A DNA stretch of 64,000 nt, taken from assembly GCA_050294475.1 (NCBI GenBank), contig JBNKOE010000005.1, forward strand, positions 11,176 through 75,175. The letters run 5' to 3'. Shown here piece by piece: positions 1-64,000 of the stretch. The stretch is from Algibacter sp. Lineage in GTDB: Bacteria; Bacteroidota; Bacteroidia; Flavobacteriales; Flavobacteriaceae. How positions within the stretch are numbered: position 1 is the first letter of the stretch; every line of letters begins with the position of its first letter. The notes under the pieces are model-generated. The model saw only the letters and a list, made by a program, of their open reading frames with translations. It was not told where the DNA came from and did not search any database. Both the position numbers and the translations under genes were made by a program.

Positions 1-117
1 AAACCAATAACCCTATGCTATCACGATTTTTTTACGTTTTAAATTAGTTTCATGAATTTAATTAAAAAAAATAGTACTTTTGGCGCCTATTAACTAGCTG
101 TTATATAGGTTGTTTTT

Positions 118-684
118 ATGCATTATAAATCAAAAGAAAATCGATTATTAATAATTCAATTAAAAAATGGTGAAGAACAGGCTTTTACTTCTTTAATTGA
201 TTTATTTCATCGTAATCTTTGTGTTTATGCAAACTCTTTACTCAATGACACTTCCTTAGCTGAAGACATTGTTCAAAACGTGTTTATTAAGGTTTGGGAA
301 AAACGAAAAAACTTAAAAGAAGAATACTCTATTAAAAAGTTCCTATATAAATCTGTTTATAATGAATTTATTGATTATTACAGAAAACACAAACATGTTA
401 TAATCTCTATTGAACAAAAACATATCAATTTATTAACACATATGTTAGATGATAACACCAATGATACAACCGAAGATCTAATTAAAAATGTGAAGCTAGA
501 AATTAAACAACTTCCTCCTAAATATAAGCACACTTTTCTTTTAAGTAAAAAAGAAGGGCTTAGTAATAATGAAATTTCTGAATACTTAGGCATTTCTATA
601 AAAACGGTAGAATCTCATATAACCAAAGCATTTTCTATTATCCGAAATAATATTAACTCAAAAAAAGGCCCCATTTTATCCTAA
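118..684 (+). CDS. ECF RNA polymerase sigma-70 factor
   Basis: Region 2 (AEDIVQNVFIKVWEKR...FLYKSVYN) and region 4 HTH (GLSNNEISEYLGISIKTVESHITKA). Confidence 0.9.
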   Translation: MHYKSKENRLLIIQLKNGEEQAFTSLIDLFHRNLCVYANSLLNDTSLAEDIVQNVFIKVWEKRKNLKEEYSIKKFLYKSVYNEFIDYYRKHKHVIISIEQKHINLLTHMLDDNTNDTTEDLIKNVKLEIKQLPPKYKHTFLLSKKEGLSNNEISEYLGISIKTVESHITKAFSIIRNNINSKKGPILS

Positions 685-733
685 AACTGTCTAAATTTAC
701 TCCTGAATTAGCATTTTTAATTTTAACAAATTA

Positions 734-1333
734 ATGTTATTAAAAAACCATTCCAGCTGCCTTTTAGAATGTGGTACAGACGAAGCAGGTCGAGGCTGTC
801 TTGCTGGTCCTGTAACTGCAGCTGCTGTTATTCTTCCCGAGCATTTTAATAATTCTATATTAAATGACTCTAAACAACTTAGCGAAAAGAAAAGAGATAT
901 ATTAAAACCTATTATTGAAAACGAAGCTCTAACTTTTGGTGTGTCGCATGTGTTTCAAGAAGAAATTGACAGCATTAACATATTAAATGCGTCTATTTTA
1001 GCAATGCATAAATCTATTGAACAATTAACACCACAACCAAAATTTATAATTGTTGATGGTAATAAATTTAAACCTTATAATGATATTGAATTTGAAACTA
1101 TTATTAAAGGTGATGGTAAGTATTTAAGCATTGCTGCTGCATCGGTGTTGGCTAAAACATACCGAGATATTTACATGAATATAATTCATGAAGAATACCC
1201 AATGTATAATTGGAAACAAAACAAAGGTTATCCAACTAAAGAACACCGAGAAGCCATAAGAAAACATGGTATAACAAAATACCATAGAAAATCGTTTAGG
1301 TTATTGCCAGAGCAATTAAAACTAGATATTTAG
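734..1333 (+). CDS. rnhB: Ribonuclease HII
   Basis: [44 protein letters not shown] motifs. Confidence 0.96.
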
Positions 1334-1399
1334 ATTAGCTCATTTTATATATGCTATAAAACGATAAATATGTAGATTTGTAATAAATTAATTCGTTTC

Positions 1400-3829
1400 A
1401 TGAGATTTTTTTATTTTACCCTACTACTTTTTACTTTTTTTAACTGTACAAATACCTCTACCGAAAAATCTAAACTTATTGATTTCGTTCCAGAAGAAAC
1501 ATATTTAATTATAAAAACATCTAATTTAGAAAGTTTAAATAACAGTTTAAACAATAGTGATTTTTTACAAAAACTATCAAAAACAACATCTTACAAAAAT
1601 TTAGAAAAAAAACTAGAAGGATTATCGCTTTTAAAGCCTAAGAATGAGGTTTTAATTTGTTTCTCTAAAGATAATAATGATAGTTTACAATATACGGTAA
1701 TAACAAAAAATCATCCCCTTTTATTTAAGACAGATTCACTTAAAAACTTTACAGAAGAATCGCTTATTTACAAAAATAAAACAATAACAAAATCAACCTT
1801 TAATAATAACACATTTTATAGTACACTTATAGACAGCACCTTTTTTGCATCATCATCTAAAACTATAACAGATAATGTTTTCAATAAAAAAAACACAGAT
1901 TCTAATTTAGAAAAAATATATACCACCACTAGCAACAACAATTTAACTTCTATTATAATCAAGCCTAACAATCCTTTTATAAAAACTTTTTTTATAAACG
2001 ATTCTCTAAACTTAAACACATTTACAAATTATATAGCTGTTGATGCAGATATCAACCAGAACGACATTATAATTAACGGTATTACAAAAGCGTTAGATTC
2101 TACTAAAAGTTTAATAAACATTTTTAAAGGCACTATTCCACAAGAAAATTTAATTGAAAATATCACCCCTTCAAACAGTGATGGTTTTATGAGTTTTACG
2201 TTTGATAATTATAAAACTTTTGAAACTAATTTATCCAAATTCAACCAAACAGATTCCCTAATAAACACGAACTCTCTTTTTGATAACATTATAGAAATTG
2301 GTGTTATTTATAAAGATAAAAGCAAAGCAATTGTTTTAAACTCCATAGATATTATTGATACAAAAGATGCTTTACTAAGCGAACAAAATAATATTGGGAC
2401 ATTCAGACAAGTTGATATTTACTCATTTAGTAAACCAAATTTATTTTCAAATGCTTTTTCTCCTTTAATAACATTTCAAAATGCAACTAAATACTGTGTG
2501 CTTGACAACTTTTTTGTGTTTGCCGAAAACTTTGAAATGCTTCAAAACATTATTGCTAATTACCAAAATAAAACCACAATAAACGAACTAAGCTACTTTA
2601 AAGACATTAAAGAACAATTAACAGATGCATCATCTTTAATTTTTGTTGCCAATCCATCAATCTTAAAAAAGATTCTTAAAACAAACGAATTAAATACTAT
2701 TGGTAAATTAGACAAATACAACACTACTGCATTACAATTTATTTACGACACTAATTTTGCGCATGTAAATGGTATTATAAAAAAGAGTAAAACTAAAGCG
2801 ATTTTAAATTCAGTTTCAGAAGAACTTAATATTAAATTAGAAAATAACATACTCAACACACCTCAATTTGTCACCAACCATATTACAAAACAAAAAGAAA
2901 TAGTGGTTCAAGATGTTGCCAATAATTTGTATTTAATATCCAATAAAGGGAAAATTCTTTGGAAAAAACAACTGCAAGGTCCTGTTTTAGGTAGTATTAA
3001 TCAAATTGATATTTACAAAAACGGAAGACTACAATTAGCATTTGCTACACCAAACAAAGTTTATGTTTTAGATAGAAATGGAAATGATGTATCCCCTTTT
3101 CCTGCTAAATTTACCGATAATATTACACAACCCTTATCGGTTTTTGATTATGAAAAAAACAAGAATTACAGGTTATTAGTTACTCAAGGCAAACGCACTT
3201 TAATGTATGATGTGAATGCCAAAATAGTAAAAGGATTTACATTTAATACTGCAAACAATACTATTATTTCTCAACCAAAGCATTTTAGAATTGGAAGTAA
3301 AGACTATATTGCTTTTAAAACAAAGGATAAACTTTATATACTAAACCGAACAGGAAAAACAAGAGTAACTCCAAAAACATCAAATACCTATTCAGAAGAA
3401 CCTATATTTTTATATAAAGATAAATTTACCACAACCACTAATGATGGTAATTTAATTACTATTGACTCCAAAGGAAATACAACTATTCAAAATTTAAACC
3501 TTTCTGAAAACCACAATATTGAAACCACCAGTAAAACACTTGTAACTTTATCTGAAAATAAACTAACCATAAAAAACAAAAGCTTAGAATTAGATTATGG
3601 TAATTATAGCAAACCAAAAATATTCTATTTAAAAGACAAAATATATATAGCAATTACCGATTTACAAACTCAAAAAGTATATCTCTATGATAGTCAAGCT
3701 AAACTAATAACTAATTTCCCTGTTTATGGAAACTCCATGATTGATTTAGATGATATTGACAAAGACAAAAATTTAGAATTTATTACCAAAGGAGAAGCTA
3801 ACTCTATTTTACTTTACCAAATGAATTAA
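1400..3829 (+). CDS. Large conserved hypothetical lipoprotein with probable C-terminal beta-propeller/FG-GAP-like repeats
   Basis: Lipobox-like FFNC; repeats IDIYKNGRLQL, DYEKNKNYRLLV, DIDKDKNLEF. Confidence 0.65.
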   Translation: MRFFYFTLLLFTFFNCTNTSTEKSKLIDFVPEETYLIIKTSNLESLNNSLNNSDFLQKLSKTTSYKNLEKKLEGLSLLKPKNEVLICFSKDNNDSLQYTVITKNHPLLFKTDSLKNFTEESLIYKNKTITKSTFNNNTFYSTLIDSTFFASSSKTITDNVFNKKNTDSNLEKIYTTTSNNNLTSIIIKPNNPFIKTFFINDSLNLNTFTNYIAVDADINQNDIIINGITKALDSTKSLINIFKGTIPQENLIENITPSNSDGFMSFTFDNYKTFETNLSKFNQTDSLINTNSLFDNIIEIGVIYKDKSKAIVLNSIDIIDTKDALLSEQNNIGTFRQVDIYSFSKPNLFSNAFSPLITFQNATKYCVLDNFFVFAENFEMLQNIIANYQNKTTINELSYFKDIKEQLTDASSLIFVANPSILKKILKTNELNTIGKLDKYNTTALQFIYDTNFAHVNGIIKKSKTKAILNSVSEELNIKLENNILNTPQFVTNHITKQKEIVVQDVANNLYLISNKGKILWKKQLQGPVLGSINQIDIYKNGRLQLAFATPNKVYVLDRNGNDVSPFPAKFTDNITQPLSVFDYEKNKNYRLLVTQGKRTLMYDVNAKIVKGFTFNTANNTIISQPKHFRIGSKDYIAFKTKDKLYILNRTGKTRVTPKTSNTYSEEPIFLYKDKFTTTTNDGNLITIDSKGNTTIQNLNLSENHNIETTSKTLVTLSENKLTIKNKSLELDYGNYSKPKIFYLKDKIYIAITDLQTQKVYLYDSQAKLITNFPVYGNSMIDLDDIDKDKNLEFITKGEANSILLYQMN

Positions 3830-4003
3830 TGTTTTAATTAATTTGTTCTTTATCCCTTTTGTAGGTAAAAAACTAATCTTTATCTTTAACCCAGCTATTA
3901 ATCAATTATTTACAAAAACATTAAATTTTACACTATTTTTCAATAGGCATAACTCTGTCTTATAAAAACATTACGATAACCAAATCGCAAGTCCTCAAAT
4001 CTT

Positions 4004-4039
4004 GAACGCCAAAGCGTGGTTGCTTTGGCGTTCTTTTTT
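4004..4039 (+). terminator. Intrinsic terminator
   Basis: 12-bp perfect stem GAACGCCAAAGC/GCTTTGGCGTTC followed by a T6 run. Confidence 0.75.
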
Positions 4040-4089
4040 GCTATAATTTAAAGTTATTTTAATACTATTGTACTCCTAACAAACAAAAC

Positions 4090-5139
4090 ATGATTTCAAG
4101 AAAAAACGCCTCTATTTCAAAATTTATTATTCATAAAGTTGGTAACAAGTTTAACGATACAAAAAATGCTTTTTCAGACAAGCTAGTAGATTTTGATGAA
4201 GCTAGTTACGATTTAATGCTCCCGTTTCTTTTACGCCCTTTTGGTAGCGTAGTACAAAGCTATCGCTTTAACCACCACGCAAATATTACGTTAAACGAAA
4301 TTAATAGCTATAGCAGTCAAATTTTTAATGATGACGATGCTTTTATAGATGTTTCAAAACATATTGTTACACATTTATACGAGCAATCTACATCGGCAAA
4401 CATAAAAACAGGCGATGTATTAGTAGTTATGTTTGAAGGCATTGAATTTAAAGACATGACTACCAACGCTATTGGTATTTTTAAAATTGAAAGTAAAGTA
4501 AACTTCTTTCAAACCTATTTAGAAAACAACAGCTATGATGTTTTAGTACAAAAAGGAATCAGTTCTAAAAAAGTAGATAAAGGCTGCTTAATTTTAAACC
4601 AAAGTGATACGGAAGGCAATATTATTTTAAGTGTCGATAACAATAGTTATGATGCACAATATTGGATAAATCATTTTTTAAATATTAAATACGCCGATGA
4701 TGCCAATAACCACACACAACAATATATAGAATTGTGCAAAGATTTCTCAACAGAAATTTTAAAAACCAGCTATGGTGCTCAAGAACAAAACACCTTTTTA
4801 GCAAAAACTATCGATTTTTTTAAAGAAAATGAAATAGTAAATGTAGAACGTTTTAAAGAAGAACTTTTTGAAGACGAAAAACAAATTAGGGAGTTTGAAA
4901 ATTATAAAAAAGAATTTGAAGGAGAACAAAACATCGTTTTAAGAAACCAATTTGATGTTGCCGAAGCAGTTGTAAATAAAGAAAAGAAAAAATTTAAAAC
5001 CGATATTAAGCTAGACACCAACATACAAATTAAACTAGATATTGATGCACCTGATGCTTCTTCCGAATATTTAGAGCGTGGATATGATGATGAAAAGAAA
5101 ATGCATTATTACAAAGTGTTTTTTAATGCCGAAAATTAA
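4090..5139 (+). CDS. Nucleoid-associated protein (NdpA/YejK-like 37 kDa family)
   Basis: IIHKVGNK start, HLYEQS..NIKTGDV, GIFKIE, KVDKGCLI and YWINHFL pattern; 349 aa. Confidence 0.75.
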   Translation: MISRKNASISKFIIHKVGNKFNDTKNAFSDKLVDFDEASYDLMLPFLLRPFGSVVQSYRFNHHANITLNEINSYSSQIFNDDDAFIDVSKHIVTHLYEQSTSANIKTGDVLVVMFEGIEFKDMTTNAIGIFKIESKVNFFQTYLENNSYDVLVQKGISSKKVDKGCLILNQSDTEGNIILSVDNNSYDAQYWINHFLNIKYADDANNHTQQYIELCKDFSTEILKTSYGAQEQNTFLAKTIDFFKENEIVNVERFKEELFEDEKQIREFENYKKEFEGEQNIVLRNQFDVAEAVVNKEKKKFKTDIKLDTNIQIKLDIDAPDASSEYLERGYDDEKKMHYYKVFFNAEN

Positions 5140-5231
5140 ATACTAAAAAATAGTGATTTTTATAAAAAAGTAGTCAAAAAAATACGACATCTACAGGCTT
5201 GCTTTTTCGTTTTTTTTCATAACTTGTTGAC

Positions 5232-6032
5232 ATGAATACACCTAACAAGGATACAACTAAAAAGAAAAAATTTAACTACGATAAAGAACTAGCCATATTA
5301 CATGAAGATTTAGTTCATCTTCAAGAATGGATAAAGAAACAAGGTTTAAAAGTGGTTATCATTTTTGAAGGTAGAGATGCCTCTGGCAAAGGAGGCACAA
5401 TTAAACGATTTACCGAACCTTTAAACCCTAGAGTTTGTAAAGTAGTAGCTTTAGGCATTCCTACCGAAAAGGAAAAAACACAATGGTATTTTCAACGTTA
5501 TGTACAGTATTTACCAGCAGCAGGCGAAATGGTGCTTTTTGATAGAAGCTGGTACAATAGAGCAGGTGTTGAAAAAGTTATGGGTTTTTGTACTGATGAA
5601 GAGTATAATGAGTTTTTACGCTCTTGCCCTGAGTTTGAGCGTATGTTAGTGCGGTCTGGAATTATTGTTTTAAAATACTGGTTTTCGGTAAGTGATGAAG
5701 AGCAGGAACGGCGTTTTAAAAACCGTATAAGCAATCCATTAAAACGCTGGAAATTTAGTCCAATGGATTTAGAATCGCGTTCCCGTTGGTTAGAATACTC
5801 TAAAGCAAAAGATAATATGTTTGCACATACTGATACCAAACAAGTACCTTGGTTTGTTGTGAATGCCGATAACAAGAAAAAGGCGCGTTTAAATTGTATT
5901 AGCCATGTTTTAAGTCAGATTCCTCATGAAAAAATGGATTTAAAACCTGTTGAACTTCCTGATTTACCAGACTATAAAAGTTATGTGCGACCACCAATAA
6001 ATTATCAAACGTTTGTTCCTGAGAAATATTGA
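5232..6032 (+). CDS. ppk2: Polyphosphate kinase 2
   Basis: FEGRDASGKGGTIKR Walker A, FDRSWYNRAGVE, WKFSPMD. Confidence 0.96.
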   Translation: MNTPNKDTTKKKKFNYDKELAILHEDLVHLQEWIKKQGLKVVIIFEGRDASGKGGTIKRFTEPLNPRVCKVVALGIPTEKEKTQWYFQRYVQYLPAAGEMVLFDRSWYNRAGVEKVMGFCTDEEYNEFLRSCPEFERMLVRSGIIVLKYWFSVSDEEQERRFKNRISNPLKRWKFSPMDLESRSRWLEYSKAKDNMFAHTDTKQVPWFVVNADNKKKARLNCISHVLSQIPHEKMDLKPVELPDLPDYKSYVRPPINYQTFVPEKY

Positions 6033-6077
6033 ATAAACTTGATTTTGTAAAAATTTTCAGCTACCTTCGTTTAACAT
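5762..6077 (+). repeat. Direct repeat copy 1 (ppk2 3' end plus 45 bp downstream)
   Basis: Matches 8308-8623 at offset 2546 with about 6 mismatches in 316 bp by manual comparison. Confidence 0.95.
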
Positions 6078-6146
6078 TAGCTCTAAAAAAAAGAACTTTC
6101 ACTTCCCACCCACTCCAAGAATAATATTTACGAAAAATGAAATTAT

Positions 6147-6175
6147 TGTCCCAAATAATTGCTAAATTTGGGACA
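6147..6175 (+). promoter_or_regulatory. Inverted-repeat operator overlapping the -7 promoter element of the abiE-like operon
   Basis: TGTCCCAAAT-N9-ATTTGGGACA perfect IR; TAAATTTG (TAnnTTTG) at 6163-6170. Confidence 0.7.
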
Positions 6176-6189
6176 TAAATTATCAAACA

Positions 6190-6783
6190 ATGACTAAATC
6201 AGTTCAAACTAGAATTGAAAACGAAATAAAGTCAATGAAAAAAGGGAGTATTCTATTCCCTTCGAACTTTGATGATATGGGAAATGTTGAAGTTGTAAAG
6301 AAATCATTATTACGACTTGAAAACAAAAAATTCTTAGTAAGACTAGCTCATGGAATCTATTTATACCCAAAACAAGACAAGCTTTTAGGGGTTTTATATC
6401 CGACAATAGAAGAAATTGCAATTGCAATTGCTGAACGAGATAAAGCACGAATTATCCCAACTGGAACAACAGCTCTTAATAAATTAGGATTATCAACTCA
6501 AATTCCAATGAATATTGTTTTCTTAACTGACGGAGCTCCAAGAAATATTGTGGTTGGTAAAAGAACAATAAAATTTAAGCGTACATCTCCAAAAAACTTA
6601 GCTGTAAAAGGAGAAATTACAAGTTTAATTATTCAAGCTCTTAAGGATATAGGAAAGGACAATGTAACAGCAGAGCAATTAGAAAAAATTAAAATACATC
6701 TTGAAAAAGAAAAACAAGAAATAATAGAGCATGATGCTAAACTAGCTCCTGTTTGGATATCAAAAATTATGAAGAATAATTAA
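6190..6783 (+). CDS. DUF6088 / AbiEi-like antitoxin (type IV TA)
   Basis: N-terminal wHTH (KSLLRLENKKFLVRLAHGIYLYP), ALNKLGLSTQIP...FLTDG; directly upstream of an AbiEii-type gene. Confidence 0.8.
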   Translation: MTKSVQTRIENEIKSMKKGSILFPSNFDDMGNVEVVKKSLLRLENKKFLVRLAHGIYLYPKQDKLLGVLYPTIEEIAIAIAERDKARIIPTGTTALNKLGLSTQIPMNIVFLTDGAPRNIVVGKRTIKFKRTSPKNLAVKGEITSLIIQALKDIGKDNVTAEQLEKIKIHLEKEKQEIIEHDAKLAPVWISKIMKNN

Positions 6784-6785
6784 AT

Positions 6786-7784
6786 ATGAAAGCGTTTATA
6801 AATCTTAGCAAAAAAGATAAACTGAACATATTCAATCAAGTCAGTGAAAGAACTGGATTTCCATCTTCTGCTGTTGAAAAAGATTGGTGGGTAACTTTAG
6901 CATTAAATATTATTTTTTCATTGTCTTATTCAAACCATATTGTTTTTAAAGGAGGAACATCTTTGAGTAAAGCATGGAATTTAATTGAACGTTTTTCAGA
7001 AGATATCGACTTGGTAATTGATAGAAAACATTTAGGTTTTGAAGGCGAATTAAGTAAAAATCAAGTTAAAAAATTACGTAAAGCATCTTGTTCCTTTATT
7101 GGAAGTGAATTTTATAAAGATATCAATGATGCTTTAATTAAACTAGGTGTTCCAGATTATGAATTAGTTGTTCAAGAAACAAAAGATACAGATACTGATC
7201 CCTTAGTTATTGAATTACGATATAAATCTTTAACAGAAACATCCGACTATTTAAGACCTAGAGTACTAATAGAAGTTAGTGCACGTTCCTTAATGGAGCC
7301 TGTAGAAAACAAAGCCGTTATTTCTATGGTTTCTGAGGAATTTAAAGAACTTCCCTTTGCAGAAACAGAAGTAACAATACCTGTTGTTTCTCCTAAGCGA
7401 ACCTTTTTGGAGAAGATATTTCTATTACATGAAGAGTTCCAAAAAGACACAAAATTTATACGAGTAGAAAGAATGAGCCGACACTTGTATGATTTAGAAA
7501 AACTTATGGATACAATTCACGGTACAGAAGCTTTGAAAGATGTTAAATTATACAATACAATTGTAACACACAGAAAGAACTTTAATGCCGTAAGAGGAAT
7601 TGACTACGCAAACCATAGCCCTCAATTAATTAATATTTCACCACTAGAAGCAACAATTAAAGAATGGAGAAAAGATTATAAGACCATGCAAGAAAGTATG
7701 TTTTATGGAGGTACCATTAGTTTTGATAAACTAATGGAACGCATTGCAGAGTTGAATACTAGAATTAAAACAATTTCATTATGA
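6786..7784 (+). CDS. AbiEii/AbiGii-family nucleotidyltransferase toxin
   Basis: EKDWWV, VFKGGTSLSK, RFSEDIDL, RTFLEKIFLLHE, RHLYDL motifs. Confidence 0.9.
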   Translation: MKAFINLSKKDKLNIFNQVSERTGFPSSAVEKDWWVTLALNIIFSLSYSNHIVFKGGTSLSKAWNLIERFSEDIDLVIDRKHLGFEGELSKNQVKKLRKASCSFIGSEFYKDINDALIKLGVPDYELVVQETKDTDTDPLVIELRYKSLTETSDYLRPRVLIEVSARSLMEPVENKAVISMVSEEFKELPFAETEVTIPVVSPKRTFLEKIFLLHEEFQKDTKFIRVERMSRHLYDLEKLMDTIHGTEALKDVKLYNTIVTHRKNFNAVRGIDYANHSPQLINISPLEATIKEWRKDYKTMQESMFYGGTISFDKLMERIAELNTRIKTISL

Positions 7785-8228
7785 ATGAAAACGAAATAAG
7801 AGAAGAACTCACCAGAGTTATAGCCGAAGATTCTCAAAACATTGATGAAATTCTAAAACTATCACATAAACTTGCTGCTCTTGATAACGACAGTGTCCGA
7901 TTTAGTGTAGATGTAAGTGTTATTGATAGATTTAGGAACAGAATTGGTTGCGAGACACGAAACTGCTGTTTCTAAATTAATTAAAAATTACTATGATGCT
8001 GATGCAAAATCGGCACCAATTAATTTTTTAAATGTAGATAATATTGGAGGAACTTTAATAATAGAAGATAACGGGAATGGAATAACCAGAGACCAATTAG
8101 TTAATGGTTTCATGAAAATTTCTTCTACTTCAAAAATTCATGAACCCGAATCGCCCATTTTTAAAAGAAAAAGAGCCAGTAAAAAGGAATTGAACGATTT
8201 TAAACACAAAGATCGGGTAATAAACTGA
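7781..8228 (+). pseudogene. Frameshifted, truncated GHKL (HATPase_c_3/MORC-like) ATPase
   Basis: Two ORF pieces join as RFSVDVSVIDR/LGTELV..AVSKLIKNYYDADA..IEDNGNG; the expected GKKGIGRF box has decayed to SKKELNDF and the frame stops soon after. Confidence 0.8.
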
Positions 8229-8307
8229 CGATAATAACACAAACAAAGGAGACTAATTTTGCTCTGAAAGTATTTCAGAAGAATTTGGAGGTATTCGGCT
8301 TTACAGA

Positions 8308-8578
8308 AATGGATTTAAAATCGCGTTCCCGTTGGTTAGAATACTCTAAAGCAAAAGACAATATGTTTGCACATACTGATACCAAACAAGTACCTTGGTT
8401 TGTTGTGAATGCCGATAACAAGAAAAAGGCGCGTTTAAATTGTATTAGCCATGTTTTAAATCAGATTCCTCATGAAAAAATGGATTTAAAACCTGTTGAA
8501 CTTCCTGATTTACCAGACTATAAAAGTTATGTGCGACCACCTATAAATTATCAAACGTTTGTTCCTGAGAAATATTGA
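8308..8578 (+). pseudogene. ppk2: ppk2 3' fragment
   Basis: Encodes the last ~89 aa of Ppk2 (MDLKSRSRW...FVPEKY) without the Walker motifs. Confidence 0.9.
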
Positions 8579-8623
8579 ATAAACTTGATTTTGTAAAAAT
8601 TTTCTACTACCTTCGTTTAACAT
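8308..8623 (+). repeat. Direct repeat copy 2 (duplicated ppk2 3' end)
   Basis: About 98% identical to 5762-6077. Confidence 0.95.
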
Positions 8624-8625
8624 CA

Positions 8626-8662
8626 GATATAAAACATTAAAACAATTTCATATCAAGTTGTT
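8626..8662 (+). other. Degenerate attI-like / secondary insertion site
   Basis: ACAATT-TC-ATATCAAGTTG|TT resembles ACAATT-GTCT-ATATCCAATTG|TT at 63762-63784. Confidence 0.55.
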
Positions 8663-9293
8663 GTAACACATTTAACCAAACCAAGAAACTTAATATTTAT
8701 GAAGAAAATTTTACCAATCATTATTGTCGGAATTATAACTGGAGCAATCGGATTTTTTGCTGGAAAAACAGTTGGATATGACGAAGCTGAAAGAATGCAA
8801 AGTTATCGAAGTGTCGAATCTATTAAATCGGACTTAAAACAACGTGAAACTAAAATGATTTCGACTCTATTAAACGGAACTGCACGAATTGAAACGCGAA
8901 ATGAAGGCGGACTTTTTAGCAGTAAAAAATCGAAATATCTGACTGGTAAAATTCTAAACAACGCTTTAGTTGCGAAAGCAAAAGATGTGAAAGTAATTGT
9001 GACATTTTTATCCAAAACAAAATCGGAAATTGGAAAAGCGGAATTTACTATTTACGAATATATTGAACCTGGAAAGTCGCAATCTTTTGAGAAGAAAGTA
9101 AATGTCTCTCAAGATGTGGCTGAATTTAGCTGGAATATTGTAGATGCAAAAGCGGAATAAAAACGTGTTACAACAATGTATAAAAATAATTGCGGTTTAG
9201 TTCTTAATCAAAGGTAGTTACGTGTTTGATACGTCTGAATTTCCTTCGGAAATTCCTCGCACGCAAACCCGCAACTATTCTTATACGAGACCG
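8661..9293 (+). mobile_element. Solo integron-like gene cassette
   Basis: Starts G|TTGTAACAC (8660-8669), the exact reverse complement of GTGTTACAAC (9165-9174) after its stop codon; ends at G9293|TT. Confidence 0.85.
8699..9160 (+). CDS. Cassette-borne hypothetical membrane-anchored protein (C-terminal Ig-like/FxLYD-like domain possible)
   Basis: N-terminal TM segment; GKILNN..AKDVKVIVTF..YEYIEPGKSQSF pattern. Confidence 0.75.
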   Translation: MKKILPIIIVGIITGAIGFFAGKTVGYDEAERMQSYRSVESIKSDLKQRETKMISTLLNGTARIETRNEGGLFSSKKSKYLTGKILNNALVAKAKDVKVIVTFLSKTKSEIGKAEFTIYEYIEPGKSQSFEKKVNVSQDVAEFSWNIVDAKAE

Positions 9294-9300
9294 TTAAACG
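9165..9300 (+). repeat. attC-like site A
   Basis: TTACAAC-AAT-GTATAAAAATAATTGCGG ... CCGCAACTATTCTTATAC-GAGACC-GTTAAAC; 18-bp stem with 2 mismatches; R' fits GTTRRRY. Confidence 0.85.
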
Positions 9301-9303
9301 AAC

Positions 9304-10002
9304 CTAATAAAATTCAGCCTCAAAAAGCACACTAAAATGTTTCAATAACTTTTCTTTAACCTCAGCTTCATCAACCCTTTGTTGCCCTAACTCTACATTT
9401 AAAGAAGTAACGGCTTTACCACGAATACCACAAGGTATAATATTATCAAAATAACCTAAATCGGCATTTACGTTAAGCGCAAAACCATGCATAGTTACCC
9501 AACGGCTAGCTCGTACACCCATAGCACAAATTTTACGAGCAAATGGTGTACCAACATCTAACCAAACACCTGTTTCACCTGAGCTTCTTTCAGCTTTTAA
9601 ACCATATTCGGCAAGCGTAAGAATAATCATTTCTTCAAGTAAGCGTAAGTATTTATGTATATCGGTAAAAAAGTTTTCTAAATCTAAAATTGGATATCCT
9701 ACAATTTGCCCAGGACCATGATAGGTTATATCGCCTCCCCTATTAATTTTGTAAAAAGTAGCTCCTTTTTCGACAAGTTGTTGCTCGTTTAAAAGCAAAT
9801 TAGATAAATCGCCACTTTTACCCAAAGTGTAAACATGAGGATGCTCTACAAATAAAAAATAATTATTAGTCTTTAAATTAGTATTGTCTTTTCTGTTTTT
9901 AATTTTGGCATCAACAATACCTTTAAACAACTGCTCTTGGTATTCCCAAGTTTGTTTGTAATCATTAAAACCTAAATCTTGCAGTTTAATTTGCTTATTC
10001 AT
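9304..10002 (-). CDS. lipB: Lipoyl(octanoyl) transferase
   Basis: [46 protein letters not shown]. Confidence 0.96.
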
Positions 10003-10031
10003 AGGCTGCAAAATTACAATATTTTTATGTT

Positions 10032-10190
10032 TTAATTCTTCGGATTATTAAGAATAACTAAAGCCGCAATAACACCAGGAACCCAGCCACAAATTGACAA
10101 AATAAAGACAATAATAATAGAGCCACATCCTTTATCTAAAACAGCTAAAGGCGGACAAATAATAGACAGTAAAACTCTCCAGAAACTCAT
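10032..10190 (-). CDS. YqaE/Pmp3-family small membrane protein (52 aa, absent from the ORF track)
   Basis: Manual translation [52 protein letters not shown]; PPLAV and W.PG signature. Confidence 0.88.
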
Positions 10191-10297
10191 GATTTGATTT
10201 ATTTTATTTGATTAATGATACTTACTTGACGTATTAACACTACTAATGTTACAATTTATCATATTCATTTTAAAATAAATTATAGTAGATTAGTAGC

Positions 10298-11350
10298 ATG
10301 TTAAGAAACCTGATTTTGTTGTTATTTTTAATAATGTCTCTTTCTGTAAAAGCACAGTATCATTTTACAGGACGTATAGATAATAAACAATGGCAAAACA
10401 ATGTTTACCTTTCCTTAATTGAAGATTATCGAAAAATTTCTGGGGTTTATTTTGAACAAATTATAGCTAAGGTAAATACCGATAGCTTAGGTTATTTTGA
10501 GTTTTCAGGAAATCAATTAGAAGATGATAACAGAATTTACAGAATTCATGTTGACAATTGTTTTGATAACGAACAAAACAGCAATCATTTTAATGGACAT
10601 TGCAATGATAGTAAAGAAGTTATTTTCATTGCGAAAAACAATGATACCATTGCGTTCCCTTTTTCGTTTGGAAAAGAAATGTTTTGCCAAATTGAATCTA
10701 CCAACAAAAAAGCAACTGCCTTTATTAAAATTGATTCTTTAAAAGATGAAATGAAATTTGCATACAGCGAATTTAGAAGTGAAGCCAACCGAAAACTTAA
10801 TAATAAAAAATGGTTTAAAACATTACAAGATTTTGGTGAAACACAAAACGAACCCATTGCCGAACTTTATACTTATTCATTTTTATCAGATAGAAGAAAC
10901 GATTTTCACAAACATTACCTTGAAGACTTAAAAAACAATCCGTATTATCATAATTTATTAAATCGTTTAATCGAACGCTACCCAAATTCACCTTACACAA
11001 AACAATATCGAGAAGAGTTAAGCTCTGATGAATTTATAATCAATAACAATACATCTACTTCTTCTTTCAACTGGAATTATTTAACTTTCTTTCTATTAGC
11101 AGTTTCGTTAATTATTAATTTTTGGTTTTGGTATACCCAAAAAAAGAATAAAACAATTAGCAAAGCTAAAGAGCAACTTACCAAACAGGAACAAAATATT
11201 CTTAATCTTTTACTTGAAGATAAATCTAATAAAGAAATAGCCGAAGCTGTTTTTGTTAGTGTAAGTACTGTAAAAACACATCTTAACAATATTTACAAAA
11301 AACTGAATGCTCAATCTAGAGACGAAATTAAATCACTATTTAACAGGTAG
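10298..11350 (+). CDS. Membrane-anchored LuxR-type transcriptional regulator
   Basis: Signal peptide, exported domain, TM helix, then LTKQEQNIL..SNKEIAEAVFVSVSTVKTHLNNIYKKL. Confidence 0.85.
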   Translation: MLRNLILLLFLIMSLSVKAQYHFTGRIDNKQWQNNVYLSLIEDYRKISGVYFEQIIAKVNTDSLGYFEFSGNQLEDDNRIYRIHVDNCFDNEQNSNHFNGHCNDSKEVIFIAKNNDTIAFPFSFGKEMFCQIESTNKKATAFIKIDSLKDEMKFAYSEFRSEANRKLNNKKWFKTLQDFGETQNEPIAELYTYSFLSDRRNDFHKHYLEDLKNNPYYHNLLNRLIERYPNSPYTKQYREELSSDEFIINNNTSTSSFNWNYLTFFLLAVSLIINFWFWYTQKKNKTISKAKEQLTKQEQNILNLLLEDKSNKEIAEAVFVSVSTVKTHLNNIYKKLNAQSRDEIKSLFNR

Positions 11351-11457
11351 TTACAAAAAATCAACCTAGTACTAGTACTTATTTCAACCCTAAATAACAA
11401 CCTGTTATTTACTATTTTCATCATGTTTGCATCATTATTAATCAAAAAACAAACATT

Positions 11458-11895
11458 ATGATTTTATCAATTACCAAATTACAAACAGTAAAAACAAAAT
11501 TATTATTAGTAATCTGCTTATTTATTTATGCTGCAAATTTTGCTCAAGAAACAACAGCTAATACAAACGCTGGTGTATTATCCTTTAAAACAGAAATTAT
11601 AGATTACGGCACTATTGAACAAAATGCCAACGGCGAGCGTATTTTTACTTTCACCAATACTGGCAAAAGCCCTATTGTTATTACTAGTGTAAAAACCTCT
11701 TGTGGATGTACAGTACCTTCATATTCTAAAACTCCAATTATGCCAGATGAAAAAAGTGAGATTAAAGTTAAATACGCAACAAACAGAATTGGTACTTTTT
11801 CAAAAACTATCACAGTCATATCAAATGCTTCAGAAAGCAATAAAATATTGCGTATTAAAGGCGAAGTTCTAAAACCAAAACAAGCAAAAAGCTAA
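11458..11895 (+). CDS. DUF1573 domain protein
   Basis: FTFTNTGKSPIVITSVKTSCGCTVP motif. Confidence 0.9.
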   Translation: MILSITKLQTVKTKLLLVICLFIYAANFAQETTANTNAGVLSFKTEIIDYGTIEQNANGERIFTFTNTGKSPIVITSVKTSCGCTVPSYSKTPIMPDEKSEIKVKYATNRIGTFSKTITVISNASESNKILRIKGEVLKPKQAKS

Positions 11896-12014
11896 GTTTT
11901 CACTTGTTTTTATACTAAAATTAAAATCTACCAATAAGTTGTATGCTATTTTTTTGAAAATAATGTAATTTTGCAGCCATCTGTCGCAAAAGACAATATT
12001 CAAAATTAATTAGC

Positions 12015-13706
12015 ATGCAACTTTCAGAACAAGAATTAGTAAGAAGAGAAAAGTTAGTAAAATTACGCGAATTAGGAATTAATCCTTATCCCGCAGATTT
12101 ATATCCTGTAAACCATACTTCCAAACAGATAAAAGATACTTATGAAGAAGGTAAAAAAGTAGTCATTGCAGGACGATTAATGTCTCGTAGAATTCAAGGA
12201 AATGCAAGTTTTGCAGAATTACAAGATGGAGAAGGCAGAATTCAACTCTATTTTAATAGAGATGAAATTTGTAAAGGCGATGATAAGAGCAAGTATAACA
12301 ATGTTTATAAAAAACTTTTAGACATTGGAGATGTTGTTGGAATTGAAGGCGAACTTTTCACTACCAAAGTGGGTGAAAAAACGGTGAGAGTTGATAATTT
12401 TAGCCTACTAAGTAAAGCTTTAAAACCCTTACCATTACCAAGAACAGATGCTGATGGTGTTGTTCATGATGCTTTTACAGATCCTGAACAACGTTACAGA
12501 CAACGTTATGCCGACTTAGTGGTAAATCCACATATTAAAGAAGTATTTGTAAAACGCACCAAACTATTTAATGCCATGCGTTCGTTTTTTAATAACGCTG
12601 GATATTTTGAGGTAGAAACTCCTGTTTTACAACCTATTCCTGGTGGTGCAGCGGCTCGTCCGTTTATAACACATCACAATGCTTTAGACATTCCTCTATA
12701 CATGAGAATTGCCAATGAGTTATATTTAAAAAGACTAATTGTTGGTGGTTTTGATGGTGTTTATGAGTTTTCTAAAAATTTTAGAAACGAGGGTATGGAC
12801 AGAACTCATAACCCAGAGTTTACAGCTATGGAAATTTACGTAGCCTATAAAGACTACAACTGGATGATGGATTTCTGCGAGCGTTTACTAGAGCATTGTG
12901 CTATTGCCGTTAACGGAAGTACTAAAGCTAAATTTGGTGAACATGAAATAGATTTTAAAGCTCCTTACGCTAGAGTAACCATGGCTGATTCTATAAAACA
13001 TTTTACAGGATTTGACATTACTGGAAAAACTGAAGACGAAATTAGAGAAGCTGCCAAAAGCATGAATATTGAAGTAGACGAAACCATGGGGAAAGGCAAA
13101 CTTATTGATGAAATTTTTGGTGAAAAATGTGAGGGCAACTACATACAACCTACATACATTACAGACTATCCAAAAGAAATGAGTCCGTTATGTAAAGAAC
13201 ATAGAGAAAACCCGGAATTAACAGAACGTTTTGAATTAATGGTTTGTGGTAAAGAAATAGCAAATGCTTATTCTGAACTTAATGACCCCATTGACCAACG
13301 TGAGCGTTTTGAACATCAATTAAAATTGGCTGCTAAAGGTGATGATGAAGCTACCGAGTTTATCGATCACGATTTTTTACGTGCTTTAGAATACGGTATG
13401 CCTCCAACATCAGGTATGGGAATTGGTATGGACAGACTTATTATGTTTTTAACCAACAATCAATCTATACAAGAAGTTTTATTCTTCCCTCAAATGCGCC
13501 CAGAGAAAAAAGCTGTTGCAGTTAGTGAAGACGCCAAAGCTATTTTTGAAATATTAAAGAAAGCTGAAAAATTAACACTAAACGATTTAAAAGCTCAGTC
13601 TGGTTTATCCAATAAAAAATGGGATAAATCTATTAAAGAATTAACTAAAAACAATCTTGCTAAAGTTGAAAAAACAGATGAAGGATTGTTTGTTAACCTT
13701 TTTTAA
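12015..13706 (+). CDS. lysS: Lysine--tRNA ligase (class II)
   Basis: RYRQRY, EVETP, GGAAARPF, FRNEGMD..HNPEF, YGMPPTSGMGIGMDRL. Confidence 0.98.
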   Translation: MQLSEQELVRREKLVKLRELGINPYPADLYPVNHTSKQIKDTYEEGKKVVIAGRLMSRRIQGNASFAELQDGEGRIQLYFNRDEICKGDDKSKYNNVYKKLLDIGDVVGIEGELFTTKVGEKTVRVDNFSLLSKALKPLPLPRTDADGVVHDAFTDPEQRYRQRYADLVVNPHIKEVFVKRTKLFNAMRSFFNNAGYFEVETPVLQPIPGGAAARPFITHHNALDIPLYMRIANELYLKRLIVGGFDGVYEFSKNFRNEGMDRTHNPEFTAMEIYVAYKDYNWMMDFCERLLEHCAIAVNGSTKAKFGEHEIDFKAPYARVTMADSIKHFTGFDITGKTEDEIREAAKSMNIEVDETMGKGKLIDEIFGEKCEGNYIQPTYITDYPKEMSPLCKEHRENPELTERFELMVCGKEIANAYSELNDPIDQRERFEHQLKLAAKGDDEATEFIDHDFLRALEYGMPPTSGMGIGMDRLIMFLTNNQSIQEVLFFPQMRPEKKAVAVSEDAKAIFEILKKAEKLTLNDLKAQSGLSNKKWDKSIKELTKNNLAKVEKTDEGLFVNLF

Positions 13707-13859
13707 AAAAATAAGCACATTATTTTTTTTTACCTTTAATAGGAAATATTAAATTATATTAATATTTTAGTAAAAACCAATATTATCGAAATAAATAATA
13801 TTGGTTTATTATTTAATTTGGTAAAACTTCTCTCGCATTAGCCTCAAACTAAAACAGAA

Positions 13860-15914
13860 ATGTTTAATAAAATTTACAAAAAGGTAGTCTTACTACCTTT
13901 GGCTTCATTTATAATCACTTCTTTATTAGCTATTTCCGTATGGAACGAAGCTTTGTATACCAACAATCAATTAATTGAAGAAAATGTTCTTCAAACAGGA
14001 CACCTTATTTCAAAAGAGTTTAAAAACATCATAAAATCGGATATCGCTCGACTACAAAATCTCAAAAACAGAATTGAGTTTACTAATGGTATGTATTTTG
14101 AGCACTGGGAAAAAGACGCTAGTATGCTGTTAGAACAAAATTCATCATTCCAATTTTTAGAATGGATTGACAGCACAATGATAGTAAGAAAAATCACTCC
14201 TTTAATTGGAAATGAAAATGCTTTAAATTTAGATATCTCTAAAATAGAATACCGAAGAGATGAATGGATAAAGCATAGTAAAAACAATTTAGTTAATATT
14301 ACTCCATGGGCAAAATTAACACAAGGAGGACACGCTTTTTTAGTAGATATACCTGTTTATTTCCAAAATAATTTCCAAGGCACAATTACAGGTGGTATGG
14401 ACTTTAAAAAAAACTTTAATAAACTAACAACAAGTTTAGAAAACCAATATTCAATAGAATTATGGGATCATAAAAAAACTCTTTTTTATAATTTAAACCA
14501 AAATAACAAACTTAAAACTGGAAAAAATTTTGTTTTTGAAGATTATTTTTTAATAGATAGTTTAGATAATCACAAATGGCTATTAAAAGTTACTCCAAGT
14601 AACGATTTACTTATTTATCAAGCTCAAATCATTACTCATATCGCATTAATTGCAGCATTGATTTTATGTCTTTTAATAAGCTTCTTAATATACTTTTATA
14701 TAAGAACAAAAGAAAATGCAAAACAAGCATTAGCATCAAATATCAAACTTTTAAAAACAAATAAAAAGTTAAACAACGCACGCAATAGAGCTGAAAAAGC
14801 ATCACTTGCCAAAACAGAGTTTTTATCAAACATGAGTCATGAAATAAGAACTCCGCTCCATGCTATAATAGGATTTATTGAACTTTTAAAAAGTAGTACG
14901 CTTAATAAAACCGACAAAGAGTATTTATCATTAATGGAAAAAGCATCAAATAATTTATTAAATATTGTTAATGATATTTTAGATATTGAAAAAATTGAAT
15001 CTGGAAAAATAGAATTAACAGAAGTAAATTTTAATCCATCTAAAAAAATACAAGAATTAATTGATGTTAATCAATTTATATTTTTACAAAAAAATCTTTA
15101 TTTAAAAGCCAATTTCATGAATACTCATTCCATGAATGTTATTGGTGATGAAAACAAATTAATCCAAATAGTTCATAATATTATTAAAAACGGATTAAAA
15201 TTCACAGAATCAGGAGGCGTAACATTAACCTATAATGAAACTATTGTACAAAAAAATCAATTAAGAATAACAATTTCAATTAAAGACACAGGAATTGGTA
15301 TTCATCAAGATAGTTTAAATGCAATCTTTGAAAGATTTACACAAATTGAAAATAGCGTTAAAAAACACTACGAAGGTAGTGGTCTTGGGTTATCTATATG
15401 CCAAATTTTCATTAAAATGATGGGAGGAGAAATTTCAGTTAAAAGTTTGCCTAATGTTGGTACTGAATTTTCATTTGATGTATTTTTCCCAATTTCCGAT
15501 AATCGGAAAAAAGAAATAAATATTGTAAACAAAAAAAATATCAACCTATCGGATTTAAATATTTTAATTGTTGATGACAATCACCTAAATATTATTGTTC
15601 TTAAAAAATTTCTTGAAGACTTTGGAATTAAACCTGACACAGCAAAAAACGGAAAAATTGCTTTAGAAAAATTTATAAAAAAACCATATCAACTTATTTT
15701 TATGGATATTCATATGCCAGAAATGGATGGTTGGGAAGCCACAAAAGAAATTAGAAAAATCAATATGGATGTGATTATTTTTGGATTATCTGCAAATGTA
15801 ACGACTGAAGCTATTGATAAAGCTCTTGAAAATGGCATGAATAACTACCTCTCTAAGCCTTTTAAAAAGGAACATATTTATAAGCTTTTACATTTCCATT
15901 TTAGTAATAATTAA
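13860..15914 (+). CDS. Hybrid sensor histidine kinase/response regulator
   Basis: Two TM segments, FLSNMSHEIRTPL, DTGIG/GSGLGL HATPase, receiver VDD..FMDIHMPEMDG. Confidence 0.93.
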   Translation: MFNKIYKKVVLLPLASFIITSLLAISVWNEALYTNNQLIEENVLQTGHLISKEFKNIIKSDIARLQNLKNRIEFTNGMYFEHWEKDASMLLEQNSSFQFLEWIDSTMIVRKITPLIGNENALNLDISKIEYRRDEWIKHSKNNLVNITPWAKLTQGGHAFLVDIPVYFQNNFQGTITGGMDFKKNFNKLTTSLENQYSIELWDHKKTLFYNLNQNNKLKTGKNFVFEDYFLIDSLDNHKWLLKVTPSNDLLIYQAQIITHIALIAALILCLLISFLIYFYIRTKENAKQALASNIKLLKTNKKLNNARNRAEKASLAKTEFLSNMSHEIRTPLHAIIGFIELLKSSTLNKTDKEYLSLMEKASNNLLNIVNDILDIEKIESGKIELTEVNFNPSKKIQELIDVNQFIFLQKNLYLKANFMNTHSMNVIGDENKLIQIVHNIIKNGLKFTESGGVTLTYNETIVQKNQLRITISIKDTGIGIHQDSLNAIFERFTQIENSVKKHYEGSGLGLSICQIFIKMMGGEISVKSLPNVGTEFSFDVFFPISDNRKKEINIVNKKNINLSDLNILIVDDNHLNIIVLKKFLEDFGIKPDTAKNGKIALEKFIKKPYQLIFMDIHMPEMDGWEATKEIRKINMDVIIFGLSANVTTEAIDKALENGMNNYLSKPFKKEHIYKLLHFHFSNN

Positions 15915-15935
15915 TTATACAGAACTATTAAATAA

Positions 15936-15967
15936 AAAAATCAGTAATTTTTCAATTACTGATTTTT
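15936..15967. terminator. Bidirectional intrinsic terminator
   Basis: AAAAATCAGTAATT-TTTC-AATTACTGATTTTT. Confidence 0.75.
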
Positions 15968-16239
15968 ACAAACTAACCAACTAAACTAACTAACCAATAA
16001 TTTTCAATCTTAAAAAGAATGAATTTTTATATTGAATATTATATGATTTAAACTAAACTTATACAAAGAGACACATTTACATTTAGTTGTTAAAACAATT
16101 TAGAAAGGTTTAACACCAGAAATCAAACTTTTATATTTTCTTTAAGATAAAAAAATCAATATGTTAATTTTTTAAGAAAATAGGTACTTCATTTTATTAG
16201 TATAGAGAGAATTTAAATTTTTACTTATTTTTACTTTCG

Positions 16240-17454
16240 ATGCTAAAAAAAATTACGCTATTAAGTTTTTATTGCTTTTGTTCTATTTTAATAGCACAAC
16301 AAGATAGCTTATCGTTTAAAAATGGTACAGACAACCCAACACTTTTATCAACACACCATTTTGGAATTTTTAGCGCCAGAATTAATACAAATTTTAAATT
16401 TGCCCCTCCTAAAACTGCAACATTTAATATAAGCTCAGTGAGTGGTAATAACTTTCAACCATTTGTAGAAGCCTATTTACCAAAAGACCCAATAGTTAGA
16501 AAAGAACAAAGTGAACTTAGTCAGTATGAAAGGGATTTTTATTTTATAGATCAAGAAACCACTCCTGCAGATTATATGAACGTTGTAATTGATGCTGTTA
16601 TTAAAGAATTTAGGTTAACTACTTCTATTCCATTATCAAAAAAACATGAACTAAATATCTCAATACGCTCCTATTTAATAACCAAAGGGAAATTCCCTTT
16701 TTCGTTTTTTACAAGCGATGAAACTATTGAATGGTTTCACAGTAATGTAAATGGAGGTGAAGACCCTTATGGTCGTCGCTATTATGGTTTAAATCAAGTA
16801 AACTTAAAATATACCGATAGAAACAATAACACACTTGAATTAAAAAATAATGATTTTTTTATCGGAGGCTTAGAATTTAATCATTTTTATTATCCAGAAC
16901 TTTCTATAAATAAAACAAAACATATTTTCATAAACTTTGGAAGTCATTTAGGAATTAACACAACAAAATTTAACCCATCTATAGATCTTGGTATTTCCGC
17001 CAATGCTATAAAAACATTTAAACTAAAAACAAAAAAAGAACTTAATCTAGGTTTAGGAATAAATCTTTTACGCAAAAACGTTGTTAATTTTAATTCGGTA
17101 ATAGATTTAGGAAACAATCCATTTTTAGCAACGGCAGAGGGCAATATTGAATATACTAAATACACTAAAAAAAACAATTATCACGCTTTAGGTATAAACT
17201 ACCAAATTCAATCGCGATATAATAAGGTAAACGAATCCAATTATTATACACTAAGAGGTAACTGGAGTAGTATTAAGGGAGGTTGGCAATACGGATTTAG
17301 CTCTTTATACAAAAACCTATCTATTTGGTCTTTAATTTATACTTATGGGCAACCAAAATTTAAAATTTCAGCATACTTTAAAGAGGATTTTATAGTAAAT
17401 AACGCACCCGATTTTCAAACAGGATTAAGTTTACAAGTTCCCATTTTTAAATAA
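16240..17454 (+). CDS. Hypothetical exported (probably outer-membrane) protein
   Basis: Signal peptide; alternating beta-strand pattern at the C-terminus; 404-aa ORF. Confidence 0.65.
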   Translation: MLKKITLLSFYCFCSILIAQQDSLSFKNGTDNPTLLSTHHFGIFSARINTNFKFAPPKTATFNISSVSGNNFQPFVEAYLPKDPIVRKEQSELSQYERDFYFIDQETTPADYMNVVIDAVIKEFRLTTSIPLSKKHELNISIRSYLITKGKFPFSFFTSDETIEWFHSNVNGGEDPYGRRYYGLNQVNLKYTDRNNNTLELKNNDFFIGGLEFNHFYYPELSINKTKHIFINFGSHLGINTTKFNPSIDLGISANAIKTFKLKTKKELNLGLGINLLRKNVVNFNSVIDLGNNPFLATAEGNIEYTKYTKKNNYHALGINYQIQSRYNKVNESNYYTLRGNWSSIKGGWQYGFSSLYKNLSIWSLIYTYGQPKFKISAYFKEDFIVNNAPDFQTGLSLQVPIFK

Positions 17455-17724
17455 TTTATTAGGCGTTTCTATCCTAATAGCTATCGGTAGGTTTGGCTTT
17501 ATTCATTACTTCACATTTTAAATTAACGAACTCATAAATAAAACTATTTCACTACTCACTTTTTCTACAACAAAAAGTTTCTAGCAAGAGTTCAAACACG
17601 TAAACATTACCTAATAACTAAACAATCAAAACGTTAACAACACGTTAAAATTCAAACCTTGTTTAAACCTTTTTAAAGTTGATGGGTCAAAGCAACAAAT
17701 AAAACATTTAAACTCATTTACATT

Positions 17725-18183
17725 ATGAAGAAATTTATATTAATCGCAATTACTTTTATCTCTATTCAAAGTTTTGCCCAAGGACAAAGAAAAGATTTCC
17801 CTAACAGAGAGGAAAATCGTCAAAAAATGATGAATCTTTCTGCTGAAGAAATAGCTACACTACAAACAAAAAAAATGACTTTACATTTAGACTTAAATAA
17901 GTCGCAACAAGATGCCATTTATAAAATAAATTTAGAAAACGCTACACTACGAAAAACACAAATGGAAAAGCGTAAAGCTAGAAGAGAAGCAGGTACAGCT
18001 CAAAAACCTTCAAAAGATGAGCGTTTAAAGTTTATGAATTCAAGACTTGACCACCAAATAGCAGTTAAAGCAAAAATGAAAAAAATATTAGACACAGAAC
18101 AATATGCCAAATGGGAAAAGGCTCAAGCTAGAATGGCTCATAATAAAAAAGTTGCCATGAAAGGAAACAAAAAACAAAGATGA
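17725..18183 (+). CDS. Hypothetical exported helical protein (Spy/CpxP- or DUF4890-like)
   Basis: Signal peptide; MTLHLDLNKSQQ and MKKILDTEQYAKW repeats. Confidence 0.65.
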   Translation: MKKFILIAITFISIQSFAQGQRKDFPNREENRQKMMNLSAEEIATLQTKKMTLHLDLNKSQQDAIYKINLENATLRKTQMEKRKARREAGTAQKPSKDERLKFMNSRLDHQIAVKAKMKKILDTEQYAKWEKAQARMAHNKKVAMKGNKKQR

Positions 18184-18220
18184 TTTAGTTTGGTTAGTTT
18201 ATTGATTATAGTTTGTTGAT

Positions 18221-18255
18221 AAAAGCGCATTTCTTGAAATTAGAAATGCGCTTTT
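18221..18255. terminator. Bidirectional intrinsic terminator
   Basis: AAAAGCGCATTTCT-N7-AGAAATGCGCTTTT between convergent genes. Confidence 0.85.
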
Positions 18256-18259
18256 TACT

Positions 18260-19546
18260 TTATAATGTTTTCGCTACTTTGTTTACTGCTTTAATAGTGA
18301 AATCTAAATCTTCGTAAGTTAAAGCATCAGTTATAAACCAAGTTTCAAAAGCACTTGGAGCGATATACACACCTTCATTTAGCATACCATGAAAAAAGGC
18401 TTTAAAAGTTTCATTATTACCTTTTGCAGCCGTTTCAAAATCTACAACAGGTGCTTCATCAAAATGTACAGAGATCATAGAGCCTACTCTATTTATAGTA
18501 TTTGAAATATTATTCGCTTTCAATACTTCTGCAATTCCTTTATGCAAATATGCTGTCTTTTCAGCTAAACTATTAAAAACTTCATTATCACCATTTAATT
18601 CAGTTAACATAGCTAAACCTGCTGCCATGGCTAACGGATTTCCGCTTAAAGTTCCAGCTTGATAAACAGGGCCTAATGGTGCTAAATGATTCATAATTTC
18701 ATTTCTTGCTGCAAAGGCTCCAACAGGTAATCCGCCACCAATAACTTTTCCAAAGCAAACAATATCTGCTGTTATACCATATAATTCTTGGGCACCACCT
18801 TTCGCTAAACGAAATCCAGTCATTACTTCATCAAAAATCAATAATATATCATTTGCATTACATAAATCCCTTAATGCTTCTAAAAAACCTTCTTTTGGAG
18901 GAATACATCCCATATTACCTGCAACGGGTTCAATAATAATGCAAGCTATTTCATTTTTATTAGCATTAATTAATGTTTTAACATTCTCAATATCGTTATA
19001 ACGTGCTAACAACGTATCTTTTGCAGTACCCTCTGTAACACCTGGACTATTTGGCGTACCAAAAGTAACAGCACCACTACCCGCTTGTATTAAAAATGAA
19101 TCGCTGTGCCCATGATAACAACCAGCAAATTTTATAATTTTATCTTTTCCTGTAAAACCACGTGCTAAACGAACCGCACTCATACATGCCTCGGTTCCTG
19201 AATTTACAAACCGTATTTTATCAATATTTGGAACCATTGAAACCGCTAACTCTGCAATTTTTGTTTCAATTTCGGTTGGCATTCCAAATGATGTACCTTT
19301 TTTTGCTTTTTCAACAACAGCATCAACAACAGGCTTATATGCATGACCCAAAATCATTGGCCCCCATGAATTGATATAGTCTATTAAACGATTACCATCT
19401 TCATCATATAAATAAGCGCCTTTTGCTTCTTTTACAAAAATTGGATTTCCACCTACTGCTTTAAAGGCTCTAACTGGCGAATTTACACCTCCAGGAATAA
19501 CTTTCTCTGCTTCTAAAAATAAAGCACTACTTCTTTGATAATTCAT
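18260..19546 (-). CDS. hemL: Glutamate-1-semialdehyde 2,1-aminomutase
   Basis: [43 protein letters not shown]. Confidence 0.97.
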
Positions 19547-19552
19547 TACTAT

Positions 19553-20575
19553 TTAATTTTTTGATATTGGTTTTACTTGTAATTCTTGCCCTATACTCAG
19601 CACCAAATCACTTAAACCATTTAAATTTTGAAGTTCTTTTACAGTCATGTTATATTTTTTAGAAATAGAATATAACGTCTCTCCTTTTGCAACAATATGA
19701 CTAATTGTTTCAGCAACCTCTTTTTTAATTTTATTATCTTCACTTACCGATTCTACAATATCTAAAACAGACTTCTTTGTTTGCAATTCCTGCCCAATAC
19801 TAAGTGTTGTATCACTTAAACCATTTATATCTTTAAGTTCATTAACAGTGAGATTATATTCTTTAGCAATAGAATACATGGTATCACCTTTTGACACAAT
19901 ATGTTTATGTTTAGAGCCATTATTTTTTATAATGTTTTTTTCCTCTTTTCTTACAACTACTGGCTCTTCATATTTTACATATCTATCTCCAAGCACTTCT
20001 CTATCAAGCTCATATAACCCGTAACGTTCTATAAGAGTTATTAGTTTATTTGGGTATTTCCTATCGGTAGCATAACCAGCAGCTTTTAAACCTTTTGCCC
20101 AACCTTTATAATCTTCTTTTTTCAATTTAAAAAGTTTAGCATAACGTTTCCTTTGGGCTAAAAATAATGAGTGATCTCTAAACGAATACTTAGGATCTTT
20201 ATATTTTCTAAAACATTCTTGCTTTTTATCGTCGTCATGATACACTCTTGCCCCCGTCCAATCATGACATTTTATTCCAAAGTGGTTATTAGCTTTTACT
20301 GAAAGCGTTCCGCTACCAGAACCCGACTCTAAAACGCCTTGTGCTAGAGTAATACTGGCAGGAATACCATAAAGACTCATTTCATTTTTAGCAATATCTT
20401 TATAAGTATCTATATATTTTTCGGTTTTATTAGCATACACTTTAGGTGTAACAACTTCTTTATTTTTAATTATTTCTTTAGAAACTACTTTAGGTCGCTT
20501 TATAACTACTGACTTTTTTGCTTTACAACTAAAAAGCACACTAACTAAACATATTATTAATAAAACTCTATTCAT
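19553..20575 (-). CDS. GH73 glucosaminidase with two LysM domains
   Basis: PASITLAQGVLESG, NNHFGIKC, GYATD; HIVSKGDTMYSIAK and HIVAKGETLYSISK. Confidence 0.93.
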   Translation of the reverse strand: MNRVLLIICLVSVLFSCKAKKSVVIKRPKVVSKEIIKNKEVVTPKVYANKTEKYIDTYKDIAKNEMSLYGIPASITLAQGVLESGSGSGTLSVKANNHFGIKCHDWTGARVYHDDDKKQECFRKYKDPKYSFRDHSLFLAQRKRYAKLFKLKKEDYKGWAKGLKAAGYATDRKYPNKLITLIERYGLYELDREVLGDRYVKYEEPVVVRKEEKNIIKNNGSKHKHIVSKGDTMYSIAKEYNLTVNELKDINGLSDTTLSIGQELQTKKSVLDIVESVSEDNKIKKEVAETISHIVAKGETLYSISKKYNMTVKELQNLNGLSDLVLSIGQELQVKPISKN

Positions 20576-20579
20576 TAAA

Positions 20580-21491
20580 CTATTCTATTATTGGTAAATT
20601 TTTCTTTTTTAGCACATCATTCATACCATCAATTCCTTGTAAACCGCCCGTATGAATTACTAAAATTTTTGAACCCTTTGGGAAATAATTTTTCTCTATC
20701 AAATCAAAAATACCAAATATCACTTTCCCTGTATAAACAGGATCTAGAGGAATATTATAATCTTTTTTAAATTGATTAATGAACGTTACTAAATCTTCAT
20801 TTATTTTAGCATAACCTCCAAAATGATAATCGGTTATTAATTTCCAATGCTCTCTAATTGCAAATTTACTAATATCTTGTTGTAAAAAGTCACCTTTTAA
20901 GACAGGAAATCCTAAAACTTGTTGACTAGGTTTTGAACAATTTATGAGTCCAGAAATAGTACCACCTGTTCCAACGGCACAACATATATAATCAAAAAAA
21001 GCATCTTCATTAGTTAAAATTTCTTCACAGCCTTTAACCGCTAAATGATTCGTACCACCTTCAGGAACGAGGTAAAAATCATCAAATTCCTTTTTCAAAT
21101 TATTTAAAAAGCTTTCTGATGTTTTTTCTCTGTAAAGGGTTCTAGAAACAAATTTAAACTCCATACCACATTGTTTAGCAAAACGCAATGTTGGGTTACT
21201 TTCTATTTTACTAGCTAATTCATCACCTCTAATAATTCCAATAGTTTTAAAACCAGAAATTTGTCCTGCAGAAGCTACCGCAGCAATATGATTTGAGTAA
21301 GCGCCTCCAAAAGTAAGCAAGGTTTTAAACCCTAATTTTTGTGCTTCTATTATATTATATTTAAGCTTTCTATACTTATTTCCAGAAACAAAAGGATGTA
21401 TTTCATCTTCGCGCTTTACAAACAATTCAATACCTTTTTTCTTAGGTAGTTTTACTTGCTGATTAATGCTATTTTGAAGCTTAAAAGTCAT
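20580..21491 (-). CDS. ACC deaminase / D-cysteine desulfhydrase family PLP enzyme
   Basis: SGNKYRKLKY, TFGGAYSNH, PEGGTN, VGTGGT, PLDPVYTGK. Confidence 0.9.
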   Translation of the reverse strand: MTFKLQNSINQQVKLPKKKGIELFVKREDEIHPFVSGNKYRKLKYNIIEAQKLGFKTLLTFGGAYSNHIAAVASAGQISGFKTIGIIRGDELASKIESNPTLRFAKQCGMEFKFVSRTLYREKTSESFLNNLKKEFDDFYLVPEGGTNHLAVKGCEEILTNEDAFFDYICCAVGTGGTISGLINCSKPSQQVLGFPVLKGDFLQQDISKFAIREHWKLITDYHFGGYAKINEDLVTFINQFKKDYNIPLDPVYTGKVIFGIFDLIEKNYFPKGSKILVIHTGGLQGIDGMNDVLKKKNLPIIE

Positions 21492-21819
21492 GTATGCGAA
21501 GATACTTCAAAAAATGCCAAAATGTACGATGCTTTAAATAATCTAGATTAGATTCATTACTATATGCTTCGCGTTCAAAAGAAATATTACTGTAGGCATT
21601 GTGCCAATTTTTATATTGCCATAATCTTACTAAAAATTCAACAACATAAAATAAATAAAAAAGAATAATTAGCATTTCTAATTGCTGCTTTAAATGAATT
21701 TTTTCATGATTCAATAATACATTATTCAATTTTAAACTCTTTGTTTTTAAAAACACAAACGGAAAAACGGCAAGTGCTGTATAACCTTTAGGCACTATAT
21801 ATTTCGAGATAAAAATCAT
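21481..21819 (-). CDS. Conserved hypothetical protein with HExxH motif
   Basis: NHEKIHLKQQLE and NISFEREAY. Confidence 0.75.
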   Translation of the reverse strand: MIFISKYIVPKGYTALAVFPFVFLKTKSLKLNNVLLNHEKIHLKQQLEMLIILFYLFYVVEFLVRLWQYKNWHNAYSNISFEREAYSNESNLDYLKHRTFWHFLKYLRIHDF

Positions 21820-21869
21820 ACTTTATTGCTTTCAAAAATCAATCCAAAATGCATTATCTTTGTTATTAT

Positions 21870-22034
21870 ATGAAGAAATTAATTCCAGTTGAAGAAGGCG
21901 ATTATTATCTAACACCCGAAGGATATCGTTGTTTTACAGAACAATATCACTTAAAACGCGGATATTGTTGTGAAAGTGGATGTAGGCATTGCCCTTATGG
22001 ATATGATAAAAAAACCAATTCTGTAAAAAAATAA
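21870..22034 (+). CDS. DUF5522 family small Cys-rich protein
   Basis: FTEQYHLKRGYCCESGCRHCPYG; TATCTTTG promoter element at 21855. Confidence 0.85.
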   Translation: MKKLIPVEEGDYYLTPEGYRCFTEQYHLKRGYCCESGCRHCPYGYDKKTNSVKK

Positions 22035-22181
22035 CACCTATTGCTTTATACTTTTATTTAGCTAAAGCCTTGGTATGATTATTGATGCTTATAATTACGT
22101 TTGTTTATTAAAATTTTATCAGATAAAATACTTTAGAATACATTGTGCGTAAACAGATTATAACCATAAAAAAAATGCATT

Positions 22182-22745
22182 ATGAAAAATTTATTAAAAA
22201 CATTACCACTTTTAGCATTGCTAATAGTAGCAACATCTTGCAGTTCAATTAAAGTAGCAACCGATTATGATAAAAACGCAAAATTTGGAGAATACAAAAC
22301 CTTTGCGTTCTTTAAAACAGGTATTGATAAAGCTGAAATTAGCGATTTAGACAAAAGAAGAATACTTCGTGCCATTGAAGCTGAACTTTTAGCTAAAGGG
22401 TTTACAAAATCTGAAAACCCTGATTTATTAATAAGTCTATTTACAAAATCTCAACAACGTGTTGATGTTTACAACAATTCTTGGGGCATGGGCGCCTGGG
22501 GTTGGGGTGGATGGGGACCATGGGGTGGCTTCGGACCTGGTTGGGGATGGGGTTACCAACCTAACACATCGGTAACAACTCAAGGTGTTTTATACATAGA
22601 CCTTATTGACGCCAACAAAAAAGAATTAGTTTGGCAAGGTATGGGTACTGGCTATTTAAGCAGAAATATGGAGGAAAAAGAAGCACGCATAAAAGAGTTT
22701 GTTGCTAAAATTATGGAAAAATACCCTCCGGGAGCACAACAATAA
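22182..22745 (+). CDS. DUF4136 lipoprotein
   Basis: Lipobox ATSC, DYDK, G.LYIDLIDA....LVWQG. Confidence 0.88.
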   Translation: MKNLLKTLPLLALLIVATSCSSIKVATDYDKNAKFGEYKTFAFFKTGIDKAEISDLDKRRILRAIEAELLAKGFTKSENPDLLISLFTKSQQRVDVYNNSWGMGAWGWGGWGPWGGFGPGWGWGYQPNTSVTTQGVLYIDLIDANKKELVWQGMGTGYLSRNMEEKEARIKEFVAKIMEKYPPGAQQ

Positions 22746-22757
22746 AAAGACAACGAC

Positions 22758-22797
22758 AAATAAAAAAAGCAACCCTTTCGAGTTGCTTTTTTTATTT
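22758..22797. terminator. Bidirectional intrinsic terminator
   Basis: AAATAAAAAAAGCAAC-N8-GTTGCTTTTTTTATTT. Confidence 0.85.
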
Positions 22798-22810
22798 GCC
22801 TTTATATAAA

Positions 22811-23560
22811 TTACCTAAAACGTTTCAGGGTATTTTTAGTAAACTCGCTCAATACTAATTTGCCACTAATTTTAGCACGCTCTATAAGTAAATCATCCCA
22901 GTCGCTTGTACCTTCCCAAAGTACCTGCTTCATATTTGTTAATGCTTCAGGGTTGTAACTAGCTAATTTATTTACTAAATTTTCAACAGTAATGTCTAAT
23001 TCTTCAGTGGTTGATAAAACCTCAGCATACAAGCCTTTGCTTTTTGCAAATTCTGAAGAAAAAAAAGATTCGGCATCTATAGTCATTTCTGCCATTGCTG
23101 TTTTACCTATTTTTCTGGACACGGCAGGTTCTATAACAAATGGACCAATACCAATACTTAATTCACTAAGCCTTATGGAAGCGTATGTTGTAGCTAAACA
23201 ATAATCGGTTGCTGCAGCTAAACCAACACCTCCTCCAACGGCCTTACCTTGTACACGACCTATAATTAACTTAGGACATTTACGCATGGCATTAATTACA
23301 TTTGCAAAGCCAGAAAAAAACTTGAGTCCTGCCTCGGCATCTTCAATTTCCACAACCTCATTAAAACTAGCACCTGCACAAAAAGTTCTATCGCCTCCAC
23401 TTTTTAAAACAATGACTTTAATTTCATCATTTCCTCCTGCACTAATAATTGTTTGCTCTAATTTAGAGAGTAAATCACTAGGCATTGAATTTCTATTCGG
23501 ATGATAAAACTCTATATATCCTACATTATTTTCTATATTTAAGGTAACGTATGCTTCCAT
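22811..23560 (-). CDS. Enoyl-CoA hydratase/isomerase family protein
   Basis: FCAGASF, GRVQGKAVGGGVGLAAATD, LSELSIG. Confidence 0.9.
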   Translation of the reverse strand: MEAYVTLNIENNVGYIEFYHPNRNSMPSDLLSKLEQTIISAGGNDEIKVIVLKSGGDRTFCAGASFNEVVEIEDAEAGLKFFSGFANVINAMRKCPKLIIGRVQGKAVGGGVGLAAATDYCLATTYASIRLSELSIGIGPFVIEPAVSRKIGKTAMAEMTIDAESFFSSEFAKSKGLYAEVLSTTEELDITVENLVNKLASYNPEALTNMKQVLWEGTSDWDDLLIERAKISGKLVLSEFTKNTLKRFR

Positions 23561-23664
23561 TTTACTAATAAATTTACTGGTTGAAATATACATAAAATTA
23601 TTAGTAACAGATGTTACATTCTTTTATTATAAGTTAAGGATATTTGCAAAAACAAATTATAATT

Positions 23665-23970
23665 ATGGGTTTATTAGATATGTTATTTGGAAATAAAAAA
23701 AATATGATTAACGATTTTAAACAAAGAGGTGCTGTTATAATTGATGTGCGCACTAGTGGCGAATACAGCCAAGGAGCTATTCCTGGGTCTAAAAATATAC
23801 CGTTACAAAACATTAACTCTCAAATTAAAGAAATAAAAAAACTAAACAAACCAGTAATTACTTGTTGCGCTAGCGGTATGCGTTCTGGTAATGCTGCAGC
23901 CATTTTAAAAAGCAATGGTATTGAAGCAATGAATGGCGGTGGATGGACTAGTTTAAGTAGTAATTTATAA
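23665..23970 (+). CDS. Rhodanese-like domain protein
   Basis: IIDVRT..EY..G.IPGSKNIP, CCASGMRS, NGGGW. Confidence 0.9.
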   Translation: MGLLDMLFGNKKNMINDFKQRGAVIIDVRTSGEYSQGAIPGSKNIPLQNINSQIKEIKKLNKPVITCCASGMRSGNAAAILKSNGIEAMNGGGWTSLSSNL

Positions 23971-24579
23971 TTCTAAATTCTCAAAGTCATTAACAGATTG
24001 CATTGGGTTTTCGTTATATTTTAACGTCCAGCCTAAAGAGTTTGTGAGAATATAAAATTTTGAGAGTTCACTAATTAATCTATTTTTAGCATTCAGCTTT
24101 AAATCGGATGCTTCTAGTTTTTTATTTAATGATTGTTTTACACTATTTTTAATATTGTTGTAATCTTTGGCCTCAAACGGATTTAAAAAATCTGCCTGTA
24201 TATCATAATATTCCAACTCTGGATTTATTTTTATTTCTTCTTTAGGAATACTTAAAATAGTAAGTGTTTTAGCAACCTCATCAACTTCAAATTCAATTTT
24301 ACTTAAATCGTAAGAAATTAAAACTTCGGCATTAACAACCACGAGTGCTTTTTTATCTGAGGTGTAATAATCGCCAAAAATATCTTTTGAGTTTTTATAA
24401 CTAAAAACTTCGCTAAAATGACCTTCGGTAACAACTAGCTTTCCAACATTTTTAATTTGCTCCTGTATAAGTGCAGAATTTTCCTGAAGTATTATTTTAT
24501 CTTCCTTTTTATCTTCACAATATTTAAAAGTGAAAAGGATTATTAAAGTTACAATAACCCCGAATAGAATTTTTCTCAT
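23965..24579 (-). CDS. DUF4230 domain protein
   Basis: N-terminal TM helix, KLVVTEGHF, YDLSK pattern. Confidence 0.75.
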   Translation of the reverse strand: MRKILFGVIVTLIILFTFKYCEDKKEDKIILQENSALIQEQIKNVGKLVVTEGHFSEVFSYKNSKDIFGDYYTSDKKALVVVNAEVLISYDLSKIEFEVDEVAKTLTILSIPKEEIKINPELEYYDIQADFLNPFEAKDYNNIKNSVKQSLNKKLEASDLKLNAKNRLISELSKFYILTNSLGWTLKYNENPMQSVNDFENLEL

Positions 24580-24787
24580 GCACTAATTTAGAAATATTTT
24601 AGAACTAACATGATTTTAGCGAATGAAAGTTAAAACATTTTTAAACTTAAAAACTTCATATAAAGCAAAAAACATCAGTTTATCTTCGACATATGAAGTC
24701 TAACTAATGTAATCAACTCTAATTTAATAGCATTACAAATATATAATACCTAATCGGTTTCTTAATTAAATGAAGGTTAAACTAACA

Positions 24788-25438
24788 TTAAATTAAGTTA
24801 TTCCTTTTTGCCTTTTGAACGGCTTCTAATTTATTATGCACCTGCAATTTTTTATAAATATTTTCAATATGTTTTCTAACAGTACCTATAGATAAAATTA
24901 AATTATCGGCAATTAAATTATAACTTAAGCCTTTACTTAAATGTTCTAACACCTCAACCTCTCTAACAGTTAATTTAATATCTTCTTGCTCTTGAATATT
25001 TTCTATATCTAAAGGATTTCTTAGTAGTTTTAAAGTTTTCATGGCTATAGACGGATTCATAGCTGCGCCACCATTTAGAGTGTCTTTAATACCGTCATAC
25101 AACCCTTTGGCATTAACTTCTTTAAGCAAATAGCCGTCAGCTCCTGCCTTTATAGCATTAAAAATGTTTTCATCATTATCAAAAACAGTAAGCATAACGA
25201 TTTTAATATGTGGATATTTTTGTTTGATTATTTCAGTTGCTTCAATTCCATTTAATACTGGCATTTCAATATCCATTAGAATTAAGTCGATGTTATGATT
25301 TTCTTCAAGTTTAACTAATAAATCTGAACCATTTAATGCCGAAAAGCTAATTTTCAAACTATCAAAAAACGATAATTTCTCTGCAACCATTCTTATTAAA
25401 AAAGAATTATCATCTACTATAACTATTTTAATATTCAT
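24788..25438 (-). CDS. NarL/LuxR-family response regulator
   Basis: IVDD, LMDIEMP, GADGYLLK, C-terminal LuxR HTH. Confidence 0.93.
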   Translation of the reverse strand: MNIKIVIVDDNSFLIRMVAEKLSFFDSLKISFSALNGSDLLVKLEENHNIDLILMDIEMPVLNGIEATEIIKQKYPHIKIVMLTVFDNDENIFNAIKAGADGYLLKEVNAKGLYDGIKDTLNGGAAMNPSIAMKTLKLLRNPLDIENIQEQEDIKLTVREVEVLEHLSKGLSYNLIADNLILSIGTVRKHIENIYKKLQVHNKLEAVQKAKRNNLI

Positions 25439-25449
25439 TTCTTAACTGG

Positions 25450-27396
25450 TTAGATTACTAATGTTATTGATGTCCCTTTATTTAAGTCACTTTTAATTTT
25501 CAAATTAGCATTTATATCATGAGCTCTCTTTTTCATATTGTTAAGCCCGTTTCCTAATGTTGTTTCATTTTCTTCAAACCCATTTCCGTTATCTTCAACC
25601 ATAAACGCTATGCTCTGTTTTGTTTTTTTTATATCAACAGTAACATTTGAAGCTTTAGAATATTTTATGGCATTATTTATTGCTTCTTGAATAATTCTAT
25701 AAATATTCATACCCACAACCGACTTAAATTCTAAATCCTTTGAAAGAGTTTTATCAATATTAAACTCAAAATCTATTGAATTAGATACTTGATCTGCATT
25801 ATCAATAAAATTGGAAATGCGCCCTTGCAAATCCTCTAAAGAAATGGCATTTTTATTCATTGCCCATATCGTATCTCGCAATTCATAAATAGTATCTTTT
25901 GTAAAAGAACTAATCGTATTTAACTTGCTACTTAGCTTATCATTTTTAATTTTAAAACCATATTGCAAATTATCTATAGACGAAATAATGAAGGTTAATT
26001 GAGCCCCTATATTATCATGTAAATCGCGTGATATTTTTAAGCGTTGTTCGTTTAGTTTATTTTGTGTTTCAATTTTAACCAACGCTTCTTTTAATTCGCT
26101 TTCTTTTTTAAGTTGCTCATTTTTTAATTTTTGTTGCTTATAAATAAGATAACCTAATAGAGATAAAACAATTATTAAAACACCCAAGCCAATTATTTGA
26201 GTATTTTTTTGATTTAAATGAAGTTCTTTTTCGGCTAAATCTGCCCGTTGTGTCTCAATTTCCTTCTCTCTCTCTACAGTATTATATTTTTCTTGAATTT
26301 CTGCAACTTCTTTGGTTACCCTACTACTAAAAATAGTATCATTTATTGCTTTAAACAAACGTTTATAATAAATTACACTATCTGGGTTTTTCTTGATAGC
26401 AAAATATGTTGAAAACTTATCGTAAGCATCCATTTTAAGTTCATTCGCATTAGATGCTTTAGCAAGACTCAAACCTAATCTTAAATAATCCTCTACTTCG
26501 GTATACCTTCCTATATCTAAATTGATTCCTCCTAAGTGAATTGCTGTACTAGCAATTCCATAATTATCATTTAATTTTTTTCTTAAATTCAACGATTTTA
26601 AAATTAAACTAAAAGCTTTATCAGAGCTACCTTTTTCATATAAAACACCTCCATAATTATTATACAAAGCAGCCAATTCACTTTCAAAATTATGTTTCTT
26701 AGCTAACTTTATACCTTTTTCATAATACAAAGAACTTTTTGTGTTATCATTTAAAAGATAATAAGCATTAGCAATATTATTATAAGAATGTACTAAAGCC
26801 TTATAATCTTTAATTTCTTTATTAGTTTTAGCTATTTCTAAATGAATATTAAGTGCTTTTTTATACTGCTTTAGCCCTTTATAGATATTAGCCATATTGT
26901 TTTCTATAGCTATTGTATATCTTAAATGATTTCTACTTTTATATATTTTTAAAGCTTTAGTGGCATAAAAAATGGCCGAATCCATTTCAAATGTATTTTG
27001 ATAAACAAGTCCAATTTTATTATACAATCCTGCAATGCCTAATGTATCAAGTAATTTTGTTCTAATTTTTAAGGACTTCCTATAATAATTTAACGATTTA
27101 GAATATGCTGCTAACCCATAATACAAGATTCCAATATCATTAAATGCCTGAGCTTCTCCTACCTTGTTATGAGTATTTTTAGATAGATTTAAAGCAAGGT
27201 TTCCATATACAAAAGCAGAATCGATTGATATATTTCTGTAATACCAACATAAATCACTGTAAGACTTAATTTTTATTGAATCTTTTGGGTTAGAATAAAT
27301 TACTTGCTTTAAACTATCAATAATTTTTTTTGTGTCCTGAGAAAAAGAGCAAAAACAAAACAACATGAATACTATAAAGACAAACTTATTCTTCAT
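25450..27396 (-). CDS. TPR-repeat sensor histidine kinase (HisKA_3)
   Basis: TPR repeats, TM helix, ISRDLHDNIGAQL, EAINNAIKYS, DNGNGF, GNGLNNM. Confidence 0.92.
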   Translation of the reverse strand: MKNKFVFIVFMLFCFCSFSQDTKKIIDSLKQVIYSNPKDSIKIKSYSDLCWYYRNISIDSAFVYGNLALNLSKNTHNKVGEAQAFNDIGILYYGLAAYSKSLNYYRKSLKIRTKLLDTLGIAGLYNKIGLVYQNTFEMDSAIFYATKALKIYKSRNHLRYTIAIENNMANIYKGLKQYKKALNIHLEIAKTNKEIKDYKALVHSYNNIANAYYLLNDNTKSSLYYEKGIKLAKKHNFESELAALYNNYGGVLYEKGSSDKAFSLILKSLNLRKKLNDNYGIASTAIHLGGINLDIGRYTEVEDYLRLGLSLAKASNANELKMDAYDKFSTYFAIKKNPDSVIYYKRLFKAINDTIFSSRVTKEVAEIQEKYNTVEREKEIETQRADLAEKELHLNQKNTQIIGLGVLIIVLSLLGYLIYKQQKLKNEQLKKESELKEALVKIETQNKLNEQRLKISRDLHDNIGAQLTFIISSIDNLQYGFKIKNDKLSSKLNTISSFTKDTIYELRDTIWAMNKNAISLEDLQGRISNFIDNADQVSNSIDFEFNIDKTLSKDLEFKSVVGMNIYRIIQEAINNAIKYSKASNVTVDIKKTKQSIAFMVEDNGNGFEENETTLGNGLNNMKKRAHDINANLKIKSDLNKGTSITLVI

Positions 27397-27401
27397 AAAA
27401 A

Positions 27402-27689
27402 TTAATACTTATCAAATATAAATTTTTGAATTAAAATTAATTCTTGGATTACCTTAAATAACCGATTAGGAAGTGTACTATGAAAATCATCAAATAATAA
27501 AATCTTTTGATGATTTATTATATGCTTAGCCTTTTCAATTTTATATTTATTTTCCAAATTAATTAAAATCTTTTTTCCATTTTTATTAATGTGATTAATC
27601 GCTAAAAAAAACTTAATAATAAATAAAACTAAAATAAATATTACCGAAGTTATTGTAATATTAAAAAACAAATTAAGATTCATACACAA
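27402..27689 (-). CDS. Hypothetical small membrane protein
   Basis: N-terminal TM helix; co-oriented with and 5 bp upstream of the kinase gene. Confidence 0.5.
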   Translation of the reverse strand: MCMNLNLFFNITITSVIFILVLFIIKFFLAINHINKNGKKILINLENKYKIEKAKHIINHQKILLFDDFHSTLPNRLFKVIQELILIQKFIFDKY

Positions 27690-27932
27690 GGCTTTTACGT
27701 TTTTAAAAAAAAGGATATTTTAAACTAAGCTGATGTAAAAAAAACACCAACTACAAATCTTTTTTATTGATTTAAATAGCTGATGTTTTTTAATATGAAC
27801 TGATTAATAGCATTTTAAATTTAACCTAATATATTGAACATCAGATAATTTTTCGATTAAGTGTTATAAAAAAAGATTAAGCGCAATAATGAAATTTACC
27901 ACGCCTAATCAAACAAATCTCAACAACAAGAT

Positions 27933-29783
27933 TTATTCTTTAAGGTTGTAAGAATAAATGGTACTTCCGTTTGCTAAATAATATAAATACCCCGCAATCT
28001 CATCAACTTCATATGTTGGCTTTTTGTCTTTTAAAACAATTTCCTTCTCTACCATTCCAGAATCTTTATTAACTTTCACTAAACCTACACCATCATCAAG
28101 TTTTGTTAAGATAAATTGAGCGTCTTTAGTTGCAGCTGTAGCTCTAAAACGTTTAGCCATTTCGTTAAACGAAGCTGTTGCAATGGCTTGAAACATATCT
28201 GCTTCTCGCTGTTTTTGGGCACCAAATTGATTGTATTGCCCTATCGCATTTTTATTAGCTCCTGCCTGAAAGCTCGCTTGTGACATAGCTGCAGTTGACG
28301 CTAAAGCTAATGCACTTAAAGCTACTATAGCAAAAGCACTTTTACCTGGAGAACGAAAATATTTATGAAAACTTTCTGAACCATCAAAACCAAGCATCAT
28401 CATATTCTGATCTGAAGACAACAATAATCCTTTATCTCTAATCTCTAAACTTGTGGGGTCTTCCTTTTCATCAAAACTATAAGTTGCCAAGGAGCTTACA
28501 TCACCTGAATTTTCATCTATAGCAATCATTTCTTCTCCAGTACTAATTAAATATCTGCTGTGTGCCTGATCATAAACACTTGTAACTGCTTTAGCTCGCT
28601 TATATTTTATAGGCTTACTCCATATAGACTCCCCTGTTTCTAAATTAATAATATTGGCATCACTATCGGTTATATAAATCATACCTTGTTTAGTTAATGC
28701 CATGGTATGAATATTTTCACCTGTTTTTAGAGGTTTTTTAAATAATGGTTGTCCATCAAACGATATTTTATTAATTCCACCTTCTCCTATACCAAATAAA
28801 ATTCCGTCATCCATAATGTAAAAATGTTGTACATAACCTTTAGTTTTCGGAGCTTTTTCCCAAAGATCTTCTCCTGTACTTGCCGATAAAAATGAAATAT
28901 TACTTTGCGCTTTTGCTGCTGCTAATTTTGCTAAACCTCCTTTACCAGTACTTGCTACATCACTAACAATAGCTAAACCTTTAGGAGTAATCTCGAAATT
29001 TGAAACATAACCTTTTAATTTTTTTCCGTCAGACCACAACTCAGAACCATTGCTACTTACTTTATGTACTTCATGATTTTTTCCTTTATTTACAAAAGCA
29101 TATAAAGATTTTCCATCTTCAGCAGGTTCAACAAAAGCAACATTTCTTAAATCGGCTGTCCAAGTTTCATTACCTGTTGCTAAATCAATTCGATATAATC
29201 GCTTTTGAGAAGAAACAATTAAACCTCCATGAATTATTTTAGGAGTACCAGTCATAATTTCAGTTCCTTTTAGGTATAAAAGTTTTTCTTCCTTTCCTGT
29301 TCCCATATCATAAATTCCAATAGCCTGTGCATACTTTTCTTTAGCTGTACGTTGCCCAGAAACAATAAGTTTATTTTCTGGCAACAATAAAGTTGGTTGT
29401 CCGGCTGCTTTCCATCCATTTGCTTTTGTATCAAATAATCTTTTACCAGAAACAACATCAATAACACTTTGCTTTGCAGAAATACCCGCAAATCCTGCTT
29501 GTCCTACCATAACGTAAGGCGTATTTGGTATAATATTTATTTCCTCTTCTTTTACTTTTCCATAATCGTCAAAATTAAAAAGTAAGCCTTCTTGTCCAGG
29601 TTTAATACCTGCCAATCCTTTTCCGTGAGTTATTAACAATACTCCTGAACTGGTAAGAGTCATTTTCTCAACCTTACCTCCCAAATCATAATTAAAATTT
29701 GGAACTTCTGCTCTTTGTGCATTAACTGTTGTCATTAATAGCGTGGCTATTAAAAATGACATTAATTGACTAAGTTTTCTCAT
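27933..29783 (-). CDS. PQQ-like beta-propeller exported protein
   Basis: Signal peptide; repeated D..TG...W motifs. Confidence 0.8.
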   Translation of the reverse strand: MRKLSQLMSFLIATLLMTTVNAQRAEVPNFNYDLGGKVEKMTLTSSGVLLITHGKGLAGIKPGQEGLLFNFDDYGKVKEEEINIIPNTPYVMVGQAGFAGISAKQSVIDVVSGKRLFDTKANGWKAAGQPTLLLPENKLIVSGQRTAKEKYAQAIGIYDMGTGKEEKLLYLKGTEIMTGTPKIIHGGLIVSSQKRLYRIDLATGNETWTADLRNVAFVEPAEDGKSLYAFVNKGKNHEVHKVSSNGSELWSDGKKLKGYVSNFEITPKGLAIVSDVASTGKGGLAKLAAAKAQSNISFLSASTGEDLWEKAPKTKGYVQHFYIMDDGILFGIGEGGINKISFDGQPLFKKPLKTGENIHTMALTKQGMIYITDSDANIINLETGESIWSKPIKYKRAKAVTSVYDQAHSRYLISTGEEMIAIDENSGDVSSLATYSFDEKEDPTSLEIRDKGLLLSSDQNMMMLGFDGSESFHKYFRSPGKSAFAIVALSALALASTAAMSQASFQAGANKNAIGQYNQFGAQKQREADMFQAIATASFNEMAKRFRATAATKDAQFILTKLDDGVGLVKVNKDSGMVEKEIVLKDKKPTYEVDEIAGYLYYLANGSTIYSYNLKE

Positions 29784-29804
29784 TGTTGATTTTGTTTTAA
29801 TAGT

Positions 29805-30347
29805 TTATATAGTTTGCTTGTTTAGATTAAAAGATCCATCGGTAATATTCTTTATAGAATTATCTCCTAAAACATTTTTACATTTAAAGCTAAATGTTCC
29901 AACAATCTTAGTATCTGTTTCTTCTGAAACTGAAATAGAACCCACTAATGTATCATCGTAAGGAGCTTGCCAAAGCTTGGTAGTTGAAGCTGTAGGGTTA
30001 CTCAAATTAACATCTGTTTCTGTATAAGATGCTGAATTAGTAACCGCTATGTTTGCACCTGTAAACTCATAGGTTCCTTCTCCATCATATCCAAATACAG
30101 TTAATGCAAAAGCATTACCATCACTATTTGAAGCTATAATTATTAAATTTTTACCTGGTCCAGCTGTTGCAACGGTAGCCGAAGATGAAATCTCCATAGA
30201 TTTATATGATGTCCCGTCAACTTTTGCTGTTAATGTTCCTGAAGGTGCATTTCCTCCACTTCCTCCATCATCACTTGTAGAACATGACGAAAATGTTATT
30301 ACTGAAATTACTGTTAGAAATAACATGCATTGTTTTAATTTTCTCAT
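29805..30347 (-). CDS. DUF6252-like lipoprotein
   Basis: Lipobox FSSC, LTAKVDG, GTFSF, ITDGSF. Confidence 0.7.
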   Translation of the reverse strand: MRKLKQCMLFLTVISVITFSSCSTSDDGGSGGNAPSGTLTAKVDGTSYKSMEISSSATVATAGPGKNLIIIASNSDGNAFALTVFGYDGEGTYEFTGANIAVTNSASYTETDVNLSNPTASTTKLWQAPYDDTLVGSISVSEETDTKIVGTFSFKCKNVLGDNSIKNITDGSFNLNKQTI

Positions 30348-30633
30348 TTTAGAATTTGTTTTTATGATTAATAGCATCACAAATTTGTAACTTTATGAGA
30401 ATGAAATCAATACGAAGAATTACGTATTTTTAAACTTTAGGAAATAAAAAAAGATTGTCTATAAACAGACAATCTTAACTTTAAACGCATTAGAATCACT
30501 TCTTGTAAAAACCCTCAATAATTTAATTCTAATACAAAATAGAGAAATAAATCTTTATATAAATAGCAAATATTATAAACAGCTTTTACAATAATAACAA
30601 TGTAAACATATAGAAAAACAAGTTGATTTAAGG

Positions 30634-31578
30634 CTAAAACATTATATGCTTATGCTTTTTTTGAAGTTGAATTTGTTTTTCTTTAATATTTAAAAGAAAT
30701 TTTTGATGGGCTTCTGATTGTGGATTAAATGCTTTATGCTGAAGTCCTTTTTGAATACTATCTACTTCTTCCATAGTATTTATAGCTTCTGTAGTAACCC
30801 AAACATCTTTGAATTTGTCCCAGATATAGTTAATAGCTAACCGATTTGGATGCACCATATCATCAGCATAAAAACGATAATCGCGAAGTTCATCCATCAT
30901 AATTTCATAAGATGAAAAATAAAAAGATAGATTGTTTACTACTTGATGAATCGCAGTAACTAAATGCGCTTTACTTCTCATATTTTCTACAAATCCATCT
31001 TTTATATGACGAATAGGAGACACCGTAAATAATATTGATACGTTATAATTTACACTCCTTATTAAACTTAGTATATTCTTTAAAGATTCTGACACTTCTT
31101 TAACAGACAACAGTTCTTTTGTAAATTGCTTTTGAGGCACTTTATGGCAATTTGCTACAATATTGCCAGAAGAAACAGAACGATAAACCCAAGATGTTCC
31201 CAAAGTAATAACAATGTGTGAAGATTTTTTTATTTGCTTATTTGTAACCTCTAAAATAAAATTCAAGTCTTTTAACAAGTCATTCTTAGACGTATTGCTC
31301 AACTTAGAATGTGCATCAAAACAATGCCATTGCTCATTATAAAAAAACAAATCATCTTCGGAATACTTTTCTCCATTAATAGCTCTTTCAATTAATGTTT
31401 CAATAGCTTTAGGATGAAATAAAACACCAAACGGGTTTTGAGTGTTTTGAATTTTGAAATAATCCAACTTCTCACCTATATTTTCAACAAAACATGACCC
31501 TAACAAAAGTATATTAGAATGATAGTCTATAAGATTATCAGACTTCTTTTTTAATGGTATTTTGGTTTGAAGATTCAC
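30634..31578 (-). CDS. GSCFA domain protein
   Basis: LLGSCFVENIG, NPFG, TLGT, TVSPIRH, DELRDYRFY. Confidence 0.92.
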   Translation of the reverse strand: MNLQTKIPLKKKSDNLIDYHSNILLLGSCFVENIGEKLDYFKIQNTQNPFGVLFHPKAIETLIERAINGEKYSEDDLFFYNEQWHCFDAHSKLSNTSKNDLLKDLNFILEVTNKQIKKSSHIVITLGTSWVYRSVSSGNIVANCHKVPQKQFTKELLSVKEVSESLKNILSLIRSVNYNVSILFTVSPIRHIKDGFVENMRSKAHLVTAIHQVVNNLSFYFSSYEIMMDELRDYRFYADDMVHPNRLAINYIWDKFKDVWVTTEAINTMEEVDSIQKGLQHKAFNPQSEAHQKFLLNIKEKQIQLQKKHKHIMF

Positions 31579-31656
31579 TTTTAATATTATAAAATCTTAT
31601 ATTATGAGATATCTCAATCGTGCCTCATTTCAAACATAGTTAGAAAATGAAAAGCT

Positions 31657-34269
31657 CTAAACAATATAATCTTTAGCCTTTTCTAAAGCCTCATCTATTC
31701 CAGCTGGATTCTTTCCGCCTGCAGTTGCAAAAAATGGTTGACCGCCACCACCACCTTGAATATATTTCCCAAGTTCGCGAACAACTAAACCAGCATTAAG
31801 CCCTTTACTTGCTACCAATTCTTTAGAAATATAACAAGATAATAACGCTTTACCGTTTTGTTCGGTTCCAAATATTAAGAATAAATTTTCAAACTGACTT
31901 CCTAATTCAAAAGCTACATCTTTTATTCCTGAAGCATCTAAATCTAATTTCTTTGCTAAAAACTGAATACCGTTTATTTCTTGTAATTCAGATTTAAGCT
32001 CACCTTTTATGTTTTTAGCTTTATCTTTTAATAAAACATCTATTTGCTTTTTAAGACTTGCATTTTCTTCTTGTAAATTCTGTAATGCTTTAACAGGCTC
32101 TTGAGCATTATTAAGCAAATCTTTCATTTCAAAATAAGCGCGGTTATTTTCAAAATAAAAATCTTTAACAGCATCATTAGTTATAGCTTCTATACGACGA
32201 ATTCCTGCTGCTACAGCACCTTCAGACACAATTTTAAAATGCCAAATATCACCAGTATTTTTAACATGTGTTCCTCCACAAAGCTCAATAGATTGTCCAA
32301 AACGAATTGCACGAACAGTATCTCCATACTTTTCACCAAACAAACTCATTGCACCTTCAGCAATAGCTTCTTCTTTAGGTATATTACGTTTTTCTATTAA
32401 AGGTAATTTACCTTCAATTCTAGCGTTTACAAAGTTTTCTACATCGCGTAATTCTTCAACAGTAAGTTTAGAAAAATGCGAAAAATCGAAACGTAAATGC
32501 TTTGAATGTACCGCAGATCCTTTTTGTTCAACATGTGTTCCTAAAATTTCTCTTAAAGCTTGATGTAATAAATGTGTTGCTGTATGATTACATTCTGTTC
32601 TATAACGCTGTTTTTCATCAACAACAGCTTTAAAGGTTTCATTTATGCGATTTGGTAAGTTTTTTGAGTAATGTATAATAACATTACTTTCCTTTTTAGT
32701 ATCTAAAATATAAACCACATCACCATGAGTATCTTCTAAATAACCTTTATCTCCTACTTGTCCTCCACCTTCAGCATAAAAAGGAGTTAAATTAAAGACT
32801 AATTGATACATTTCACCATCTTTTTTAGAGGTTACTTTTCTGTACCTAGTTAATTTTACCTGAGCTTCTAAGGTGTCATAACCAACAAACTCTTCATCAG
32901 CATCATCATCTAAAATAGTCCAATCATCAGTAGTTATTTCACTTGCAGCACGCGAACGGCTTTTTTGTTTTTCAAGTTCTTTATTAAATCCTTCTTCATC
33001 TAATTTTAGATTTTTTTCAGAAAGAATCAATGCTGTTAAATCTATTGGAAAACCATAAGTATCATATAATTCAAAAGCTTTTTCACCAGAAACAGTATCG
33101 TCTTTTGTTTCTTCAACAATTCTGTTTAATAATACAAGACCTTGATCTAAAGTTCTTAAAAAAGAGTGTTCTTCTTCTTTAATTACATTTTCTATAAGTT
33201 GTTTTTGAGCTTTTAATTCAGGAAATGCGTGCCCCATTTTTTTACTCAAAACATCAACCAATCTATAAATAAATGGTTCTTTTTTATCTAAAAATGTAAA
33301 ACCGTAACGTACTGCACGACGCAAAATTCTTCTAATAACATATCCTGCACCAGTATTACTTGGTAACTGCCCATCGGCTATTGAAAATGCTACGGCACGA
33401 ACATGGTCTGAAATAACTCGAATAGCAATATCTACCTTATCATCTTTACCATAATTTTTATTAGTGATAGTTTCTATCTCACGAATTATTGGTGTAAAAA
33501 CATCGGTGTCGTAATTAGACTGTACGCCTTGTAACACCATGCATAAACGTTCAAACCCCATACCAGTATCAATATGTTTATTTGGTAAAGACTCTAACGA
33601 GCCGTTAGCTTTACGGTTGTATTGCATAAAGACCAAATTCCATATTTCTACCACTTGTGGATGATCCATATTCACCAAATCTTTCCCAGAAATTTTAGCT
33701 TTTTCTTCTGCTGAACGAATATCAACATGAATCTCACTACAAGGCCCACAAGGACCTTGATCTCCCATTTCCCAGAAATTATCTTTCTTATTACCTTTTA
33801 AAATACGATCTTCAGGAACAAATTGCTTCCATAAATCGTAAGCTTCGGTATCCATTTCTAGTTTATCATCTTCACTACCCTCAAAAACGGTAACATATAA
33901 TATATCTTTATCTATACCAAAAACCTCAGTAAGTAATTCCCAAGACCAAGCAATAGCTTCCTTTTTAAAATAATCGCCAAAACTCCAGTTACCTAACATT
34001 TCAAATAATGTATGGTGATAGGTATCATAACCAACTTCTTCTAAATCGTTATGCTTACCAGACACACGTAAACATTTTTGAGTATCGGCAATTCGATTAC
34101 TTTTAGGTTGGGCATTTCCTAAAAAATATTCTTTAAAAGGCGCCATACCAGAATTTACAAACATTAAGGTTGGATCATCTTTTAACACCATTGGTGCAGA
34201 TGGTACAATTGCGTGTTGCTTTTCTTTAAAAAAACTTAAAAACTTAGATCGAATATCTTGAGATTTCAT
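31657..34269 (-). CDS. alaS: Alanine--tRNA ligase
   Basis: [51 protein letters not shown]. Confidence 0.98.
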
Positions 34270-34481
34270 TTATATCTTCTCTTTTCTATTAAATTATATT
34301 AATTGCAAAACAATTTTTATCTTTACTCTCCATTTTTCATTTTAAATGGTGGAAAGAACAAAACTACAATTACATCAACACATATAGTATTGTAATAATT
34401 TTTTGTAGGTTTGGTCGTTTGCATATAAACACAATCTTTTGGTTGAATTTCATGAATTGCAAAAATAGTATATTTTAGGTA

Positions 34482-35453
34482 ATGAGTAAGGTAAAATATT
34501 ATTACGATTCCGAATCGCTTTCATATAAAAAAATAGAGCGTAAAAAACGCACTACTTTTAAGTATGCTACTATGTTTTTATTAGCATCTGCATTATTTGG
34601 TTTTTTATTTGTTTTTTTAGCGAGTCAATATGTAGAATCTCCTAAAGAACGTGCATTAAAAAGAGAACTTCAAAACGCACAATTGCAATTTGAATTGTTA
34701 AATAAGAAAATGGATGAAGCTGAATCTGTTTTAGCTAATATTGCAGATAGAGATAATAATATTTATCGTGTTTATTTTGAAGCAAACCCAATACCAGAAG
34801 CACAAAGAAAAGCAGGTTTTGGTGGAGTAAATAGATATAAAAAATTTGAAGGCTTTGACAATTCTAAACTTATTATAGAAAGCAATAAACGATTAGATAT
34901 TTTACAAAAAGAGATTGTAGTACAATCTAAATCTTTAGATGAAATAACAAAACTTGCTGAAGAAAAGGAAAAACTACTAGCTGCCATTCCAGCCATACAA
35001 CCTGTTAGCAATGAAGATTTAACTAGAATGGCATCTGGTTATGGCATGAGAACAGACCCTTTTAACAAAACCAGAAAAATGCATTGGGGCATGGACTTTA
35101 CTGCTCCAAGAGGCACGCCTATTTATGCAACTGGAGATGGTATTATTACTAGAGCAGACAATAGATCTACTGGTTATGGCAACCATATTAGAATAGATCA
35201 TGGTTTTGGATATGTTAGCCTTTACGCCCATTTATATAAATACAATGTTAGAAAAAACCAAAAAGTAAAACGTGGCGATCTTATAGGTTTTGTTGGGAGC
35301 ACAGGGCGATCTGAAGCACCACATTGCCACTATGAAGTTTTTAAAGACGGACAAAGAATTAACCCTATAAACTTTTATTACGGAAGTTTAACTGCTGAAG
35401 AATTCAGTAAACTATTGGAGCATGCTTCATTAGAAAACCAATCTCTAGATTAA
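34482..35453 (+). CDS. M23 family metallopeptidase
   Basis: HWGMDF, YAHL, HCHYEV. Confidence 0.92.
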   Translation: MSKVKYYYDSESLSYKKIERKKRTTFKYATMFLLASALFGFLFVFLASQYVESPKERALKRELQNAQLQFELLNKKMDEAESVLANIADRDNNIYRVYFEANPIPEAQRKAGFGGVNRYKKFEGFDNSKLIIESNKRLDILQKEIVVQSKSLDEITKLAEEKEKLLAAIPAIQPVSNEDLTRMASGYGMRTDPFNKTRKMHWGMDFTAPRGTPIYATGDGIITRADNRSTGYGNHIRIDHGFGYVSLYAHLYKYNVRKNQKVKRGDLIGFVGSTGRSEAPHCHYEVFKDGQRINPINFYYGSLTAEEFSKLLEHASLENQSLD

Positions 35454-35454
35454 T

Positions 35455-35784
35455 ATGCATGTAGATTTACCTGAAAAACGTTATTATGCTATAGGAGAAG
35501 TTGCAAAAGCTTTTGGCGTAAACACCTCTTTAATTCGTTTTTGGGAAAAAGAATTCGACGTTTTAAAACCAAAGAAAAACGCTAAAGGAAATCGAAAATT
35601 TACTCCAGAAGATATTAAAAACCTTAAATTCATCCATCATCTTGTTAAAGAACGTGGTTTTACACTTGAAGGAGCCAAAATACATTTAAAAGAAGGTAAA
35701 AAAGACACTCTTAACAATTTTGAAATAATAAGTAAATTGGAAGATATAAAAAATCAACTTATTAAAATTAAAGAACATCTTTAA
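35455..35784 (+). CDS. MerR-family transcriptional regulator
   Basis: YYAIGEVA...SLIRFWEKEF...GNRKF. Confidence 0.9.
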   Translation: MHVDLPEKRYYAIGEVAKAFGVNTSLIRFWEKEFDVLKPKKNAKGNRKFTPEDIKNLKFIHHLVKERGFTLEGAKIHLKEGKKDTLNNFEIISKLEDIKNQLIKIKEHL

Positions 35785-35880
35785 TCATTCTCTTAAAAAA
35801 AACAATTTAACTTGTAACTTTTATACAAGTTTTGTGTCATACACTACTAACAATTAAAAAGATTTTTAAAACTCACTATC

Positions 35881-36468
35881 ATGAAAAAATGGCTACCATT
35901 AATTATTATCATTGCTGTAATTCTTTTAATATTTAAATGGGGAATTGGAACAAACAATATGCTGGTTGAAAAAGAAGGTTTAGCAAAAGCACAATGGGCA
36001 AATGTTGAAAGTTCTTACCAAAGAAGAGCAGATTTAATACCTAACCTAGTAGCAACCGTAAAAGGCTATGCTGCACACGAAAAAGAAACCTTAGAAGGTG
36101 TAATTAAAGCACGTTCTGAAGCAACAAAAACAACCATTAATGCTGGTGACTTAACACCAGAAAAGATGGCGCAATTTCAACAAGCTCAACAAGGTTTAAG
36201 TGGTGCTCTATCTAAATTATTAGTAACTGTAGAAAGATACCCTGATTTAAAAGCAGATAAAAGTTTTTTAGAACTCCAATCGCAACTTGAAGGTACAGAA
36301 AACAGAATTAATGTAGAACGAAATCGTTTTAATCAAATTGCAGGAGAATACAATATCATTATTAAAAAAATACCAACCAACTTTATAGCAAGTATGAGAG
36401 GGTTTGAAGGCATGCCTTTATACAAATCTGATTCAGGAAGTGAAAATGCTCCTAAAGTAGAATTCTAA
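35881..36468 (+). CDS. lemA: LemA family protein
   Basis: YQRRADLIPNLV, ERYPDLKA, LEGTENRI. Confidence 0.92.
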   Translation: MKKWLPLIIIIAVILLIFKWGIGTNNMLVEKEGLAKAQWANVESSYQRRADLIPNLVATVKGYAAHEKETLEGVIKARSEATKTTINAGDLTPEKMAQFQQAQQGLSGALSKLLVTVERYPDLKADKSFLELQSQLEGTENRINVERNRFNQIAGEYNIIIKKIPTNFIASMRGFEGMPLYKSDSGSENAPKVEF

Positions 36469-36905
36469 TGTCTAAAATCGAAGATTTTTTAACACCATTT
36501 GAAGAAGAAGAAATTATCGAAGCCATAAGAATTGCTGAGCTTAATACTTCTGGTGAAATACGAGTACATCTCGAAAAAACATCGAATGGCGATGCCACAA
36601 ATCGTGCTTTAGAATTATTTTACACCTTAAAAATGGATAACACCAAACTTCAAAATGGTGTTTTAATTTATGTTGCTGTTGAAGATAAAACTTTTGTTAT
36701 TTATGGAGACAAAGGCATAAACGATGTTGTTTCAAACACATTTTGGGATAGCACTAAAGATATTATGCAATCGCATTTTAAACAAGGTAATTTTAAACAA
36801 GGCTTGGTTGAAGGTATTATAAAATCTGGCGAACAATTGAAAAAATATTTCCCGTGGCAAGATGATGATATTAATGAACTATCTAACGAAATATCTAAAG
36901 GATAA
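36468..36905 (+). CDS. TPM domain protein
   Basis: AELNTSGEIRVH, NGVLIY; within the lemA operon. Confidence 0.88.
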   Translation: MSKIEDFLTPFEEEEIIEAIRIAELNTSGEIRVHLEKTSNGDATNRALELFYTLKMDNTKLQNGVLIYVAVEDKTFVIYGDKGINDVVSNTFWDSTKDIMQSHFKQGNFKQGLVEGIIKSGEQLKKYFPWQDDDINELSNEISKG

Positions 36906-36915
36906 GATTTAAAGT

Positions 36916-37767
36916 ATGCAGTATTCAGTATCCAAATCCAATATTCAGTCTTACTTTAAAACAAAAAACACAATATTATTCTCATTTTTTGTTGCTTTTT
37001 TATCGTTTAGCTTTTCTTATGCACAATTTGAAATTCCTGAAAAACCAGACTTTCAAACTAGTATTTATGATTATTCAAAATTACTTTCTACTTCGCAAAA
37101 AAATAACCTTGAACAAAAGTTAATAAAATATTCAGACACAACTTCCACTCAAATAGTTATAGCTATTATCAATTCAACCAATGGTGAAAACATCAACTTC
37201 TTAGGTGCTCAATGGGGGCAAAAATGGGGTATTGGACAAAAAAAGGAGGATAACGGCATTTTAATTTTACTTGCTAAAAACGATAGAAGAATAGCTATAA
37301 ACACTGGATATGGTATAGAATACCTTTTAACAGATGCCCTATCTAAACGTATTATTGAACGAGATATTATTCCCTATTTTAAACAAAACGATTATTATGG
37401 CGGATTAAATCGCGGTGCTGATGCTATTTTTGAAGTACTGAACGGTGAATATCAAGGAACAAGAAAAACATCTTCTAATAACGGGGTTCCTGTTGGACTT
37501 ATAGTCATTATTATTTTTATCATTATTATCATTTCTATTTCTAAAAATAGACGAGGTGGTGGTAATAATAGAGGAAACAGATCTGGCGGTATAGATATTT
37601 TAGAAGCCATTATTTTAAGTAATATGGGACGTGGTAATTACCACAAAGGTTCTTCTGGAGGCTTTGGAAGTAACTCAGGTGGTGGATGGTCATCTGGTGG
37701 TGGCGGTTTTGGCGGCGGCTTCGGAGGTGGCGGCTTCGGAGGTGGCGGTGCTTCTGGAGGTTGGTAA
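36916..37767 (+). CDS. TPM domain protein (YgcG-like) with Gly-rich tail
   Basis: WGIGQK..DNGILIL, GYGIE..LTDA, GGGFGGGGASGGW. Confidence 0.9.
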   Translation: MQYSVSKSNIQSYFKTKNTILFSFFVAFLSFSFSYAQFEIPEKPDFQTSIYDYSKLLSTSQKNNLEQKLIKYSDTTSTQIVIAIINSTNGENINFLGAQWGQKWGIGQKKEDNGILILLAKNDRRIAINTGYGIEYLLTDALSKRIIERDIIPYFKQNDYYGGLNRGADAIFEVLNGEYQGTRKTSSNNGVPVGLIVIIIFIIIIISISKNRRGGGNNRGNRSGGIDILEAIILSNMGRGNYHKGSSGGFGSNSGGGWSSGGGGFGGGFGGGGFGGGGASGGW

Positions 37768-37843
37768 TACTAACTAGTAACAAAACGCTCTCTAAGTAAT
37801 AATTTTTTATTCAAAGTGCTCTAACAATTTCATTGAGTACTTT

Positions 37844-37945
37844 ATAAAAAATAATGACTCTAATTCAGATTTAAGCAATTATGTTAATTTTAAGAATGAA
37901 AAAGAACCAACCACTATTAATTTAGGAATTGGAATTGAATTATAA
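37844..37945 (+). pseudogene. 3' remnant of a cassette ORF
   Basis: Startless frame ...DLSNYVNFKNEKEPTTINLGIGIEL* ending 1 nt before attC-like site B. Confidence 0.45.
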
Positions 37946-37946
37946 C

Positions 37947-38080
37947 GTATGCTAACACAGTATCAAAAATCGCTAATTTTATCCTAAACCAATGTTAGTA
38001 GCTTTGCTTGCTTACGATTTTACTTCGAAAAATACTCGCACACAAACCCGCACTATTCTTATACAATCACGTTGCATGTA
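37947..38080 (+). repeat. attC-like site B (left arm decayed)
   Basis: TGCTAAC-ACA-GTAT... ; right part TACTTCGAAAAATACTCGCACACAAACCCGCACTATTCTTATAC-AATCAC-GTT closely matches site A. Confidence 0.8.
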
Positions 38081-38101
38081 ATTTGAACAAATTAAATATA
38101 A

Positions 38102-39064
38102 ATGAAAAAATTAAATCTGATTTTATTGGTGTTAATCCCAATATTAAGTTTCGGACAAACTGAAAAAGAAACTAACAAAAAGATTTCTGCTGAATTTGAA
38201 AAACACTTCAATTCAGATGAATATCAAAAGATTTTTGACTTGTTTTCGCCTGAAATGAAAAGTGCCTTACCAATTGAACAAACGACTGACTTTTTAAAAG
38301 GACTGAAAAGTCAGACAGGAAAAATTAAAAAAAGGGAATTTATAAAATATGAGCAGACTTATGCCTCTTATAAGACAATCTTTGAACGAACTATTTTTGC
38401 AGTAAATATATCACTTGACAATAATGCAGAAATCAATGGTCTTTTTGTAAAACCTTTTAAAGAAGATAATCTTCCCAAACTTGAAAGAAATAAAACGAAA
38501 CTGGTTTTGCCGTTTAATAGTGAGTGGACAGTAATTTGGGGCGGAGACACTAAAGAATTAAACTATCACGTAGAAAGCGAAGCTCAAAAAAACGCATTCG
38601 ATATTGTAATTACAGACAAAAACGGAAAAACCTTTAAAACAGACGGAAAAACAAACGAAGATTATTATGCTTTTGGAAAAGAATTTATTGCACCTTGTGA
38701 TGCAGAAGTGGTTTTAGCGGTTGACGGAATAAAAGACAACACACCTGGAGAATTAAATCCTATTTACATTCCAGGAAATACTGTAATTTTAAAAACAGAA
38801 AATGACGAATATTTATTCTTTGCTCATTTCAAACAAAATTCGATTGTCGTAAAACAAGGACAAAAAATAAAACAAGGAGAATTATTAGGGCTTTGTGGAA
38901 ATTCCGGAAATTCTTCAGAAGCTCATTTACATTTCCACATTCAAAATGTGGAAGATATAAACAAAGCGACTGGAGTAAAATGTTATTTTGACGAAATAAT
39001 TGTGAATGGAGAATTGAAAAAAGACTATTCGCCAATAAAAGGAGAAGAAATTAAAAACAAATAA
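38102..39064 (+). CDS. Cassette 1: exported M23 peptidase with N-terminal DUF3887-like domain
   Basis: Signal peptide; AFDIV, FAHFKQ, GNSGNSSEAHLHFH. Confidence 0.85.
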   Translation: MKKLNLILLVLIPILSFGQTEKETNKKISAEFEKHFNSDEYQKIFDLFSPEMKSALPIEQTTDFLKGLKSQTGKIKKREFIKYEQTYASYKTIFERTIFAVNISLDNNAEINGLFVKPFKEDNLPKLERNKTKLVLPFNSEWTVIWGGDTKELNYHVESEAQKNAFDIVITDKNGKTFKTDGKTNEDYYAFGKEFIAPCDAEVVLAVDGIKDNTPGELNPIYIPGNTVILKTENDEYLFFAHFKQNSIVVKQGQKIKQGELLGLCGNSGNSSEAHLHFHIQNVEDINKATGVKCYFDEIIVNGELKKDYSPIKGEEIKNK

Positions 39065-39068
39065 AAAC

Positions 39069-39207
39069 TACTGGCAGCAATGGTTATAAGTAATTGCCTG
39101 TTCTCGCCTACTTCTAAAAATACTCGCAGATTTTTAGCTTAGGTGTGTACTTGCAGAGTTAAGTGCTAGACTACGCAACTACTCATAGCCAAACCATTGG
39201 CGTTAAT
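39069..39207 (+). repeat. attC-like site C (both cores mutated)
   Basis: CTGGCAGC-AAT-GGTTATAAGTAATTGC ... GCAACTACTCATAGCC-AAACC-ATTGGCGTTA; AAC changed to AGC and GTT to ATT. Confidence 0.8.
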
Positions 39208-39242
39208 TTTGGAAACAAACTGCAAAATTGAAAACACATAAG

Positions 39243-40343
39243 ATGAAATATTCATTACTAATAATTATCTTGATTAATACAATATTGAGCTATAGTCAAG
39301 AGATAACCATAGAAAAAATAAAATTAACTGAAACAGTTGATAATCGTTATGTTTCTGAAATCCCTAAAGTAAAAGACTTAACCAATAATAAAAATCCTAT
39401 TGTAGAGAAAATTAATTCTCAGATTCTTGATCGTTTTATGATTAATAGCTTTAATCAAAATGAATTAGAAGAATTTAGATGGTACGAAGTTGAATGTTCA
39501 TTTGAGATAAAAGAGAATATTCTTTATATATCATTTGCAGGAGAGTACTATGGAGCATATCCAAATTATGTTGAAGATGAATTTTATTTTGATTTAAAAA
39601 ATGGGGAGCCTCTAAAATTATCCATTATTCCTTTTCAAGCGTTATTCACATTATCTGGATATCTAGATTTTCTTAACAAATATTGGCTTAAAGGAGTTAA
39701 AAAGAAATTTATAGCTGCTATCGAGTGTGCGGAATTTGAGCCTTACTGTAGTTACTATGACATTTATAATTACAGTGTAAAAGATAATAAATTCTCGATT
39801 TCGCTATCAAATGACTGTTATCCTCACGTAGCTCAGGCATGTTCTCCTTATTATGAAATATCTGTAGAACTTGATACTCTTAAACAATACATAAATGAAC
39901 TTGGAAAATATATCCTTTTAGAAAGCAATTATTTATCAGAAACTCCAATTGAAAAGTTTTTAGAAAATGAGAAATTGAAGAAAGAAACAGAAAACAATTT
40001 ATTCATCTTTGGGAAGATTGACGATAAATATCCTTTTAGTATGGCAATAAATATAGATAATCAAGGAGTAATATCTGGTTACTATTATTATGATTTAAAA
40101 CTTCAAAAACTGGTATTGAAAGGACAAAAAAAAGATAATACTATGCTATTAACCGAGACAATTAACAATAAACAAACTGGATTCTTCGAGCTAAATATTA
40201 GCAATACATACAACTCGGAAAGTTTCTTTTTATATGACTCTAACGGAAATGATAAATACTTGATTGGAAAATGGCTGAATTCTGATAAAACGAAGATTCT
40301 TGACATTAAATTTTCAGAAGTAAAAACAAATGATAAAAACTAA
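39243..40343 (+). CDS. Cassette 2: exported hypothetical protein (RsiV/DUF3298-like region possible)
   Basis: Signal peptide; INSQIL...YISFAGEYYGAYP..FYFDLKNG; stop codon overlaps the core TAACGCCAAC. Confidence 0.7.
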   Translation: MKYSLLIIILINTILSYSQEITIEKIKLTETVDNRYVSEIPKVKDLTNNKNPIVEKINSQILDRFMINSFNQNELEEFRWYEVECSFEIKENILYISFAGEYYGAYPNYVEDEFYFDLKNGEPLKLSIIPFQALFTLSGYLDFLNKYWLKGVKKKFIAAIECAEFEPYCSYYDIYNYSVKDNKFSISLSNDCYPHVAQACSPYYEISVELDTLKQYINELGKYILLESNYLSETPIEKFLENEKLKKETENNLFIFGKIDDKYPFSMAINIDNQGVISGYYYYDLKLQKLVLKGQKKDNTMLLTETINNKQTGFFELNISNTYNSESFFLYDSNGNDKYLIGKWLNSDKTKILDIKFSEVKTNDKN

Positions 40344-40455
40344 CGCCAACACTTAGATGTAGTGCATTCGGGTTCTAGCGGCTTGCGAGCGTTTGTAGCT
40401 CGTAAAAAAAGTAGATATAAACTGATTCGCTAAAAAATTAGATTTACTATAACCC
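40341..40455 (+). repeat. attC-like site D, left part only
   Basis: TAACGCCAAC is the reverse complement of the cassette 2 start (G/A)TTGGCGTTA; no right arm or GTT before the next ORF. Confidence 0.6.
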
Positions 40456-40471
40456 TTAAGACTATATAGAA

Positions 40472-41053
40472 ATGCAAAATGAAATTAAATTAACAACAAA
40501 AAAGATTAAAACGGCACAAAAAATAGGTAATGTCTTTTTTGCCATTATACTTATTTTAAATGTCTGGATTATGATTAAACCTTTAATCGTTAATTTTGAT
40601 CTAAGGGATATTGGGGTGTTTAAGCTTCTTAGAAATAATGAGACATATGTAGTACTTGGTGCATTTGTAATATTACTTGGCGTTCGGTTTTTAGTTATTA
40701 ATTTTCTTGCTATATCAGGAGCTAAAATTATAGGAGATAATATAATTATACAAAAACAATTCAAGCCTGATAAGGCTTACTTGTTTAATCAGATAGTTTC
40801 TATTAATTCTATTGGGTATAGAAATGTGCGATTTTTTAAATTATCGATACAAGACAACAATAAAATTAATGAGTGTTTAATATTTAGCACATATTGTTTG
40901 CCAGAATTTGAAAATAAAAATGTAGAACAGGTTTTGATTAGTTTACAAAAAACAGATAGCAGAAATAAAAATAGTAGTATTGAATTACTCAAAAACATAG
41001 ACATAATAAACATATTTTTAGAATTCAAAAAGAGGTTTTCTTTTAGAAAATGA
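40472..41053 (+). CDS. Cassette 3: hypothetical membrane protein
   Basis: Two TM segments; 193-aa ORF between hairpin sites. Confidence 0.65.
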   Translation: MQNEIKLTTKKIKTAQKIGNVFFAIILILNVWIMIKPLIVNFDLRDIGVFKLLRNNETYVVLGAFVILLGVRFLVINFLAISGAKIIGDNIIIQKQFKPDKAYLFNQIVSINSIGYRNVRFFKLSIQDNNKINECLIFSTYCLPEFENKNVEQVLISLQKTDSRNKNSSIELLKNIDIINIFLEFKKRFSFRK

Positions 41054-41145
41054 TTTAAACCCGAATAATTTGTATGTAAGATGTTTACAATTAAGAAATA
41101 TTGAAAACATATAAGTCTTTCATTTCAACATATCGGAATAACAAC

Positions 41146-41282
41146 AAATCGCTAAGTGCTCATAAATAATATGGCAGCCAGTGGTTTGCGAAGGACTGTT
41201 CTTTTGATTATGTTTGATTCAAATTTGGATAGAAGTTTGGTAAAGTGCCAAACTATTCATAGCACAAAACGTTAGGCTCCAT
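41146..41282 (+). repeat. attC-like site E
   Basis: TCGCTAAG-TGCTCATAAATAATATGGC ... GCCAAACTATTCATAGCA-CAAAAC-GTTAGGC; R' fits GTTRRRY; left core damaged. Confidence 0.72.
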
Positions 41283-41313
41283 GCTAAGAGTCGTACACAT
41301 TGATTAAAAATAT

Positions 41314-42354
41314 ATGAATTACCAAAATTATTTACTCACATACCTTGTCTTTATCCTTTTTTGTGGATGTAATTCTAATAGTTCTCAAAATCGAATTAAT
41401 AATAAGACAAAAGAAATTGAATTAATTAAATCTGTAAAAAAAGATACTATTTCATCTGCAATATTGGATAAAGAAAAAATTTCTTCTACAAAAAACACAA
41501 AGATTCAAGACTTACTTGATAAAGTAGAATTATTGCAAGTTCCTTTAACTTATTCTTTTGAAGACACTTTCAATATTAATGCAATAAAAGAAACAAAGCC
41601 TTTATCTGATGAGGTTTTGGATTTACTGAGTGTTGAAAAAATTCACAATGGAGAATATGATTTTAGGGGAAGGCTTTGGTTGTCATTTCAGCTTAATTTG
41701 TCAAAGAATTTTAAAACCTTGGTTTTTTCTATCGAAGATGGTGGTTCGGGCGAGAGTGTACTTGTTAATTATTCAAATGATTTTAAATTTATTGATTATA
41801 GAAGTATTGCTTATGAAGATTATGCAGAAGGATGGTTCTCGTCTAATTCATTGATTGAAAAAAATAGAATGTTTTTATATAAGGATAGCTATACAGATTA
41901 TCCTGCGGAATACGATACAATATGTTTGGTTATAGATGAATATGGAGGAATAGATACCTTACCTGTTGAAAAAACAACCAAAATAGATAATGCAACAGTA
42001 GATGACACATACAATAATGTTCATGAATCAATTAGGGCGTATAAAAAATTAGAAAATATATTAGTAACAGAGAAGTTTCTAATACGGATAGACAGATTAA
42101 ACGATAAAAGTTATCGTTATGCTTCATGGTCGAAAAATCAAAAAGTATCAGAGAAACCAGATTTGGTATTGTTAAAAGGTGAATATTTAAGAGAAGGAAC
42201 TGGTGGTAATTATAGTTATGAATTTAGTAATGGTAACTATCTTTATCGGTGTTCATTTCAGCCGTTAAGAGAAAGTCAGGCTCCTCCTGCAGTTTTAAGA
42301 GTGTACAAAGACGATGAAGAAATTTTATATCAACCTGCAGAAATAATAAAATAA
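41314..42354 (+). CDS. Cassette 4: hypothetical lipoprotein
   Basis: Lipobox-like FCGC; C-terminal IRID...YRYASW...KPDLVL..G..GTGGN.SYEF.NG.Y.Y domain. Confidence 0.72.
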   Translation: MNYQNYLLTYLVFILFCGCNSNSSQNRINNKTKEIELIKSVKKDTISSAILDKEKISSTKNTKIQDLLDKVELLQVPLTYSFEDTFNINAIKETKPLSDEVLDLLSVEKIHNGEYDFRGRLWLSFQLNLSKNFKTLVFSIEDGGSGESVLVNYSNDFKFIDYRSIAYEDYAEGWFSSNSLIEKNRMFLYKDSYTDYPAEYDTICLVIDEYGGIDTLPVEKTTKIDNATVDDTYNNVHESIRAYKKLENILVTEKFLIRIDRLNDKSYRYASWSKNQKVSEKPDLVLLKGEYLREGTGGNYSYEFSNGNYLYRCSFQPLRESQAPPAVLRVYKDDEEILYQPAEIIK

Positions 42355-42360
42355 TGCACG

Positions 42361-42498
42361 AGATTACAACACTTTATAAATTTAATTACGGGTATACTTA
42401 AATTGGCGGCTTTGTCCATTTACTGTTCCTTTTGTTTATCTGAACAAAGAAACGCTTCAAAATTCGCAACGTCAATTTATAAATAATCGTTATGTTTC
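42361..42498 (+). repeat. attC-like site F
   Basis: ATTACAAC-ACT-TTATAAATTTAATTACG ... CGCAACGTCAATTTATAA-ATAATC-GTTATGT. Confidence 0.78.
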
Positions 42499-42530
42499 AT
42501 ATCAAAACGACACTGCAATCATATAACATT

Positions 42531-43114
42531 ATGATAAAATTTAGATTATATACTTTACTAATTTTCATATTAATCCTACAAAATGGATTTGATCAAGGTT
42601 CATTGAAAAAATCATTTCAAGACAAAAACTCATTTAAAATAGCTAAGACAAGGCTGAATGATTTTGGATTAAAGTTTAAAACTCAGGAATCAGAATCTCA
42701 ATTTAAGATAATCTTTAAAGAGAATTCAAAAGTTGATTCTGTAAAGATGTGGAAAAGAATTTAAAACTTGCTTTCACAAAAACTGACCATCCATTAGACG
42801 CCGATTTGCATTTAGCTTTTTCAGTTGCACAAAAAAGAAAAGACACAAAACGGGCTGAACAAATTGCAATCCGATTAGCAAAAGGAGGAGTTCCTTTAAG
42901 ATACTTTAGATATTATAAAAAATCTGATTGGTATGTCAACTTTGTGAAGGATTTTGAAAACTACTCAAATTTTTACAACGAAAATTTCTACCCTGAATTA
43001 AGAGATAAATTTAATTCATTAATAGAAAGAAATATTGAAATTGTTGAGAATGTTTTTGACACTCTATATGAAATTCCGAATAAAGGATTAAGATTAAAAA
43101 ACAAGCTATTTTAA
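42531..43114 (+). pseudogene. Cassette 5: frameshifted exported hypothetical protein
   Basis: ORFs 42531-42764 and 42749-43114 join as ...DSV(K)DVEKNL with a 1-nt shift near 42745; no downstream attC-like site. Confidence 0.65.
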
Positions 43115-43199
43115 GCTAATTTTAAAACAAAGTTTTCATCGTATGGTCTTCCTAATTTTACAATAACAAAGGTCTGTTTTATAAAAACTTAAAATTATT

Positions 43200-44510
43200 T
43201 TACTTCTTACGCATATAAACACTAATAGGAACTCCTTTAAAATTGAAATGCTCACGTAGTTTATTTTCTAAGAAACGTTTATATGGTTCTTTTACATACT
43301 GTGGTAAATTACAGAAAAAAGCAAACTGTGGTTGCGGTGTTGGCAACTGCATGATATATTTAATCTTCACATATTTTGCTTTATATGCAGGCGGTGGATA
43401 ACTTTCTATTATTGGCAAAAAGATTTCGTTAAGCTTACTCGTTTTAATTTTCTTAGAACGGTTTTGGTATACCTCAACAGCTGTTTCAATAGCTTTATAA
43501 ATTCGTTGTTTAGACAATGCCGAAATAAATACAACTGGCACATCTGTAAAAGGTTCCATTTGTTTTTTAATAGCTTTTTCGTATTCTTTAACAGATTTAT
43601 GGTCTTTTTCTACTAAATCCCATTTATTTACTAAAACAACAATCCCTTTTCTGTTACGTTCTGCCAACCAAAAAATGTTTTGTACTTGTCCGTCAAAACC
43701 ACGAGTAGCATCTAACACTATCAAACAAACATCACTATGTTCAATAGCTCGTACACTTCGCATAACCGAATAGAACTCTAAATCTTCTTTTACTTTAGAT
43801 TTTCTACGAATACCTGCAGTATCAACTAAATTAAATTCAAACCCAAAACGATTATATTTTGTATCAATAGAATCACGTGTTGTTCCTGCTATATTGGTAA
43901 CAATGTATCTATCTTCACCAATTAAAGCATTTATAAAAGATGATTTACCTGCATTAGGGCGACCTACAACAGCAAAACGTGGTAAAACTTCAACTTCTTC
44001 TTCCTGTTCTTCATTTTCTGGTAATGCTTCAACAAGCGCATCTAACAATTCTCCTGTACCACTACCATTAATACTTGCAATGGTATAATATTCACCCAAT
44101 CCTAAAGAGTAAAACTCTACAGCATCTTCGGCTCTTTTAGCATTATCTACTTTATTTACAACAAGAAATACAGGTTTACTTACTTTTCTAAGTAATTTAG
44201 CAACATCCTCGTCCATACCTGTTACGCCAGACTCTACATCTACCATAAAAATAATAGCATCGGCTTCATCAATAGCTAATTCTACTTGCTTATCTATTTC
44301 AGCTTCAAAAACATCATCACTTCCTAACACATAACCACCTGTATCTATAAGTGAAAATTCTTTACCGTTCCAATCACTTTTACCATAATGACGGTCTCTA
44401 GTAACTCCACTAACAGCATCAACAATGGCTTCTCTTCGTTGAATTAAACGATTAAAAAACGTTGATTTCCCTACATTTGGTCTTCCTACAATAGCTACTA
44501 TATTACTCAT
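43200..44510 (-). CDS. der: Ribosome biogenesis GTPase Der
   Basis: Two GTPase domains ([17 protein letters not shown]), DTGG/DTAG, KH-like tail. Confidence 0.98.
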
Positions 44511-44676
44511 ACTCTAATTTATCTAACAGCTTAAAACTGATTAATTTATATTTCTATTTGAAATATTTTGCAAAAATAGAAAATATAAGCGACGAATACC
44601 TGTTTTTTAGTAAAGATTGAAGTGCTTTTGGTTTTAAATAAAAAATAGTACTTTACAATACCAATTAAACACCTAA

Positions 44677-45180
44677 ATGCCAACAACTAACAATATTGTA
44701 TTACGTCCACGATTTAAGCTTGAATTAAACCAGAATAACGACATTATCTTAAAATCTTTTGAATTAGAAAAAACGTTACAATCTGATTTTATAGTTACTA
44801 GAATAGACGACCATGTGTTTATTAAATTCCCTAAACACAAACAACATTTTTGGTCGCCTCAATTACATTTAGAAATTAATGAAGTTGATAAAAACTCTTG
44901 CTTACTGCATGGTTTATTTGGACCTAACCCAACCGTTTGGACGCTTTTTATGTTTCTTCATTTTATGGTAGCAGGTTTATTTATTACATTCGGCATTTGG
45001 GCTTACACCAATGCGTCTTTAAAAAGTAGCTACGCCATACAAGTTAGCCTTATGTTACTAATGGTAGTCGTTTGGTTTGTATTATATTTTGGAGGTAGAA
45101 TAGGAAAAGCATCTAGCAAGAAAGAAATGCATGAATTAAATAATTTTATGCTTCGAGTGTTAAAAAAAAGCTCTGATTGA
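44677..45180 (+). CDS. Conserved hypothetical membrane protein
   Basis: LRPRF, HFWSPQLHLE, GLFGPNPTVWT and two TM helices. Confidence 0.75.
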   Translation: MPTTNNIVLRPRFKLELNQNNDIILKSFELEKTLQSDFIVTRIDDHVFIKFPKHKQHFWSPQLHLEINEVDKNSCLLHGLFGPNPTVWTLFMFLHFMVAGLFITFGIWAYTNASLKSSYAIQVSLMLLMVVVWFVLYFGGRIGKASSKKEMHELNNFMLRVLKKSSD

Positions 45181-45200
45181 AAAAACCAATCAAAGCTTCT
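45162..45200 (-). terminator. Intrinsic terminator (era side)
   Basis: Minus strand AGCTTTGATTG-N7-CAATCAGAGCT followed by a T run. Confidence 0.65.
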
Positions 45201-45313
45201 AAAACTAAACTAACTCAATACTAACTATATTTCTCTTAGCAAAAATGCAACATCATAATTACCTAGATGTTAGCTAATATTTAAACTAGTATTATCTTTT
45301 GTTAAAATGAGTT

Positions 45314-46195
45314 CTAATTATTATAACCAAAACGTTTTAATTGGTTTTGATTACTTCTCCAGTTTTTATTCACTTTTACATATAACTCTAAGTGAATTTG
45401 TTTTCCGAAGAATTTTTCTAAATCTTTTCTAGCTTCTACACCTACGCGCTTTAAAGCACTTCCTTTATGCCCAATAATTATACCTTTTTGAGTTTCTCGT
45501 TCTACCATAATTACCGAACGAATTCTAATAATAGTATCTTCTTCAAAAAACTCCTCGGTTTCTATTTCTACGGCATAAGGAATTTCTTTTTTATAATGTA
45601 TTAGAATTTTTTCACGAATGGTTTCGTTTATAAAAAAACGTTCTGGCTTATCTGTTAATTGGTCTTTCGGATAAAATGCTGGCGATTCTGGTAACAACTC
45701 GATAATTCTATTAAACACTTCTTTTACCTGAAAGCCTTCTAACGCAGAAATTGCTATAATCTCAGCATTTGGCACTTTCTCTGCCCAAAGCTGTACTTGT
45801 TCTTCAAGTTGACCTTGATCTGATTTATCAATTTTATTTAAAAGTAATAAAACAGGTATTTTAGAACTTGTTATTTTATTAAAAAAGGCTTCATCTTTTA
45901 ATGCTTGCTCTCCTATTTCAACCATGTAAAGTAAAATATCAGCATCTTCAAAAGCCGACTTTACAAAACCCATCATAGACTCCTGCAACTCGTATGCAGG
46001 TTTTATAATACCTGGTGTGTCACTAAAAAGCACCTGAAAATCATCACCATTTACAATACCTAATATTCTATGACGTGTTGTTTGCGCTTTTGAAGTTATA
46101 ATTGATAATTTTTCTCCAATAAACGCATTCATCAAAGTAGATTTTCCAACATTAGGATTTCCAATAATATTTACAAAACCAGCTTTATGACTCAT
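45314..46195 (-). CDS. era: GTPase Era
   Basis: GNPNVGKSTL, AQTTRHRI, DTPG, EIPY, KH domain IIGHKG. Confidence 0.98.
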   Translation of the reverse strand: MSHKAGFVNIIGNPNVGKSTLMNAFIGEKLSIITSKAQTTRHRILGIVNGDDFQVLFSDTPGIIKPAYELQESMMGFVKSAFEDADILLYMVEIGEQALKDEAFFNKITSSKIPVLLLLNKIDKSDQGQLEEQVQLWAEKVPNAEIIAISALEGFQVKEVFNRIIELLPESPAFYPKDQLTDKPERFFINETIREKILIHYKKEIPYAVEIETEEFFEEDTIIRIRSVIMVERETQKGIIIGHKGSALKRVGVEARKDLEKFFGKQIHLELYVKVNKNWRSNQNQLKRFGYNN

Positions 46196-46511
46196 ATTTT
46201 TTTAAATTAATTAAGACTGCAAAGTTACAACCTTGGTTTCTTATTTACACTATGCTACAGTTTTAAACAAAAATCACTTTTAATTACACCTGTTCTGATG
46301 TGAAATTACACATTAAAAATAGTGTTGTTTTTTATTTAGATGAAACAGAAAATTCAAAAATAACCATAGCTATTGTTTCATTTTATGTTAAAACATAGTC
46401 AAAAAAAAAAGCCATTTTATTGATTTATTTTACGTTATAAATGATATATACCTAACAAAAGTCATATTTATTACCACTTTTGATTTTTATTTTTACCTAA
46501 ATTATAAAACT

Positions 46512-46655
46512 ATGCTAACTCAAAACATATCGCTTTATAGCTGGACTAATGGAGCAATTATGATTGCTGTATTCGGAATTGTTTGCCTAACACTAATTGG
46601 CTTCCTTATTAAATTTATGCTAGGTGGCAAGAAAAAAGAAAATCCCGAAGAATAA
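46512..46655 (+). CDS. Small single-pass membrane protein (47 aa, absent from the ORF track)
   Basis: Manual translation MLTQNISLYSWTNGAIMIAVFGIVCLTLIGFLIKFMLGGKKKENPEE; A-rich leader, TM helix, positive-inside tail. Confidence 0.65.
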   Translation: MLTQNISLYSWTNGAIMIAVFGIVCLTLIGFLIKFMLGGKKKENPEE

Positions 46656-46671
46656 TTTAATTTTTTTAAGC

Positions 46672-46735
46672 AAAAGAGACTGTCTGATAAGCTATTCCAA
46701 CTTAACAACTAACCCCTCAAACAGTCTCTTTTTTA
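46672..46735. terminator. Hairpin/terminator between convergent genes
   Basis: AAAAGAGACTGT-N37-ACAGTCTCTTTT. Confidence 0.6.
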
Positions 46736-46737
46736 TT

Positions 46738-48840
46738 CTAAAACTTCTTTTGTAAAAATACAGTTATATTTCTTCCTGCTTCATTAATAGGTACTCTACC
46801 AAAATTGGCTTGATTATTAAATGAAAAGTTTAAATGATCGTGATACGTTTCATCAAACACATTTAAAACCGCCACTCCTAAAGACACATTATAAAAAGGC
46901 TTTACACCCAAACGAAGGTCTAAAGTTTGATAACCATCTGTTTGTGTTTCTCCAAAAGTTTTAGAAATATTATCCTGTTTACTCACCATATTATAGCGTG
47001 CATTTGCCCAAAACTTTGTTTTTTCAAAACCAGCTGAAAGCGTTACTTTTAATGGAGGTGTTAGTGGTAACGATTCATTAAAATCTTTATTTTTAGCATA
47101 CACATAAGTCGCTTCTGTTTTAAAATAATAATCCTTTAAAAAATCTAATTGTGCCATAATTTCAAAACCTGTTTTATATGCTTCATCTATATTTTGAAAC
47201 ACTTTTGGATGCACAGGTTGTTGCATAGGCATATATTTTCTATTTAAACTAGCATCTTCAACTGCAACTATATAATTATCAAAAAATGAATAGTAAAAAG
47301 ACGTTTCATATTTAAAGGTATTGAAACTTCCATTTAAATCTTTATGTCCTTTAAAACCAATTTCAAACTGATTATTAACTTCGGCTTTTAAATTAGGATT
47401 CCCAATATATTCGTATGAATCTTGCCCAACAGTAAAGTGATTAATATAACGTTCAATCATATTTGCAGAACGCACACCTCGACCATAAGCAGCTTCTAGT
47501 GTAAAATTATCAGACACCATTTTTTTAATAGAAACAGTAGTGCTTATGTTTTCTTCGGTACGTTTATTTAAGTTGTACATCGCTTCAAAATCTGCTTCAG
47601 GATCTTTAATATCAGACGTTACAATATCGGCACGTATTCCTGCTGTTACAACAGTTGACTTATTTACAGACCATTTAGCTTCAGTAAATACACCAATATC
47701 ATCTATGTATGAATCTTGCCACACTTTATCATTAAACACTCTTGGTGTTGGTAACATATTACCATTCATAATTTTTACCAATCTTTCTCTACCACCGTCT
47801 CTAGCAATGTGCAATACATCAAGTCCAGAAAATAAGTTAAGCTTTTTTAAAGGTTTCCAATTTAGTTCTAGCTTACCTCCTATTGTTGTCGCTTCCACTG
47901 CCGATTCTGCTTCAACCATCATAAATGTAGGTCTGTTGTTATTAGTCATTAAATGGTCTACATAACTATAATAAGCTTTAGCTGTTATCGATTTAAAAAC
48001 ATCTCCCAACATATCCCATTTATAATCTAACGACAAAATACTGCTATTGTCATAGTCGGTATCCATTGGCAAGCCTGCATGCAACACATCTCTACCAAAA
48101 GATTGTCTCCAATGTGCTTGTAAACGTTGATTATCTGCAAAATTATAACCCATTTTAATTCCGTAATCCGTACTTCGGAATGAAGAAGGGATTTCTGCTT
48201 GGTTGCCATCTTCATAATTACCAAAGTCTCTGTAGCCCATATTACCTACAATATCATAACTTTTTGTTACTTGTTGTAGCTGCAACATGGTTACATACGA
48301 ATTTCCGTTAGACTCATAACCTCCAGACACTTTACCATGAAAGCCTGTATTTTCAGAATTAGGCTTATCGGTTACCATGTTAATAATACCACCAAATGTA
48401 GCTCCATGACGCACTGTATAAGGTCCTTTAATAATTTCTATTTTTGAAATTTCTTCTGGAATTATATGTGTTGTAATAGGATCCATCCTATTTGGACACG
48501 CATGCATTGCCTTTGTGCCACCATCATATTGAATGTTTAATTGTTCGTATTGTGATGCTCTAAATGAAGGATCGATAGCATAATTACCTCGTTTTATAAC
48601 CGAAAAACCGTTGATATTATCAAATAAATCGGCTACATTTTTAGGTTGAACAATATTTTTTTGATAATCGTTTGAAACTTTAGTAAGAACTGGGTCTGTA
48701 CTAGAATTTCCTTTTACTAAAACTTCATCAAGTTGTAACGTTTTTGGGGCAATCGTATCTGTAGCCTTATCTTTTTTTTCTTGAGAAAAAGACAAAGCAT
48801 AAATAAGCATGCAACAAAGCACACTGTAAAATGTTCTCAT
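46738..48840 (-). CDS. TonB-dependent receptor, OprC/NosA-like copper transporter
   Basis: Plug HACPNRMDP (CxxxM) and VDHLM (HxM); IEIIKGP; EAGRNI..F C-terminus. Confidence 0.82.
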   Translation of the reverse strand: MRTFYSVLCCMLIYALSFSQEKKDKATDTIAPKTLQLDEVLVKGNSSTDPVLTKVSNDYQKNIVQPKNVADLFDNINGFSVIKRGNYAIDPSFRASQYEQLNIQYDGGTKAMHACPNRMDPITTHIIPEEISKIEIIKGPYTVRHGATFGGIINMVTDKPNSENTGFHGKVSGGYESNGNSYVTMLQLQQVTKSYDIVGNMGYRDFGNYEDGNQAEIPSSFRSTDYGIKMGYNFADNQRLQAHWRQSFGRDVLHAGLPMDTDYDNSSILSLDYKWDMLGDVFKSITAKAYYSYVDHLMTNNNRPTFMMVEAESAVEATTIGGKLELNWKPLKKLNLFSGLDVLHIARDGGRERLVKIMNGNMLPTPRVFNDKVWQDSYIDDIGVFTEAKWSVNKSTVVTAGIRADIVTSDIKDPEADFEAMYNLNKRTEENISTTVSIKKMVSDNFTLEAAYGRGVRSANMIERYINHFTVGQDSYEYIGNPNLKAEVNNQFEIGFKGHKDLNGSFNTFKYETSFYYSFFDNYIVAVEDASLNRKYMPMQQPVHPKVFQNIDEAYKTGFEIMAQLDFLKDYYFKTEATYVYAKNKDFNESLPLTPPLKVTLSAGFEKTKFWANARYNMVSKQDNISKTFGETQTDGYQTLDLRLGVKPFYNVSLGVAVLNVFDETYHDHLNFSFNNQANFGRVPINEAGRNITVFLQKKF

Positions 48841-48884
48841 TTTTTTTGTTTAAAATTGAAATAAATAGATTTTCAGAAGCTTAC

Positions 48885-49298
48885 TTAAGCCTCTGTATTT
48901 TTAATTTTATTATGTGAGAACAAAAATTGTGGTGGATGATCTAATTTGGGAATTAACAAATAAGCATATAAATTATTATAGGTGCTTATGTCCTTTTTTT
49001 TAACTGTAGTATTTATAAAACTGAATTTTGTTTGACTAACTATATATAAAATGACTTCCTTAAAATCTATTTCTTTAAAAGGTACTTTATCATTATCGGT
49101 ATTATTGTTTTGAGCAACTTCTTTTAAATGACATTTACCATTACACTGCATTTCTGGTTTGTCTTTGTTTTCACAAAGTCTTTCAATAAAACCAGCTGTA
49201 TCTACATAGTAATAAGCATACGTAATAGAAATACGCATGCTATTAAACAAAATAATTGCAATTAAAAATAAGGATAATATGGAAGACACTATTTTCAC
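48885..49298 (-). CDS. Cys-motif membrane/exported protein, candidate metal-sensing leader
   Basis: Hydrophobic N-terminus, CENKDKPEMQCNGKCHL, late DHPP. Confidence 0.7.
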   Translation of the reverse strand: MKIVSSILSLFLIAIILFNSMRISITYAYYYVDTAGFIERLCENKDKPEMQCNGKCHLKEVAQNNNTDNDKVPFKEIDFKEVILYIVSQTKFSFINTTVKKKDISTYNNLYAYLLIPKLDHPPQFLFSHNKIKNTEA

Positions 49299-49411
49299 TG
49301 GTACAAAAATAAAACTTCTAAACTATATGAATGTAATATTTATCACTCTAATCTCCCGTTTTTTTTAATATTTATAATTCTATTACAAAAAGGCTTCTTT
49401 ATAAAACAAAG

Positions 49412-49443
49412 AAAAGGCAAGAAATTAAAATTCCTTGCCTTTA
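49412..49443. terminator. Intrinsic terminator downstream of the FKBP gene
   Basis: AAAAGGCAAG-N12-CTTGCCTTTT. Confidence 0.7.
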
Positions 49444-49468
49444 TATTTCACCTAAGTAAATAAAAACC

Positions 49469-50191
49469 TTACTTAACTATTTCTAATAATTCAACTTCAA
49501 AAACTAATGGAGAAAAAGGTTTAATTTTCCCTCCTCTAGGAGTTGCTCCATAAGCTAATTCTTGAGGAATAAAAAATTTATATTTAGAACCAACTGGCAT
49601 TAATTGTAAACCTTCTGTCCATCCTTTTATAACTTGGCTTACACCAAATTGAGCAGGAGTACCTCTATCTACAGAGCTATCAAAAACAGTTCCATCTGTT
49701 AATGTGCCATGGTAATGTACTTTCACAGTAGAAGTTGCTGTTGGTTTTTCTCCTGTTCCTTGTTTTAAAACAATGTATTGTAAACCACTTTCTGTAATTT
49801 CAACTCCTTCTTTAGTCATATTATCTTCTAAAAACTTCTCACCTGCAACTTTTACATCCGCAAATTGCTCTTCCGCTCTTTTAATAGCTTCTGCTTGTTG
49901 TTTTTCTCTATCTGCAAGTTGTTTCTTTTGAAAATATGAAGTAATTATTTGCTGTACTTTATCTTTTTCAATTTTTAAAGCTGTAGAATCTGAAGCATCT
50001 ACAAGTCCTTGTATTAAAATATCCTTATCAAGTTCTGTAGCTGTTGTACTTATATTTTTTGCAACATCCATTCCAATAGCATAACTTACTGAATCAGTTT
50101 CAGTTTTTAAAGGTTTATTTGTAATGCCTTTGTTGCATGATGACATAATTATTGCCACAAGTACGATACTTAAAATTTTCATTGTTTTCAT
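49469..50191 (-). CDS. FKBP-type peptidyl-prolyl isomerase (FklB/FkpA-like lipoprotein)
   Basis: SYAIG, SGLQY, VHYHGTLTDGTVFDSS, VIKGWTEGLQLM, IP.ELAYG. Confidence 0.94.
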   Translation of the reverse strand: MKTMKILSIVLVAIIMSSCNKGITNKPLKTETDSVSYAIGMDVAKNISTTATELDKDILIQGLVDASDSTALKIEKDKVQQIITSYFQKKQLADREKQQAEAIKRAEEQFADVKVAGEKFLEDNMTKEGVEITESGLQYIVLKQGTGEKPTATSTVKVHYHGTLTDGTVFDSSVDRGTPAQFGVSQVIKGWTEGLQLMPVGSKYKFFIPQELAYGATPRGGKIKPFSPLVFEVELLEIVK

Positions 50192-50538
50192 TTCTTTAGT
50201 TTAAATTATTCCGAAGCCAAAAGTAGCAAAATAAAACTCAGAATAAAAATGGATAGATATACTATTTTTATTAACGTAAATATCTAGAAAATAGGTTCTA
50301 TTTCTACTTTATCAATAACAGATAAGCTTAGAACTTTATTCTTTAATTCTGTTACTGCAAGTTTGACTATTTCTGTAGCCCCTAAACTTCTTCAATTAAC
50401 AGCTCTATTATCAATAACTACATTTTCTTTAAAAAACATAAAATATCCATATAAATGAATAAATAATCCTTTAAGATAGACCTCATAAATTTTAACTTGC
50501 ACATTATTTACTATCATAACAATAAAGCACAAAACCAA

Positions 50539-52452
50539 ATGATTAAAGATGGTATAAGTTACAAAGAAGCAGGAAAATTTGAAGAAACTCGATTCGAAAA
50601 AATACATAATGTAATTTTTGACTCATCGCTTGAGGCATCTATTTTAGTTGCTCAAGAAATAGCAAACTTAATTAAAAAAAAACAAGAACTAAATGAAATT
50701 TGTGTCTTGGGTTTAGCTACAGGTTCTTCTCCAATAAAAGTTTATGAAGAGCTTGTAAGAATGCACAAAGAAGATGGTTTAAGTTTTAATAATGTAGTGA
50801 CCTTTAATTTAGATGAATACTACCCAATGGATAAGGATAATATTCAAAGTTACTTTTATTTTATGCATGACCACCTTTTTAATCATGTAGATATATTACC
50901 CGAAAACATTAATATTCCTGATGGAAAAGTAAGCGCCGAAGAATTACAACAGTATTGTATAAACTACGAAAATAAAATTAAATCTTATGGCGGATTAGAT
51001 TTTCAACTATTAGGTATAGGAAGAACAGGTCACATCGGATTTAATGAACCAGGATCTCATGTCAATTCTGGAACCAGAAGCATCACATTAGATCATATTA
51101 CCCGTATAGATGCAGCCCCTTCTTTTTTAGGCATAGATAACGTACCTAGAAAAGCCATAACTATGGGCATAGGAACTGTAAAACAAGCCAAAAGAATTGT
51201 TTTACTTGGCTGGGGAATTAGTAAAGCCCAAATATTAAAGGAAACTATAGAAGGAGAAGTTTCGTCTCAAGTTCCTGCAACATACTTACAAGAGCATAAT
51301 AACACAACTTTTGTTTTAGATAGTGATGCTTCATCAGAACTTACTAGAGTAAAAACACCTTGGCTTGTTAAATCTTGTGTATGGACAGATGAATTAAAAC
51401 TAAAAGCTGTTGTTTGGTTAAGTGAATTAACCAACAAACCATTCCTTAAGCTTACAGATAAAGATTATAATGACAACGGAATGGCTAGCCTTTTAACCGA
51501 AGAAGGTACTGCTTACGATTTAAACATTAAAATGTTTAATAAGCTACAACATACTATTACTGGTTGGCCAGGTGGAAAACCAAATGCCGACGACACATAC
51601 AGACCAGAACGTTGTATGCCTGCAAAGAAAAGAGTCATTATTTTTAGTCCACACCCAGATGATGATGTTATTTCTATGGGTGGCACTTTTGACAGACTTA
51701 TTGAACAAGGACACGAAGTTCATGTAGCCTATCAAACCTCAGGAAACATAGCCGTTTCTAATGAGGAAGCCTTAAAATTTGCAGAAATATCTATAGCATT
51801 AAATGCTGAATCAATTAAATCTAAGGAAATTATAAATTTTTTAAAGAATAAATCTGAAAATGATATTGATTCTATTGAAGTTAGAAAACTAAAAGGTTTA
51901 ATTAGAAGAAGTGAATCATTAGCTGCAACTAGATATTTAGGACTACCTGATGAAAATGTTCACTTTTTAGATCTTCCTTTTTACGAAACAGGAACCGTAA
52001 AAAAAAGTAACCTTTCTGAAGTCGACATTAAAATCATGTGCGATATTATTGAAGAGATAAAACCACATCAAATATATGCTGCAGGAGATTTAGCAGACCC
52101 ACATGGTACGCATAAAGTTTGTTTAGATAGTTTATTTGAAGCATTAAAAATACTAAAACCTAAGCCTTATATGAATGATTGTTGGGTATGGCTATACCGT
52201 GGTGCATGGCACGAATGGGAGTCATCACAAATAGAAATGGCAGTTCCTATGAGTCCCGATCAAGTGCTTAAAAAGCGTCATGCTATTTTCTATCACCAAT
52301 CTCAAAAAGACGGTGTTATGTTTCAAGGAGACGATTCCAGAGAATTTTGGGTACGTGTTGAAGACAGAAACAGGTTAACAGCAAAAAAATATAATGATTT
52401 AGGGTTAGCAGAATATGCAGCCATTGAAGCTTTCAAAAGGTATCATTTTTAA
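50539..52452 (+). CDS. nagB: Glucosamine-6-phosphate deaminase with C-terminal PIG-L-like deacetylase domain
   Basis: LGLATGSSP, FNLDEY, LGIGRTGHIGFNEPGS; second domain FSPHPDDD..SMGG. Confidence 0.93.
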   Translation: MIKDGISYKEAGKFEETRFEKIHNVIFDSSLEASILVAQEIANLIKKKQELNEICVLGLATGSSPIKVYEELVRMHKEDGLSFNNVVTFNLDEYYPMDKDNIQSYFYFMHDHLFNHVDILPENINIPDGKVSAEELQQYCINYENKIKSYGGLDFQLLGIGRTGHIGFNEPGSHVNSGTRSITLDHITRIDAAPSFLGIDNVPRKAITMGIGTVKQAKRIVLLGWGISKAQILKETIEGEVSSQVPATYLQEHNNTTFVLDSDASSELTRVKTPWLVKSCVWTDELKLKAVVWLSELTNKPFLKLTDKDYNDNGMASLLTEEGTAYDLNIKMFNKLQHTITGWPGGKPNADDTYRPERCMPAKKRVIIFSPHPDDDVISMGGTFDRLIEQGHEVHVAYQTSGNIAVSNEEALKFAEISIALNAESIKSKEIINFLKNKSENDIDSIEVRKLKGLIRRSESLAATRYLGLPDENVHFLDLPFYETGTVKKSNLSEVDIKIMCDIIEEIKPHQIYAAGDLADPHGTHKVCLDSLFEALKILKPKPYMNDCWVWLYRGAWHEWESSQIEMAVPMSPDQVLKKRHAIFYHQSQKDGVMFQGDDSREFWVRVEDRNRLTAKKYNDLGLAEYAAIEAFKRYHF

Positions 52453-52513
52453 AAAAATATTTAAATTTTGATTAATAACACAATATTTGTTTAGTTGATT
52501 TTTTTGGTTATTG

Positions 52514-52553
52514 ATGGTTATCGCCTTTAATAGACGATAGCCATTAATTTTTT
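52514..52553 (+). terminator. Intrinsic terminator
   Basis: ATGGTTATCG-N11-CGATAGCCAT followed by a T run. Confidence 0.6.
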
Positions 52554-52702
52554 GCTCCAATAGAAAATAGACATAAAAAATGAGAATGTTTTTTTATAGC
52601 TTCTAATATTAATGATAAATTAGAATAGTTTAAATTGCTTCATAATTAATTGAAAAATAAAATACTTAAAAACAAGTAAGGTTGTTATAAAAACCAATTC
52701 AT

Positions 52703-54034
52703 ATGTCAAACACAAACCGATTCACAGAACAAAAAAACAACACACTAATCCCAATAATAATCATAGCTGGATTATTTTTTATATTCGGATTCGTAACTTG
52801 GATTAATGGTGCTTTAATTCCATTTATGAAAACTATAAGTGAATTAACTTCAGCGCAATCACTTTTAGTCGCGTCTGCGTCCTATATATCATTTGTTGTT
52901 ATGGCTTTACCAGCTTCTTATGTTTTGGAGAAAATTGGATATAGAAAAGGCATGTCGTTAGGATTATTCATTATGGGATTAGGAGCTTTAGTTTTTATTC
53001 CAGCTGCAGAAGCCCGAACATATTGGATGTTTTTAGGAGGTATTTTTATTCAGGGTGCAGGAATGACATTATTACAAACAGCTTCAAACCCATACATAAC
53101 TATTTTAGGTCCTATTGAAAGTGCTGCTAAACGCATTTCTATAATGGGTATTGCAAACAAAGTTGCAGGCGCCTTAGGCTCTCTTATTTTTGCTTCACTT
53201 TTATTATCAGGTATTGATGAAATTAATGAAAAACTAAAAACCGTTTCAGTTACCGAAAAAGCGCAATTATTAGATACGATGGCAGATAGCGTTGTAACAC
53301 CTTATATCGTTATGGCAATTGTTTTATTTGTATTAGGTATACTAATTAGAAAAGCACCGCTTCCACATGTAGAAGCAGTACCTATTGAAGAATCAAAAGA
53401 CGGAGTTACAACTAAAACCAGTATTTTTCAGTTTCCTCATTTATGGTTAGGTGTAATAACATTATTCATGTATGTTGGTGTAGAAGTTATTTCAGGAGAC
53501 ACCATTATAGCCTATGGGATTTCATTAGGAATTCCTTCTGCCGACGCCAAATTTTTCACCACCTTTACATTAATGGCTATGGTTGCTACCTATGCATTGG
53601 GAGCTATTTTAATACCAAAATTCATGAGTCAAACTACCGCTTTAAAATTAAGTGCTTCATTAGGTATTATATTATCTTTTTGTATTGTATTTACAACAGG
53701 ATTTACTTCTGTTTTATTTGTAGCTGCTTTAGGAATAGCAAATGCTTTGGTTTGGCCTGCCGTATGGCCTTTAACGTTAAAAGGTTTAGGTAAATTTACA
53801 AAAACAGCTTCAGCATTATTAATTATGGCTATTTCTGGCGGCGCGATTATTCCGCCTTTATACGGACGATTTGTTGACGGAAATAAAGCCGCATACATAG
53901 CTGAAGGGCTTAATGATGCTTTAGCTACAGCTACCGCGTCTACCAAAGGTTATTGGATTTTATTACCTTGTTACACTATTATACTTTATTACGCTATTGC
54001 TGGTCATAAATTAGGATTGAAAAAAGAGAAATAA
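52703..54034 (+). CDS. MFS sugar transporter, FucP/GluP family
   Basis: FFIFGFVTW.NG.LIP, LQTASNPY, YVGVEV, MAISGGAIIP. Confidence 0.9.
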   Translation: MSNTNRFTEQKNNTLIPIIIIAGLFFIFGFVTWINGALIPFMKTISELTSAQSLLVASASYISFVVMALPASYVLEKIGYRKGMSLGLFIMGLGALVFIPAAEARTYWMFLGGIFIQGAGMTLLQTASNPYITILGPIESAAKRISIMGIANKVAGALGSLIFASLLLSGIDEINEKLKTVSVTEKAQLLDTMADSVVTPYIVMAIVLFVLGILIRKAPLPHVEAVPIEESKDGVTTKTSIFQFPHLWLGVITLFMYVGVEVISGDTIIAYGISLGIPSADAKFFTTFTLMAMVATYALGAILIPKFMSQTTALKLSASLGIILSFCIVFTTGFTSVLFVAALGIANALVWPAVWPLTLKGLGKFTKTASALLIMAISGGAIIPPLYGRFVDGNKAAYIAEGLNDALATATASTKGYWILLPCYTIILYYAIAGHKLGLKKEK

Positions 54035-54130
54035 TATTATTTATAATAAATAATATAAATATTTCGAATATAGTATTTCACAGATTATATAAAATAAATT
54101 GTGCCAAGTATTTCAACTTTCTTACCTTAG

Positions 54131-54144
54131 TACAATCGATTGTA
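54131..54144. promoter_or_regulatory. Candidate LacI-family operator
   Basis: Perfect 14-bp palindrome TACAATCGATTGTA. Confidence 0.6.
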
Positions 54145-54159
54145 ATTAAATAAAAATCA

Positions 54160-54400
54160 ATGAAACTAAACTCAAAAAAACATTAAACCACTTATTATAC
54201 CTCACCATTTTTTCAATGACATTAAATTCATGTAAAGAAAATAAGAAAAATAGACGTATTAACATACCAAGTAAAAATATAGTTGTTGAAAATATTACAC
54301 TAACTAATGTTAATATTAAAGGTTGTAAAAACAGAATCATCAATAGAAAACTCAGAACCTATTGTGTTTTAAAACTCAACAATTATCGGAAAACAATATT
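54160..54400 (+). pseudogene. Internally deleted lipoprotein gene (possible pectin-active beta-helix enzyme remnant)
   Basis: ATG at 54160, frameshift in the A7 run, lipobox LNSC joined to KNIVVENITLTNVNIKG. Confidence 0.45.
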
Positions 54401-54426
54401 AAATCAACTTAATTTAGTAACACATT

Positions 54427-55422
54427 ATGAAAAAAATAGCAGTTTTATCAATTGTCCTTTTAAGCCTATTTTCTTGTAAAGAAAAAAAATCAGATACTAA
54501 TAACACAGCTGAAGTAAAACCCGTTAATAAAAGTTATGCTGAAATTTCTATTGCAGAAGGAGGAAAATGGATTGATGGCTCTAAAGGACATAAGGAATAT
54601 ATTGATGGTACATTTAAAAATGTAGAATCAGTTCAAGTTCCTGAAGAACATACCGACCATTCTTGGTTCATTCGGTATGAAGGTCCAGGTTGGGAAAGTA
54701 ACAAGATAGGGTATCGTTTATATTTAGACTGGAGAAATGCTATTGACATCTTTGGAAAAAAAGTAGATTCTTTAGTGTTGCCGTATGTTGGTCAAAAAGG
54801 ATTCGATTCTTATCATAACTCTGCTCCTTGGGGACAAGATATATTGAAAGCAGGAAAATCAATGGGAATTGGAGGTTATGGTCGTATAGTTGCCGATACT
54901 GTTGTACATTTTCAAAAAGTAAAAAACACGTTTGCTAGCATTGAAAACTCAGAAAACAGTTCTTCTGTAAATATTGAATACACAGGATGGAAATCTGGTA
55001 ATGAAAGCATCGATTTAACAACAAAACTTTCTATTTTTCCTGAAGTTAGGTTTACCAAAGCAGAACTAACACCTTCAAAAGAAATAACTGGGTTATGTAC
55101 AGGTATAGTAGACCATAACGTTGCTTTTCATAAAAAAGAAGGAGAAAAATGGGCCTACATAGCTACTTATGGTAAACAAACATTAACTAGTCCTCCTGAT
55201 AATTTAGGAATGGCTCTTTTCTATAAATTAGATGAAGTTGCCGAACAAAAGAAAGGAGATTATGAGCATTTAGTTATTTTCAAACCATCAAATAAGACCT
55301 TAACATATTACTTTTTAGGAGCTTGGGAACAAGAAAAAAATGGTATTAAAACAGAAAAAACTTTTATTGCAGACCTAAATAGTAAATTAGAGTCTTTAGA
55401 TCAAACGAATTCAATAAACTAA
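54427..55422 (+). CDS. DUF4861-like lipoprotein
   Basis: Lipobox LFSC, WESNKIGYRLY, IDIFGK, WG.DILKAG.S.G.GG. Confidence 0.8.
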   Translation: MKKIAVLSIVLLSLFSCKEKKSDTNNTAEVKPVNKSYAEISIAEGGKWIDGSKGHKEYIDGTFKNVESVQVPEEHTDHSWFIRYEGPGWESNKIGYRLYLDWRNAIDIFGKKVDSLVLPYVGQKGFDSYHNSAPWGQDILKAGKSMGIGGYGRIVADTVVHFQKVKNTFASIENSENSSSVNIEYTGWKSGNESIDLTTKLSIFPEVRFTKAELTPSKEITGLCTGIVDHNVAFHKKEGEKWAYIATYGKQTLTSPPDNLGMALFYKLDEVAEQKKGDYEHLVIFKPSNKTLTYYFLGAWEQEKNGIKTEKTFIADLNSKLESLDQTNSIN

Positions 55423-55521
55423 TATAAAATAAAAAACACCACAAAATATAATCGACTAAACATATTACAAAACAAGCATAATATCCCTTGTTTTTTACGC
55501 ATTTTTATACCGACAGAAACA

Positions 55522-55549
55522 AAAAACCAAGCACTAAGGCTTGGTTTTT
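55522..55549. terminator. Bidirectional intrinsic terminator
   Basis: AAAAACCAAGC-ACTAAG-GCTTGGTTTTT. Confidence 0.8.
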
Positions 55550-55572
55550 AAATAGTTTTAAAATAAATATTA

Positions 55573-57183
55573 TTATAATGACACACCTCGTCTCCAAGGA
55601 ATAAAATCATTTTGATTTAATAATTTTGCTTTAGTTTGAATATTGCCACTTGCAACTTTAATTATAAATTCTAACATCTCATCTGCCATTTCATCAATGG
55701 TTTTCTCTCCACGAATAACAGCACCTGTCTCAATATCTATAATATCAGACATTTTAATTGCCATTTCTGTATTTGAAGACACTTTAATAATAGGTGCAAT
55801 AGGGTTACCTGTTGGTGTTCCTAAACCTGTTGTAAATAACACAATATTTGCTCCAGAACCAACTAAACCAGTTGTGCTTTCTACATCATTTCCTGGTGTG
55901 CACAATAAATTTAAACCTGGCTTACTAATATATTCACCATAATCTAAAACAGCTTTAACAGGAGAAGTTCCTCCTTTTTTAGCTGCACCAGCCGATTTCA
56001 TTGCATCGGTAATTAAACCGTCTTTAATGTTTCCTGGAGAAGGATTCATATCAAATCCTGAACCAGCAGCAACAACAGACTTTTCGTAAACTTTCATTAA
56101 TTTTAAAAACTTCTCACCATCTGCATCGTCAACACATCTATTTACTAATTCTTGCTCAACGCCACATAGTTCTGGAAACTCAGCTAAAACAGCTGTACCA
56201 CCTAAAGTTACTAACAAATCTGAAACCGCACCTAAAGTAGGATTTGCAGAAATACCAGAAAAACCATCAGATCCACCACATTCTAAACCTACTTTAAGTT
56301 TAGACAAAGGTGCAGGCTTACGTTCTGCTTTATTAGCTTCTTTAATAGCTGCAAAAGAATCTTTTACAACCACTGTTAACATTTCATCAACCGTACCCAT
56401 TTGTTGTTGCTCATAAATAAGGACTGGCTTTTTTAAGTTTGGATTAATAGCATTAAGCGCATCTTTAAAAACGCTTATTTGAAGATTTTGACAACCTAAA
56501 CTCAACACTGTTACTCCAGCAACATTTGGATTATGTACATAGCCAGCTAATAACTTTGCTAAACTCTCAGAATCTTGTCTGATAGCTCCACAACCACCTG
56601 GATGTGTAATAAATTTTACATCAATATTATCAAATACTTTTTCAGGTTTTTTTTCGGCTAAAGCTTCCTGTGTATCACCACTTATTAATGAACGAAGTAA
56701 TAATTGTTGTGAAGTTTCTTTTTCTTTTAAAAGCTCTTTTTCAAAAATATCTTTTAAAATCTCTATATTTCTATTTTCACAAAATACTAAAGGAAAAAAC
56801 AACCACACATTTTCTGTTCCTACCTGCCCATCTTCTCTATGGTAACCATTAAAAGTTCTCCCTTTCCACTTTTCAACATTAGGAGCTGTCCAAGTAAATG
56901 TTTCTGTTCTACCAAAAACCTTTTCACTTTGGTGCTTAACATTTTCTGTAGTTAAAACATCGCCCTTTTTAATAACACCATTTGCAGATCCTACAAGAAC
57001 ACCATACATAATAATTCTATCTCCAGATTCAAATTTTTCTAAAGCTATTTTGTGCTTTGATTTTACGTCTGAAAGAATTTTTATGTCTTCGCCTTCAAAA
57101 GGAATAACATCTCCTGCTTTTAAATTTATTAAAGCAACAGCAACATTATCGGTTGCATTTACTTTTATGATCTTGTTTTGCAT
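55573..57183 (-). CDS. uxaA: Altronate dehydratase
   Basis: SAF domain HKIAL..MYG, GYHREDGQVGTEN, GLECGGSDGFSGISANP, FTTGLGTPTG. Confidence 0.93.
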   Translation of the reverse strand: MQNKIIKVNATDNVAVALINLKAGDVIPFEGEDIKILSDVKSKHKIALEKFESGDRIIMYGVLVGSANGVIKKGDVLTTENVKHQSEKVFGRTETFTWTAPNVEKWKGRTFNGYHREDGQVGTENVWLFFPLVFCENRNIEILKDIFEKELLKEKETSQQLLLRSLISGDTQEALAEKKPEKVFDNIDVKFITHPGGCGAIRQDSESLAKLLAGYVHNPNVAGVTVLSLGCQNLQISVFKDALNAINPNLKKPVLIYEQQQMGTVDEMLTVVVKDSFAAIKEANKAERKPAPLSKLKVGLECGGSDGFSGISANPTLGAVSDLLVTLGGTAVLAEFPELCGVEQELVNRCVDDADGEKFLKLMKVYEKSVVAAGSGFDMNPSPGNIKDGLITDAMKSAGAAKKGGTSPVKAVLDYGEYISKPGLNLLCTPGNDVESTTGLVGSGANIVLFTTGLGTPTGNPIAPIIKVSSNTEMAIKMSDIIDIETGAVIRGEKTIDEMADEMLEFIIKVASGNIQTKAKLLNQNDFIPWRRGVSL

Positions 57184-57203
57184 CTTAATAATTAATTTAT
57201 AAA

Positions 57204-58652
57204 CTAATACGTTTTACTATAATTAGCAAAACCTACTTCAATTCCGTTAGTATCAATTTCTTTTAAAGCTAACGTTACAGCTTCAGATAAATTTTTAACT
57301 TTCGTTAAATCTTCACCCCAATATTCTTCATTGCTTAATACTGCATTTACTATTTCTGAATAATCATTAGATTCCCAAATTTTAGCAAAATTAGCGATAA
57401 TATCTGTACTATCATTAATAGGTAAATCTTCACCATTCCAAGAACCTCCTTTGTAAAAACGAATTAGAGCAGCAAATGCAAACGTTAAATTAGTTGGTAC
57501 TTTATTATGAATAGTTACATATTCTAATAAACTAGGAAGTACTCTAACTTTAAATTTAGATACTGTATTTAAAGCAATACTTGATAAATTGTGAATAATA
57601 AATGGATTTCTAAAACGGTCAAAAACCTCATCAGCAAAACTGTTTAACTCGTCTCTATCCATATCTAGAGTATCAATAATCTCGTTGAAAACTGCTTTTT
57701 GAATAAATGGTCCTGTAAATGAATCATCAACCGATTCTTTTACAGTTTTATTTCCGTAAAGAATTGAAAATGGCACCATAGCTGTATGCGCACCATTTAA
57801 AATACGCACTTTTCTGGTTCTGTAAGGTTGCATATCATCAACAATCTTAACATCCAACTTTGTTTTGTCGAATGGTAATTTCGCTTTTAACTCGTCTCCA
57901 CCTTCAATAACCCATAATAAAAAGGCTTCAGCTGCAACAATTAAATTATCTGAATAATCTAACTGTGCGTTGTAAGCTTCAATTTCATCTTTTGGATATC
58001 CTGGTACAATTCTATCGACTAATGTACTGTGGAACGAGTTACTTTCTAATATCCAAGTTTTGAAGCCTTCTCCTAAATTCCAATCTGCTATATACTTTAA
58101 GATAATTTCTTTTAAAGTTTCAGAATTATGATTAATGAGTTCACAAGGAATTATTGTTAAACCTTTACTTGAATCACCATTAAAATGCTTAAATCTTTCG
58201 TGTAAAAGCACCGTTAATTTAGCTGGAAATGAACTTGGTGGTTGCATTTCCGCAGTGTCAGATTCAACATAAGCAATACCTGCTTCAGTGGTGTTAGAAA
58301 TAATAAATTCTAAAGATTCTTCTTTTGCTAAACTTAAATAATCATTAAAATTAGCATAAGGATCTACACCTTTCACAATATTAGAAATAAGTTCGATATC
58401 TTGAATTTCTTGACCTTTCTTAACACCTTTCATAAACAAAGTGTACAATCCGTCTTGATTGTTCAGTATTTTAACCAAACCATTATCTATTGGCTGTACA
58501 ACAGCTATTCCAGCATTAAAGTCTACTGCTTTATTCAGTTCTTGAAACGCATAACCTATAAAGGCTCTTAAGAAGTTACCTTCTCCAAATTGCACAATTT
58601 TGATTGGAAGTTTCTCTTCTAATCCAACATTTACTCTGTTTAATTTTTTCAT
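57204..58652 (-). CDS. uxaB: Tagaturonate (altronate) reductase
   Basis: QFGEGNFLRAF, SNTTEAGI, PCELI, TLVDRIVPG, KVRILNGAHT, RFRNPF. Confidence 0.94.
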   Translation of the reverse strand: MKKLNRVNVGLEEKLPIKIVQFGEGNFLRAFIGYAFQELNKAVDFNAGIAVVQPIDNGLVKILNNQDGLYTLFMKGVKKGQEIQDIELISNIVKGVDPYANFNDYLSLAKEESLEFIISNTTEAGIAYVESDTAEMQPPSSFPAKLTVLLHERFKHFNGDSSKGLTIIPCELINHNSETLKEIILKYIADWNLGEGFKTWILESNSFHSTLVDRIVPGYPKDEIEAYNAQLDYSDNLIVAAEAFLLWVIEGGDELKAKLPFDKTKLDVKIVDDMQPYRTRKVRILNGAHTAMVPFSILYGNKTVKESVDDSFTGPFIQKAVFNEIIDTLDMDRDELNSFADEVFDRFRNPFIIHNLSSIALNTVSKFKVRVLPSLLEYVTIHNKVPTNLTFAFAALIRFYKGGSWNGEDLPINDSTDIIANFAKIWESNDYSEIVNAVLSNEEYWGEDLTKVKNLSEAVTLALKEIDTNGIEVGFANYSKTY

Positions 58653-58675
58653 TATAATTTATAATTGAATACTTT

Positions 58676-59980
58676 TTATTCTATTAATCCAAAAACTCTA
58701 GGAAGCCATAAACTTAACTCTGGCAAATAAGTAACTAAAAACAATACCAGTATCATGGCTAAAAACAAAGGCATAAGTGGTTTAATTACTTTTCCAATGG
58801 TTGTATTAGCAACTCCTACACCTACAAACAAAACAGACCCTACTGGTGGCGTACATAAGCCTATACAAAGGTTTAATACCATAATAATTCCGAAGTGGAT
58901 AGGATCCATACCTAGTTTTTGCACTACTGGTAAAAATATTGGTGTGAAAATTAATACAGCAGGCGTCATATCCATAAAAACACCAACAAATAATAATAAC
59001 AAATTGATGATTAATAATATGATGATTTTATTATCACTAATTCCTAGTAACGCTGTACTAATATCTTGAGGAATATTTTCATAAGACATTACCCAAGACA
59101 TACTCATAGATGCTCCAATTAACAACATAACAATAGCTGTTGTTGCTGAAGAATCTAATAAAATTTCTGGTAACGATTTGAATGATATTTCTTTATACAC
59201 AAAACCTAAAATTAGCGTATATAATACTGCAATTGCCGAAGCTTCAGTTGCTGTAAAAATTCCTGTTACTATACCACCAATTACAACTACTAACAAAAAC
59301 AAACTTGGTACAGCAGCAATAAACGTTTTAAACACCTCTTTTAATGAGCTTCTTTCACCTAACTTGTATTTTTTCTTTTTTGCCCAAAACATGGCAACAA
59401 TCATTAAAAATAATCCAGTTAAAATACCAGGAATATATCCTGCCAAAAATAAAGCTGCAATTGAAACACCTCCACTAGCAAGTGAATAAACTATAAGCAC
59501 ATTACTTGGTGGAATAACTAATCCTGTAGTTGCAGATGCAATATTTACAGCAGCTCCAAACTCTTTTGAGTAACCTTCTTTTTCCATTTCTGGTCCTAAA
59601 ATACTTCCCATAGCTGAAGCTGATGCCATAGCTGAACCTGCGATTGCTCCCATTAACATAGCACCAATAACATTTATTAATGCTAAACCTCCAGGAAGAG
59701 AACCTACTAATGTTTTTGCAAAAGCAATAAGTCTATGTGCAATACCGCCTTTATTCATTAATTGTCCAGAGAGGACGAAAAAGGGTATGGCGAGTAAAGC
59801 AAAACTATCTAGCCCTGTTCCCATTCGCTGAGATACCGTAGTAAAAGCAGCTATTGGAGAAATACTTACCATCATGGTTAACATTGCTGAAATAGCTATA
59901 CTCCAAGCTACTGGTGTGCCAATAGATAAAAGAAATAAAAAGCTAAATACTAATACAAGAATTGGTATATATTCCATCAT
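58676..59980 (-). CDS. TRAP transporter large permease (DctM)
   Basis: LLAIPFFVLSG, IPPS, GLCTPPVG; multiple TM helices. Confidence 0.93.
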   Translation of the reverse strand: MMEYIPILVLVFSFLFLLSIGTPVAWSIAISAMLTMMVSISPIAAFTTVSQRMGTGLDSFALLAIPFFVLSGQLMNKGGIAHRLIAFAKTLVGSLPGGLALINVIGAMLMGAIAGSAMASASAMGSILGPEMEKEGYSKEFGAAVNIASATTGLVIPPSNVLIVYSLASGGVSIAALFLAGYIPGILTGLFLMIVAMFWAKKKKYKLGERSSLKEVFKTFIAAVPSLFLLVVVIGGIVTGIFTATEASAIAVLYTLILGFVYKEISFKSLPEILLDSSATTAIVMLLIGASMSMSWVMSYENIPQDISTALLGISDNKIIILLIINLLLLFVGVFMDMTPAVLIFTPIFLPVVQKLGMDPIHFGIIMVLNLCIGLCTPPVGSVLFVGVGVANTTIGKVIKPLMPLFLAMILVLFLVTYLPELSLWLPRVFGLIE

Positions 59981-59982
59981 AA

Positions 59983-60441
59983 CTATTTTTTTAAAAGATC
60001 TGAAGTTTTGTAATAAATTATTAGAATGCCGCTAATAGGAATTACCATATAAACAAATGCTAATGGTATTTGTAATGCTGGAGAGCTTTGACCAAGTAAA
60101 TAGCTAATATATACTAACCTAGATCCGCCAATAACTAAAGCTGTTATAGAAAATAAAATAATAATAATATAAACTACTCGCATTATTCTTTTTTGATTTT
60201 CAGGGCTTGCTCTTTTTGGTAGAACGTCTATAGCAACATGCATATTCCTACCAGACACATAAGCTGCACCTAGGATCCCTATCCAAATCATTAAATATCT
60301 TGCCAACTCATCGGTGAATGAACTTGGCACACCTACTACAAACCTTGTAAATACTTGCCAGAGTACGTTCACTACCATAATACCCATAATAATAATGAGA
60401 ACATTACTTAGAATTTTATCAATCTTTTCTCGAAGCTTCAT
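59983..60441 (-). CDS. TRAP transporter small permease (DctQ)
   Basis: WQVFTRF, ELARYL.IW, HVAID. Confidence 0.92.
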   Translation of the reverse strand: MKLREKIDKILSNVLIIIMGIMVVNVLWQVFTRFVVGVPSSFTDELARYLMIWIGILGAAYVSGRNMHVAIDVLPKRASPENQKRIMRVVYIIIILFSITALVIGGSRLVYISYLLGQSSPALQIPLAFVYMVIPISGILIIYYKTSDLLKK

Positions 60442-60532
60442 GTGTTTTTAATATTTTGTTTAGTGGTTACCTATTTTATCTGTTTAACAATTACTATAGG
60501 TTAATTATTCTGAGAATAATGCTTTTTAAGTA

Positions 60533-61507
60533 TTATTTTGTTTCTATAATTTGTTTTATTAATCGATTTATTACAGGATCATTTTTATAACCATCATAAA
60601 TACTTTCTACTTTACTTTGAAATACTGCTTTGTCTGGTCTAATGATTGTTACACCTGCTTTTTCTACTTCGCGAAGTGCTTCTTCTTCTGCTTCTAGCCA
60701 CAATTTACGTTGATAAATAACAGACTTATCGACAGATGCTTGCAACCATTCTTGTTCTTGTTTGGTTAATTTATTCCAAGTTTGTGTTCCAATAACTAAT
60801 ACATCTGGCAGAACAGTATGTTCATCTAACGAATAGTACTTACATACTTCATAATGACGTGATAAATAAAAACTAGGCGGATTATTTTCGGCGCCATCTA
60901 CAACACCCTGTTGTAAAGACGTATATAATTCACCCCAAGAAATTGGTGTTGCAGAACCTCCTAAAGCCTTAACCATATCTATAGCTGTTACACTTTCCAT
61001 TACCCTAACTTTTAATCCTTTTAAATCGCTTGGAGTATTAATTGGCTTATCTTTAGTATAAAAACTTCTACTTCCTGCATCATAATATGCTAATCCTTTT
61101 AACCAATATTGCTCGCCATCATCAAGTATTTCTTTACCAACAGCACTATCTAAAACATCAAACGAATGCTGTCTATCACGAAACAAAAAAGGAACTCCAA
61201 AAACCTTCATTTTTGGCGCAAAATTTTCCATAACACCTACAGATACTTTAGTCATATCTAAACTTCCAATTTGCAGAAGTTCTAAACACTCGCGCTCGCT
61301 ACCTAATTGCTGACTTGGGTAAATTTGAAGTTTCATTTTTCCACCAGATCTTTTTTCTAGATCTTTACCCAATTCAACCATAGCCTTATGCACCGAATGG
61401 TTAACATCTAGACCATGAGCTATTTTAATGGTTTTTACTTTATTAGCTTCGCTACACCCTACCAAAACTATAGCAAGTAAAAGCGTTATAAATTTAATTT
61501 TTTGCAT
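60533..61507 (-). CDS. TRAP transporter substrate-binding protein (DctP)
   Basis: QIYPSQQLGSE, DLKGLKVRV, ELYTSLQQGVVDGAEN. Confidence 0.94.
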   Translation of the reverse strand: MQKIKFITLLLAIVLVGCSEANKVKTIKIAHGLDVNHSVHKAMVELGKDLEKRSGGKMKLQIYPSQQLGSERECLELLQIGSLDMTKVSVGVMENFAPKMKVFGVPFLFRDRQHSFDVLDSAVGKEILDDGEQYWLKGLAYYDAGSRSFYTKDKPINTPSDLKGLKVRVMESVTAIDMVKALGGSATPISWGELYTSLQQGVVDGAENNPPSFYLSRHYEVCKYYSLDEHTVLPDVLVIGTQTWNKLTKQEQEWLQASVDKSVIYQRKLWLEAEEEALREVEKAGVTIIRPDKAVFQSKVESIYDGYKNDPVINRLIKQIIETK

Positions 61508-61570
61508 TTTTTATATTGTTAATATTATGTAGGGTTTTAGTTATTTTGTGCTTAAAACAAAACTATCTAT

Positions 61571-62971
61571 TTAAATTTTAAAATATTCCTTAGCGTTAAA
61601 ATAACTAATATCAGAAACCATTTTACCTATCCATTCCATATCATTTGGTAATTCACCTCTTTTTATTTCATCTCCTAAAAGATTACAAAGAATACGTCTA
61701 AAATATTCATGTCTTGGGAATGACAAGAAACTTCTAGAATCTGTTAACATACCAATAAAACAGCTAATTAAACCCATATTTGAAAGCGCATTTAATTGTT
61801 TTATCATACCGTCTTTTTGATCTAAGAACCACCAACCTGAACCAAACTGAACTTTACCTTTTACACTACCGTCGTTAAAATTACCAATCATGGTAGCCAT
61901 AACTTCATTATCGGCAGGATTTAAGTTATAAATAATGGTTTTTGTTAATTTATCTTTGCTATCTAGCGCATTTAAAAATGCAGATAATTTTTGTGCTTGT
62001 GGATAATCGCCTATAGAATCCCATCCTGTATCAGGACCTAAAACATCTAACATTCTTTTGTTATTATTTCTTAAAGCCCCTAAATGATATTGTTGTACCC
62101 ATCCGTATTCATGATACGTTTCTGCTAAAAATAATAAAATAGCACTTTGGAATTTTAAGACTTCTTCTAATGTAATATTTTGATTTTCTCTTTTCTTTTT
62201 GAAAATTGATTTCACTTCAGCTTCTGTGAATTTTTCAAAATAAATTTGGTCTAAACCATGATCGCAAACGCTACATCCGTTTTTATCAAAAAAGTCTATT
62301 CTACTTTTTAATGCATCACATAATTCATCATATGTATTAATAGATGTTCCTACAACACTTGCTAAAGAATCTACATAATTGTTATAACCTTCATTAGAAA
62401 TCAAAATGGCTTTATCTGGTCTAAATGAAGTTCCTACTTTAATATCTATGTTATTTTTAATAATCTGTTGATGATATTCTAAAGTATCAGTAGGGTCTTC
62501 AGTAGTACAAACATATTCTGCATTAACTTTGCGAAGCAAATTTTGAGTACTGTACTCTTTAGTGTTAACTTTAGCTGATACTTCTTCATAAATTTTCTCT
62601 GCAGATTTTTCATTTAACAAATCATACACATCAAAATAACGAGCTAACTCTAAATGTGTCCAATGATATAAAGGATTACGCATTGTGTAAGGTACCGTTT
62701 TTGCCCAATTTAAAAACTTATCCTTATCAGAAGCTTCACCAGTAATAAAATTTTCATTAATACCCAAAGTACGCATGGCACGCCATTTGTAATGATCACC
62801 ATTTATCCATACTTGTGTAATATTGTCGAATATTTTATCCTCTGAAATTAACTGTGGTGACAAATGATTATGATAATCTATAATTGGCTGATTTTTAGAA
62901 TAATTATGATATAACTCTTCAGCGTATTTGTTTTCTAAAAGAAAATTGTCGGTAATAAAATTTTTGCTCAT
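61571..62971 (-). CDS. uxaC: Uronate isomerase
   Basis: IIDYHNHL, GDHYKWRAMR, NPLYHWTHLEL, GSGWWF, TDSRSFLS..RHEYFRR. Confidence 0.96.
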   Translation of the reverse strand: MSKNFITDNFLLENKYAEELYHNYSKNQPIIDYHNHLSPQLISEDKIFDNITQVWINGDHYKWRAMRTLGINENFITGEASDKDKFLNWAKTVPYTMRNPLYHWTHLELARYFDVYDLLNEKSAEKIYEEVSAKVNTKEYSTQNLLRKVNAEYVCTTEDPTDTLEYHQQIIKNNIDIKVGTSFRPDKAILISNEGYNNYVDSLASVVGTSINTYDELCDALKSRIDFFDKNGCSVCDHGLDQIYFEKFTEAEVKSIFKKKRENQNITLEEVLKFQSAILLFLAETYHEYGWVQQYHLGALRNNNKRMLDVLGPDTGWDSIGDYPQAQKLSAFLNALDSKDKLTKTIIYNLNPADNEVMATMIGNFNDGSVKGKVQFGSGWWFLDQKDGMIKQLNALSNMGLISCFIGMLTDSRSFLSFPRHEYFRRILCNLLGDEIKRGELPNDMEWIGKMVSDISYFNAKEYFKI

Positions 62972-63035
62972 TTTAAGCTTATTATCTTTAATTTATTTTT
63001 GTGGTTTATCTAAAATATTTGACAGAAACTATAAA

Positions 63036-63051
63036 TTGTAATCGATTACAA
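63036..63051. promoter_or_regulatory. Candidate LacI-family operator upstream of uxaC
   Basis: Perfect 16-bp palindrome TTGTAATCGATTACAA, fits TGnAAnCGnTTnCA. Confidence 0.72.
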
Positions 63052-63449
63052 AAAAGAAAGGAGTATATTAAAAAGCACATATCTTTTCTAAGATTTAATC
63101 TTGTAAGTTTTCAATTTTGAAACATTTTAAACCGAGTAAATATATATAATATAAATGCATAAGCAAAGTGGATAACAAAAAAAAAGCGATATTTCTATCC
63201 TACCAATTTAATTTGAAATTTCCAGTTTTTAACCCATTACCTGTAACTGGTAATTTAATAGTTCCTATTTCATTTAAAGGTTAAACTATCACATAAATAT
63301 TGTAGACAGAACACATCATGCCATAGTTGAAACTGAGTGTTTTTTAACAAGATATTTATTGTTTAACTATTTAAATTTCATTTTCTAATTTACTCTACCA
63401 CCTTCAAATTTTTTCACTACGTGGAATTATCCAATGACCCTGTGTATAA

Positions 63450-63740
63450 AATCACAAAGAATACTGTCCCAACAAATATCTATTTGAAGGACAAAAAGGA
63501 AACAAATATAGTGTTACAAGTGTTTTAAATATTATTTCTACAGCAGCTAAAAAAGCTGGAATTTATAAAAAAGTAACACCACACATGCTAAGGCATAGTT
63601 TTGCGACACACCTATTAGAAAACGGAACAGATATTAGGCATATACAAATATTACTAGGACATAGTTCTACTAAAACGACAGAAATTTACACACATGTAGC
63701 AAATAAATCGTTTATGGAAATAAAAGATTTACTATCTTAG
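63450..63740 (+). pseudogene. 5'-truncated tyrosine recombinase (integron-like integrase)
   Basis: Manual translation [19 protein letters not shown]...[42 protein letters not shown]; in-frame TAA at 63447; absent from the ORF track. Confidence 0.9.
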
Positions 63741-63752
63741 TTTTTTATAATG

Positions 63753-63793
63753 TGGATATAGACAATTGTCTATATCCAATTGTTGCCAGTAAT
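63753..63793 (+). other. Candidate attI-like recombination site
   Basis: Perfect 26-bp palindrome TGGATATAGACAATTGTCTATATCCA, then ATTG|TTGCCAGTAAT; G at 63782, 42 nt after the integrase stop. Confidence 0.65.
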
Positions 63794-63807
63794 GTAAACC
63801 AATCTTC

Positions 63808-64000
63808 ATGCTGAAAGGATTATTTAAGAAAAAAACACCTGTAGAAAAGTTTATGGCTCATTTGGATAGAATTTTCCAAACCGAACCTGAATATTACAAA
63901 GAAGAATCAGAAACGGATGGAATTGCTGGAGTTACAAGCATAGTTTATAAAGATATTCCTGAAAAAGGAATGATAACTGGAATTACATACGGACTTTCAC
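63808..64000 (+). CDS. First-cassette ORF, partial; SUFU-like (suppressor-of-fused domain) protein possible
   Basis: MLKGLFKKKTPVEKFMAHLDRIF...YKDIPEKGMITGITYGLS runs off the window; the TYGLS motif suggests SUFU. Confidence 0.55.
   Translation, partial: MLKGLFKKKTPVEKFMAHLDRIFQTEPEYYKEESETDGIAGVTSIVYKDIPEKGMITGITYGLS

Follow-up and report, generated by a model that had tools for sequence, protein, structure and literature searches.

The interval between the TPM gene and der in this stretch very probably holds the remnant of an array of mobile gene cassettes, belonging to an integron-like gene-capture system of Bacteroidota. The system has a XerD-type recombinase and is common in marine Flavobacteriaceae, and its closest known relative is rAID-1 of Bacteroidales. 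The array in the window (the whole stretch of 64,000 nucleotides that was analysed) has decayed: cores are mutated and the genes at both ends are truncated.

Organization of the array

Five ORFs in the same direction, with imperfect palindromes between them, occupy the TPM–der interval, and their order is the one given in an earlier note on this DNA: an ORF tail, site B, c1, site C, c2, site D, c3, site E, c4, site F and a pseudogene. Sites were scored with a covariance model, R1, which was built from 64 metagenome sites and contains no window sequence.

37796..37945, + strand: startless ORF tail (5'-truncated remnant of a cassette ORF), 50 codons, no Met
37936..38080, + strand: site B; R1 77 bits, E 1.5e-13; nhmmer E 8.5e-12
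38102..39064, + strand: c1, secreted DUF3887 and M23 peptidase, 320 aa (Pfam PF13026, PF01551)
39058..39205, + strand: site C; R1 70 bits, E 4e-12
39243..40343, + strand: c2, exported protein, 366 aa, without Pfam domain
40341..40467, + strand: site D; R'' box intact, interior and 3' box degenerate
40472..41053, + strand: c3, membrane protein, 193 aa, without Pfam domain
41135..41277, + strand: site E; R1 15 bits, E 0.5, position and strand as expected
41314..42354, + strand: c4, lipoprotein, 346 aa, only ~10 homologues
42349..42498, + strand: site F; R1 45.7 bits, E 3e-7
42533..43114, + strand: pseudogene of the last cassette, 3'-truncated and read in two frames (to 42764; from 42749)

The earlier note had counted about five cassettes here; the palindrome-separated ORFs are confirmed, and R1 detects sites B, C and F strongly. 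It had also described the array as cut at both ends, which agrees with the startless 50-codon tail before B and the truncated last gene that no site follows. The tail is open from 37796 to a TAA at 37943-37945 and ends shortly 5' of the 5' box of site B. In the last gene, the second frame (121 aa) aligns to residues ~48-145 of ~268-aa homologues, relative to which the gene has a frameshift and lacks ~120 C-terminal residues; model R1 found no site 3' of it (43115-43199). The reported start of each ORF some 30-47 nt past a core holds at B (31 nt), C (47 nt), E (43 nt) and F (44 nt) but not at D, where a GTT core cannot be defined. Likewise, c1 ends 4 nt short of the box that follows it, c2 has its stop codon within the following box and c4 ends ~7 nt from its own, as had been stated, but c3 ends ~90 nt away.

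Pfam scans and reading by eye of the ORFs of at least 100 aa revealed no recombinase domain close to the array, and a tblastn search of the whole window with IntI1 gave as its sole match a 95-aa C-terminal recombinase remnant 20 kb away; on this evidence the array is integrase-less, as had been proposed.

TPM2 and der were both found in 66 of 80 related species, with a gap between them of 110 bp to more than 9 kb, and the five array ORFs are absent from the loci of all 80 relatives. The suggested comparison of gene content thus reveals a hypervariable gap, and the finding that was to count against a cassette array, conservation of the five ORFs in order across distant taxa, was not made, the ORFs occurring in 0 of 80 loci. 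Every contig found to encode these exact proteins (4 to 8 per look-up) carries the same array, and these contigs give no sign of a recombination event in the lineage of the window itself.

Two of the cassette genes are informative in other genomes. There are 165 homologues of c2, mainly on short contigs; the cassette is widespread in Bacteroidota, and the homologues in loci L135 and L136 are flanked by sites. The best homologue of c4 is from Geofilum rhodophaeum (Marinilabiliales), at 57% amino acid identity. For the homologues of c2 and c4 in other orders, homology starts exactly at the R' core. The Geofilum c4 cassette carries a group II intron, antisense, at the R'' boundary; group IIC-attC introns are described as inserting antisense at a site boundary (PMC3001079). 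Where homologous cassettes occur in different genomes, both R boxes are kept and the site interiors are unrelated, which a simple integron model does not predict. No immunity domains were found by Pfam in the window cassettes.

The site family and its arrays in metagenomes

A further site, A, belongs to a single intact cassette of the window, which lies outside the array.

8620..9302, + strand: single intact cassette; attI-like hairpin, GTTGTAACAC (8660), 153-aa ORF (8699-9160), site A
9154-9302, + strand: site A, full-length; R1 133 bits, E 6e-25

The R'' box of site A, GTGTTACAAC, closes 10/10, and the site folds at -19.9 kcal/mol on the bottom strand versus -17.1 on the top strand. A 5' arm pattern common to sites A and F matches 37 metagenome contigs, for which a rough estimate of chance matches is well under one. 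The matched element is ~135 nt long, has different flanks in every contig, and defines a family with AAC...GTT cores and a covarying stem of ~14 bp; among 64 sites the AAC is present in 64 and the GTT in 60. Pairing in the stems amounts to 97.1% of cells versus 87.2% in shuffles, with 0 of 500 shuffles reaching the observed values, and slid controls are 31-59% paired. Twelve pairs show double changes, which support both stems. At two positions there are conserved pairs that read as G.T wobbles on the bottom strand and as A.C mismatches on the top.

In marine metagenome contigs these sites form arrays in which ORFs and sites alternate (11 co-oriented sites in L124, up to 12 in L128); within an array all sites have one orientation, the same as most ORFs. 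Adjacent sites obey a closure rule: the 7-mer immediately 5' of AAC is complementary to the 7-mer that follows GTT in the previous site. Complementarity is 7/7 in 22 of 26 adjacent pairs, 6/7 in three and 5/7 in one, and the controls average 2.6/7 (a site against its own R') and 2.8/7 (random pairs). L100 and L105 share a cassette of 576 nt at 99.65% identity, set between unrelated flanks, and its breakpoints, between CC and GTTGTAAAAC at one end and directly after ...ATAAACGTTGGC at the other, are at GTT cores. The closure rule and this cassette in two contexts demonstrate the cassette logic of integrons.

Most cassette cargo has no Pfam domain; one L124 cassette carries a T6SS immunity domain, Tdi1_C. 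Arrays have 27-32% G+C versus 30-35% in their flanks. Lone site copies lie between housekeeping genes (site A, L135), and target-site duplications were not seen at the sites. The L119 array, like that of the window, begins without an adjoining recombinase or attI.

Sites of the window array

All R1 matches in the window (A, B, C and F) point the same way. Pairwise similarity exceeds that of shuffles for A-B, A-F and B-C and the R1 E-values are very low, so the likeness of the sites is not due to chance; folding energies of whole spacers are no better than those of shuffles. Site B has the R'' box GTATGCTAAC, with AAC at 37954-37956, and an R' core GTT at 38071-38073 followed by GCATGTA, and it has a 31-nt stretch in common with site A at 93% identity. 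Site F has the R'' box AGATTACAAC, with AAC at 42368-42370, and GTT of R' at 42489-42491.

At site C the R'' box is TACTGGCAGC, with AGC for AAC at 39076-39078. The GTT that the earlier note took for its core was misplaced: the real core is ATT at 39196-39198, six bases upstream, a mutated GTT. L135 and L136 read GTTG[G/C]CGTTAATTTT at this position, and homology starts exactly there. Site E has AAG for AAC in R'' (41154-41156) and GTTAGGC in R' (41271-41277). Its 3' arm was found by nhmmer (E 0.004), homology to the Geofilum copy of the next gene, c4, begins at this GTTAGGC, and salt-marsh runs contain the 5' arm of site E in other contexts, there with a proper AAC.

Support for site D is confined to its 5' box, TAACGCCAAC (40341-40350), which contains the c2 stop codon. 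Its reverse complement matches the start of the c2 cassette, (G/A)TTGGCGTTA, at 7/7 variable positions, and L135 carries an identical box. R1 gave 12 bits, at noise level, and did not detect the site, and its similarity to the other sites is not significant in either orientation.

Closure in the array is 7/7 for c2, 5/7 for c1 and 2/7 for both c3 and c4. It holds in the window for cassettes A and c2 only and, within the array, for c2 only.

The associated recombinase and attI-like site

In L111, L130 and L050, a recombinase gene lies upstream of the array on the same strand as the cassettes, followed, 40-90 nt past its stop, by an attI-like hairpin and GTT. In L111 (gene at 489-1619, 376 aa) and L130, the first cassette closes onto the attI-like GTT 10-mer. 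A remnant of this layout, which is that of rAID-1, is present at 63456-64000 of the window, with the hairpin and core at 63752-63791; the array under study has lost any such recombinase gene.

63456..63740, + strand: C-terminal 95 aa of a tyrosine recombinase, truncated pseudogene (tblastn; also the IntI1 match)
63752..64000, + strand: attI-like palindrome TGGATATAGACAATTGTCTATATCCA, then ATT-GTTGCCAGTAAT, then a first ORF (read from the sequence)

The stump is the only recombinase gene in the 64 kb. It matches the L111 recombinase (376 aa) over residues 282-376 at 71% identity, and residues 1-281 have no match in the window (both by tblastn). The first ORF after the palindrome starts at 63810 and runs past the window end.

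The best curated profile for the recombinase is NF040815 (238 bits, cut-off 220), with the XerD and XerC profiles close behind, and it falls below both the XerC and the XerD equivalog cut-offs. On the integron integrase profile of NCBIfam, TIGR02249, it scores 198 bits (cut-off 265) with a match in two stretches. When it is aligned to IntI1 by BLASTP, gaps fall at IntI1 residues 191-219 and 244-255, the location of the IntI-specific domain. NCBI names the family 'tyrosine recombinase/integron integrase', and it is very common in Flavobacteriaceae. Judged by these profiles and alignments, the recombinase is XerD/XerA-like and lacks the IntI insertion.

Proposed mechanism

The site family with its covariation, the arrays, the closure rule, the cassette found in two contexts and the linkage to a recombinase are shown by the data above, and they suggest how the system may work. 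A cassette begins with the TT of one GTT core, ends with the G of the following one, and consists of one ORF and then a folded recombination site. In the circle, the cassette-specific 7-mer and AAC would pair with the GTT of the cassette's own start and the complementary 7-mer, giving the R stem. Inside the R stem lies an unpaired spacer, which is asymmetric (one arm has 2-3 nt, the other 5-6 nt); then come the covarying L stem, ~14 bp long and with the two conserved bottom-strand G.T wobbles, and the variable interior. The upstream recombinase would cut at the GTT core, excise cassettes as circles and re-insert them, presumably acting on the folded bottom strand in the manner of integron integrases. 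The chemistry, the choice of strand and the circular intermediate are what we infer; for use of the bottom strand, the asymmetry of wobbles and mismatches and the folding energies of site A give only a hint.

Alternative explanations

One could read the region as an ordinary operon for envelope proteins, with the hairpins as terminators or RNA regulatory elements, since its five co-oriented ORFs encode secreted, membrane or lipoproteins and lie downstream of a lemA-TPM operon. We find this scarcely credible: the intergenic hairpins have zero matches in Rfam and lack T runs, the ORFs are missing in 80 relatives with the same flanks, c2 and c4 have a patchy distribution across orders, and the same repeat builds cassette arrays elsewhere. 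That the palindromes are a selfish REP- or MITE-like repeat, spread between unrelated genes and involving no cassettes, would fit an imperfect palindrome that is high in copy number, well conserved and intergenic at many loci, and that also occurs singly between housekeeping genes. Such a repeat should be found in either orientation, independently of ORFs and with target-site duplications. The copies within an array share one orientation, which matches that of most ORFs, and the box preceding a site is complementary to the beginning of its unit on the other side of the ORF. ORF and site move as one unit with breakpoints at cores, duplications were not seen, and a recombinase and an attI-like site accompany the repeats. 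The selfish-repeat reading is highly improbable.

A remnant of a cassette array remains our preferred reading, and two questions about it concern its class and its activity. A CALIN of a classical integron, that is, ordinary attC sites served by an IntI-type integrase encoded elsewhere in the genome, would account for the AAC/GTT cores, the R'-L'...L''-R'' layout, the 60-140 nt sites with one ORF each, the textbook GTTAGGC core of site E and the 'integron integrase' in the NCBI family name. It is nevertheless very unlikely: the only recombinase family linked to the arrays is the one described above, with its low and split TIGR02249 match and its gaps over the IntI domain, and it is co-directional with the cassettes. 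Moreover, in surveys made with IntegronFinder, Salinibacter is essentially the only one of the Bacteroidetes reported to have integrons (PMC9024848), and a model made from 11 class 1 attC sites recovers an unseen attC (43 bits) and none of the flavobacterial sites, although this model is narrow, since it also misses the attC of the VEB cassette. As to activity, an intact recombinase elsewhere in the genome might still work on the array in trans, given that sites B and F retain AAC and GTT cores and good scores, that cassette A is intact, and that the recombinase family is so common in Flavobacteriaceae and the window is only 64 kb of the genome. This seems rather unlikely to us, as closure is lost for c1, c3 and c4, both end genes are truncated and the array is identical in every contig found (4 to 8 per look-up). 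Inactivity of the window copy is the more probable state: three of its cores carry mutations (C has AGC and ATT, E has AAG), site D is barely recognisable and has no definable R' core, only c2 closes, and the recombinase is a 95-aa stump.

Comparison with known systems

Sedentary chromosomal integrons of Vibrio carry arrays with VCR-type attC sites (PMC4889954, PMC9024848). The present system is like them and like CALINs in its long arrays of ORF and site, with a site family that is homogeneous within a lineage; in the AAC/GTT cores, crossover at GTT, R and L stems, unpaired spacer and variable interior; in cassette ends that close into a complete site, with an asymmetry towards the bottom strand; and in scattered integrase-less fragments and antisense group II introns at the site boundary. 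Imperfect palindromes with R/L boxes, AAC/GTT cores and a variable centre, the anatomy of integron sites, are found here (window sites B, C and F fit), as are discrete units of ORF and site closing at GTT cores (26 of 26 pairs at 5/7 or better) and an attI-like site beside the recombinase gene, which is co-directional, unlike most integrons. The array-linked recombinase differs in that it lacks the IntI-specific additional domain and in being encoded co-directionally with the cassettes, not divergently. In the circular form, the R stem would be 10 bp with a free 7-mer instead of RYYYAAC/GTTRRRY. The two spacer arms measure 2-3 and 5-6 nt, wobble pairs and not demonstrated extrahelical bases are the source of the asymmetry, and the narrow class 1 attC model misses the sites. 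The array had been said to resemble a CALIN. As a working description this stands, with three strong and two weak sites in 4.6 kb and the nearest recombinase remnant 20 kb away, but only operationally, since the sites do not appear to be classical attC; it does not stand as family membership, because the recombinase lacks the IntI-specific insertion and scores below the integron integrase cut-off and the narrow attC model misses the sites.

With XerC/XerD and the archaeal XerA dimer resolvases, the recombinase has in common its best-scoring profile, NF040815, and a layout of SAM-like and catalytic domains. Unlike them, it has an extra N-terminal region of ~105 aa and adjoins cassette arrays, with truncated remnants in some genomes, and it is below both the XerC and XerD cut-offs.

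The closest relative, rAID-1, comprises recombinase-associated acquired interbacterial defence arrays of Bacteroidales, whose intergenic sequences are conserved, repetitive and, according to the authors, reminiscent of integrons; recombinase homologues of more than 50% identity are reported only from Bacteroidales (Ross et al., bioRxiv 10.1101/471110; PMC12247911). Membership in rAID-1 calls for a recombinase at least 44% identical to B. fragilis BF9343_RS08045, for cargo of orphan immunity genes and for arrays lower in G+C than the recombinase and the genome. The window cargo has no recognisable immunity domains, whereas one metagenome cassette of our family has the Tdi1_C domain, a possible likeness to rAID-1. 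Our arrays differ in coming from Flavobacteriaceae, although related cassettes occur in Marinilabiliales and further Bacteroidota, and in the site anatomy and closure rule described here, which the accessible rAID-1 text does not contain. With recombinases and motifs likened by description only, the two systems share the phylum, short co-oriented genes, repetitive motifs conserved between these genes, and a tyrosine recombinase of XerD-like type that is encoded 5' of the array in the same direction; a 5' XerD-like recombinase co-directional with at least two short genes is found in L111, L130 and L050.

The array and its sites

The genes between the TPM gene and der (37947-43114) follow the order described in the earlier note: an ORF remnant, an M23 peptidase, an exported protein, a membrane protein, a lipoprotein and a pseudogene, separated by imperfect palindromes (sites B to F). 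The note's finding proved real, and its reading as something like a CALIN, an attC cluster without an integrase, was right in substance. A Pfam scan returned no domain for the second to fourth cassette ORFs (c2 to c4); c2 has 165 homologues spread over Bacteroidota.

Array features and window sites, each site on the same strand as the other window sites (R1, covariance model from 64 metagenome sites, with no window sequence)
ORF piece before site B: 50-codon open frame, no start codon
c1, first cassette ORF: secreted DUF3887 + M23 peptidase (Pfam)
Site A (separate copy, 9154-9302): R1 133 bits, E 6e-25
Site B: R1 77 bits, E 1.5e-13
Site C: R1 70 bits, E 4e-12
Site D: R1 12 bits, noise level
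Site E: R1 15 bits, E 0.5
Site F: R1 45.7 bits, E 3e-7

A gapless repeat search of the window recovered no site, and an Rfam search of its spacers gave no match. Sites A and B are 93% identical over a stretch of 31 nt, sites B and C 95% identical over 20 nt, and local alignment scores for A-B, A-F and B-C lay above those of all shuffles. The possibility that D is an inverted site was rejected, its alignment scores being at shuffle level in either orientation. On folding of both strands, a check proposed in the earlier note, whole spacers folded no better than shuffles on either strand (z -1.4 to +1.6), and among delimited sites A and C alone gave long hairpins.

The 3' core of C was put by R1 at ATT (39196-39198). 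The GTT within GGCGTTAAT, which would imply a long spacer, was rejected as the core, because both the R1 alignment and the c2 homologues give the ATT six bases upstream. In the contigs carrying these homologues (L135 and L136), homology to the window runs from GTTG[G/C]CGTTAATTTT on and the upstream sequence is unrelated, which confirms the core at ATT.

A repeat family with a covarying fold

Sites A and F have in common a 5' arm, TTACAAC-N2-3-KTATAAAWWTAATTRCGG, that matches 37 marine metagenome contigs; by our rough estimate, well under one chance match would be expected in that collection. The matches represent one conserved element of about 135 nt, and the flank past its GTT and purine differs in every contig. 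The element comprises an ORF stop, a variable 7-mer, AAC, a 2-3-nt spacer and the arm GTATAAAAATAATTGC, then a centre with a small hairpin, the arm GCAACTATTCTTATAC, a spacer of 5-6 nt and GTT plus a purine. Many further diverged copies were retrieved with a profile and then with a covariance model. The sites form co-oriented arrays, with 11 in 6.9 kb of contig L124, up to 12 in L128 (ORF-site-ORF-site), and three to six each in L099, L104, L100, L106, L107 and L110. A short form of about 60 nt, GCCAAC-ACA-GTCTAAACTAA...TTAGTTTAGAC-GCACC-GTT (L100 785-835), does the same job as the 135-nt form, so that these sites, like attC sites, vary in length.

In the consensus fold of the bottom strand, AAC/GTT lies in a 5-bp stem that leads through an asymmetric internal loop into a 14-bp stem; 11 of the 14 pairs of this long stem have two-sided changes. 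Paired cells amount to 97.1% (87.2% in shuffles), the observed pairing measures were reached by none of 500 shuffles, and sliding the partners lowers pairing to 31-59%. Two conserved G.T wobbles of the bottom strand become A.C mismatches on the top strand, which leaves the bottom strand with the better hairpin.

Comparison of salt-marsh metagenome contigs with the array region yielded low-depth fragments of the same organism and a few site copies elsewhere, and no joints. Near-identical pieces of C (39142-39190) and E (41156-41194) occur on different flanks in salt-marsh and sediment runs (X5, X7 and X8); these copies include an E-type arm with a proper AAC and a C-type central hairpin with compensatory changes.

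Cassette closure and movement

The arrays obey a simple rule: the 7-mer directly before the AAC of each site is reverse-complementary to the one that follows GTT in the site before it, with an ORF lying in between. Among 26 adjacent pairs this closure was 7/7 in 22, 6/7 in three and 5/7 in one, as against means of 2.6/7 for sites compared with their own GTT flank and 2.8/7 for random pairs. A unit running from TT to the next G would therefore, if circularised, form a complete site with a 10-bp R stem.

One unit of 576 nt is 99.65% identical in contigs L100 and L105, where its flanks are unrelated. The matching stretch begins at CC|GTTGTAAAAC and ends at ATAAACGTTGGC|, and the unit is direct evidence of cassette movement. 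Likewise, L118 and L125 have a cassette and its site in common and diverge directly after the GTT. Homologous cassettes in different genomes keep both R boxes (R'', the AAC box, and R', the GTT core), and their site interiors are unrelated. In the c2 cassettes, for example (window 40344-40471 and L135 9100-9270), the start and closing box are the same and the interior of the following site is unrelated. Within L135 the site before the c2 homologue resembles the site after it, and sites within one contig are similarly alike. The unrelated interiors may stem from homogenisation acting within a genome, or else from exchange at both boxes.

A single intact cassette (window 8620-9302), made up of a 153-aa ORF and the full-length site A, adjoins lipB. 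It closes at 10/10. A hairpin and GTT resembling the attI-like sites found after recombinase genes precede it, and no recombinase gene is present beside it.

Decay of the window array

Within the array, closure is 5/7 for c1 and 2/7 for both c3 and c4, and cores are mutated in C (AGC and ATT) and E (AAG). The 5' box of D, TAACGCCAAC, complements the c2 cassette start exactly, and an identical box is found in L135; closure thus persists in the c2 cassette, and D is a genuine site whose interior is ruined. The startless ORF tail reported before site B is the 50-codon frame listed above. At the other end, the last gene lies in two frames, the second of which matches residues 48-145 of homologues that are about 268 aa long; this gene is thus both frameshifted and 3'-truncated. 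The reduced closure, mutated cores and truncated genes at both ends point to a decayed array.

The TPM2-der locus in relatives

The window belongs to a member of the Flavobacteriaceae, and its Der protein is at most 94% identical to those of the closest species representatives (Algibacter, Flaviramulus and Tamlana). Across 80 related species the gene order alaS / M23-merR-lemA-TPM-TPM ... der / era is widely conserved, and both the second TPM gene (TPM2) and der were found in 66 of the 80 loci. The comparison of this interval in relatives, also suggested earlier, showed a variable gap, from 110 bp to more than 9 kb; conservation of the five array ORFs was not seen, since tblastn matched none of them at any of these 80 loci. 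The locus is thus hypervariable and its present content lineage-specific. The short gaps of relatives did not reveal the insertion point, and a motif search and three small nhmmer profiles found no further site copies in the 80 der loci except a central motif in L052. Strain polymorphism was sought by exact-protein look-ups of c1, c2, TPM2 and Der (4 to 8 contigs each, from two NCBI assemblies and Logan assemblies of sequencing runs), and every contig had the same array.

Recombinase and attI-like site

Neither a Pfam scan nor reading by eye detected a recombinase domain in the window ORFs. A tblastn search with IntI1 from a real class 1 integron identified a 95-aa C-terminal remnant at 63456-63740 and a full homologue of 376 aa in L111. 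In L111, L130 and L050 the cassettes lie downstream of the recombinase gene and share its strand. The stop of this gene is followed within 40-90 nt by a hairpin, after which comes a GTT 10-mer; closure of the first cassette onto this 10-mer is seen in L111 and L130. In the window the same hairpin, here a perfect 26-nt palindrome, comes after the remnant; next are the core GTTGCCAGTAAT and an ORF that continues past the window end. A look-up with uxaC past the window end gave same-organism contigs that stop within 700 nt.

The L111 recombinase passes NF040815 (XerA / integron integrase; 238 bits, cut-off 220) and fails TIGR02249 (198 bits vs 265, with the match split in two), and it is gapped where IntI1 has its specific insertion. 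Homologues number in the thousands, many on contigs of 1-3 kb; among the best 120, all named ones are from Flavobacteriaceae. In L130 (3559-5325) a divergent gene for a large serine recombinase adjoins a truncated copy of the array recombinase and may mark the insertion that truncated it.

Cargo and neighbouring elements

Most cassette ORFs have no Pfam domain. Domains found among 20 metagenome cassettes are Tdi1_C (T6SS immunity), PadR, esterase, DKNYY, DUF6624, DUF6985 and TPR repeats. The protein with the Tdi1 C-terminal domain is encoded by a cassette at L124 820-1251, which links the cargo to the orphan-immunity arrays of gut Bacteroidales.

Other mobile elements were observed nearby. L136 has three identical elements (1066-5318, 10079-11967) with an IS91-like Y2 transposase and a small MrpR-like tyrosine recombinase, inserted in and around an array of small co-oriented ORFs that includes a c2 homologue. 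In the window, the last ~90 codons of ppk2 (5232-6032) are repeated almost exactly at 8300-8578, and between the copies lie a DUF6088/AbiEii toxin-antitoxin-like pair (6190-7784) and a HATPase gene fragment (7917-8228). The region 5232-8578 looks like an insertion that carries its own copy of the target gene's end.

Discussion

Starting from the window, the analysis arrived at a repeat family whose cassette logic is clear (end closure, GTT breakpoints and a covarying folded site). The family is linked to a recombinase that has thousands of homologues in marine Flavobacteriaceae. Should this recombinase be shown to act on the sites, integron-type cassette capture would not need the IntI-specific domain, and a large pool of accessory genes of abundant marine heterotrophs would become open to study. 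It would also explain assembly breaks at these loci, given the many homologues on short contigs, and the model and the simple closure test would serve for annotating such arrays.

Integrons are, to our knowledge, regarded as nearly absent from Bacteroidota. Our literature search found no description of such arrays in Flavobacteriaceae, and in IntegronFinder surveys the Bacteroidetes yielded almost nothing (PMC9024848). When built from 11 real class 1 attC sites, a covariance model picked up an unseen attC and none of the flavobacterial sites, although this narrow model also missed the attC of a VEB cassette.

A further parallel with integrons is provided by c4, which has 57% amino acid identity to a protein of Geofilum rhodophaeum, a member of a different order. 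The DNA homology starts at the GTTAGGC of site E and ends 9 nt past the stop codon, and the Geofilum copy retains the closing box (GAGCCTAAT vs GTTAGGCTC). At that point, 9 nt past the stop of the c4 homologue, an antisense group II intron (L087 7040-7640, minus strand; Rfam RF00029, RF02001), in which no intron-encoded ORF was found, interrupts the cassette inside its closing box. Such insertion behaviour has been described for the group IIC-attC introns of integrons (PMC3001079). This small contig further has a diversity-generating retroelement (RT + bAvd), IS21 and an IS3-family fragment.

The rAID-1 arrays of Bacteroidales have a matching layout: the recombinase is XerD-like, the array is co-directional with it and the intergenic sequences are repetitive (10.1101/471110, PMC12247911). 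The portions of these reports accessible to us call them 'reminiscent of integrons' and contain neither site anatomy nor evidence of cassette mobility (10.1101/471110, PMC12247911).

In summary, the window array is a fossil, yet one indicating a variant of the integron principle that is widespread. The cassette system works like an integron; its recombinase fails the test that defines an integron integrase. We consider it more likely than not that marine Flavobacteriaceae, and Bacteroidota more widely, harbour a large undescribed lineage of integron analogues, missed by standard integron finders, in which a XerD/XerA-like recombinase without the IntI domain captures and shuffles cassettes, each with its own 10-bp R stem, via folded sites of ~60-140 nt. 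The window would then hold three of its states, a truncated platform, an intact single cassette and a fossil array, and the lineage would either have reinvented the integron by convergence or be a sister lineage with rAID-1 among its members.

Follow-up and report, generated by a model that had tools for sequence, protein, structure and literature searches.

A truncated XerA-like recombinase at the probable head of an integron-like cassette array in a Flavobacteriaceae chromosome

The 64-kb window (the whole stretch of DNA that was analysed) carries near its end the last part of a tyrosine recombinase gene, followed by the start of a cassette. This gene end is best explained as the dead 3' part of a recombinase which probably stood at the head of an integron-like cassette array in a Flavobacteriaceae chromosome, where it physically still is. 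Intact relatives of this recombinase across Bacteroidota, which are not integron integrases (IntI), were found directly upstream of cassette arrays, and integron-like capture therefore seems to work without IntI.

The recombinase remnant and its family

A full-length tyrosine recombinase of this type has about 375 residues, and the remnant encodes only the 95 at the C-terminus. Its nearest relatives belong to the Flavobacteriaceae (Winogradskyella, Cellulophaga), and the closest full-length one is a protein of 375 aa from Winogradskyella ursingii (locus L004). In a tblastn search of the whole window, residues 281-375 of the latter matched positions 63453-63737 with 81% identity (E 3.5e-46), directly followed by the stop codon at 63738-63740. 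None of the other 280 residues was found to be encoded upstream or elsewhere in the entire 64-kb window by the same search. The remnant was also detected with Pfam PF00589 (E 9.6e-25), covering positions 93-170 of the 172 of the profile. A preliminary description had considered the catalytic C-terminus as intact. This holds for the last three catalytic residues, with HMLR (HxxR) at 63582-63593, LLGH at 63651-63662 and YTHV at 63687-63698, but Arg-I and the beta-hairpin Lys fall within the missing part. The remnant therefore cannot be active alone, and the recombinase copy of the window is certainly an inactive remnant on its own.

Upstream of the remnant, 480 nt of non-coding sequence are followed by uxaC on the opposite strand, and the contigs which carry uxaC all end within the remnant or upstream of it. 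With 30.1% GC the window is AT-rich, and a contig of assembly GCA_050287905.1 is nearly identical to it. The sequence just 5' of the truncation point was compared by eye with the attC-like sites described below and appears to resemble the 5' half of such a site (R''-spacer-L''). It is multi-copy in the reads, and it contains the 9-mer CCAATGACC, which also precedes a second truncated copy in another genome (locus L089). The features of the window are collected in Table 1.

Table 1. Features of the recombinase remnant, the attI-like and attC-like sites and the cassettes in the window
Feature	Position	Strand	Evidence and remarks
Short attC-like hairpin site S1, R'' CTTCGTTTAAC ... CAAGTTG|	8611-8669	+	19.6 bits; received cassette A
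Cassette A, start G|TTGTAACAC	8660-9302	+	ORF 8699-9160; ends in attC-like site 9164-9302 (covariance model, 67.3 bits, E 7.6e-15)
attC-like site, first of a partly decayed array	37946-38080	+	35.5 bits, E 6.4e-7
attC-like site, best score in the window	39068-39205	+	97.2 bits, E 2.5e-22
Weaker attC-like candidate	41146-41280		Covariance model, 9.8 bits
attC-like site closing the array	42360-42498	+	40.4 bits, E 4e-8
Junction sequence TGGAATTATCCAATGACCCTGTGTATAAAATC just 5' of the truncation point	63423-63452	+	Compared by eye with attC-like sites; 9-mer search
5'-truncated tyrosine recombinase remnant	63453-63740	+	Last 95 codons and stop; tblastn, Pfam, NCBIfam, motif coordinates
Perfect 13+13 palindrome TGGATATAGACAA|TTGTCTATATCCA, attI-like hairpin	63753-63778	.	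4 nt before the putative crossover G; DNA fold -8.7 kcal/mol, z -4.8, 0/200 shuffles as good
Core AATTG|TTGCCAGTAATG (AATTG|TTGCC)	63779-63794	+	AATTG|TT conserved in L004, L005, L086, L089 and L037
Start of the first cassette, N-terminus of the SUFU family	63783-64000	+	Homologs P0121 and P0122; ORF from 63808, runs off the window

Read data indicated several copies of the remnant region. In three runs (base depth 67, 25 and 19) the depth was 2-9 fold higher over positions 63344-63790, and the assembly graph was shattered. One copy in the reads extends 5' of 63454 with CAAGTATATTAAAAGATTTACAAAAATATT, which encodes ..SILKDLQKYY, i.e. normal upstream coding sequence. The organism thus has a longer, possibly intact paralogue. 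A further copy agrees with positions 63423-63522 and diverges after them. Several paralogues of the same genome, 90-99% identical, were present in the reads. Inactivated recombinases are frequent in the family, either by frameshift (L086, L025 and L012) or by truncation (L018, L089 and L044), and the catalytic residues of one member (P0010) are decayed. Four substitutions at the contig end of L001 were left out as evidence of decay, since this contig end probably runs into a paralogue.

The affiliation of the recombinase was investigated with profile models. In the remnant, the integron-integrase model TIGR02249 aligned from residue 23 only, compared to residue 3 for the models of XerA, XerD and XerC; the scores were 92 bits with TIGR02249 and 61 bits with NF011946. 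Scoring with the integron-integrase models, as proposed in the preliminary description, placed the full-length relatives below both cut-offs. They obtained 196-215 bits with TIGR02249 (cut-off 265), in two separate stretches which skip roughly model positions 182-244, and 123-136 bits with NF011946 (cut-off 435). The XerC/XerD models (TIGR02224/TIGR02225) gave about 180-212 bits (205 vs 335 and 212 vs 330). The proteins of L004, L005 and L011 reached 227-243 bits with the XerA model NF040815, above its cut-off of 220, although this model covers only residues 108-368 of the family proteins.

The additional domain of IntI comprises about 35-45 aa at patch III and separates the beta-hairpin region from the HxxR helix. 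It is required for attC recombination and recognises extrahelical bases in folded attC sites. The earlier claim that this segment is shorter here and devoid of the IntI patch was borne out by the late or split alignment of TIGR02249 and by comparison with the crystallised VchIntIA (2A3V). In this alignment the 27 aa from query residue 279 to 306 are opposite 70 aa of VchIntIA (residues 179-249), so that about 43 residues are absent where IntI holds the additional domain. The alignment to the archaeal XerA 4A8E was colinear (E 2.9e-46), and 4A8E and 5HXY were the best matches among solved structures. At the sequence level, the family recombinase is 30% identical to IntI1, and the core of the family is 40-42% identical to archaeal XerA-like proteins.

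The full-length relatives are extended at the N-terminus by an extra domain (about 75-105 residues); in all close ones, some 105 residues without any Pfam family precede the Xer-like core. In the AlphaFold model of one of them (P0141, mean pLDDT 82.9), the first 75 residues fold with confidence into a beta-beta-alpha-beta-beta-alpha-beta domain, which is followed by a disordered linker (residues 76-91) and by the CB and CAT domains. XerA 5HXY and IntI 2A3V ranked first when this model was submitted to Foldseek. A profile search delivered at least 7,993 family clusters at 90% identity (E<1e-20), named in databases as 'site-specific integrase', 'XerD' or 'site-specific tyrosine recombinase/integron integrase'. 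The 120 matches listed were unnamed or MAG proteins, with no named Bacteroides fragilis protein among them.

In a neighbour-joining tree with 500 bootstraps and IntI1 as the only IntI, the canonical XerC/D proteins (E. coli, Firmicutes and Flavobacterium XerD) formed a separate clade in 100% of the replicates. The supports among the family, the XerA-like proteins (archaeal, CPR) and IntI1 were only 4-38% in this tree with its single IntI. The tree of IntI and Xer proteins suggested earlier is therefore conclusive on one side only: the lineage is XerA-like, not XerC/D and not demonstrably IntI, and its separation is secure towards XerC/D but not towards a sister relation to IntI. Scores below the XerC/D cut-offs, the full bootstrap split, the extra domain and the multi-copy occurrence also distinguish the homologs from plain XerC/D genes in conserved synteny.

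The attI-like site and the cassette arrays of relatives

The candidate recombination site which the preliminary description had placed downstream of the stop codon proved to be real: a perfect palindrome is followed by the core AATTG|TT. From the sequence, the crossover would be located between G 63782 and T 63783. DNA similarity between the window and L004 reaches 58 nt beyond the stop codon, across hairpin and core, and the covariance model described below gave a weak match over the attI-like site (63741-63792). The same order of hairpin, 4-7 nt and G|TT was found in L004, L005, L086, L089, L006, L011 and L037. While the outer stem GGATA..TATCC is conserved, the inner stem shows compensatory changes, with TAGACA/TGTCTA in the window, GCATC/GATGC in L089, TACGC/GCGTA in L086 and AACGC/GCGTT in L005. 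The first crossover point of the relatives lies 40-110 nt past the stop codon. The attI-like hairpin has no T-run and is therefore not a typical terminator. This feature, together with the fixed distance of 4-7 nt to G|TT, led to the rejection of the hairpin as a terminator only.

The ATG of the first cassette is located 25 nt past G|TT, as in other cassettes, and the window ends 218 nt into this cassette. Two relatives of its ORF were found, both frameshifted, one in a metagenome (L084) and the other on a 1.4-kb contig. The continuation of the ORF in L084 carries PF05076, and the SUFU family is of the immunity type. In L084 the cassette start G|TTGCCAGTAATGTAAACC is preceded by another sequence than in the window, and the window and L084 part exactly at G|TT. 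The R'' predicted for the first cassette, i.e. the complement of its start GTTGCCAGTA (..CATTACTGGCAAC), had no match in the window besides the start itself. The ORF at 63808 is co-directional with the recombinase, as stated in the preliminary description. This reverse of the classical intI-attI layout is uncommon, but precedents exist in true integrons: archaeal attI sites have been described immediately downstream of intI, and the IntIs of Spirochaetota are reverse-oriented (PMC9668308).

Surveying the sequences 3' of the homologs, as had been recommended, revealed a hairpin with a G|TT core followed by cassette arrays. In L004, eight co-directional ORFs are separated by repeats of about 140 nt. 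Arrays were searched with a chain rule, in which a cassette starts with GTTxxxxxx, the exact reverse complement xxxxxxAAC follows 150-6000 nt downstream, and the next GTT is found within 25-320 nt. The chains comprised 5 cassettes in L004, 6 in L005, 4 in L006, 7 in L011, 5 in L036, 6 in L086 and 6 in L089, with an exact 9-10 nt reverse complement between start and R''. Chains of 2-3 were obtained in five further loci, compared to 0-1 in the upstream control regions. The rule reads the same after reverse complementing, and a control on the reverse strand was therefore set aside. No chain was detected by this test in L087 and L084, of which L087 has one match to the covariance model. Four loci with family genes (L007, L021, L022 and L046) displayed neither a chain nor a covariance-model match; they contain either other types of sites or genes without arrays.

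Since the chain test selects what it finds, it was repeated on previously unused loci with sites defined by the covariance model. In four loci outside of model building and chains (L073, L045, L044 and L089), a cassette start and its own R'' agreed at 5.9 of the 7 variable positions, and 14 of the 17 pairs matched at 6 or more. The R'' and R' boxes of the same site agreed at 2.6 of 7 positions, and all other pairs at 2.7 of 7, with 3.9% of them matching at 6 or more. The complementarity between own start and own R'' is therefore taken as the trace left by circular cassettes which recombine at G|TT, as in integrons. Three Bacteroidales/Bacteroidia loci also fit the rule with complementarities of 13-20 nt, and the arrangement holds in loci from Flavobacteriia, Cytophagia and Bacteroidia/Bacteroidales. 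A single 10-mer pair of start and R'' is not significant alone, as 33 such pairs per strand occur in the window; hence the claims made here rest on chains, on covariance-model sites and on longer complementarity.

The cassettes are compact, and their ORFs are co-directional in 61 of 64 cases and start 22-48 nt past G|TT. Their products include HaeII and MmeI-type restriction enzymes, proteins with a beta-lactamase fold, DUF488, NERD, NB-ARC, Imm33-like, SUFU and SOD proteins, and many unknowns.

attC-like sites in relatives and in the window

The intergenic repeats follow an attC-like layout, which consists of an R'' box, a short unpaired spacer, an L'' box, a variable loop, an L' box, a longer spacer and an R' box with G|TT. 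An alignment of 15 sites from three arrays yielded a consensus with the R box YAAC/GTTR, unpaired spacers of 3 nt on the 5' side and 6 nt on the 3' side, and an L helix of 14 bp whose 5' arm carries two bulges, followed by a variable loop. In this alignment 93.3% of the cells were paired, compared to 81.8% after shuffling (0/500 shuffles as high), and the covariation score was 0.294 vs 0.096. Slid registers paired at 24-39% only, and 8 pairs showed compensatory changes on both sides. The sites are 59-240 nt long.

A covariance model built from the sites gave 60 matches at E<0.01 in the loci examined. Almost all of them are on the recombinase strand and 3' of family genes, in 18 loci. The recombinase loci of XerD, Firmicutes, archaea and CPR together produced one weak match, and no match was found adjacent to the Flavobacterium XerD genes. 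An Rfam scan of the L004 array matched no family, suggesting that attC is apparently absent from Rfam.

Five attC-like sites and one clean cassette insertion were identified in the window with the covariance model. The insertion is cassette A, whose ORF encodes a protein of 153 aa without Pfam match. The R'' GTGTTACAAC of the site at its end complements the start of the cassette, and the same site ends with G|TTAAACGAAC, the complement of the R'' of S1. These boundary complementarities show an insertion at the G|TT of a resident hairpin. S1 overlaps an 82-nt unit (8581-8662) present in about 20 copies per genome (read depth 1315 vs 67), and the copies of this S1-type unit diverge directly after GTT. 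The region 37946-42498 represents an older, partly decayed array with mutated R boxes and no adjacent recombinase; its best-scoring site has both R boxes mutated (AAC to AGC and GTT to ATT).

Explanations considered and relation to known systems

By analogy with integron integrases, the intact enzyme would excise circular cassettes by recombination of two attC-like sites, and strand exchange at G|TT would insert the circles into the attI-like site or into other hairpin sites. The folded site would probably be recognised through its structure, and the N-terminal domain may substitute for the missing IntI patch. The enzyme of the window, truncated after codon ~280, cannot act, but a longer paralogue in the same genome may service the array in trans. 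Adjacency to the cassettes suggests that the family recombinase is the catalyst, and its substrate would be single-stranded and folded; palindromic sites would also fit a double-strand, dif-like mechanism. The earlier proposal that a separate XerC/D-like lineage handles attC-like hairpins is supported by association and covariation as far as the handling is concerned, but the lineage is XerA-like and not XerC/D-like. In a broader form, the proposal reads that a phylum-wide XerA-like family runs true integron-type capture on folded attC-like sites without the IntI patch, with the N-terminal domain in its place. We consider this slightly better than an even bet.

The cassettes could be real and yet be moved by another enzyme, either an IntI encoded elsewhere or the housekeeping XerC/D, with the adjacent recombinase belonging to a different element and the hairpin being its terminator. 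All evidence on catalysis is associative, the L004 array adjoins a second, unrelated integrase, and cassettes in the window also lie far from any recombinase. Nevertheless, the order of recombinase, hairpin, G|TT and array was observed in at least 18 loci from several classes, the first crossover lies 40-110 nt past the stop codon, the hairpin lacks a T-run and keeps its distance to G|TT, hardly any IntI was reported from Bacteroidetes in IntegronFinder surveys (PMC9024848), and attC-like sites do not adjoin the Flavobacterium XerD loci, all of which makes such a division of labour improbable. An ordinary integrase remnant (phage, ICE or IS-associated) or the remains of a chromosome-dimer Xer gene, lying beside unrelated neighbours and with G|TT and palindrome occurring by chance, was judged to be very improbable. 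Tyrosine-recombinase pseudogenes are common and the window shows a single partial ORF downstream, but such a reading conflicts with the similarity to L004 across hairpin and core, with the conservation of the hairpin with compensatory changes in at least seven loci, with the junction in L084 exactly at G|TT of the same cassette start, and with the fact that the close full-length relatives all head arrays. Shufflon or invertase and IS91-associated recombinase readings were also considered and rejected.

The fragment itself could be under selection, as a short protein (a trans-acting or dominant-negative C-terminal piece) or as a DNA module forming part of an extended attI-like site, and this would explain why such fragments recur. 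Its frame is open for 95 codons. The L089 fragment, located in another genome directly after tRNA-Gly and tRNA-Leu, is cut within 7 codons of the breakpoint in the window and preceded by the same 9-mer, forms an in-frame ORF of 91 aa and heads a six-cassette array. A comparison of the two fragments gave a dN/dS of 0.075 at a dS of 1.57, and the best 120 database matches to the remnant are all 68-160 aa long. Against selection, the only in-frame ATG of the remnant gives 51 aa, the ATG conserved in CCAATGACC is out of frame in the window, most of the short database matches stem from contigs <5 kb or represent one half of a frameshifted gene (L086), and the catalytic residues of P0010 are decayed. 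As paralogues 90-99% identical occur in the genome, gene conversion or recent duplication suffices for the low dN/dS. The shared breakpoint may result from gene conversion from intact paralogues, from selection of the fragment or from a junction made by the recombinase. Overall, selection of the fragment was regarded as rather unlikely, and the dead end of a recombinase gene at the head of an array is retained as the explanation.

Integrons (IntI, attI and attC, including Mazel-type sedentary chromosomal integrons and CALINs) likewise combine a recombinase with compact, mostly co-directional and promoterless-looking cassettes. The G|TT cassette boundaries and an R'' complementing the start of its own cassette are the same in the relatives and in cassette A; beside the remnant, only the cassette start is visible. 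As in integrons, the sites are imperfect hairpins defined by structure, with unpaired spacer, one-arm bulges and variable loop, as seen from the consensus with its compensatory changes and from the shuffle and slide controls. Recombinases are often inactivated, arrays without an adjacent recombinase occur, and the cargo is mixed (immunity, restriction, hydrolases and unknowns) in both cases. The textbook boxes RYYYAAC and GTTRRRY correspond here to R'' ..YAAC and R' GTTR.., and L013, one of the Bacteroidales/Bacteroidia loci, reads GTGCCTAAC and GTTAGGCAC. In contrast to integrons, the family recombinase has no IntI-specific additional domain, scores below the IntI HMM cut-offs and carries an N-terminal domain absent from IntI. 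The site follows the 3' end of the gene and the array runs in the same direction, compared to the divergent arrangement of classical integrons, to which there are known exceptions with reverse orientation. A hairpin also forms the attI-like site, and the R-box complementarity is longer (9-20 nt). Archaeal integrons retain the IntI domain (PMC9668308).

The family resembles XerA in its colinear CB and CAT core and in scores above the XerA cut-off. Unlike XerA, XerC and XerD, the family has an extra N-terminal domain, occurs in multiple copies, is often found as pseudogenes and adjoins cassette arrays, whereas Xer acts at a single dif site. XerC and XerD are two-domain proteins of about 300 aa, present in single copy and scoring above the model cut-offs, from which the family departs by its scores, its extra domain and the 2-9x read depth.

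The closest published system is rAID-1 of Bacteroidales (Ross 2019, bioRxiv 10.1101/471110; PMC12247911), from the same phylum. It also consists of a 5' 'XerD-family' recombinase followed by short co-directional genes, and its cargo includes polymorphic-toxin immunity families, to be compared with the SUFU protein of the first cassette and the Imm33-like protein of a relative. The definition of rAID-1 is operational, i.e. more than 44% identity to B. fragilis BF9343_RS08045, Bacteroidales hosts and immunity cargo (10.1101/471110). At least two co-directional genes, a motif 3' of the stop codon and intergenic repeats, as described for rAID-1, were present in the relatives; the window shows the motif and one partial gene. 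However, the window organism and its nearest relatives belong to the Flavobacteriaceae, and the cargo of the flavobacterial arrays is mixed and much broader (including SOD, NB-ARC, beta-lactamase-fold proteins and HaeII and MmeI-type restriction enzymes), with only some immunity families. By host and cargo, the system of the window thus falls outside the operational definition of rAID-1. The family members of the window organism are 39-45% identical to the Bacteroidales members compared, and the Bacteroidales members studied obey the same cassette rule. A term search of both rAID papers (10.1101/471110, PMC12247911) found no passage on the G|TT crossover, the rule on own start and R'' or structural covariation, and in PMC12247911 no mention of integron, attC, hairpin, excision or circular forms. 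A literature search found no paper joining attC-like sites with Bacteroidota recombinases.

Integron biology rests on IntI, and surveys therefore score Bacteroidota as almost integron-free (PMC9024848). The data presented here link the same cassette logic to another recombinase family, which is very abundant in this phylum. The element of the window is a decayed array head, and its value is that of a pointer to this recombinase family. If the proposed role of the family is true, it would provide a second, independent model for structure-specific single-strand recombination and would explain mechanistically the rAID immunity arrays found in gut Bacteroidales, and rAID-1 would be one specialised branch of a XerA-like capture family. 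Marine and gut Bacteroidota would also offer a large and so far unsearched stock of mobile cassettes, with restriction enzymes, immunity proteins and hydrolases as cargo. Integron-like capture would then either predate IntI by far or have evolved twice.

Recombinase fragments and an array without an adjoining recombinase

The cassette array of the window without an adjoining recombinase gene encodes an M23 peptidase/DUF3887 protein and three proteins without a Pfam match, and attC-like sites are located between its ORFs. Since mutations (AAC to AGC, GTT to ATT) have altered several of its R boxes, this array looks fossilised.

A second truncated fragment of the XerA-like recombinase was identified in another genome. 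It heads six cassettes, is immediately preceded by tRNA-Gly and tRNA-Leu, and has the junction 9-mer CCAATGACC in common with the window. With a 91-aa recombinase fragment as the query, all 120 best database matches are short (68–160 aa), and most of them derive from contigs below 5 kb, which is consistent with assemblies being interrupted within a gene that is present in several copies. A few of the 120 come from complete genomes, where each represents one half of a frameshifted gene. A tandem arrangement was observed in an Ichthyobacteriaceae MAG (L044, 3401-10858), where three to four recombinase gene copies or fragments occur in a single array.

Coordinates of the features described in this part
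Feature	Locus	Position	Details
Array without adjoining recombinase	Window	37946-42498	Four ORFs, + strand
Truncated recombinase fragment	L089 (GCA_947488435.1)	9700-10276	91-aa ORF
Region with family recombinase, co-directional GNAT gene, reverse transcriptase and attC-like match	L087	6870-10600	Chondrinema litorale plasmid NZ_CP111070.1, 15.4 kb
Insertion	Window	6063-8623	~2.5 kb, 3' of ppk2 (5232-6032)
DUF6088 and AbiEii toxin	Window	6190-7784	Type IV TA, inside the insertion

The ppk2 insertion and the short site S1

The insertion adjoining ppk2 carries a second copy of the 3' end of this gene, and a direct repeat of ~58 nt is present (6020-6077 and 8566-8623). It looks like an integrative element targeting the ppk2 3' end.

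The 82-nt hairpin unit at 8581-8662 (short attC-like site S1) was covered by reads at ~20 times the chromosomal depth in sequencing run X1. The sequences of its copies part right after G|TT. This unit may represent a second, short class of attC-like sites or a dispersed landing pad.

Reverse transcriptase and integrase genes in L087 and L004

On the Chondrinema plasmid, a group II intron reverse transcriptase is encoded downstream of the family recombinase and the GNAT gene on the opposite strand, just ahead of an attC-like match (10454-10592). This neighbourhood is reminiscent of integrons, in which group IIC introns target attC sites. The Winogradskyella array (L004) adjoins a second, unrelated tyrosine integrase of 443 aa and small phage-like genes (6124-7455), and may therefore be carried on a larger integrated element.

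What the first reader, a model, noticed from the sequence alone, without database searches (positions are those of the whole stretch)
63753..63810. Perfect 26-bp palindrome abutting a G|TT core: a new type of attI?
TGGATATAGACAATTGTCTATATCCA ends 3 nt before G63782|TTGCCAGTAAT, and an ATG follows at 63808. Classical attI sites are not long perfect palindromes. There is no T run after it, so it is not an obvious terminator. The cassette model predicts a core close to ...TACTGGCAAC just after the stop codon of the ORF beyond the window.
Basis: partly seen in the sequence, partly recalled or inferred. Interest (0 to 1): 0.78.

Follow-up and report, generated by a model that had tools for sequence, protein, structure and literature searches.

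The report
Palindromic cassette-insertion site, integron-like system
The 26-bp palindrome marks the docking site where mobile gene cassettes are inserted next to a (here broken) Xer-type recombinase gene, part of an integron-like gene-capture system that is widespread in marine Flavobacteriaceae but does not use a classical integron integrase.

Summary
It lies 12 nt after the stop codon of a 5'-truncated tyrosine-recombinase gene and 3 nt before G63782-TT.

- Beside 64 homologous Flavobacteriaceae recombinase genes, a palindrome sits at the same place. More than 20 different arm sequences keep the dyad symmetry.
- All homology between loci stops at the GTT.
- Downstream lie arrays of co-oriented ORFs separated by ~150-nt hairpin sites (N6*-AAC ... 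GTT-N6). Each cassette's 5' GTT-N6 is the exact reverse complement of its own 3' N6*-AAC in 42 of 61 cassettes, against 1 of 86 within one site.
- The window's first cassette, a SUFU-family immunity-like gene, occurs in four contexts, all joined at GTTGCCAGTAATG.
- In one of them the predicted TACTGGCAAC lies 13 nt after the stop codon.
- Same-strain contigs branch at 63785 and break at 64431.

It is not a classical integron. The recombinase is Xer-like, lacks the IntI insertion, carries an extra N-terminal domain, and is co-directional with the cassettes. The closest described system is rAID-1 of Bacteroidales. How the palindrome acts, as a dimer-binding site or as an extruded hairpin, is inferred and not shown.

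The parts
63357..63449 (+). Multi-copy leader upstream of the recombinase remnant. It includes CCAATGACC and an attC-L''-like GTGTATAA. Function unknown.
   Evidence: Logan contigs of the same strain break at 63386. An 85-nt unitig covering 63357-63441 has 2.3x depth. Other copies join different flanks at 63349 and 63423. L030 has the same CCAATGACC before a 91-aa C-terminal-only ORF.
63450..63740 (+). 3' remnant (96 codons plus stop) of a Xer-like tyrosine recombinase gene. It keeps HxxR, the LLGH histidine and the catalytic Tyr, but lacks about 279 N-terminal codons, including the first Arg and the Lys. It is inactive on its own.
   Evidence: Translation. PF00589 E = 7e-25 and XerA/XerD-type NCBIfam hits. 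DNA homology to full-length genes starts at about 63448-63456. Full-length relatives are 375 aa.
63753..63778 (.). Perfect 26-bp palindrome (13-nt arms): the dyad element of the attI-type site.
   Evidence: Position and dyad symmetry are conserved beside homologous recombinase genes, with more than 20 distinct arm sequences. Assembly contigs break on it, ending at 63751 or starting at 63756.
63779..63784 (+). Spacer ATT plus invariant GTT core. Strand exchange takes place within or immediately 5' of GTT.
   Evidence: Homology between recombinase loci ends here. The same cassette is joined here in four contexts. A 32-nt unitig covering 63756-63785 at 2x extra depth branches at 63785/6.
63785..63793 (+). 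Cassette-specific N6 (GCCAGT) plus AAT: the R' half that pairs with the cassette's own R'' (ACTGGC-AAC) in the circular form.
   Evidence: Chain rule. L086 shows ACTACTGGCAAC after the homologous ORF. L009 has a second cassette with the same pair, GTTGCCAGTAAT ... CTACTGGCAAC.
63782..64000 (+). First gene cassette, cut by the window end. The ORF starts at 63808 and encodes a SUFU-family (PF05076) immunity-like protein. By homology it is 192 aa, with the cassette's 3' site expected at about 64395-64410.
   Evidence: Translation. Homologues in L084, L085 and L086. PF05076 E = 3.5e-10 on the L086 protein. The same-strain 676-nt contig spans 63756-64431 and then breaks.

Best explanation
The palindrome is the attI-type (primary) recombination site of an integron-like gene-cassette platform.

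The platform's recombinase is a Xer-like tyrosine recombinase of about 375 aa. It has an extra ~100-aa N-terminal domain and no IntI insertion.

In intact relatives the recombinase gene ends 10-17 nt before a dyad-symmetric element, and 3-6 nt after that element comes an invariant GTT. Circular cassettes carry a ~150-nt hairpin-forming site of the form R''(N6*-AAC) - L'' ... L' - R'(GTT-N6). They are inserted by strand exchange in, or just 5' of, the GTT. After insertion the cassette's own TT-N6 follows the attI, and its N6*-AAC hairpin half follows its ORF.

The dyad most likely positions recombinase subunits next to the cleavage point. It could do this as a duplex site for two inverted monomers, or as an extruded hairpin that mimics the L-box stem of the cassette sites.

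In this window the platform is a relic. The recombinase gene is cut down to its last 96 codons, so any further recombination would need a full-length paralogue acting in trans. The resident first cassette encodes a SUFU-family immunity-like protein.

Shown: the site anatomy, its conservation, the junction position and the cassette logic. Inferred: recombinase binding to the dyad, the strand or strands used, and current activity.
For: - Conservation. A palindrome occupies the same position beside 64 homologous genes. Inner arms differ but stay complementary (GAC/GTC, GTT/AAC, CGT/ACG, GATCAT/ATGATC, CACAC/GTGTG and others). 77% of loci beat the 99th percentile of shuffles.
- Homology boundary. 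All sequence homology between loci stops at GTT.
- Arrays. Co-oriented ORFs are separated by conserved sites. L051 has at least 13.
- Cassette logic. The 5' GTT-N6 is the exact reverse complement of the same cassette's 3' N6*-AAC in 42 of 61 cassettes, with 45 distinct N6. The figure is 1 of 86 within one array site and 2.3% for random pairs. The attI N6 matches the first cassette's R'' in 36 of 54 loci, against 0.7%.
- Folding. The circular-form site folds with a 10-16-bp R-box stem at -26.5 and -30.5 kcal/mol. The array form folds at -19.7 kcal/mol without that stem.
- Cassette mobility. The window's cassette is found after an attI (window), after attC-like sites (L086, L085) and in L084. 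It always starts at GTTGCCAGTAATG. L086 has TACTGGCAAC 13 nt after the stop.
- Same-strain contigs. The attI right arm plus GTTG is present at about 3x depth and branches at 63785. The cassette contig ends at 64431, where the repeated L'' motif is expected.
- A footprint inside the window. At 8613-9299 a solitary cassette splits a mini hairpin site whose halves, TCGTTTAAC and GTTAAACGA, are exact complements.
Against: - No experiment or read-level evidence shows recombination at this particular site.
- The local recombinase gene is truncated.
- Sequence beyond 64000 of the source genome was not available, so the cassette's own 3' site is inferred from L086 and from a contig break.
- In L084 the homologous cassette's 3' site reads ATTGCC-AAC, only 4 of 6 complementary.
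- Similarity between the attI right arm and the attC L' element is weak: 10.1 versus 8.7 of 22 positions in shuffles.
- Covariation of the inner arms fits a structural hairpin as well as, or better than, a sequence-specific dimer site. The way the dyad is used therefore remains open.
Confidence: 0.8

Rival explanations
1. The palindrome acts mainly at the RNA or transcription level. It would be a stem-loop that ends or stabilises the recombinase mRNA, or insulates the cassettes from read-through. Its closeness to the cassette junction would then be incidental. This need not exclude a recombination role.
For: It lies 12 nt after the stop codon. The inner arms covary while their sequence is free, as expected for a structure rather than a recognition sequence. 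The hairpin is stable relative to shuffles.
Against: There is no T run and no terminator-like hit. The stems are A+T-rich. The distance to the GTT crossover is held at 3-6 nt across genera, and the outer arms are sequence-conserved. A similar dyad occurs in the mini site at 8625-8662, with no gene end before it that would need termination there.
Confidence: 0.12
2. The palindrome is a dif-like chromosome-dimer resolution site lying next to its dedicated single Xer recombinase, as in XerS/difSL or XerH/difH.
For: The best NCBIfam match of the full-length protein is the XerA model (233.6 bits, cut-off 220). In single-Xer systems the site lies next to the gene (general knowledge).
Against: - Several copies occur per genome: L018/L021, L032/L039, and about 3x attI depth in the window strain.
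- The gene here and in L019, L020 and L030 is broken.
- Sequence diverges completely at GTT and cassette arrays follow.
- No skew switch is visible in the window.
Confidence: 0.03
3. The site is the attL or attR end of an integrative element whose integrase gene sits at its edge. What follows the GTT would be ordinary host chromosome that differs between species.
For: Integrase genes often lie at element ends, and sequences diverge right after the site.
Against: - What follows are repeated attC-like sites and cassettes obeying the complementarity rule.
- The same cassette is found behind three other, different sites.
- The upstream side in relatives is housekeeping DNA, such as mutS and tRNA genes.
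Confidence: 0.03
4. The palindrome is a chance feature of A+T-rich intergenic DNA.
For: The window is about 30% G+C.
Against: None of 100 shuffles gave a match. The fold z-score is -4.1. The feature is conserved across more than 60 loci.
Confidence: 0.01

Closest known systems
rAID-1 (recombinase-associated acquired interbacterial defence) clusters of Bacteroidales (Ross et al. 2019, bioRxiv 10.1101/471110; PMC12247911)
   Same: A XerD-like tyrosine recombinase gene sits at the 5' end and is followed by co-directional short genes. [quoted passage not shown] Cassettes include polymorphic-toxin immunity families, here SUFU and Imm33-like.
   Different: rAID-1 is defined only in Bacteroidales, by at least 44% identity to BF9343_RS08045. 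Close homologues are reported to be restricted to that order. Here the hosts are Flavobacteriaceae, and many cassettes are not recognisable immunity genes: LRR, peptidases, DUFs and proteins with no Pfam match. The texts I could read do not describe the palindromic attI, the GTT crossover or the N6 complementarity rule.
Integrons (IntI, attI, attC; G|TT crossover)
   Same: A primary site next to the recombinase gene receives cassettes. The cassette sites are imperfect palindromes of the form R''...AAC / GTT...R' with inner L''/L' pairing. The first bases of each cassette pair with its own inverse core, which places the crossover at GTT.
   Different: The recombinase lacks the IntI-specific insertion: 30 aa where VchIntIA has 73. 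It scores 196 bits against a TIGR02249 cut-off of 265, and it has an extra N-terminal domain. The gene and the cassettes are co-directional, with the attI after the stop codon. The attI is a long, perfect or near-perfect palindrome. The R box carries a hypervariable 6-nt cassette-specific part. IntegronFinder surveys report almost no integrons in Bacteroidetes.
Single-recombinase Xer/dif systems (archaeal XerA, XerS/difSL, XerH/difH)
   Same: The recombinase core is most similar to XerA and XerD. The site is dyad-symmetric and lies beside the gene.
   Different: The system is multi-copy, is followed by cassette arrays, and the exchange point lies outside the dyad. The genes often decay.
pdif modules of Acinetobacter plasmids (from my own knowledge)
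   Same: Discrete gene modules are bounded by inverted Xer-type sites and are thought to move by Xer-family recombination.
   Different: pdif modules use the host XerC/XerD and 28-bp dif-like sites. They have no dedicated platform, no hairpin sites of ~150 nt and no attI.

Membership tests
Integron | Integrase of the IntI clade carrying the IntI-specific additional domain | tested here: not met
   The alignment to VchIntIA (2a3v) splits in two, leaving 30 query residues opposite 73 IntI residues. TIGR02249 gives 196 bits, below the cut-off of 265. The best match is the XerA model.
Integron | attC-type cassette sites: imperfect inverted repeats R''(..AAC)-L''...L'-R'(GTT..) | tested here: met
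   Sites of about 150 nt were found in relatives and in the window. The hairpin fold has R and L stems. The IntegronFinder attC model itself was not run.
Integron | Crossover at G|TT, so that a cassette's first bases complement its own inverse core | tested here: met
   42 of 61 cassettes and 36 of 54 attI sites are perfect over N6. Four contexts of one cassette are joined at GTT. The resolution is the GTT triplet, not the single bond.
Integron | attI beside intI, with intI transcribed divergently from the cassettes and a Pc promoter | tested here: not met
   The site lies after the stop codon, and the gene and cassettes are co-directional. No promoter was identified.
Integron | attC recombined as a folded single (bottom) strand | not testable with these tools
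   Only folding energies and covariation are available.
rAID-1 | 5' XerD-like recombinase at least 44% identical to B. fragilis BF9343_RS08045 | not tested
   The reference sequence could not be obtained with the tools. The criterion is quoted. The gene in the window is truncated.
rAID-1 | Two or more co-directional downstream genes with repetitive intergenic motifs | tested here: inconclusive
   Met in relatives. In the window only the first cassette start is visible before position 64000.
rAID-1 | Cassettes are orphan immunity genes | tested here: inconclusive
   SUFU (the window cassette) and Imm33-like are present, but most cassettes have no Pfam match or belong to other families.
rAID-1 | Host in the order Bacteroidales | tested here: not met
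   Nearly all related loci are from Flavobacteriaceae or other non-Bacteroidales Bacteroidota, with one Syntrophaceae-labelled and one Melioribacteraceae MAG; none is from Bacteroidales.
Xer/dif dimer-resolution site | One site per chromosome at the terminus, with two arms around a 6-8-bp central region where exchange occurs | tested here: not met
   The site is multi-copy. The exchange point lies 3-6 nt outside the dyad.
Intrinsic terminator | G+C-rich stem followed by a T run | tested here: not met
   No terminator-like sites were found in 62900-64000. The stem is A+T-rich.

The most novel reading that the evidence does not exclude
Marine Flavobacteriaceae carry a second kind of integron. 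A Xer-type recombinase without the IntI structure-recognition domain captures circular cassettes through folded hairpin sites whose R box is cassette-specific (N6). Its attI is itself a hairpin-forming 'mini-attC', that is, a perfect L-box palindrome beside the GTT. Both partners may therefore be recognised as folded DNA. The extra N-terminal domain would supply the structure recognition that IntI gets from its insertion.
Probability: 0.4. Interest if true: 0.85.

Novelty: new variant of a known kind. Interest (0 to 1): 0.72.

Why it matters
Integrons are the textbook gene-capture machine, and they are thought to depend on the IntI-specific domain. IntegronFinder surveys find them nearly absent from Bacteroidetes.

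This analysis shows the same cassette logic operating around a different, Xer-like recombinase family. The shared logic comprises a primary site, hairpin cassette sites, a GTT crossover and self-complementary cassette ends. The family has thousands of members in marine Flavobacteriaceae.

The analysis gives nucleotide-level, testable rules for the sites. As far as I could read, the rAID-1 literature notes only 'integron-like repeats'.

It also explains why draft assemblies of these bacteria so often break right after this gene, so cassette arrays are probably under-counted.

If the dyad and the N-terminal domain turn out to replace IntI's structure recognition, this would be a case of convergent or anciently diverged evolution of single-strand, structure-guided recombination. 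It would also be a possible new tool for cassette shuffling.

Tried and rejected
- Reading past 64000.
  - The uxaC look-up gave contigs that end inside or just upstream of the recombinase remnant.
  - The protein search with the 64-aa ORF start found only two truncated homologues.
  - The gap was closed only indirectly, through L086 and the contig break at 64431.
- L084's cassette 3' site does not match the prediction (4 of 6). I treat L084 as a decayed or variant array, not as a refutation, because L086 matches 10 of 10.
- Rfam has no family on the repeats; only tRNAs were found.
- The viral-contig scan found only generic Xer-like genes lacking the N-terminal domain.
- The N-terminal domain has no Pfam match. 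Its model has pLDDT 69, and the best Foldseek PDB hit has E = 0.17 (the XPB damage-recognition domain), which is not significant.
- Homology of the attI right arm to attC L' is only weakly above shuffles, so I keep it as an idea only.
- My first regex-based chain test missed sites (17 of 26). I redid it with nhmmer-defined sites.
- Membership in rAID-1 by identity to the B. fragilis recombinase could not be tested.

Full report
**Observation**

The 26-nt sequence TGGATATAGACAATTGTCTATATCCA lies at 63753-63778. It is a perfect palindrome with 13-nt arms and no spacer.
- It is unique in the window even with three mismatches allowed, and none of 100 shuffles gave a match.
- As single-stranded DNA it forms an 11-bp stem with a 4-nt loop at -8.7 kcal/mol (z = -4.1).
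- ATT separates it from G63782-T-T, GCCAGTAAT follows, and an ATG lies at 63808.
- No terminator-like site was found.
- Upstream, frame 1 from 63450 to 63737 encodes the last 96 residues of a tyrosine recombinase, followed by the stop codon at 63738-63740 (PF00589, E = 7e-25).
- DNA homology to full-length genes begins abruptly at about 63448-63456. The gene here is therefore a dead 3' remnant.

**Relatives**

A scan of one genome per species with the 96-aa remnant found 481 relatives. The best 80 were kept; nearly all are from Flavobacteriaceae or other Bacteroidota, and they are 65-92% identical to the remnant.
- In nearly all of them a palindrome sits 10-17 nt after the stop codon.
- In 64 aligned sites the best dyad score exceeds the 99th percentile of shuffled controls in 77% of cases.
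- The outer arms are sequence-conserved ((G)GATATA...TATATC(C)).
- The inner arms differ between lineages but remain complementary, giving more than 20 distinct palindromes.
- The dyad is followed by 3-6 nt (AATT or CTAC types) and an invariant GTT.
- From the GTT onward the loci share nothing except the pattern GTT-N6-(A/C)AT.
- Many contigs, including those of isolates, end 43-210 nt after the stop codon. This points to repeated or variable DNA downstream.

**What lies downstream**

Where sequence continues, there are arrays of co-oriented ORFs separated by a conserved site of about 150 nt. Its form is AAAAC(T/G)-N6*-AAC-A(A/C)N-G(T/G)(G/C)TATAA(T/G)TAAT..., then a variable middle with small hairpins, then ...CATA(C/G)(A/C)C-N4-6-GTT-N6-(A/C)AT. 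L051 has at least 13 such sites in 10 kb.

The decisive regularity concerns the N6.
- The N6 after the GTT of one site is the exact reverse complement of the N6* before the AAC of the next site. In other words, each cassette's 5' end complements its own 3' site.
- This holds perfectly in 42 of 61 cassettes with both ends detected, and three more match 5 of 6. There are 45 different N6.
- Within a single array site the two N6 match perfectly in only 1 of 86 cases.
- Random pairs match perfectly 2.3% of the time.
- The N6 after the attI GTT obeys the same rule with the first cassette in 36 of 54 loci, against 0.7% for permuted controls.
- When a site is rebuilt in its circular-cassette form it folds into a long hairpin with a 10-16-bp R-box stem, at -26.5 kcal/mol (top strand) and -30.5 kcal/mol (bottom strand). 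The array form folds at -19.7 kcal/mol and lacks that stem.

This is the logic that located the integron crossover at G|TT. Here it places the exchange in, or just 5' of, the GTT.

**The window's own cassette**

The ORF at 63808 belongs to the SUFU family (PF05076), a family used as immunity proteins in polymorphic toxin systems (Zhang et al. 2012, PMC3482391).

The same cassette was found in three other places, and in all four contexts the common sequence begins at GTTGCCAGTAATG:

| Context | Sequence just 5' of the GTT |
|---|---|
| Window | ...CTATATCCAATT (the palindrome) |
| L086 | ...GGTTATACGAGACC (an attC-like site) |
| L085 | ...CATATACAAATC (an attC-like site) |
| L084 | ...GATATAACGA |

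- In L086 the 192-aa ORF is followed, 13 nt after its stop, by AAAAACACTACTGGCAACAATGGCTATAA.
- L084's 3' site differs (ATTGCC-AAC, 4 of 6), and I regard that array as decayed or variant.
- Transferred to window coordinates, the R'' should lie at about 64399-64407.
- A contig from a run holding the identical strain spans 63756-64431 and then breaks, as expected where the repeated L'' motif begins.
- In the same data the contigs break on the palindrome.
- A 32-nt unitig covering 63756-63785 carries twice the baseline depth in addition to the window's own path. The attI right arm plus GTTG is therefore present about three times, and it branches at 63785/6 into different continuations.
- The recombinase 3' region reaches up to about 12-fold depth.
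- One paralogue continues upstream as a full-length gene; its loose end reads ..SILKDLQKY.
- These runs are communities, so I cannot prove that the paralogues lie in the same genome.

**The recombinase**

Full-length relatives are about 375 aa.
- They contain a SAM-like core-binding domain and a catalytic domain most similar to XerA and XerD (NF040815, 233.6 bits against a cut-off of 220).
- The integron-integrase model scores below its cut-off (196 versus 265).
- Against VchIntIA (2a3v) the alignment splits and leaves 30 residues opposite 73, so the IntI-specific insertion is absent.
- An extra N-terminal domain of about 100 aa has a beta-beta-alpha-beta-beta-alpha-beta arrangement (pLDDT about 70-80). 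It has no Pfam match and no significant structural neighbour.
- The family has at least 7481 members at E <= 1e-30 in the protein collection. NCBI labels them 'site-specific tyrosine recombinase/integron integrase'.

**Mechanism proposed**

Shown:
- the anatomy of the site;
- its conservation beside homologous recombinase genes;
- the junction at the GTT;
- cassette mobility between attI and attC contexts;
- the self-complementary ends of each cassette.

Inferred:
- the recombinase binds the dyad and cleaves at the adjacent GTT;
- cassettes move as circles whose site folds;
- the dyad works either as a duplex site for two inverted subunits or as an extruded hairpin resembling the L-box stem of the cassette sites.

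The free but complementary inner arms favour a structural role. So does a mini hairpin site elsewhere in the window (8613-8668) that has the same layout plus an R'' partner.

At this locus the system is a relic and could act only with a recombinase supplied in trans.

**Rival explanations**

- An RNA stem-loop or terminator role cannot be excluded, but it lacks a T run and does not explain the fixed spacing to the GTT.
- A dif-like site is contradicted by the multi-copy state, the decayed genes and the arrays.
- The end of an integrative element is contradicted by the cassette logic and by the four contexts of one cassette.

**Comparison with known systems**

The system works like an integron, but it fails the integron's defining protein feature and its gene orientation.

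The closest described system is rAID-1 of Bacteroidales. [quoted passage not shown]

IntegronFinder surveys report almost no integrons in Bacteroidetes. My literature searches found no description of these flavobacterial arrays or of the site rules.

I rate this a new variant of a known kind.

**Verdict**

Interest is 0.72. Confidence is 0.8 that this is an attI-type cassette insertion site. It is lower, about even, for any particular mode of action of the dyad.

Noticed in passing
window 8613-9299: A solitary cassette (ORF 8699-9160) is inserted into a mini hairpin site. The upstream half reads TCGTTTAAC-ATC-AGATATAAAA..TTTCATATC-AAGTT-GTT|GTAACA. The cassette's own site at 9160-9296 ends GAGACC-GTT-AAACGA. 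GTTAAACGA is the exact reverse complement of TCGTTTAAC at 8613, and GTAACA is the reverse complement of the cassette's R'' TGTTAC. This is an insertion footprint within the window. No recombinase gene lies nearby, and a PPK2-like ORF lies upstream.
   Followed up: partly
window 37944-41285: This looks like a fossil cassette array without a recombinase. There are attC-like sites at 37944-38090 (degenerate) and 39064-39214 (cores mutated, AAC>AGC and GTT>ATT). The R'' N6 of the latter, ACTGGC, happens to be the complement of 63785-63790. A 3' half-site lies at 41251-41285. The genes between the sites include an M23 peptidase/DUF3887 protein.
   Followed up: partly
window 63349-63522; L030 9990-10282: The truncated recombinase module is itself multi-copy in the runs that hold this strain. 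Other copies join different flanks at 63349 and 63423, and a full-length paralogue joins at 63454. L030 has an intact 91-aa C-terminal-only ORF that starts in the same 9-mer, CCAATGACC. Whether short C-terminal recombinase fragments are made on purpose is unexplained.
   Followed up: partly
L006 10286-10360; L007 10286-10360: The attI carries a partial tandem duplication: a left arm plus centre (GTGGATATAGACAATTGT), then about 11 nt, then a complete palindrome.
   Followed up: no
L004-L083 (contig ends): In many draft genomes and MAGs the contig ends 43-210 nt after this recombinase gene, and metagenome contigs carrying it are mostly 1-3 kb. The arrays are therefore systematically lost or split in short-read assemblies.
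   Followed up: partly
L051 8457-8652; L030 about 9800-9875: tRNA genes lie directly upstream of the recombinase gene in some genomes, whereas in L020 it follows mutS. The platform's chromosomal position is not conserved.
   Followed up: no
L004 about 11840, L009 about 14600, L017 about 10360: Three arrays share a cassette whose ORF starts ...IFEITKMDCPSEE (heavy-metal-associated-like by eye). This suggests cassette sharing across genera. It was not checked with a profile search.
   Followed up: no
proteins P0003-P0122: NCBI annotates this family as 'site-specific tyrosine recombinase/integron integrase' through the archaeal XerA model, although the IntI-specific insertion is absent. The name could mislead integron surveys.
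   Followed up: partly
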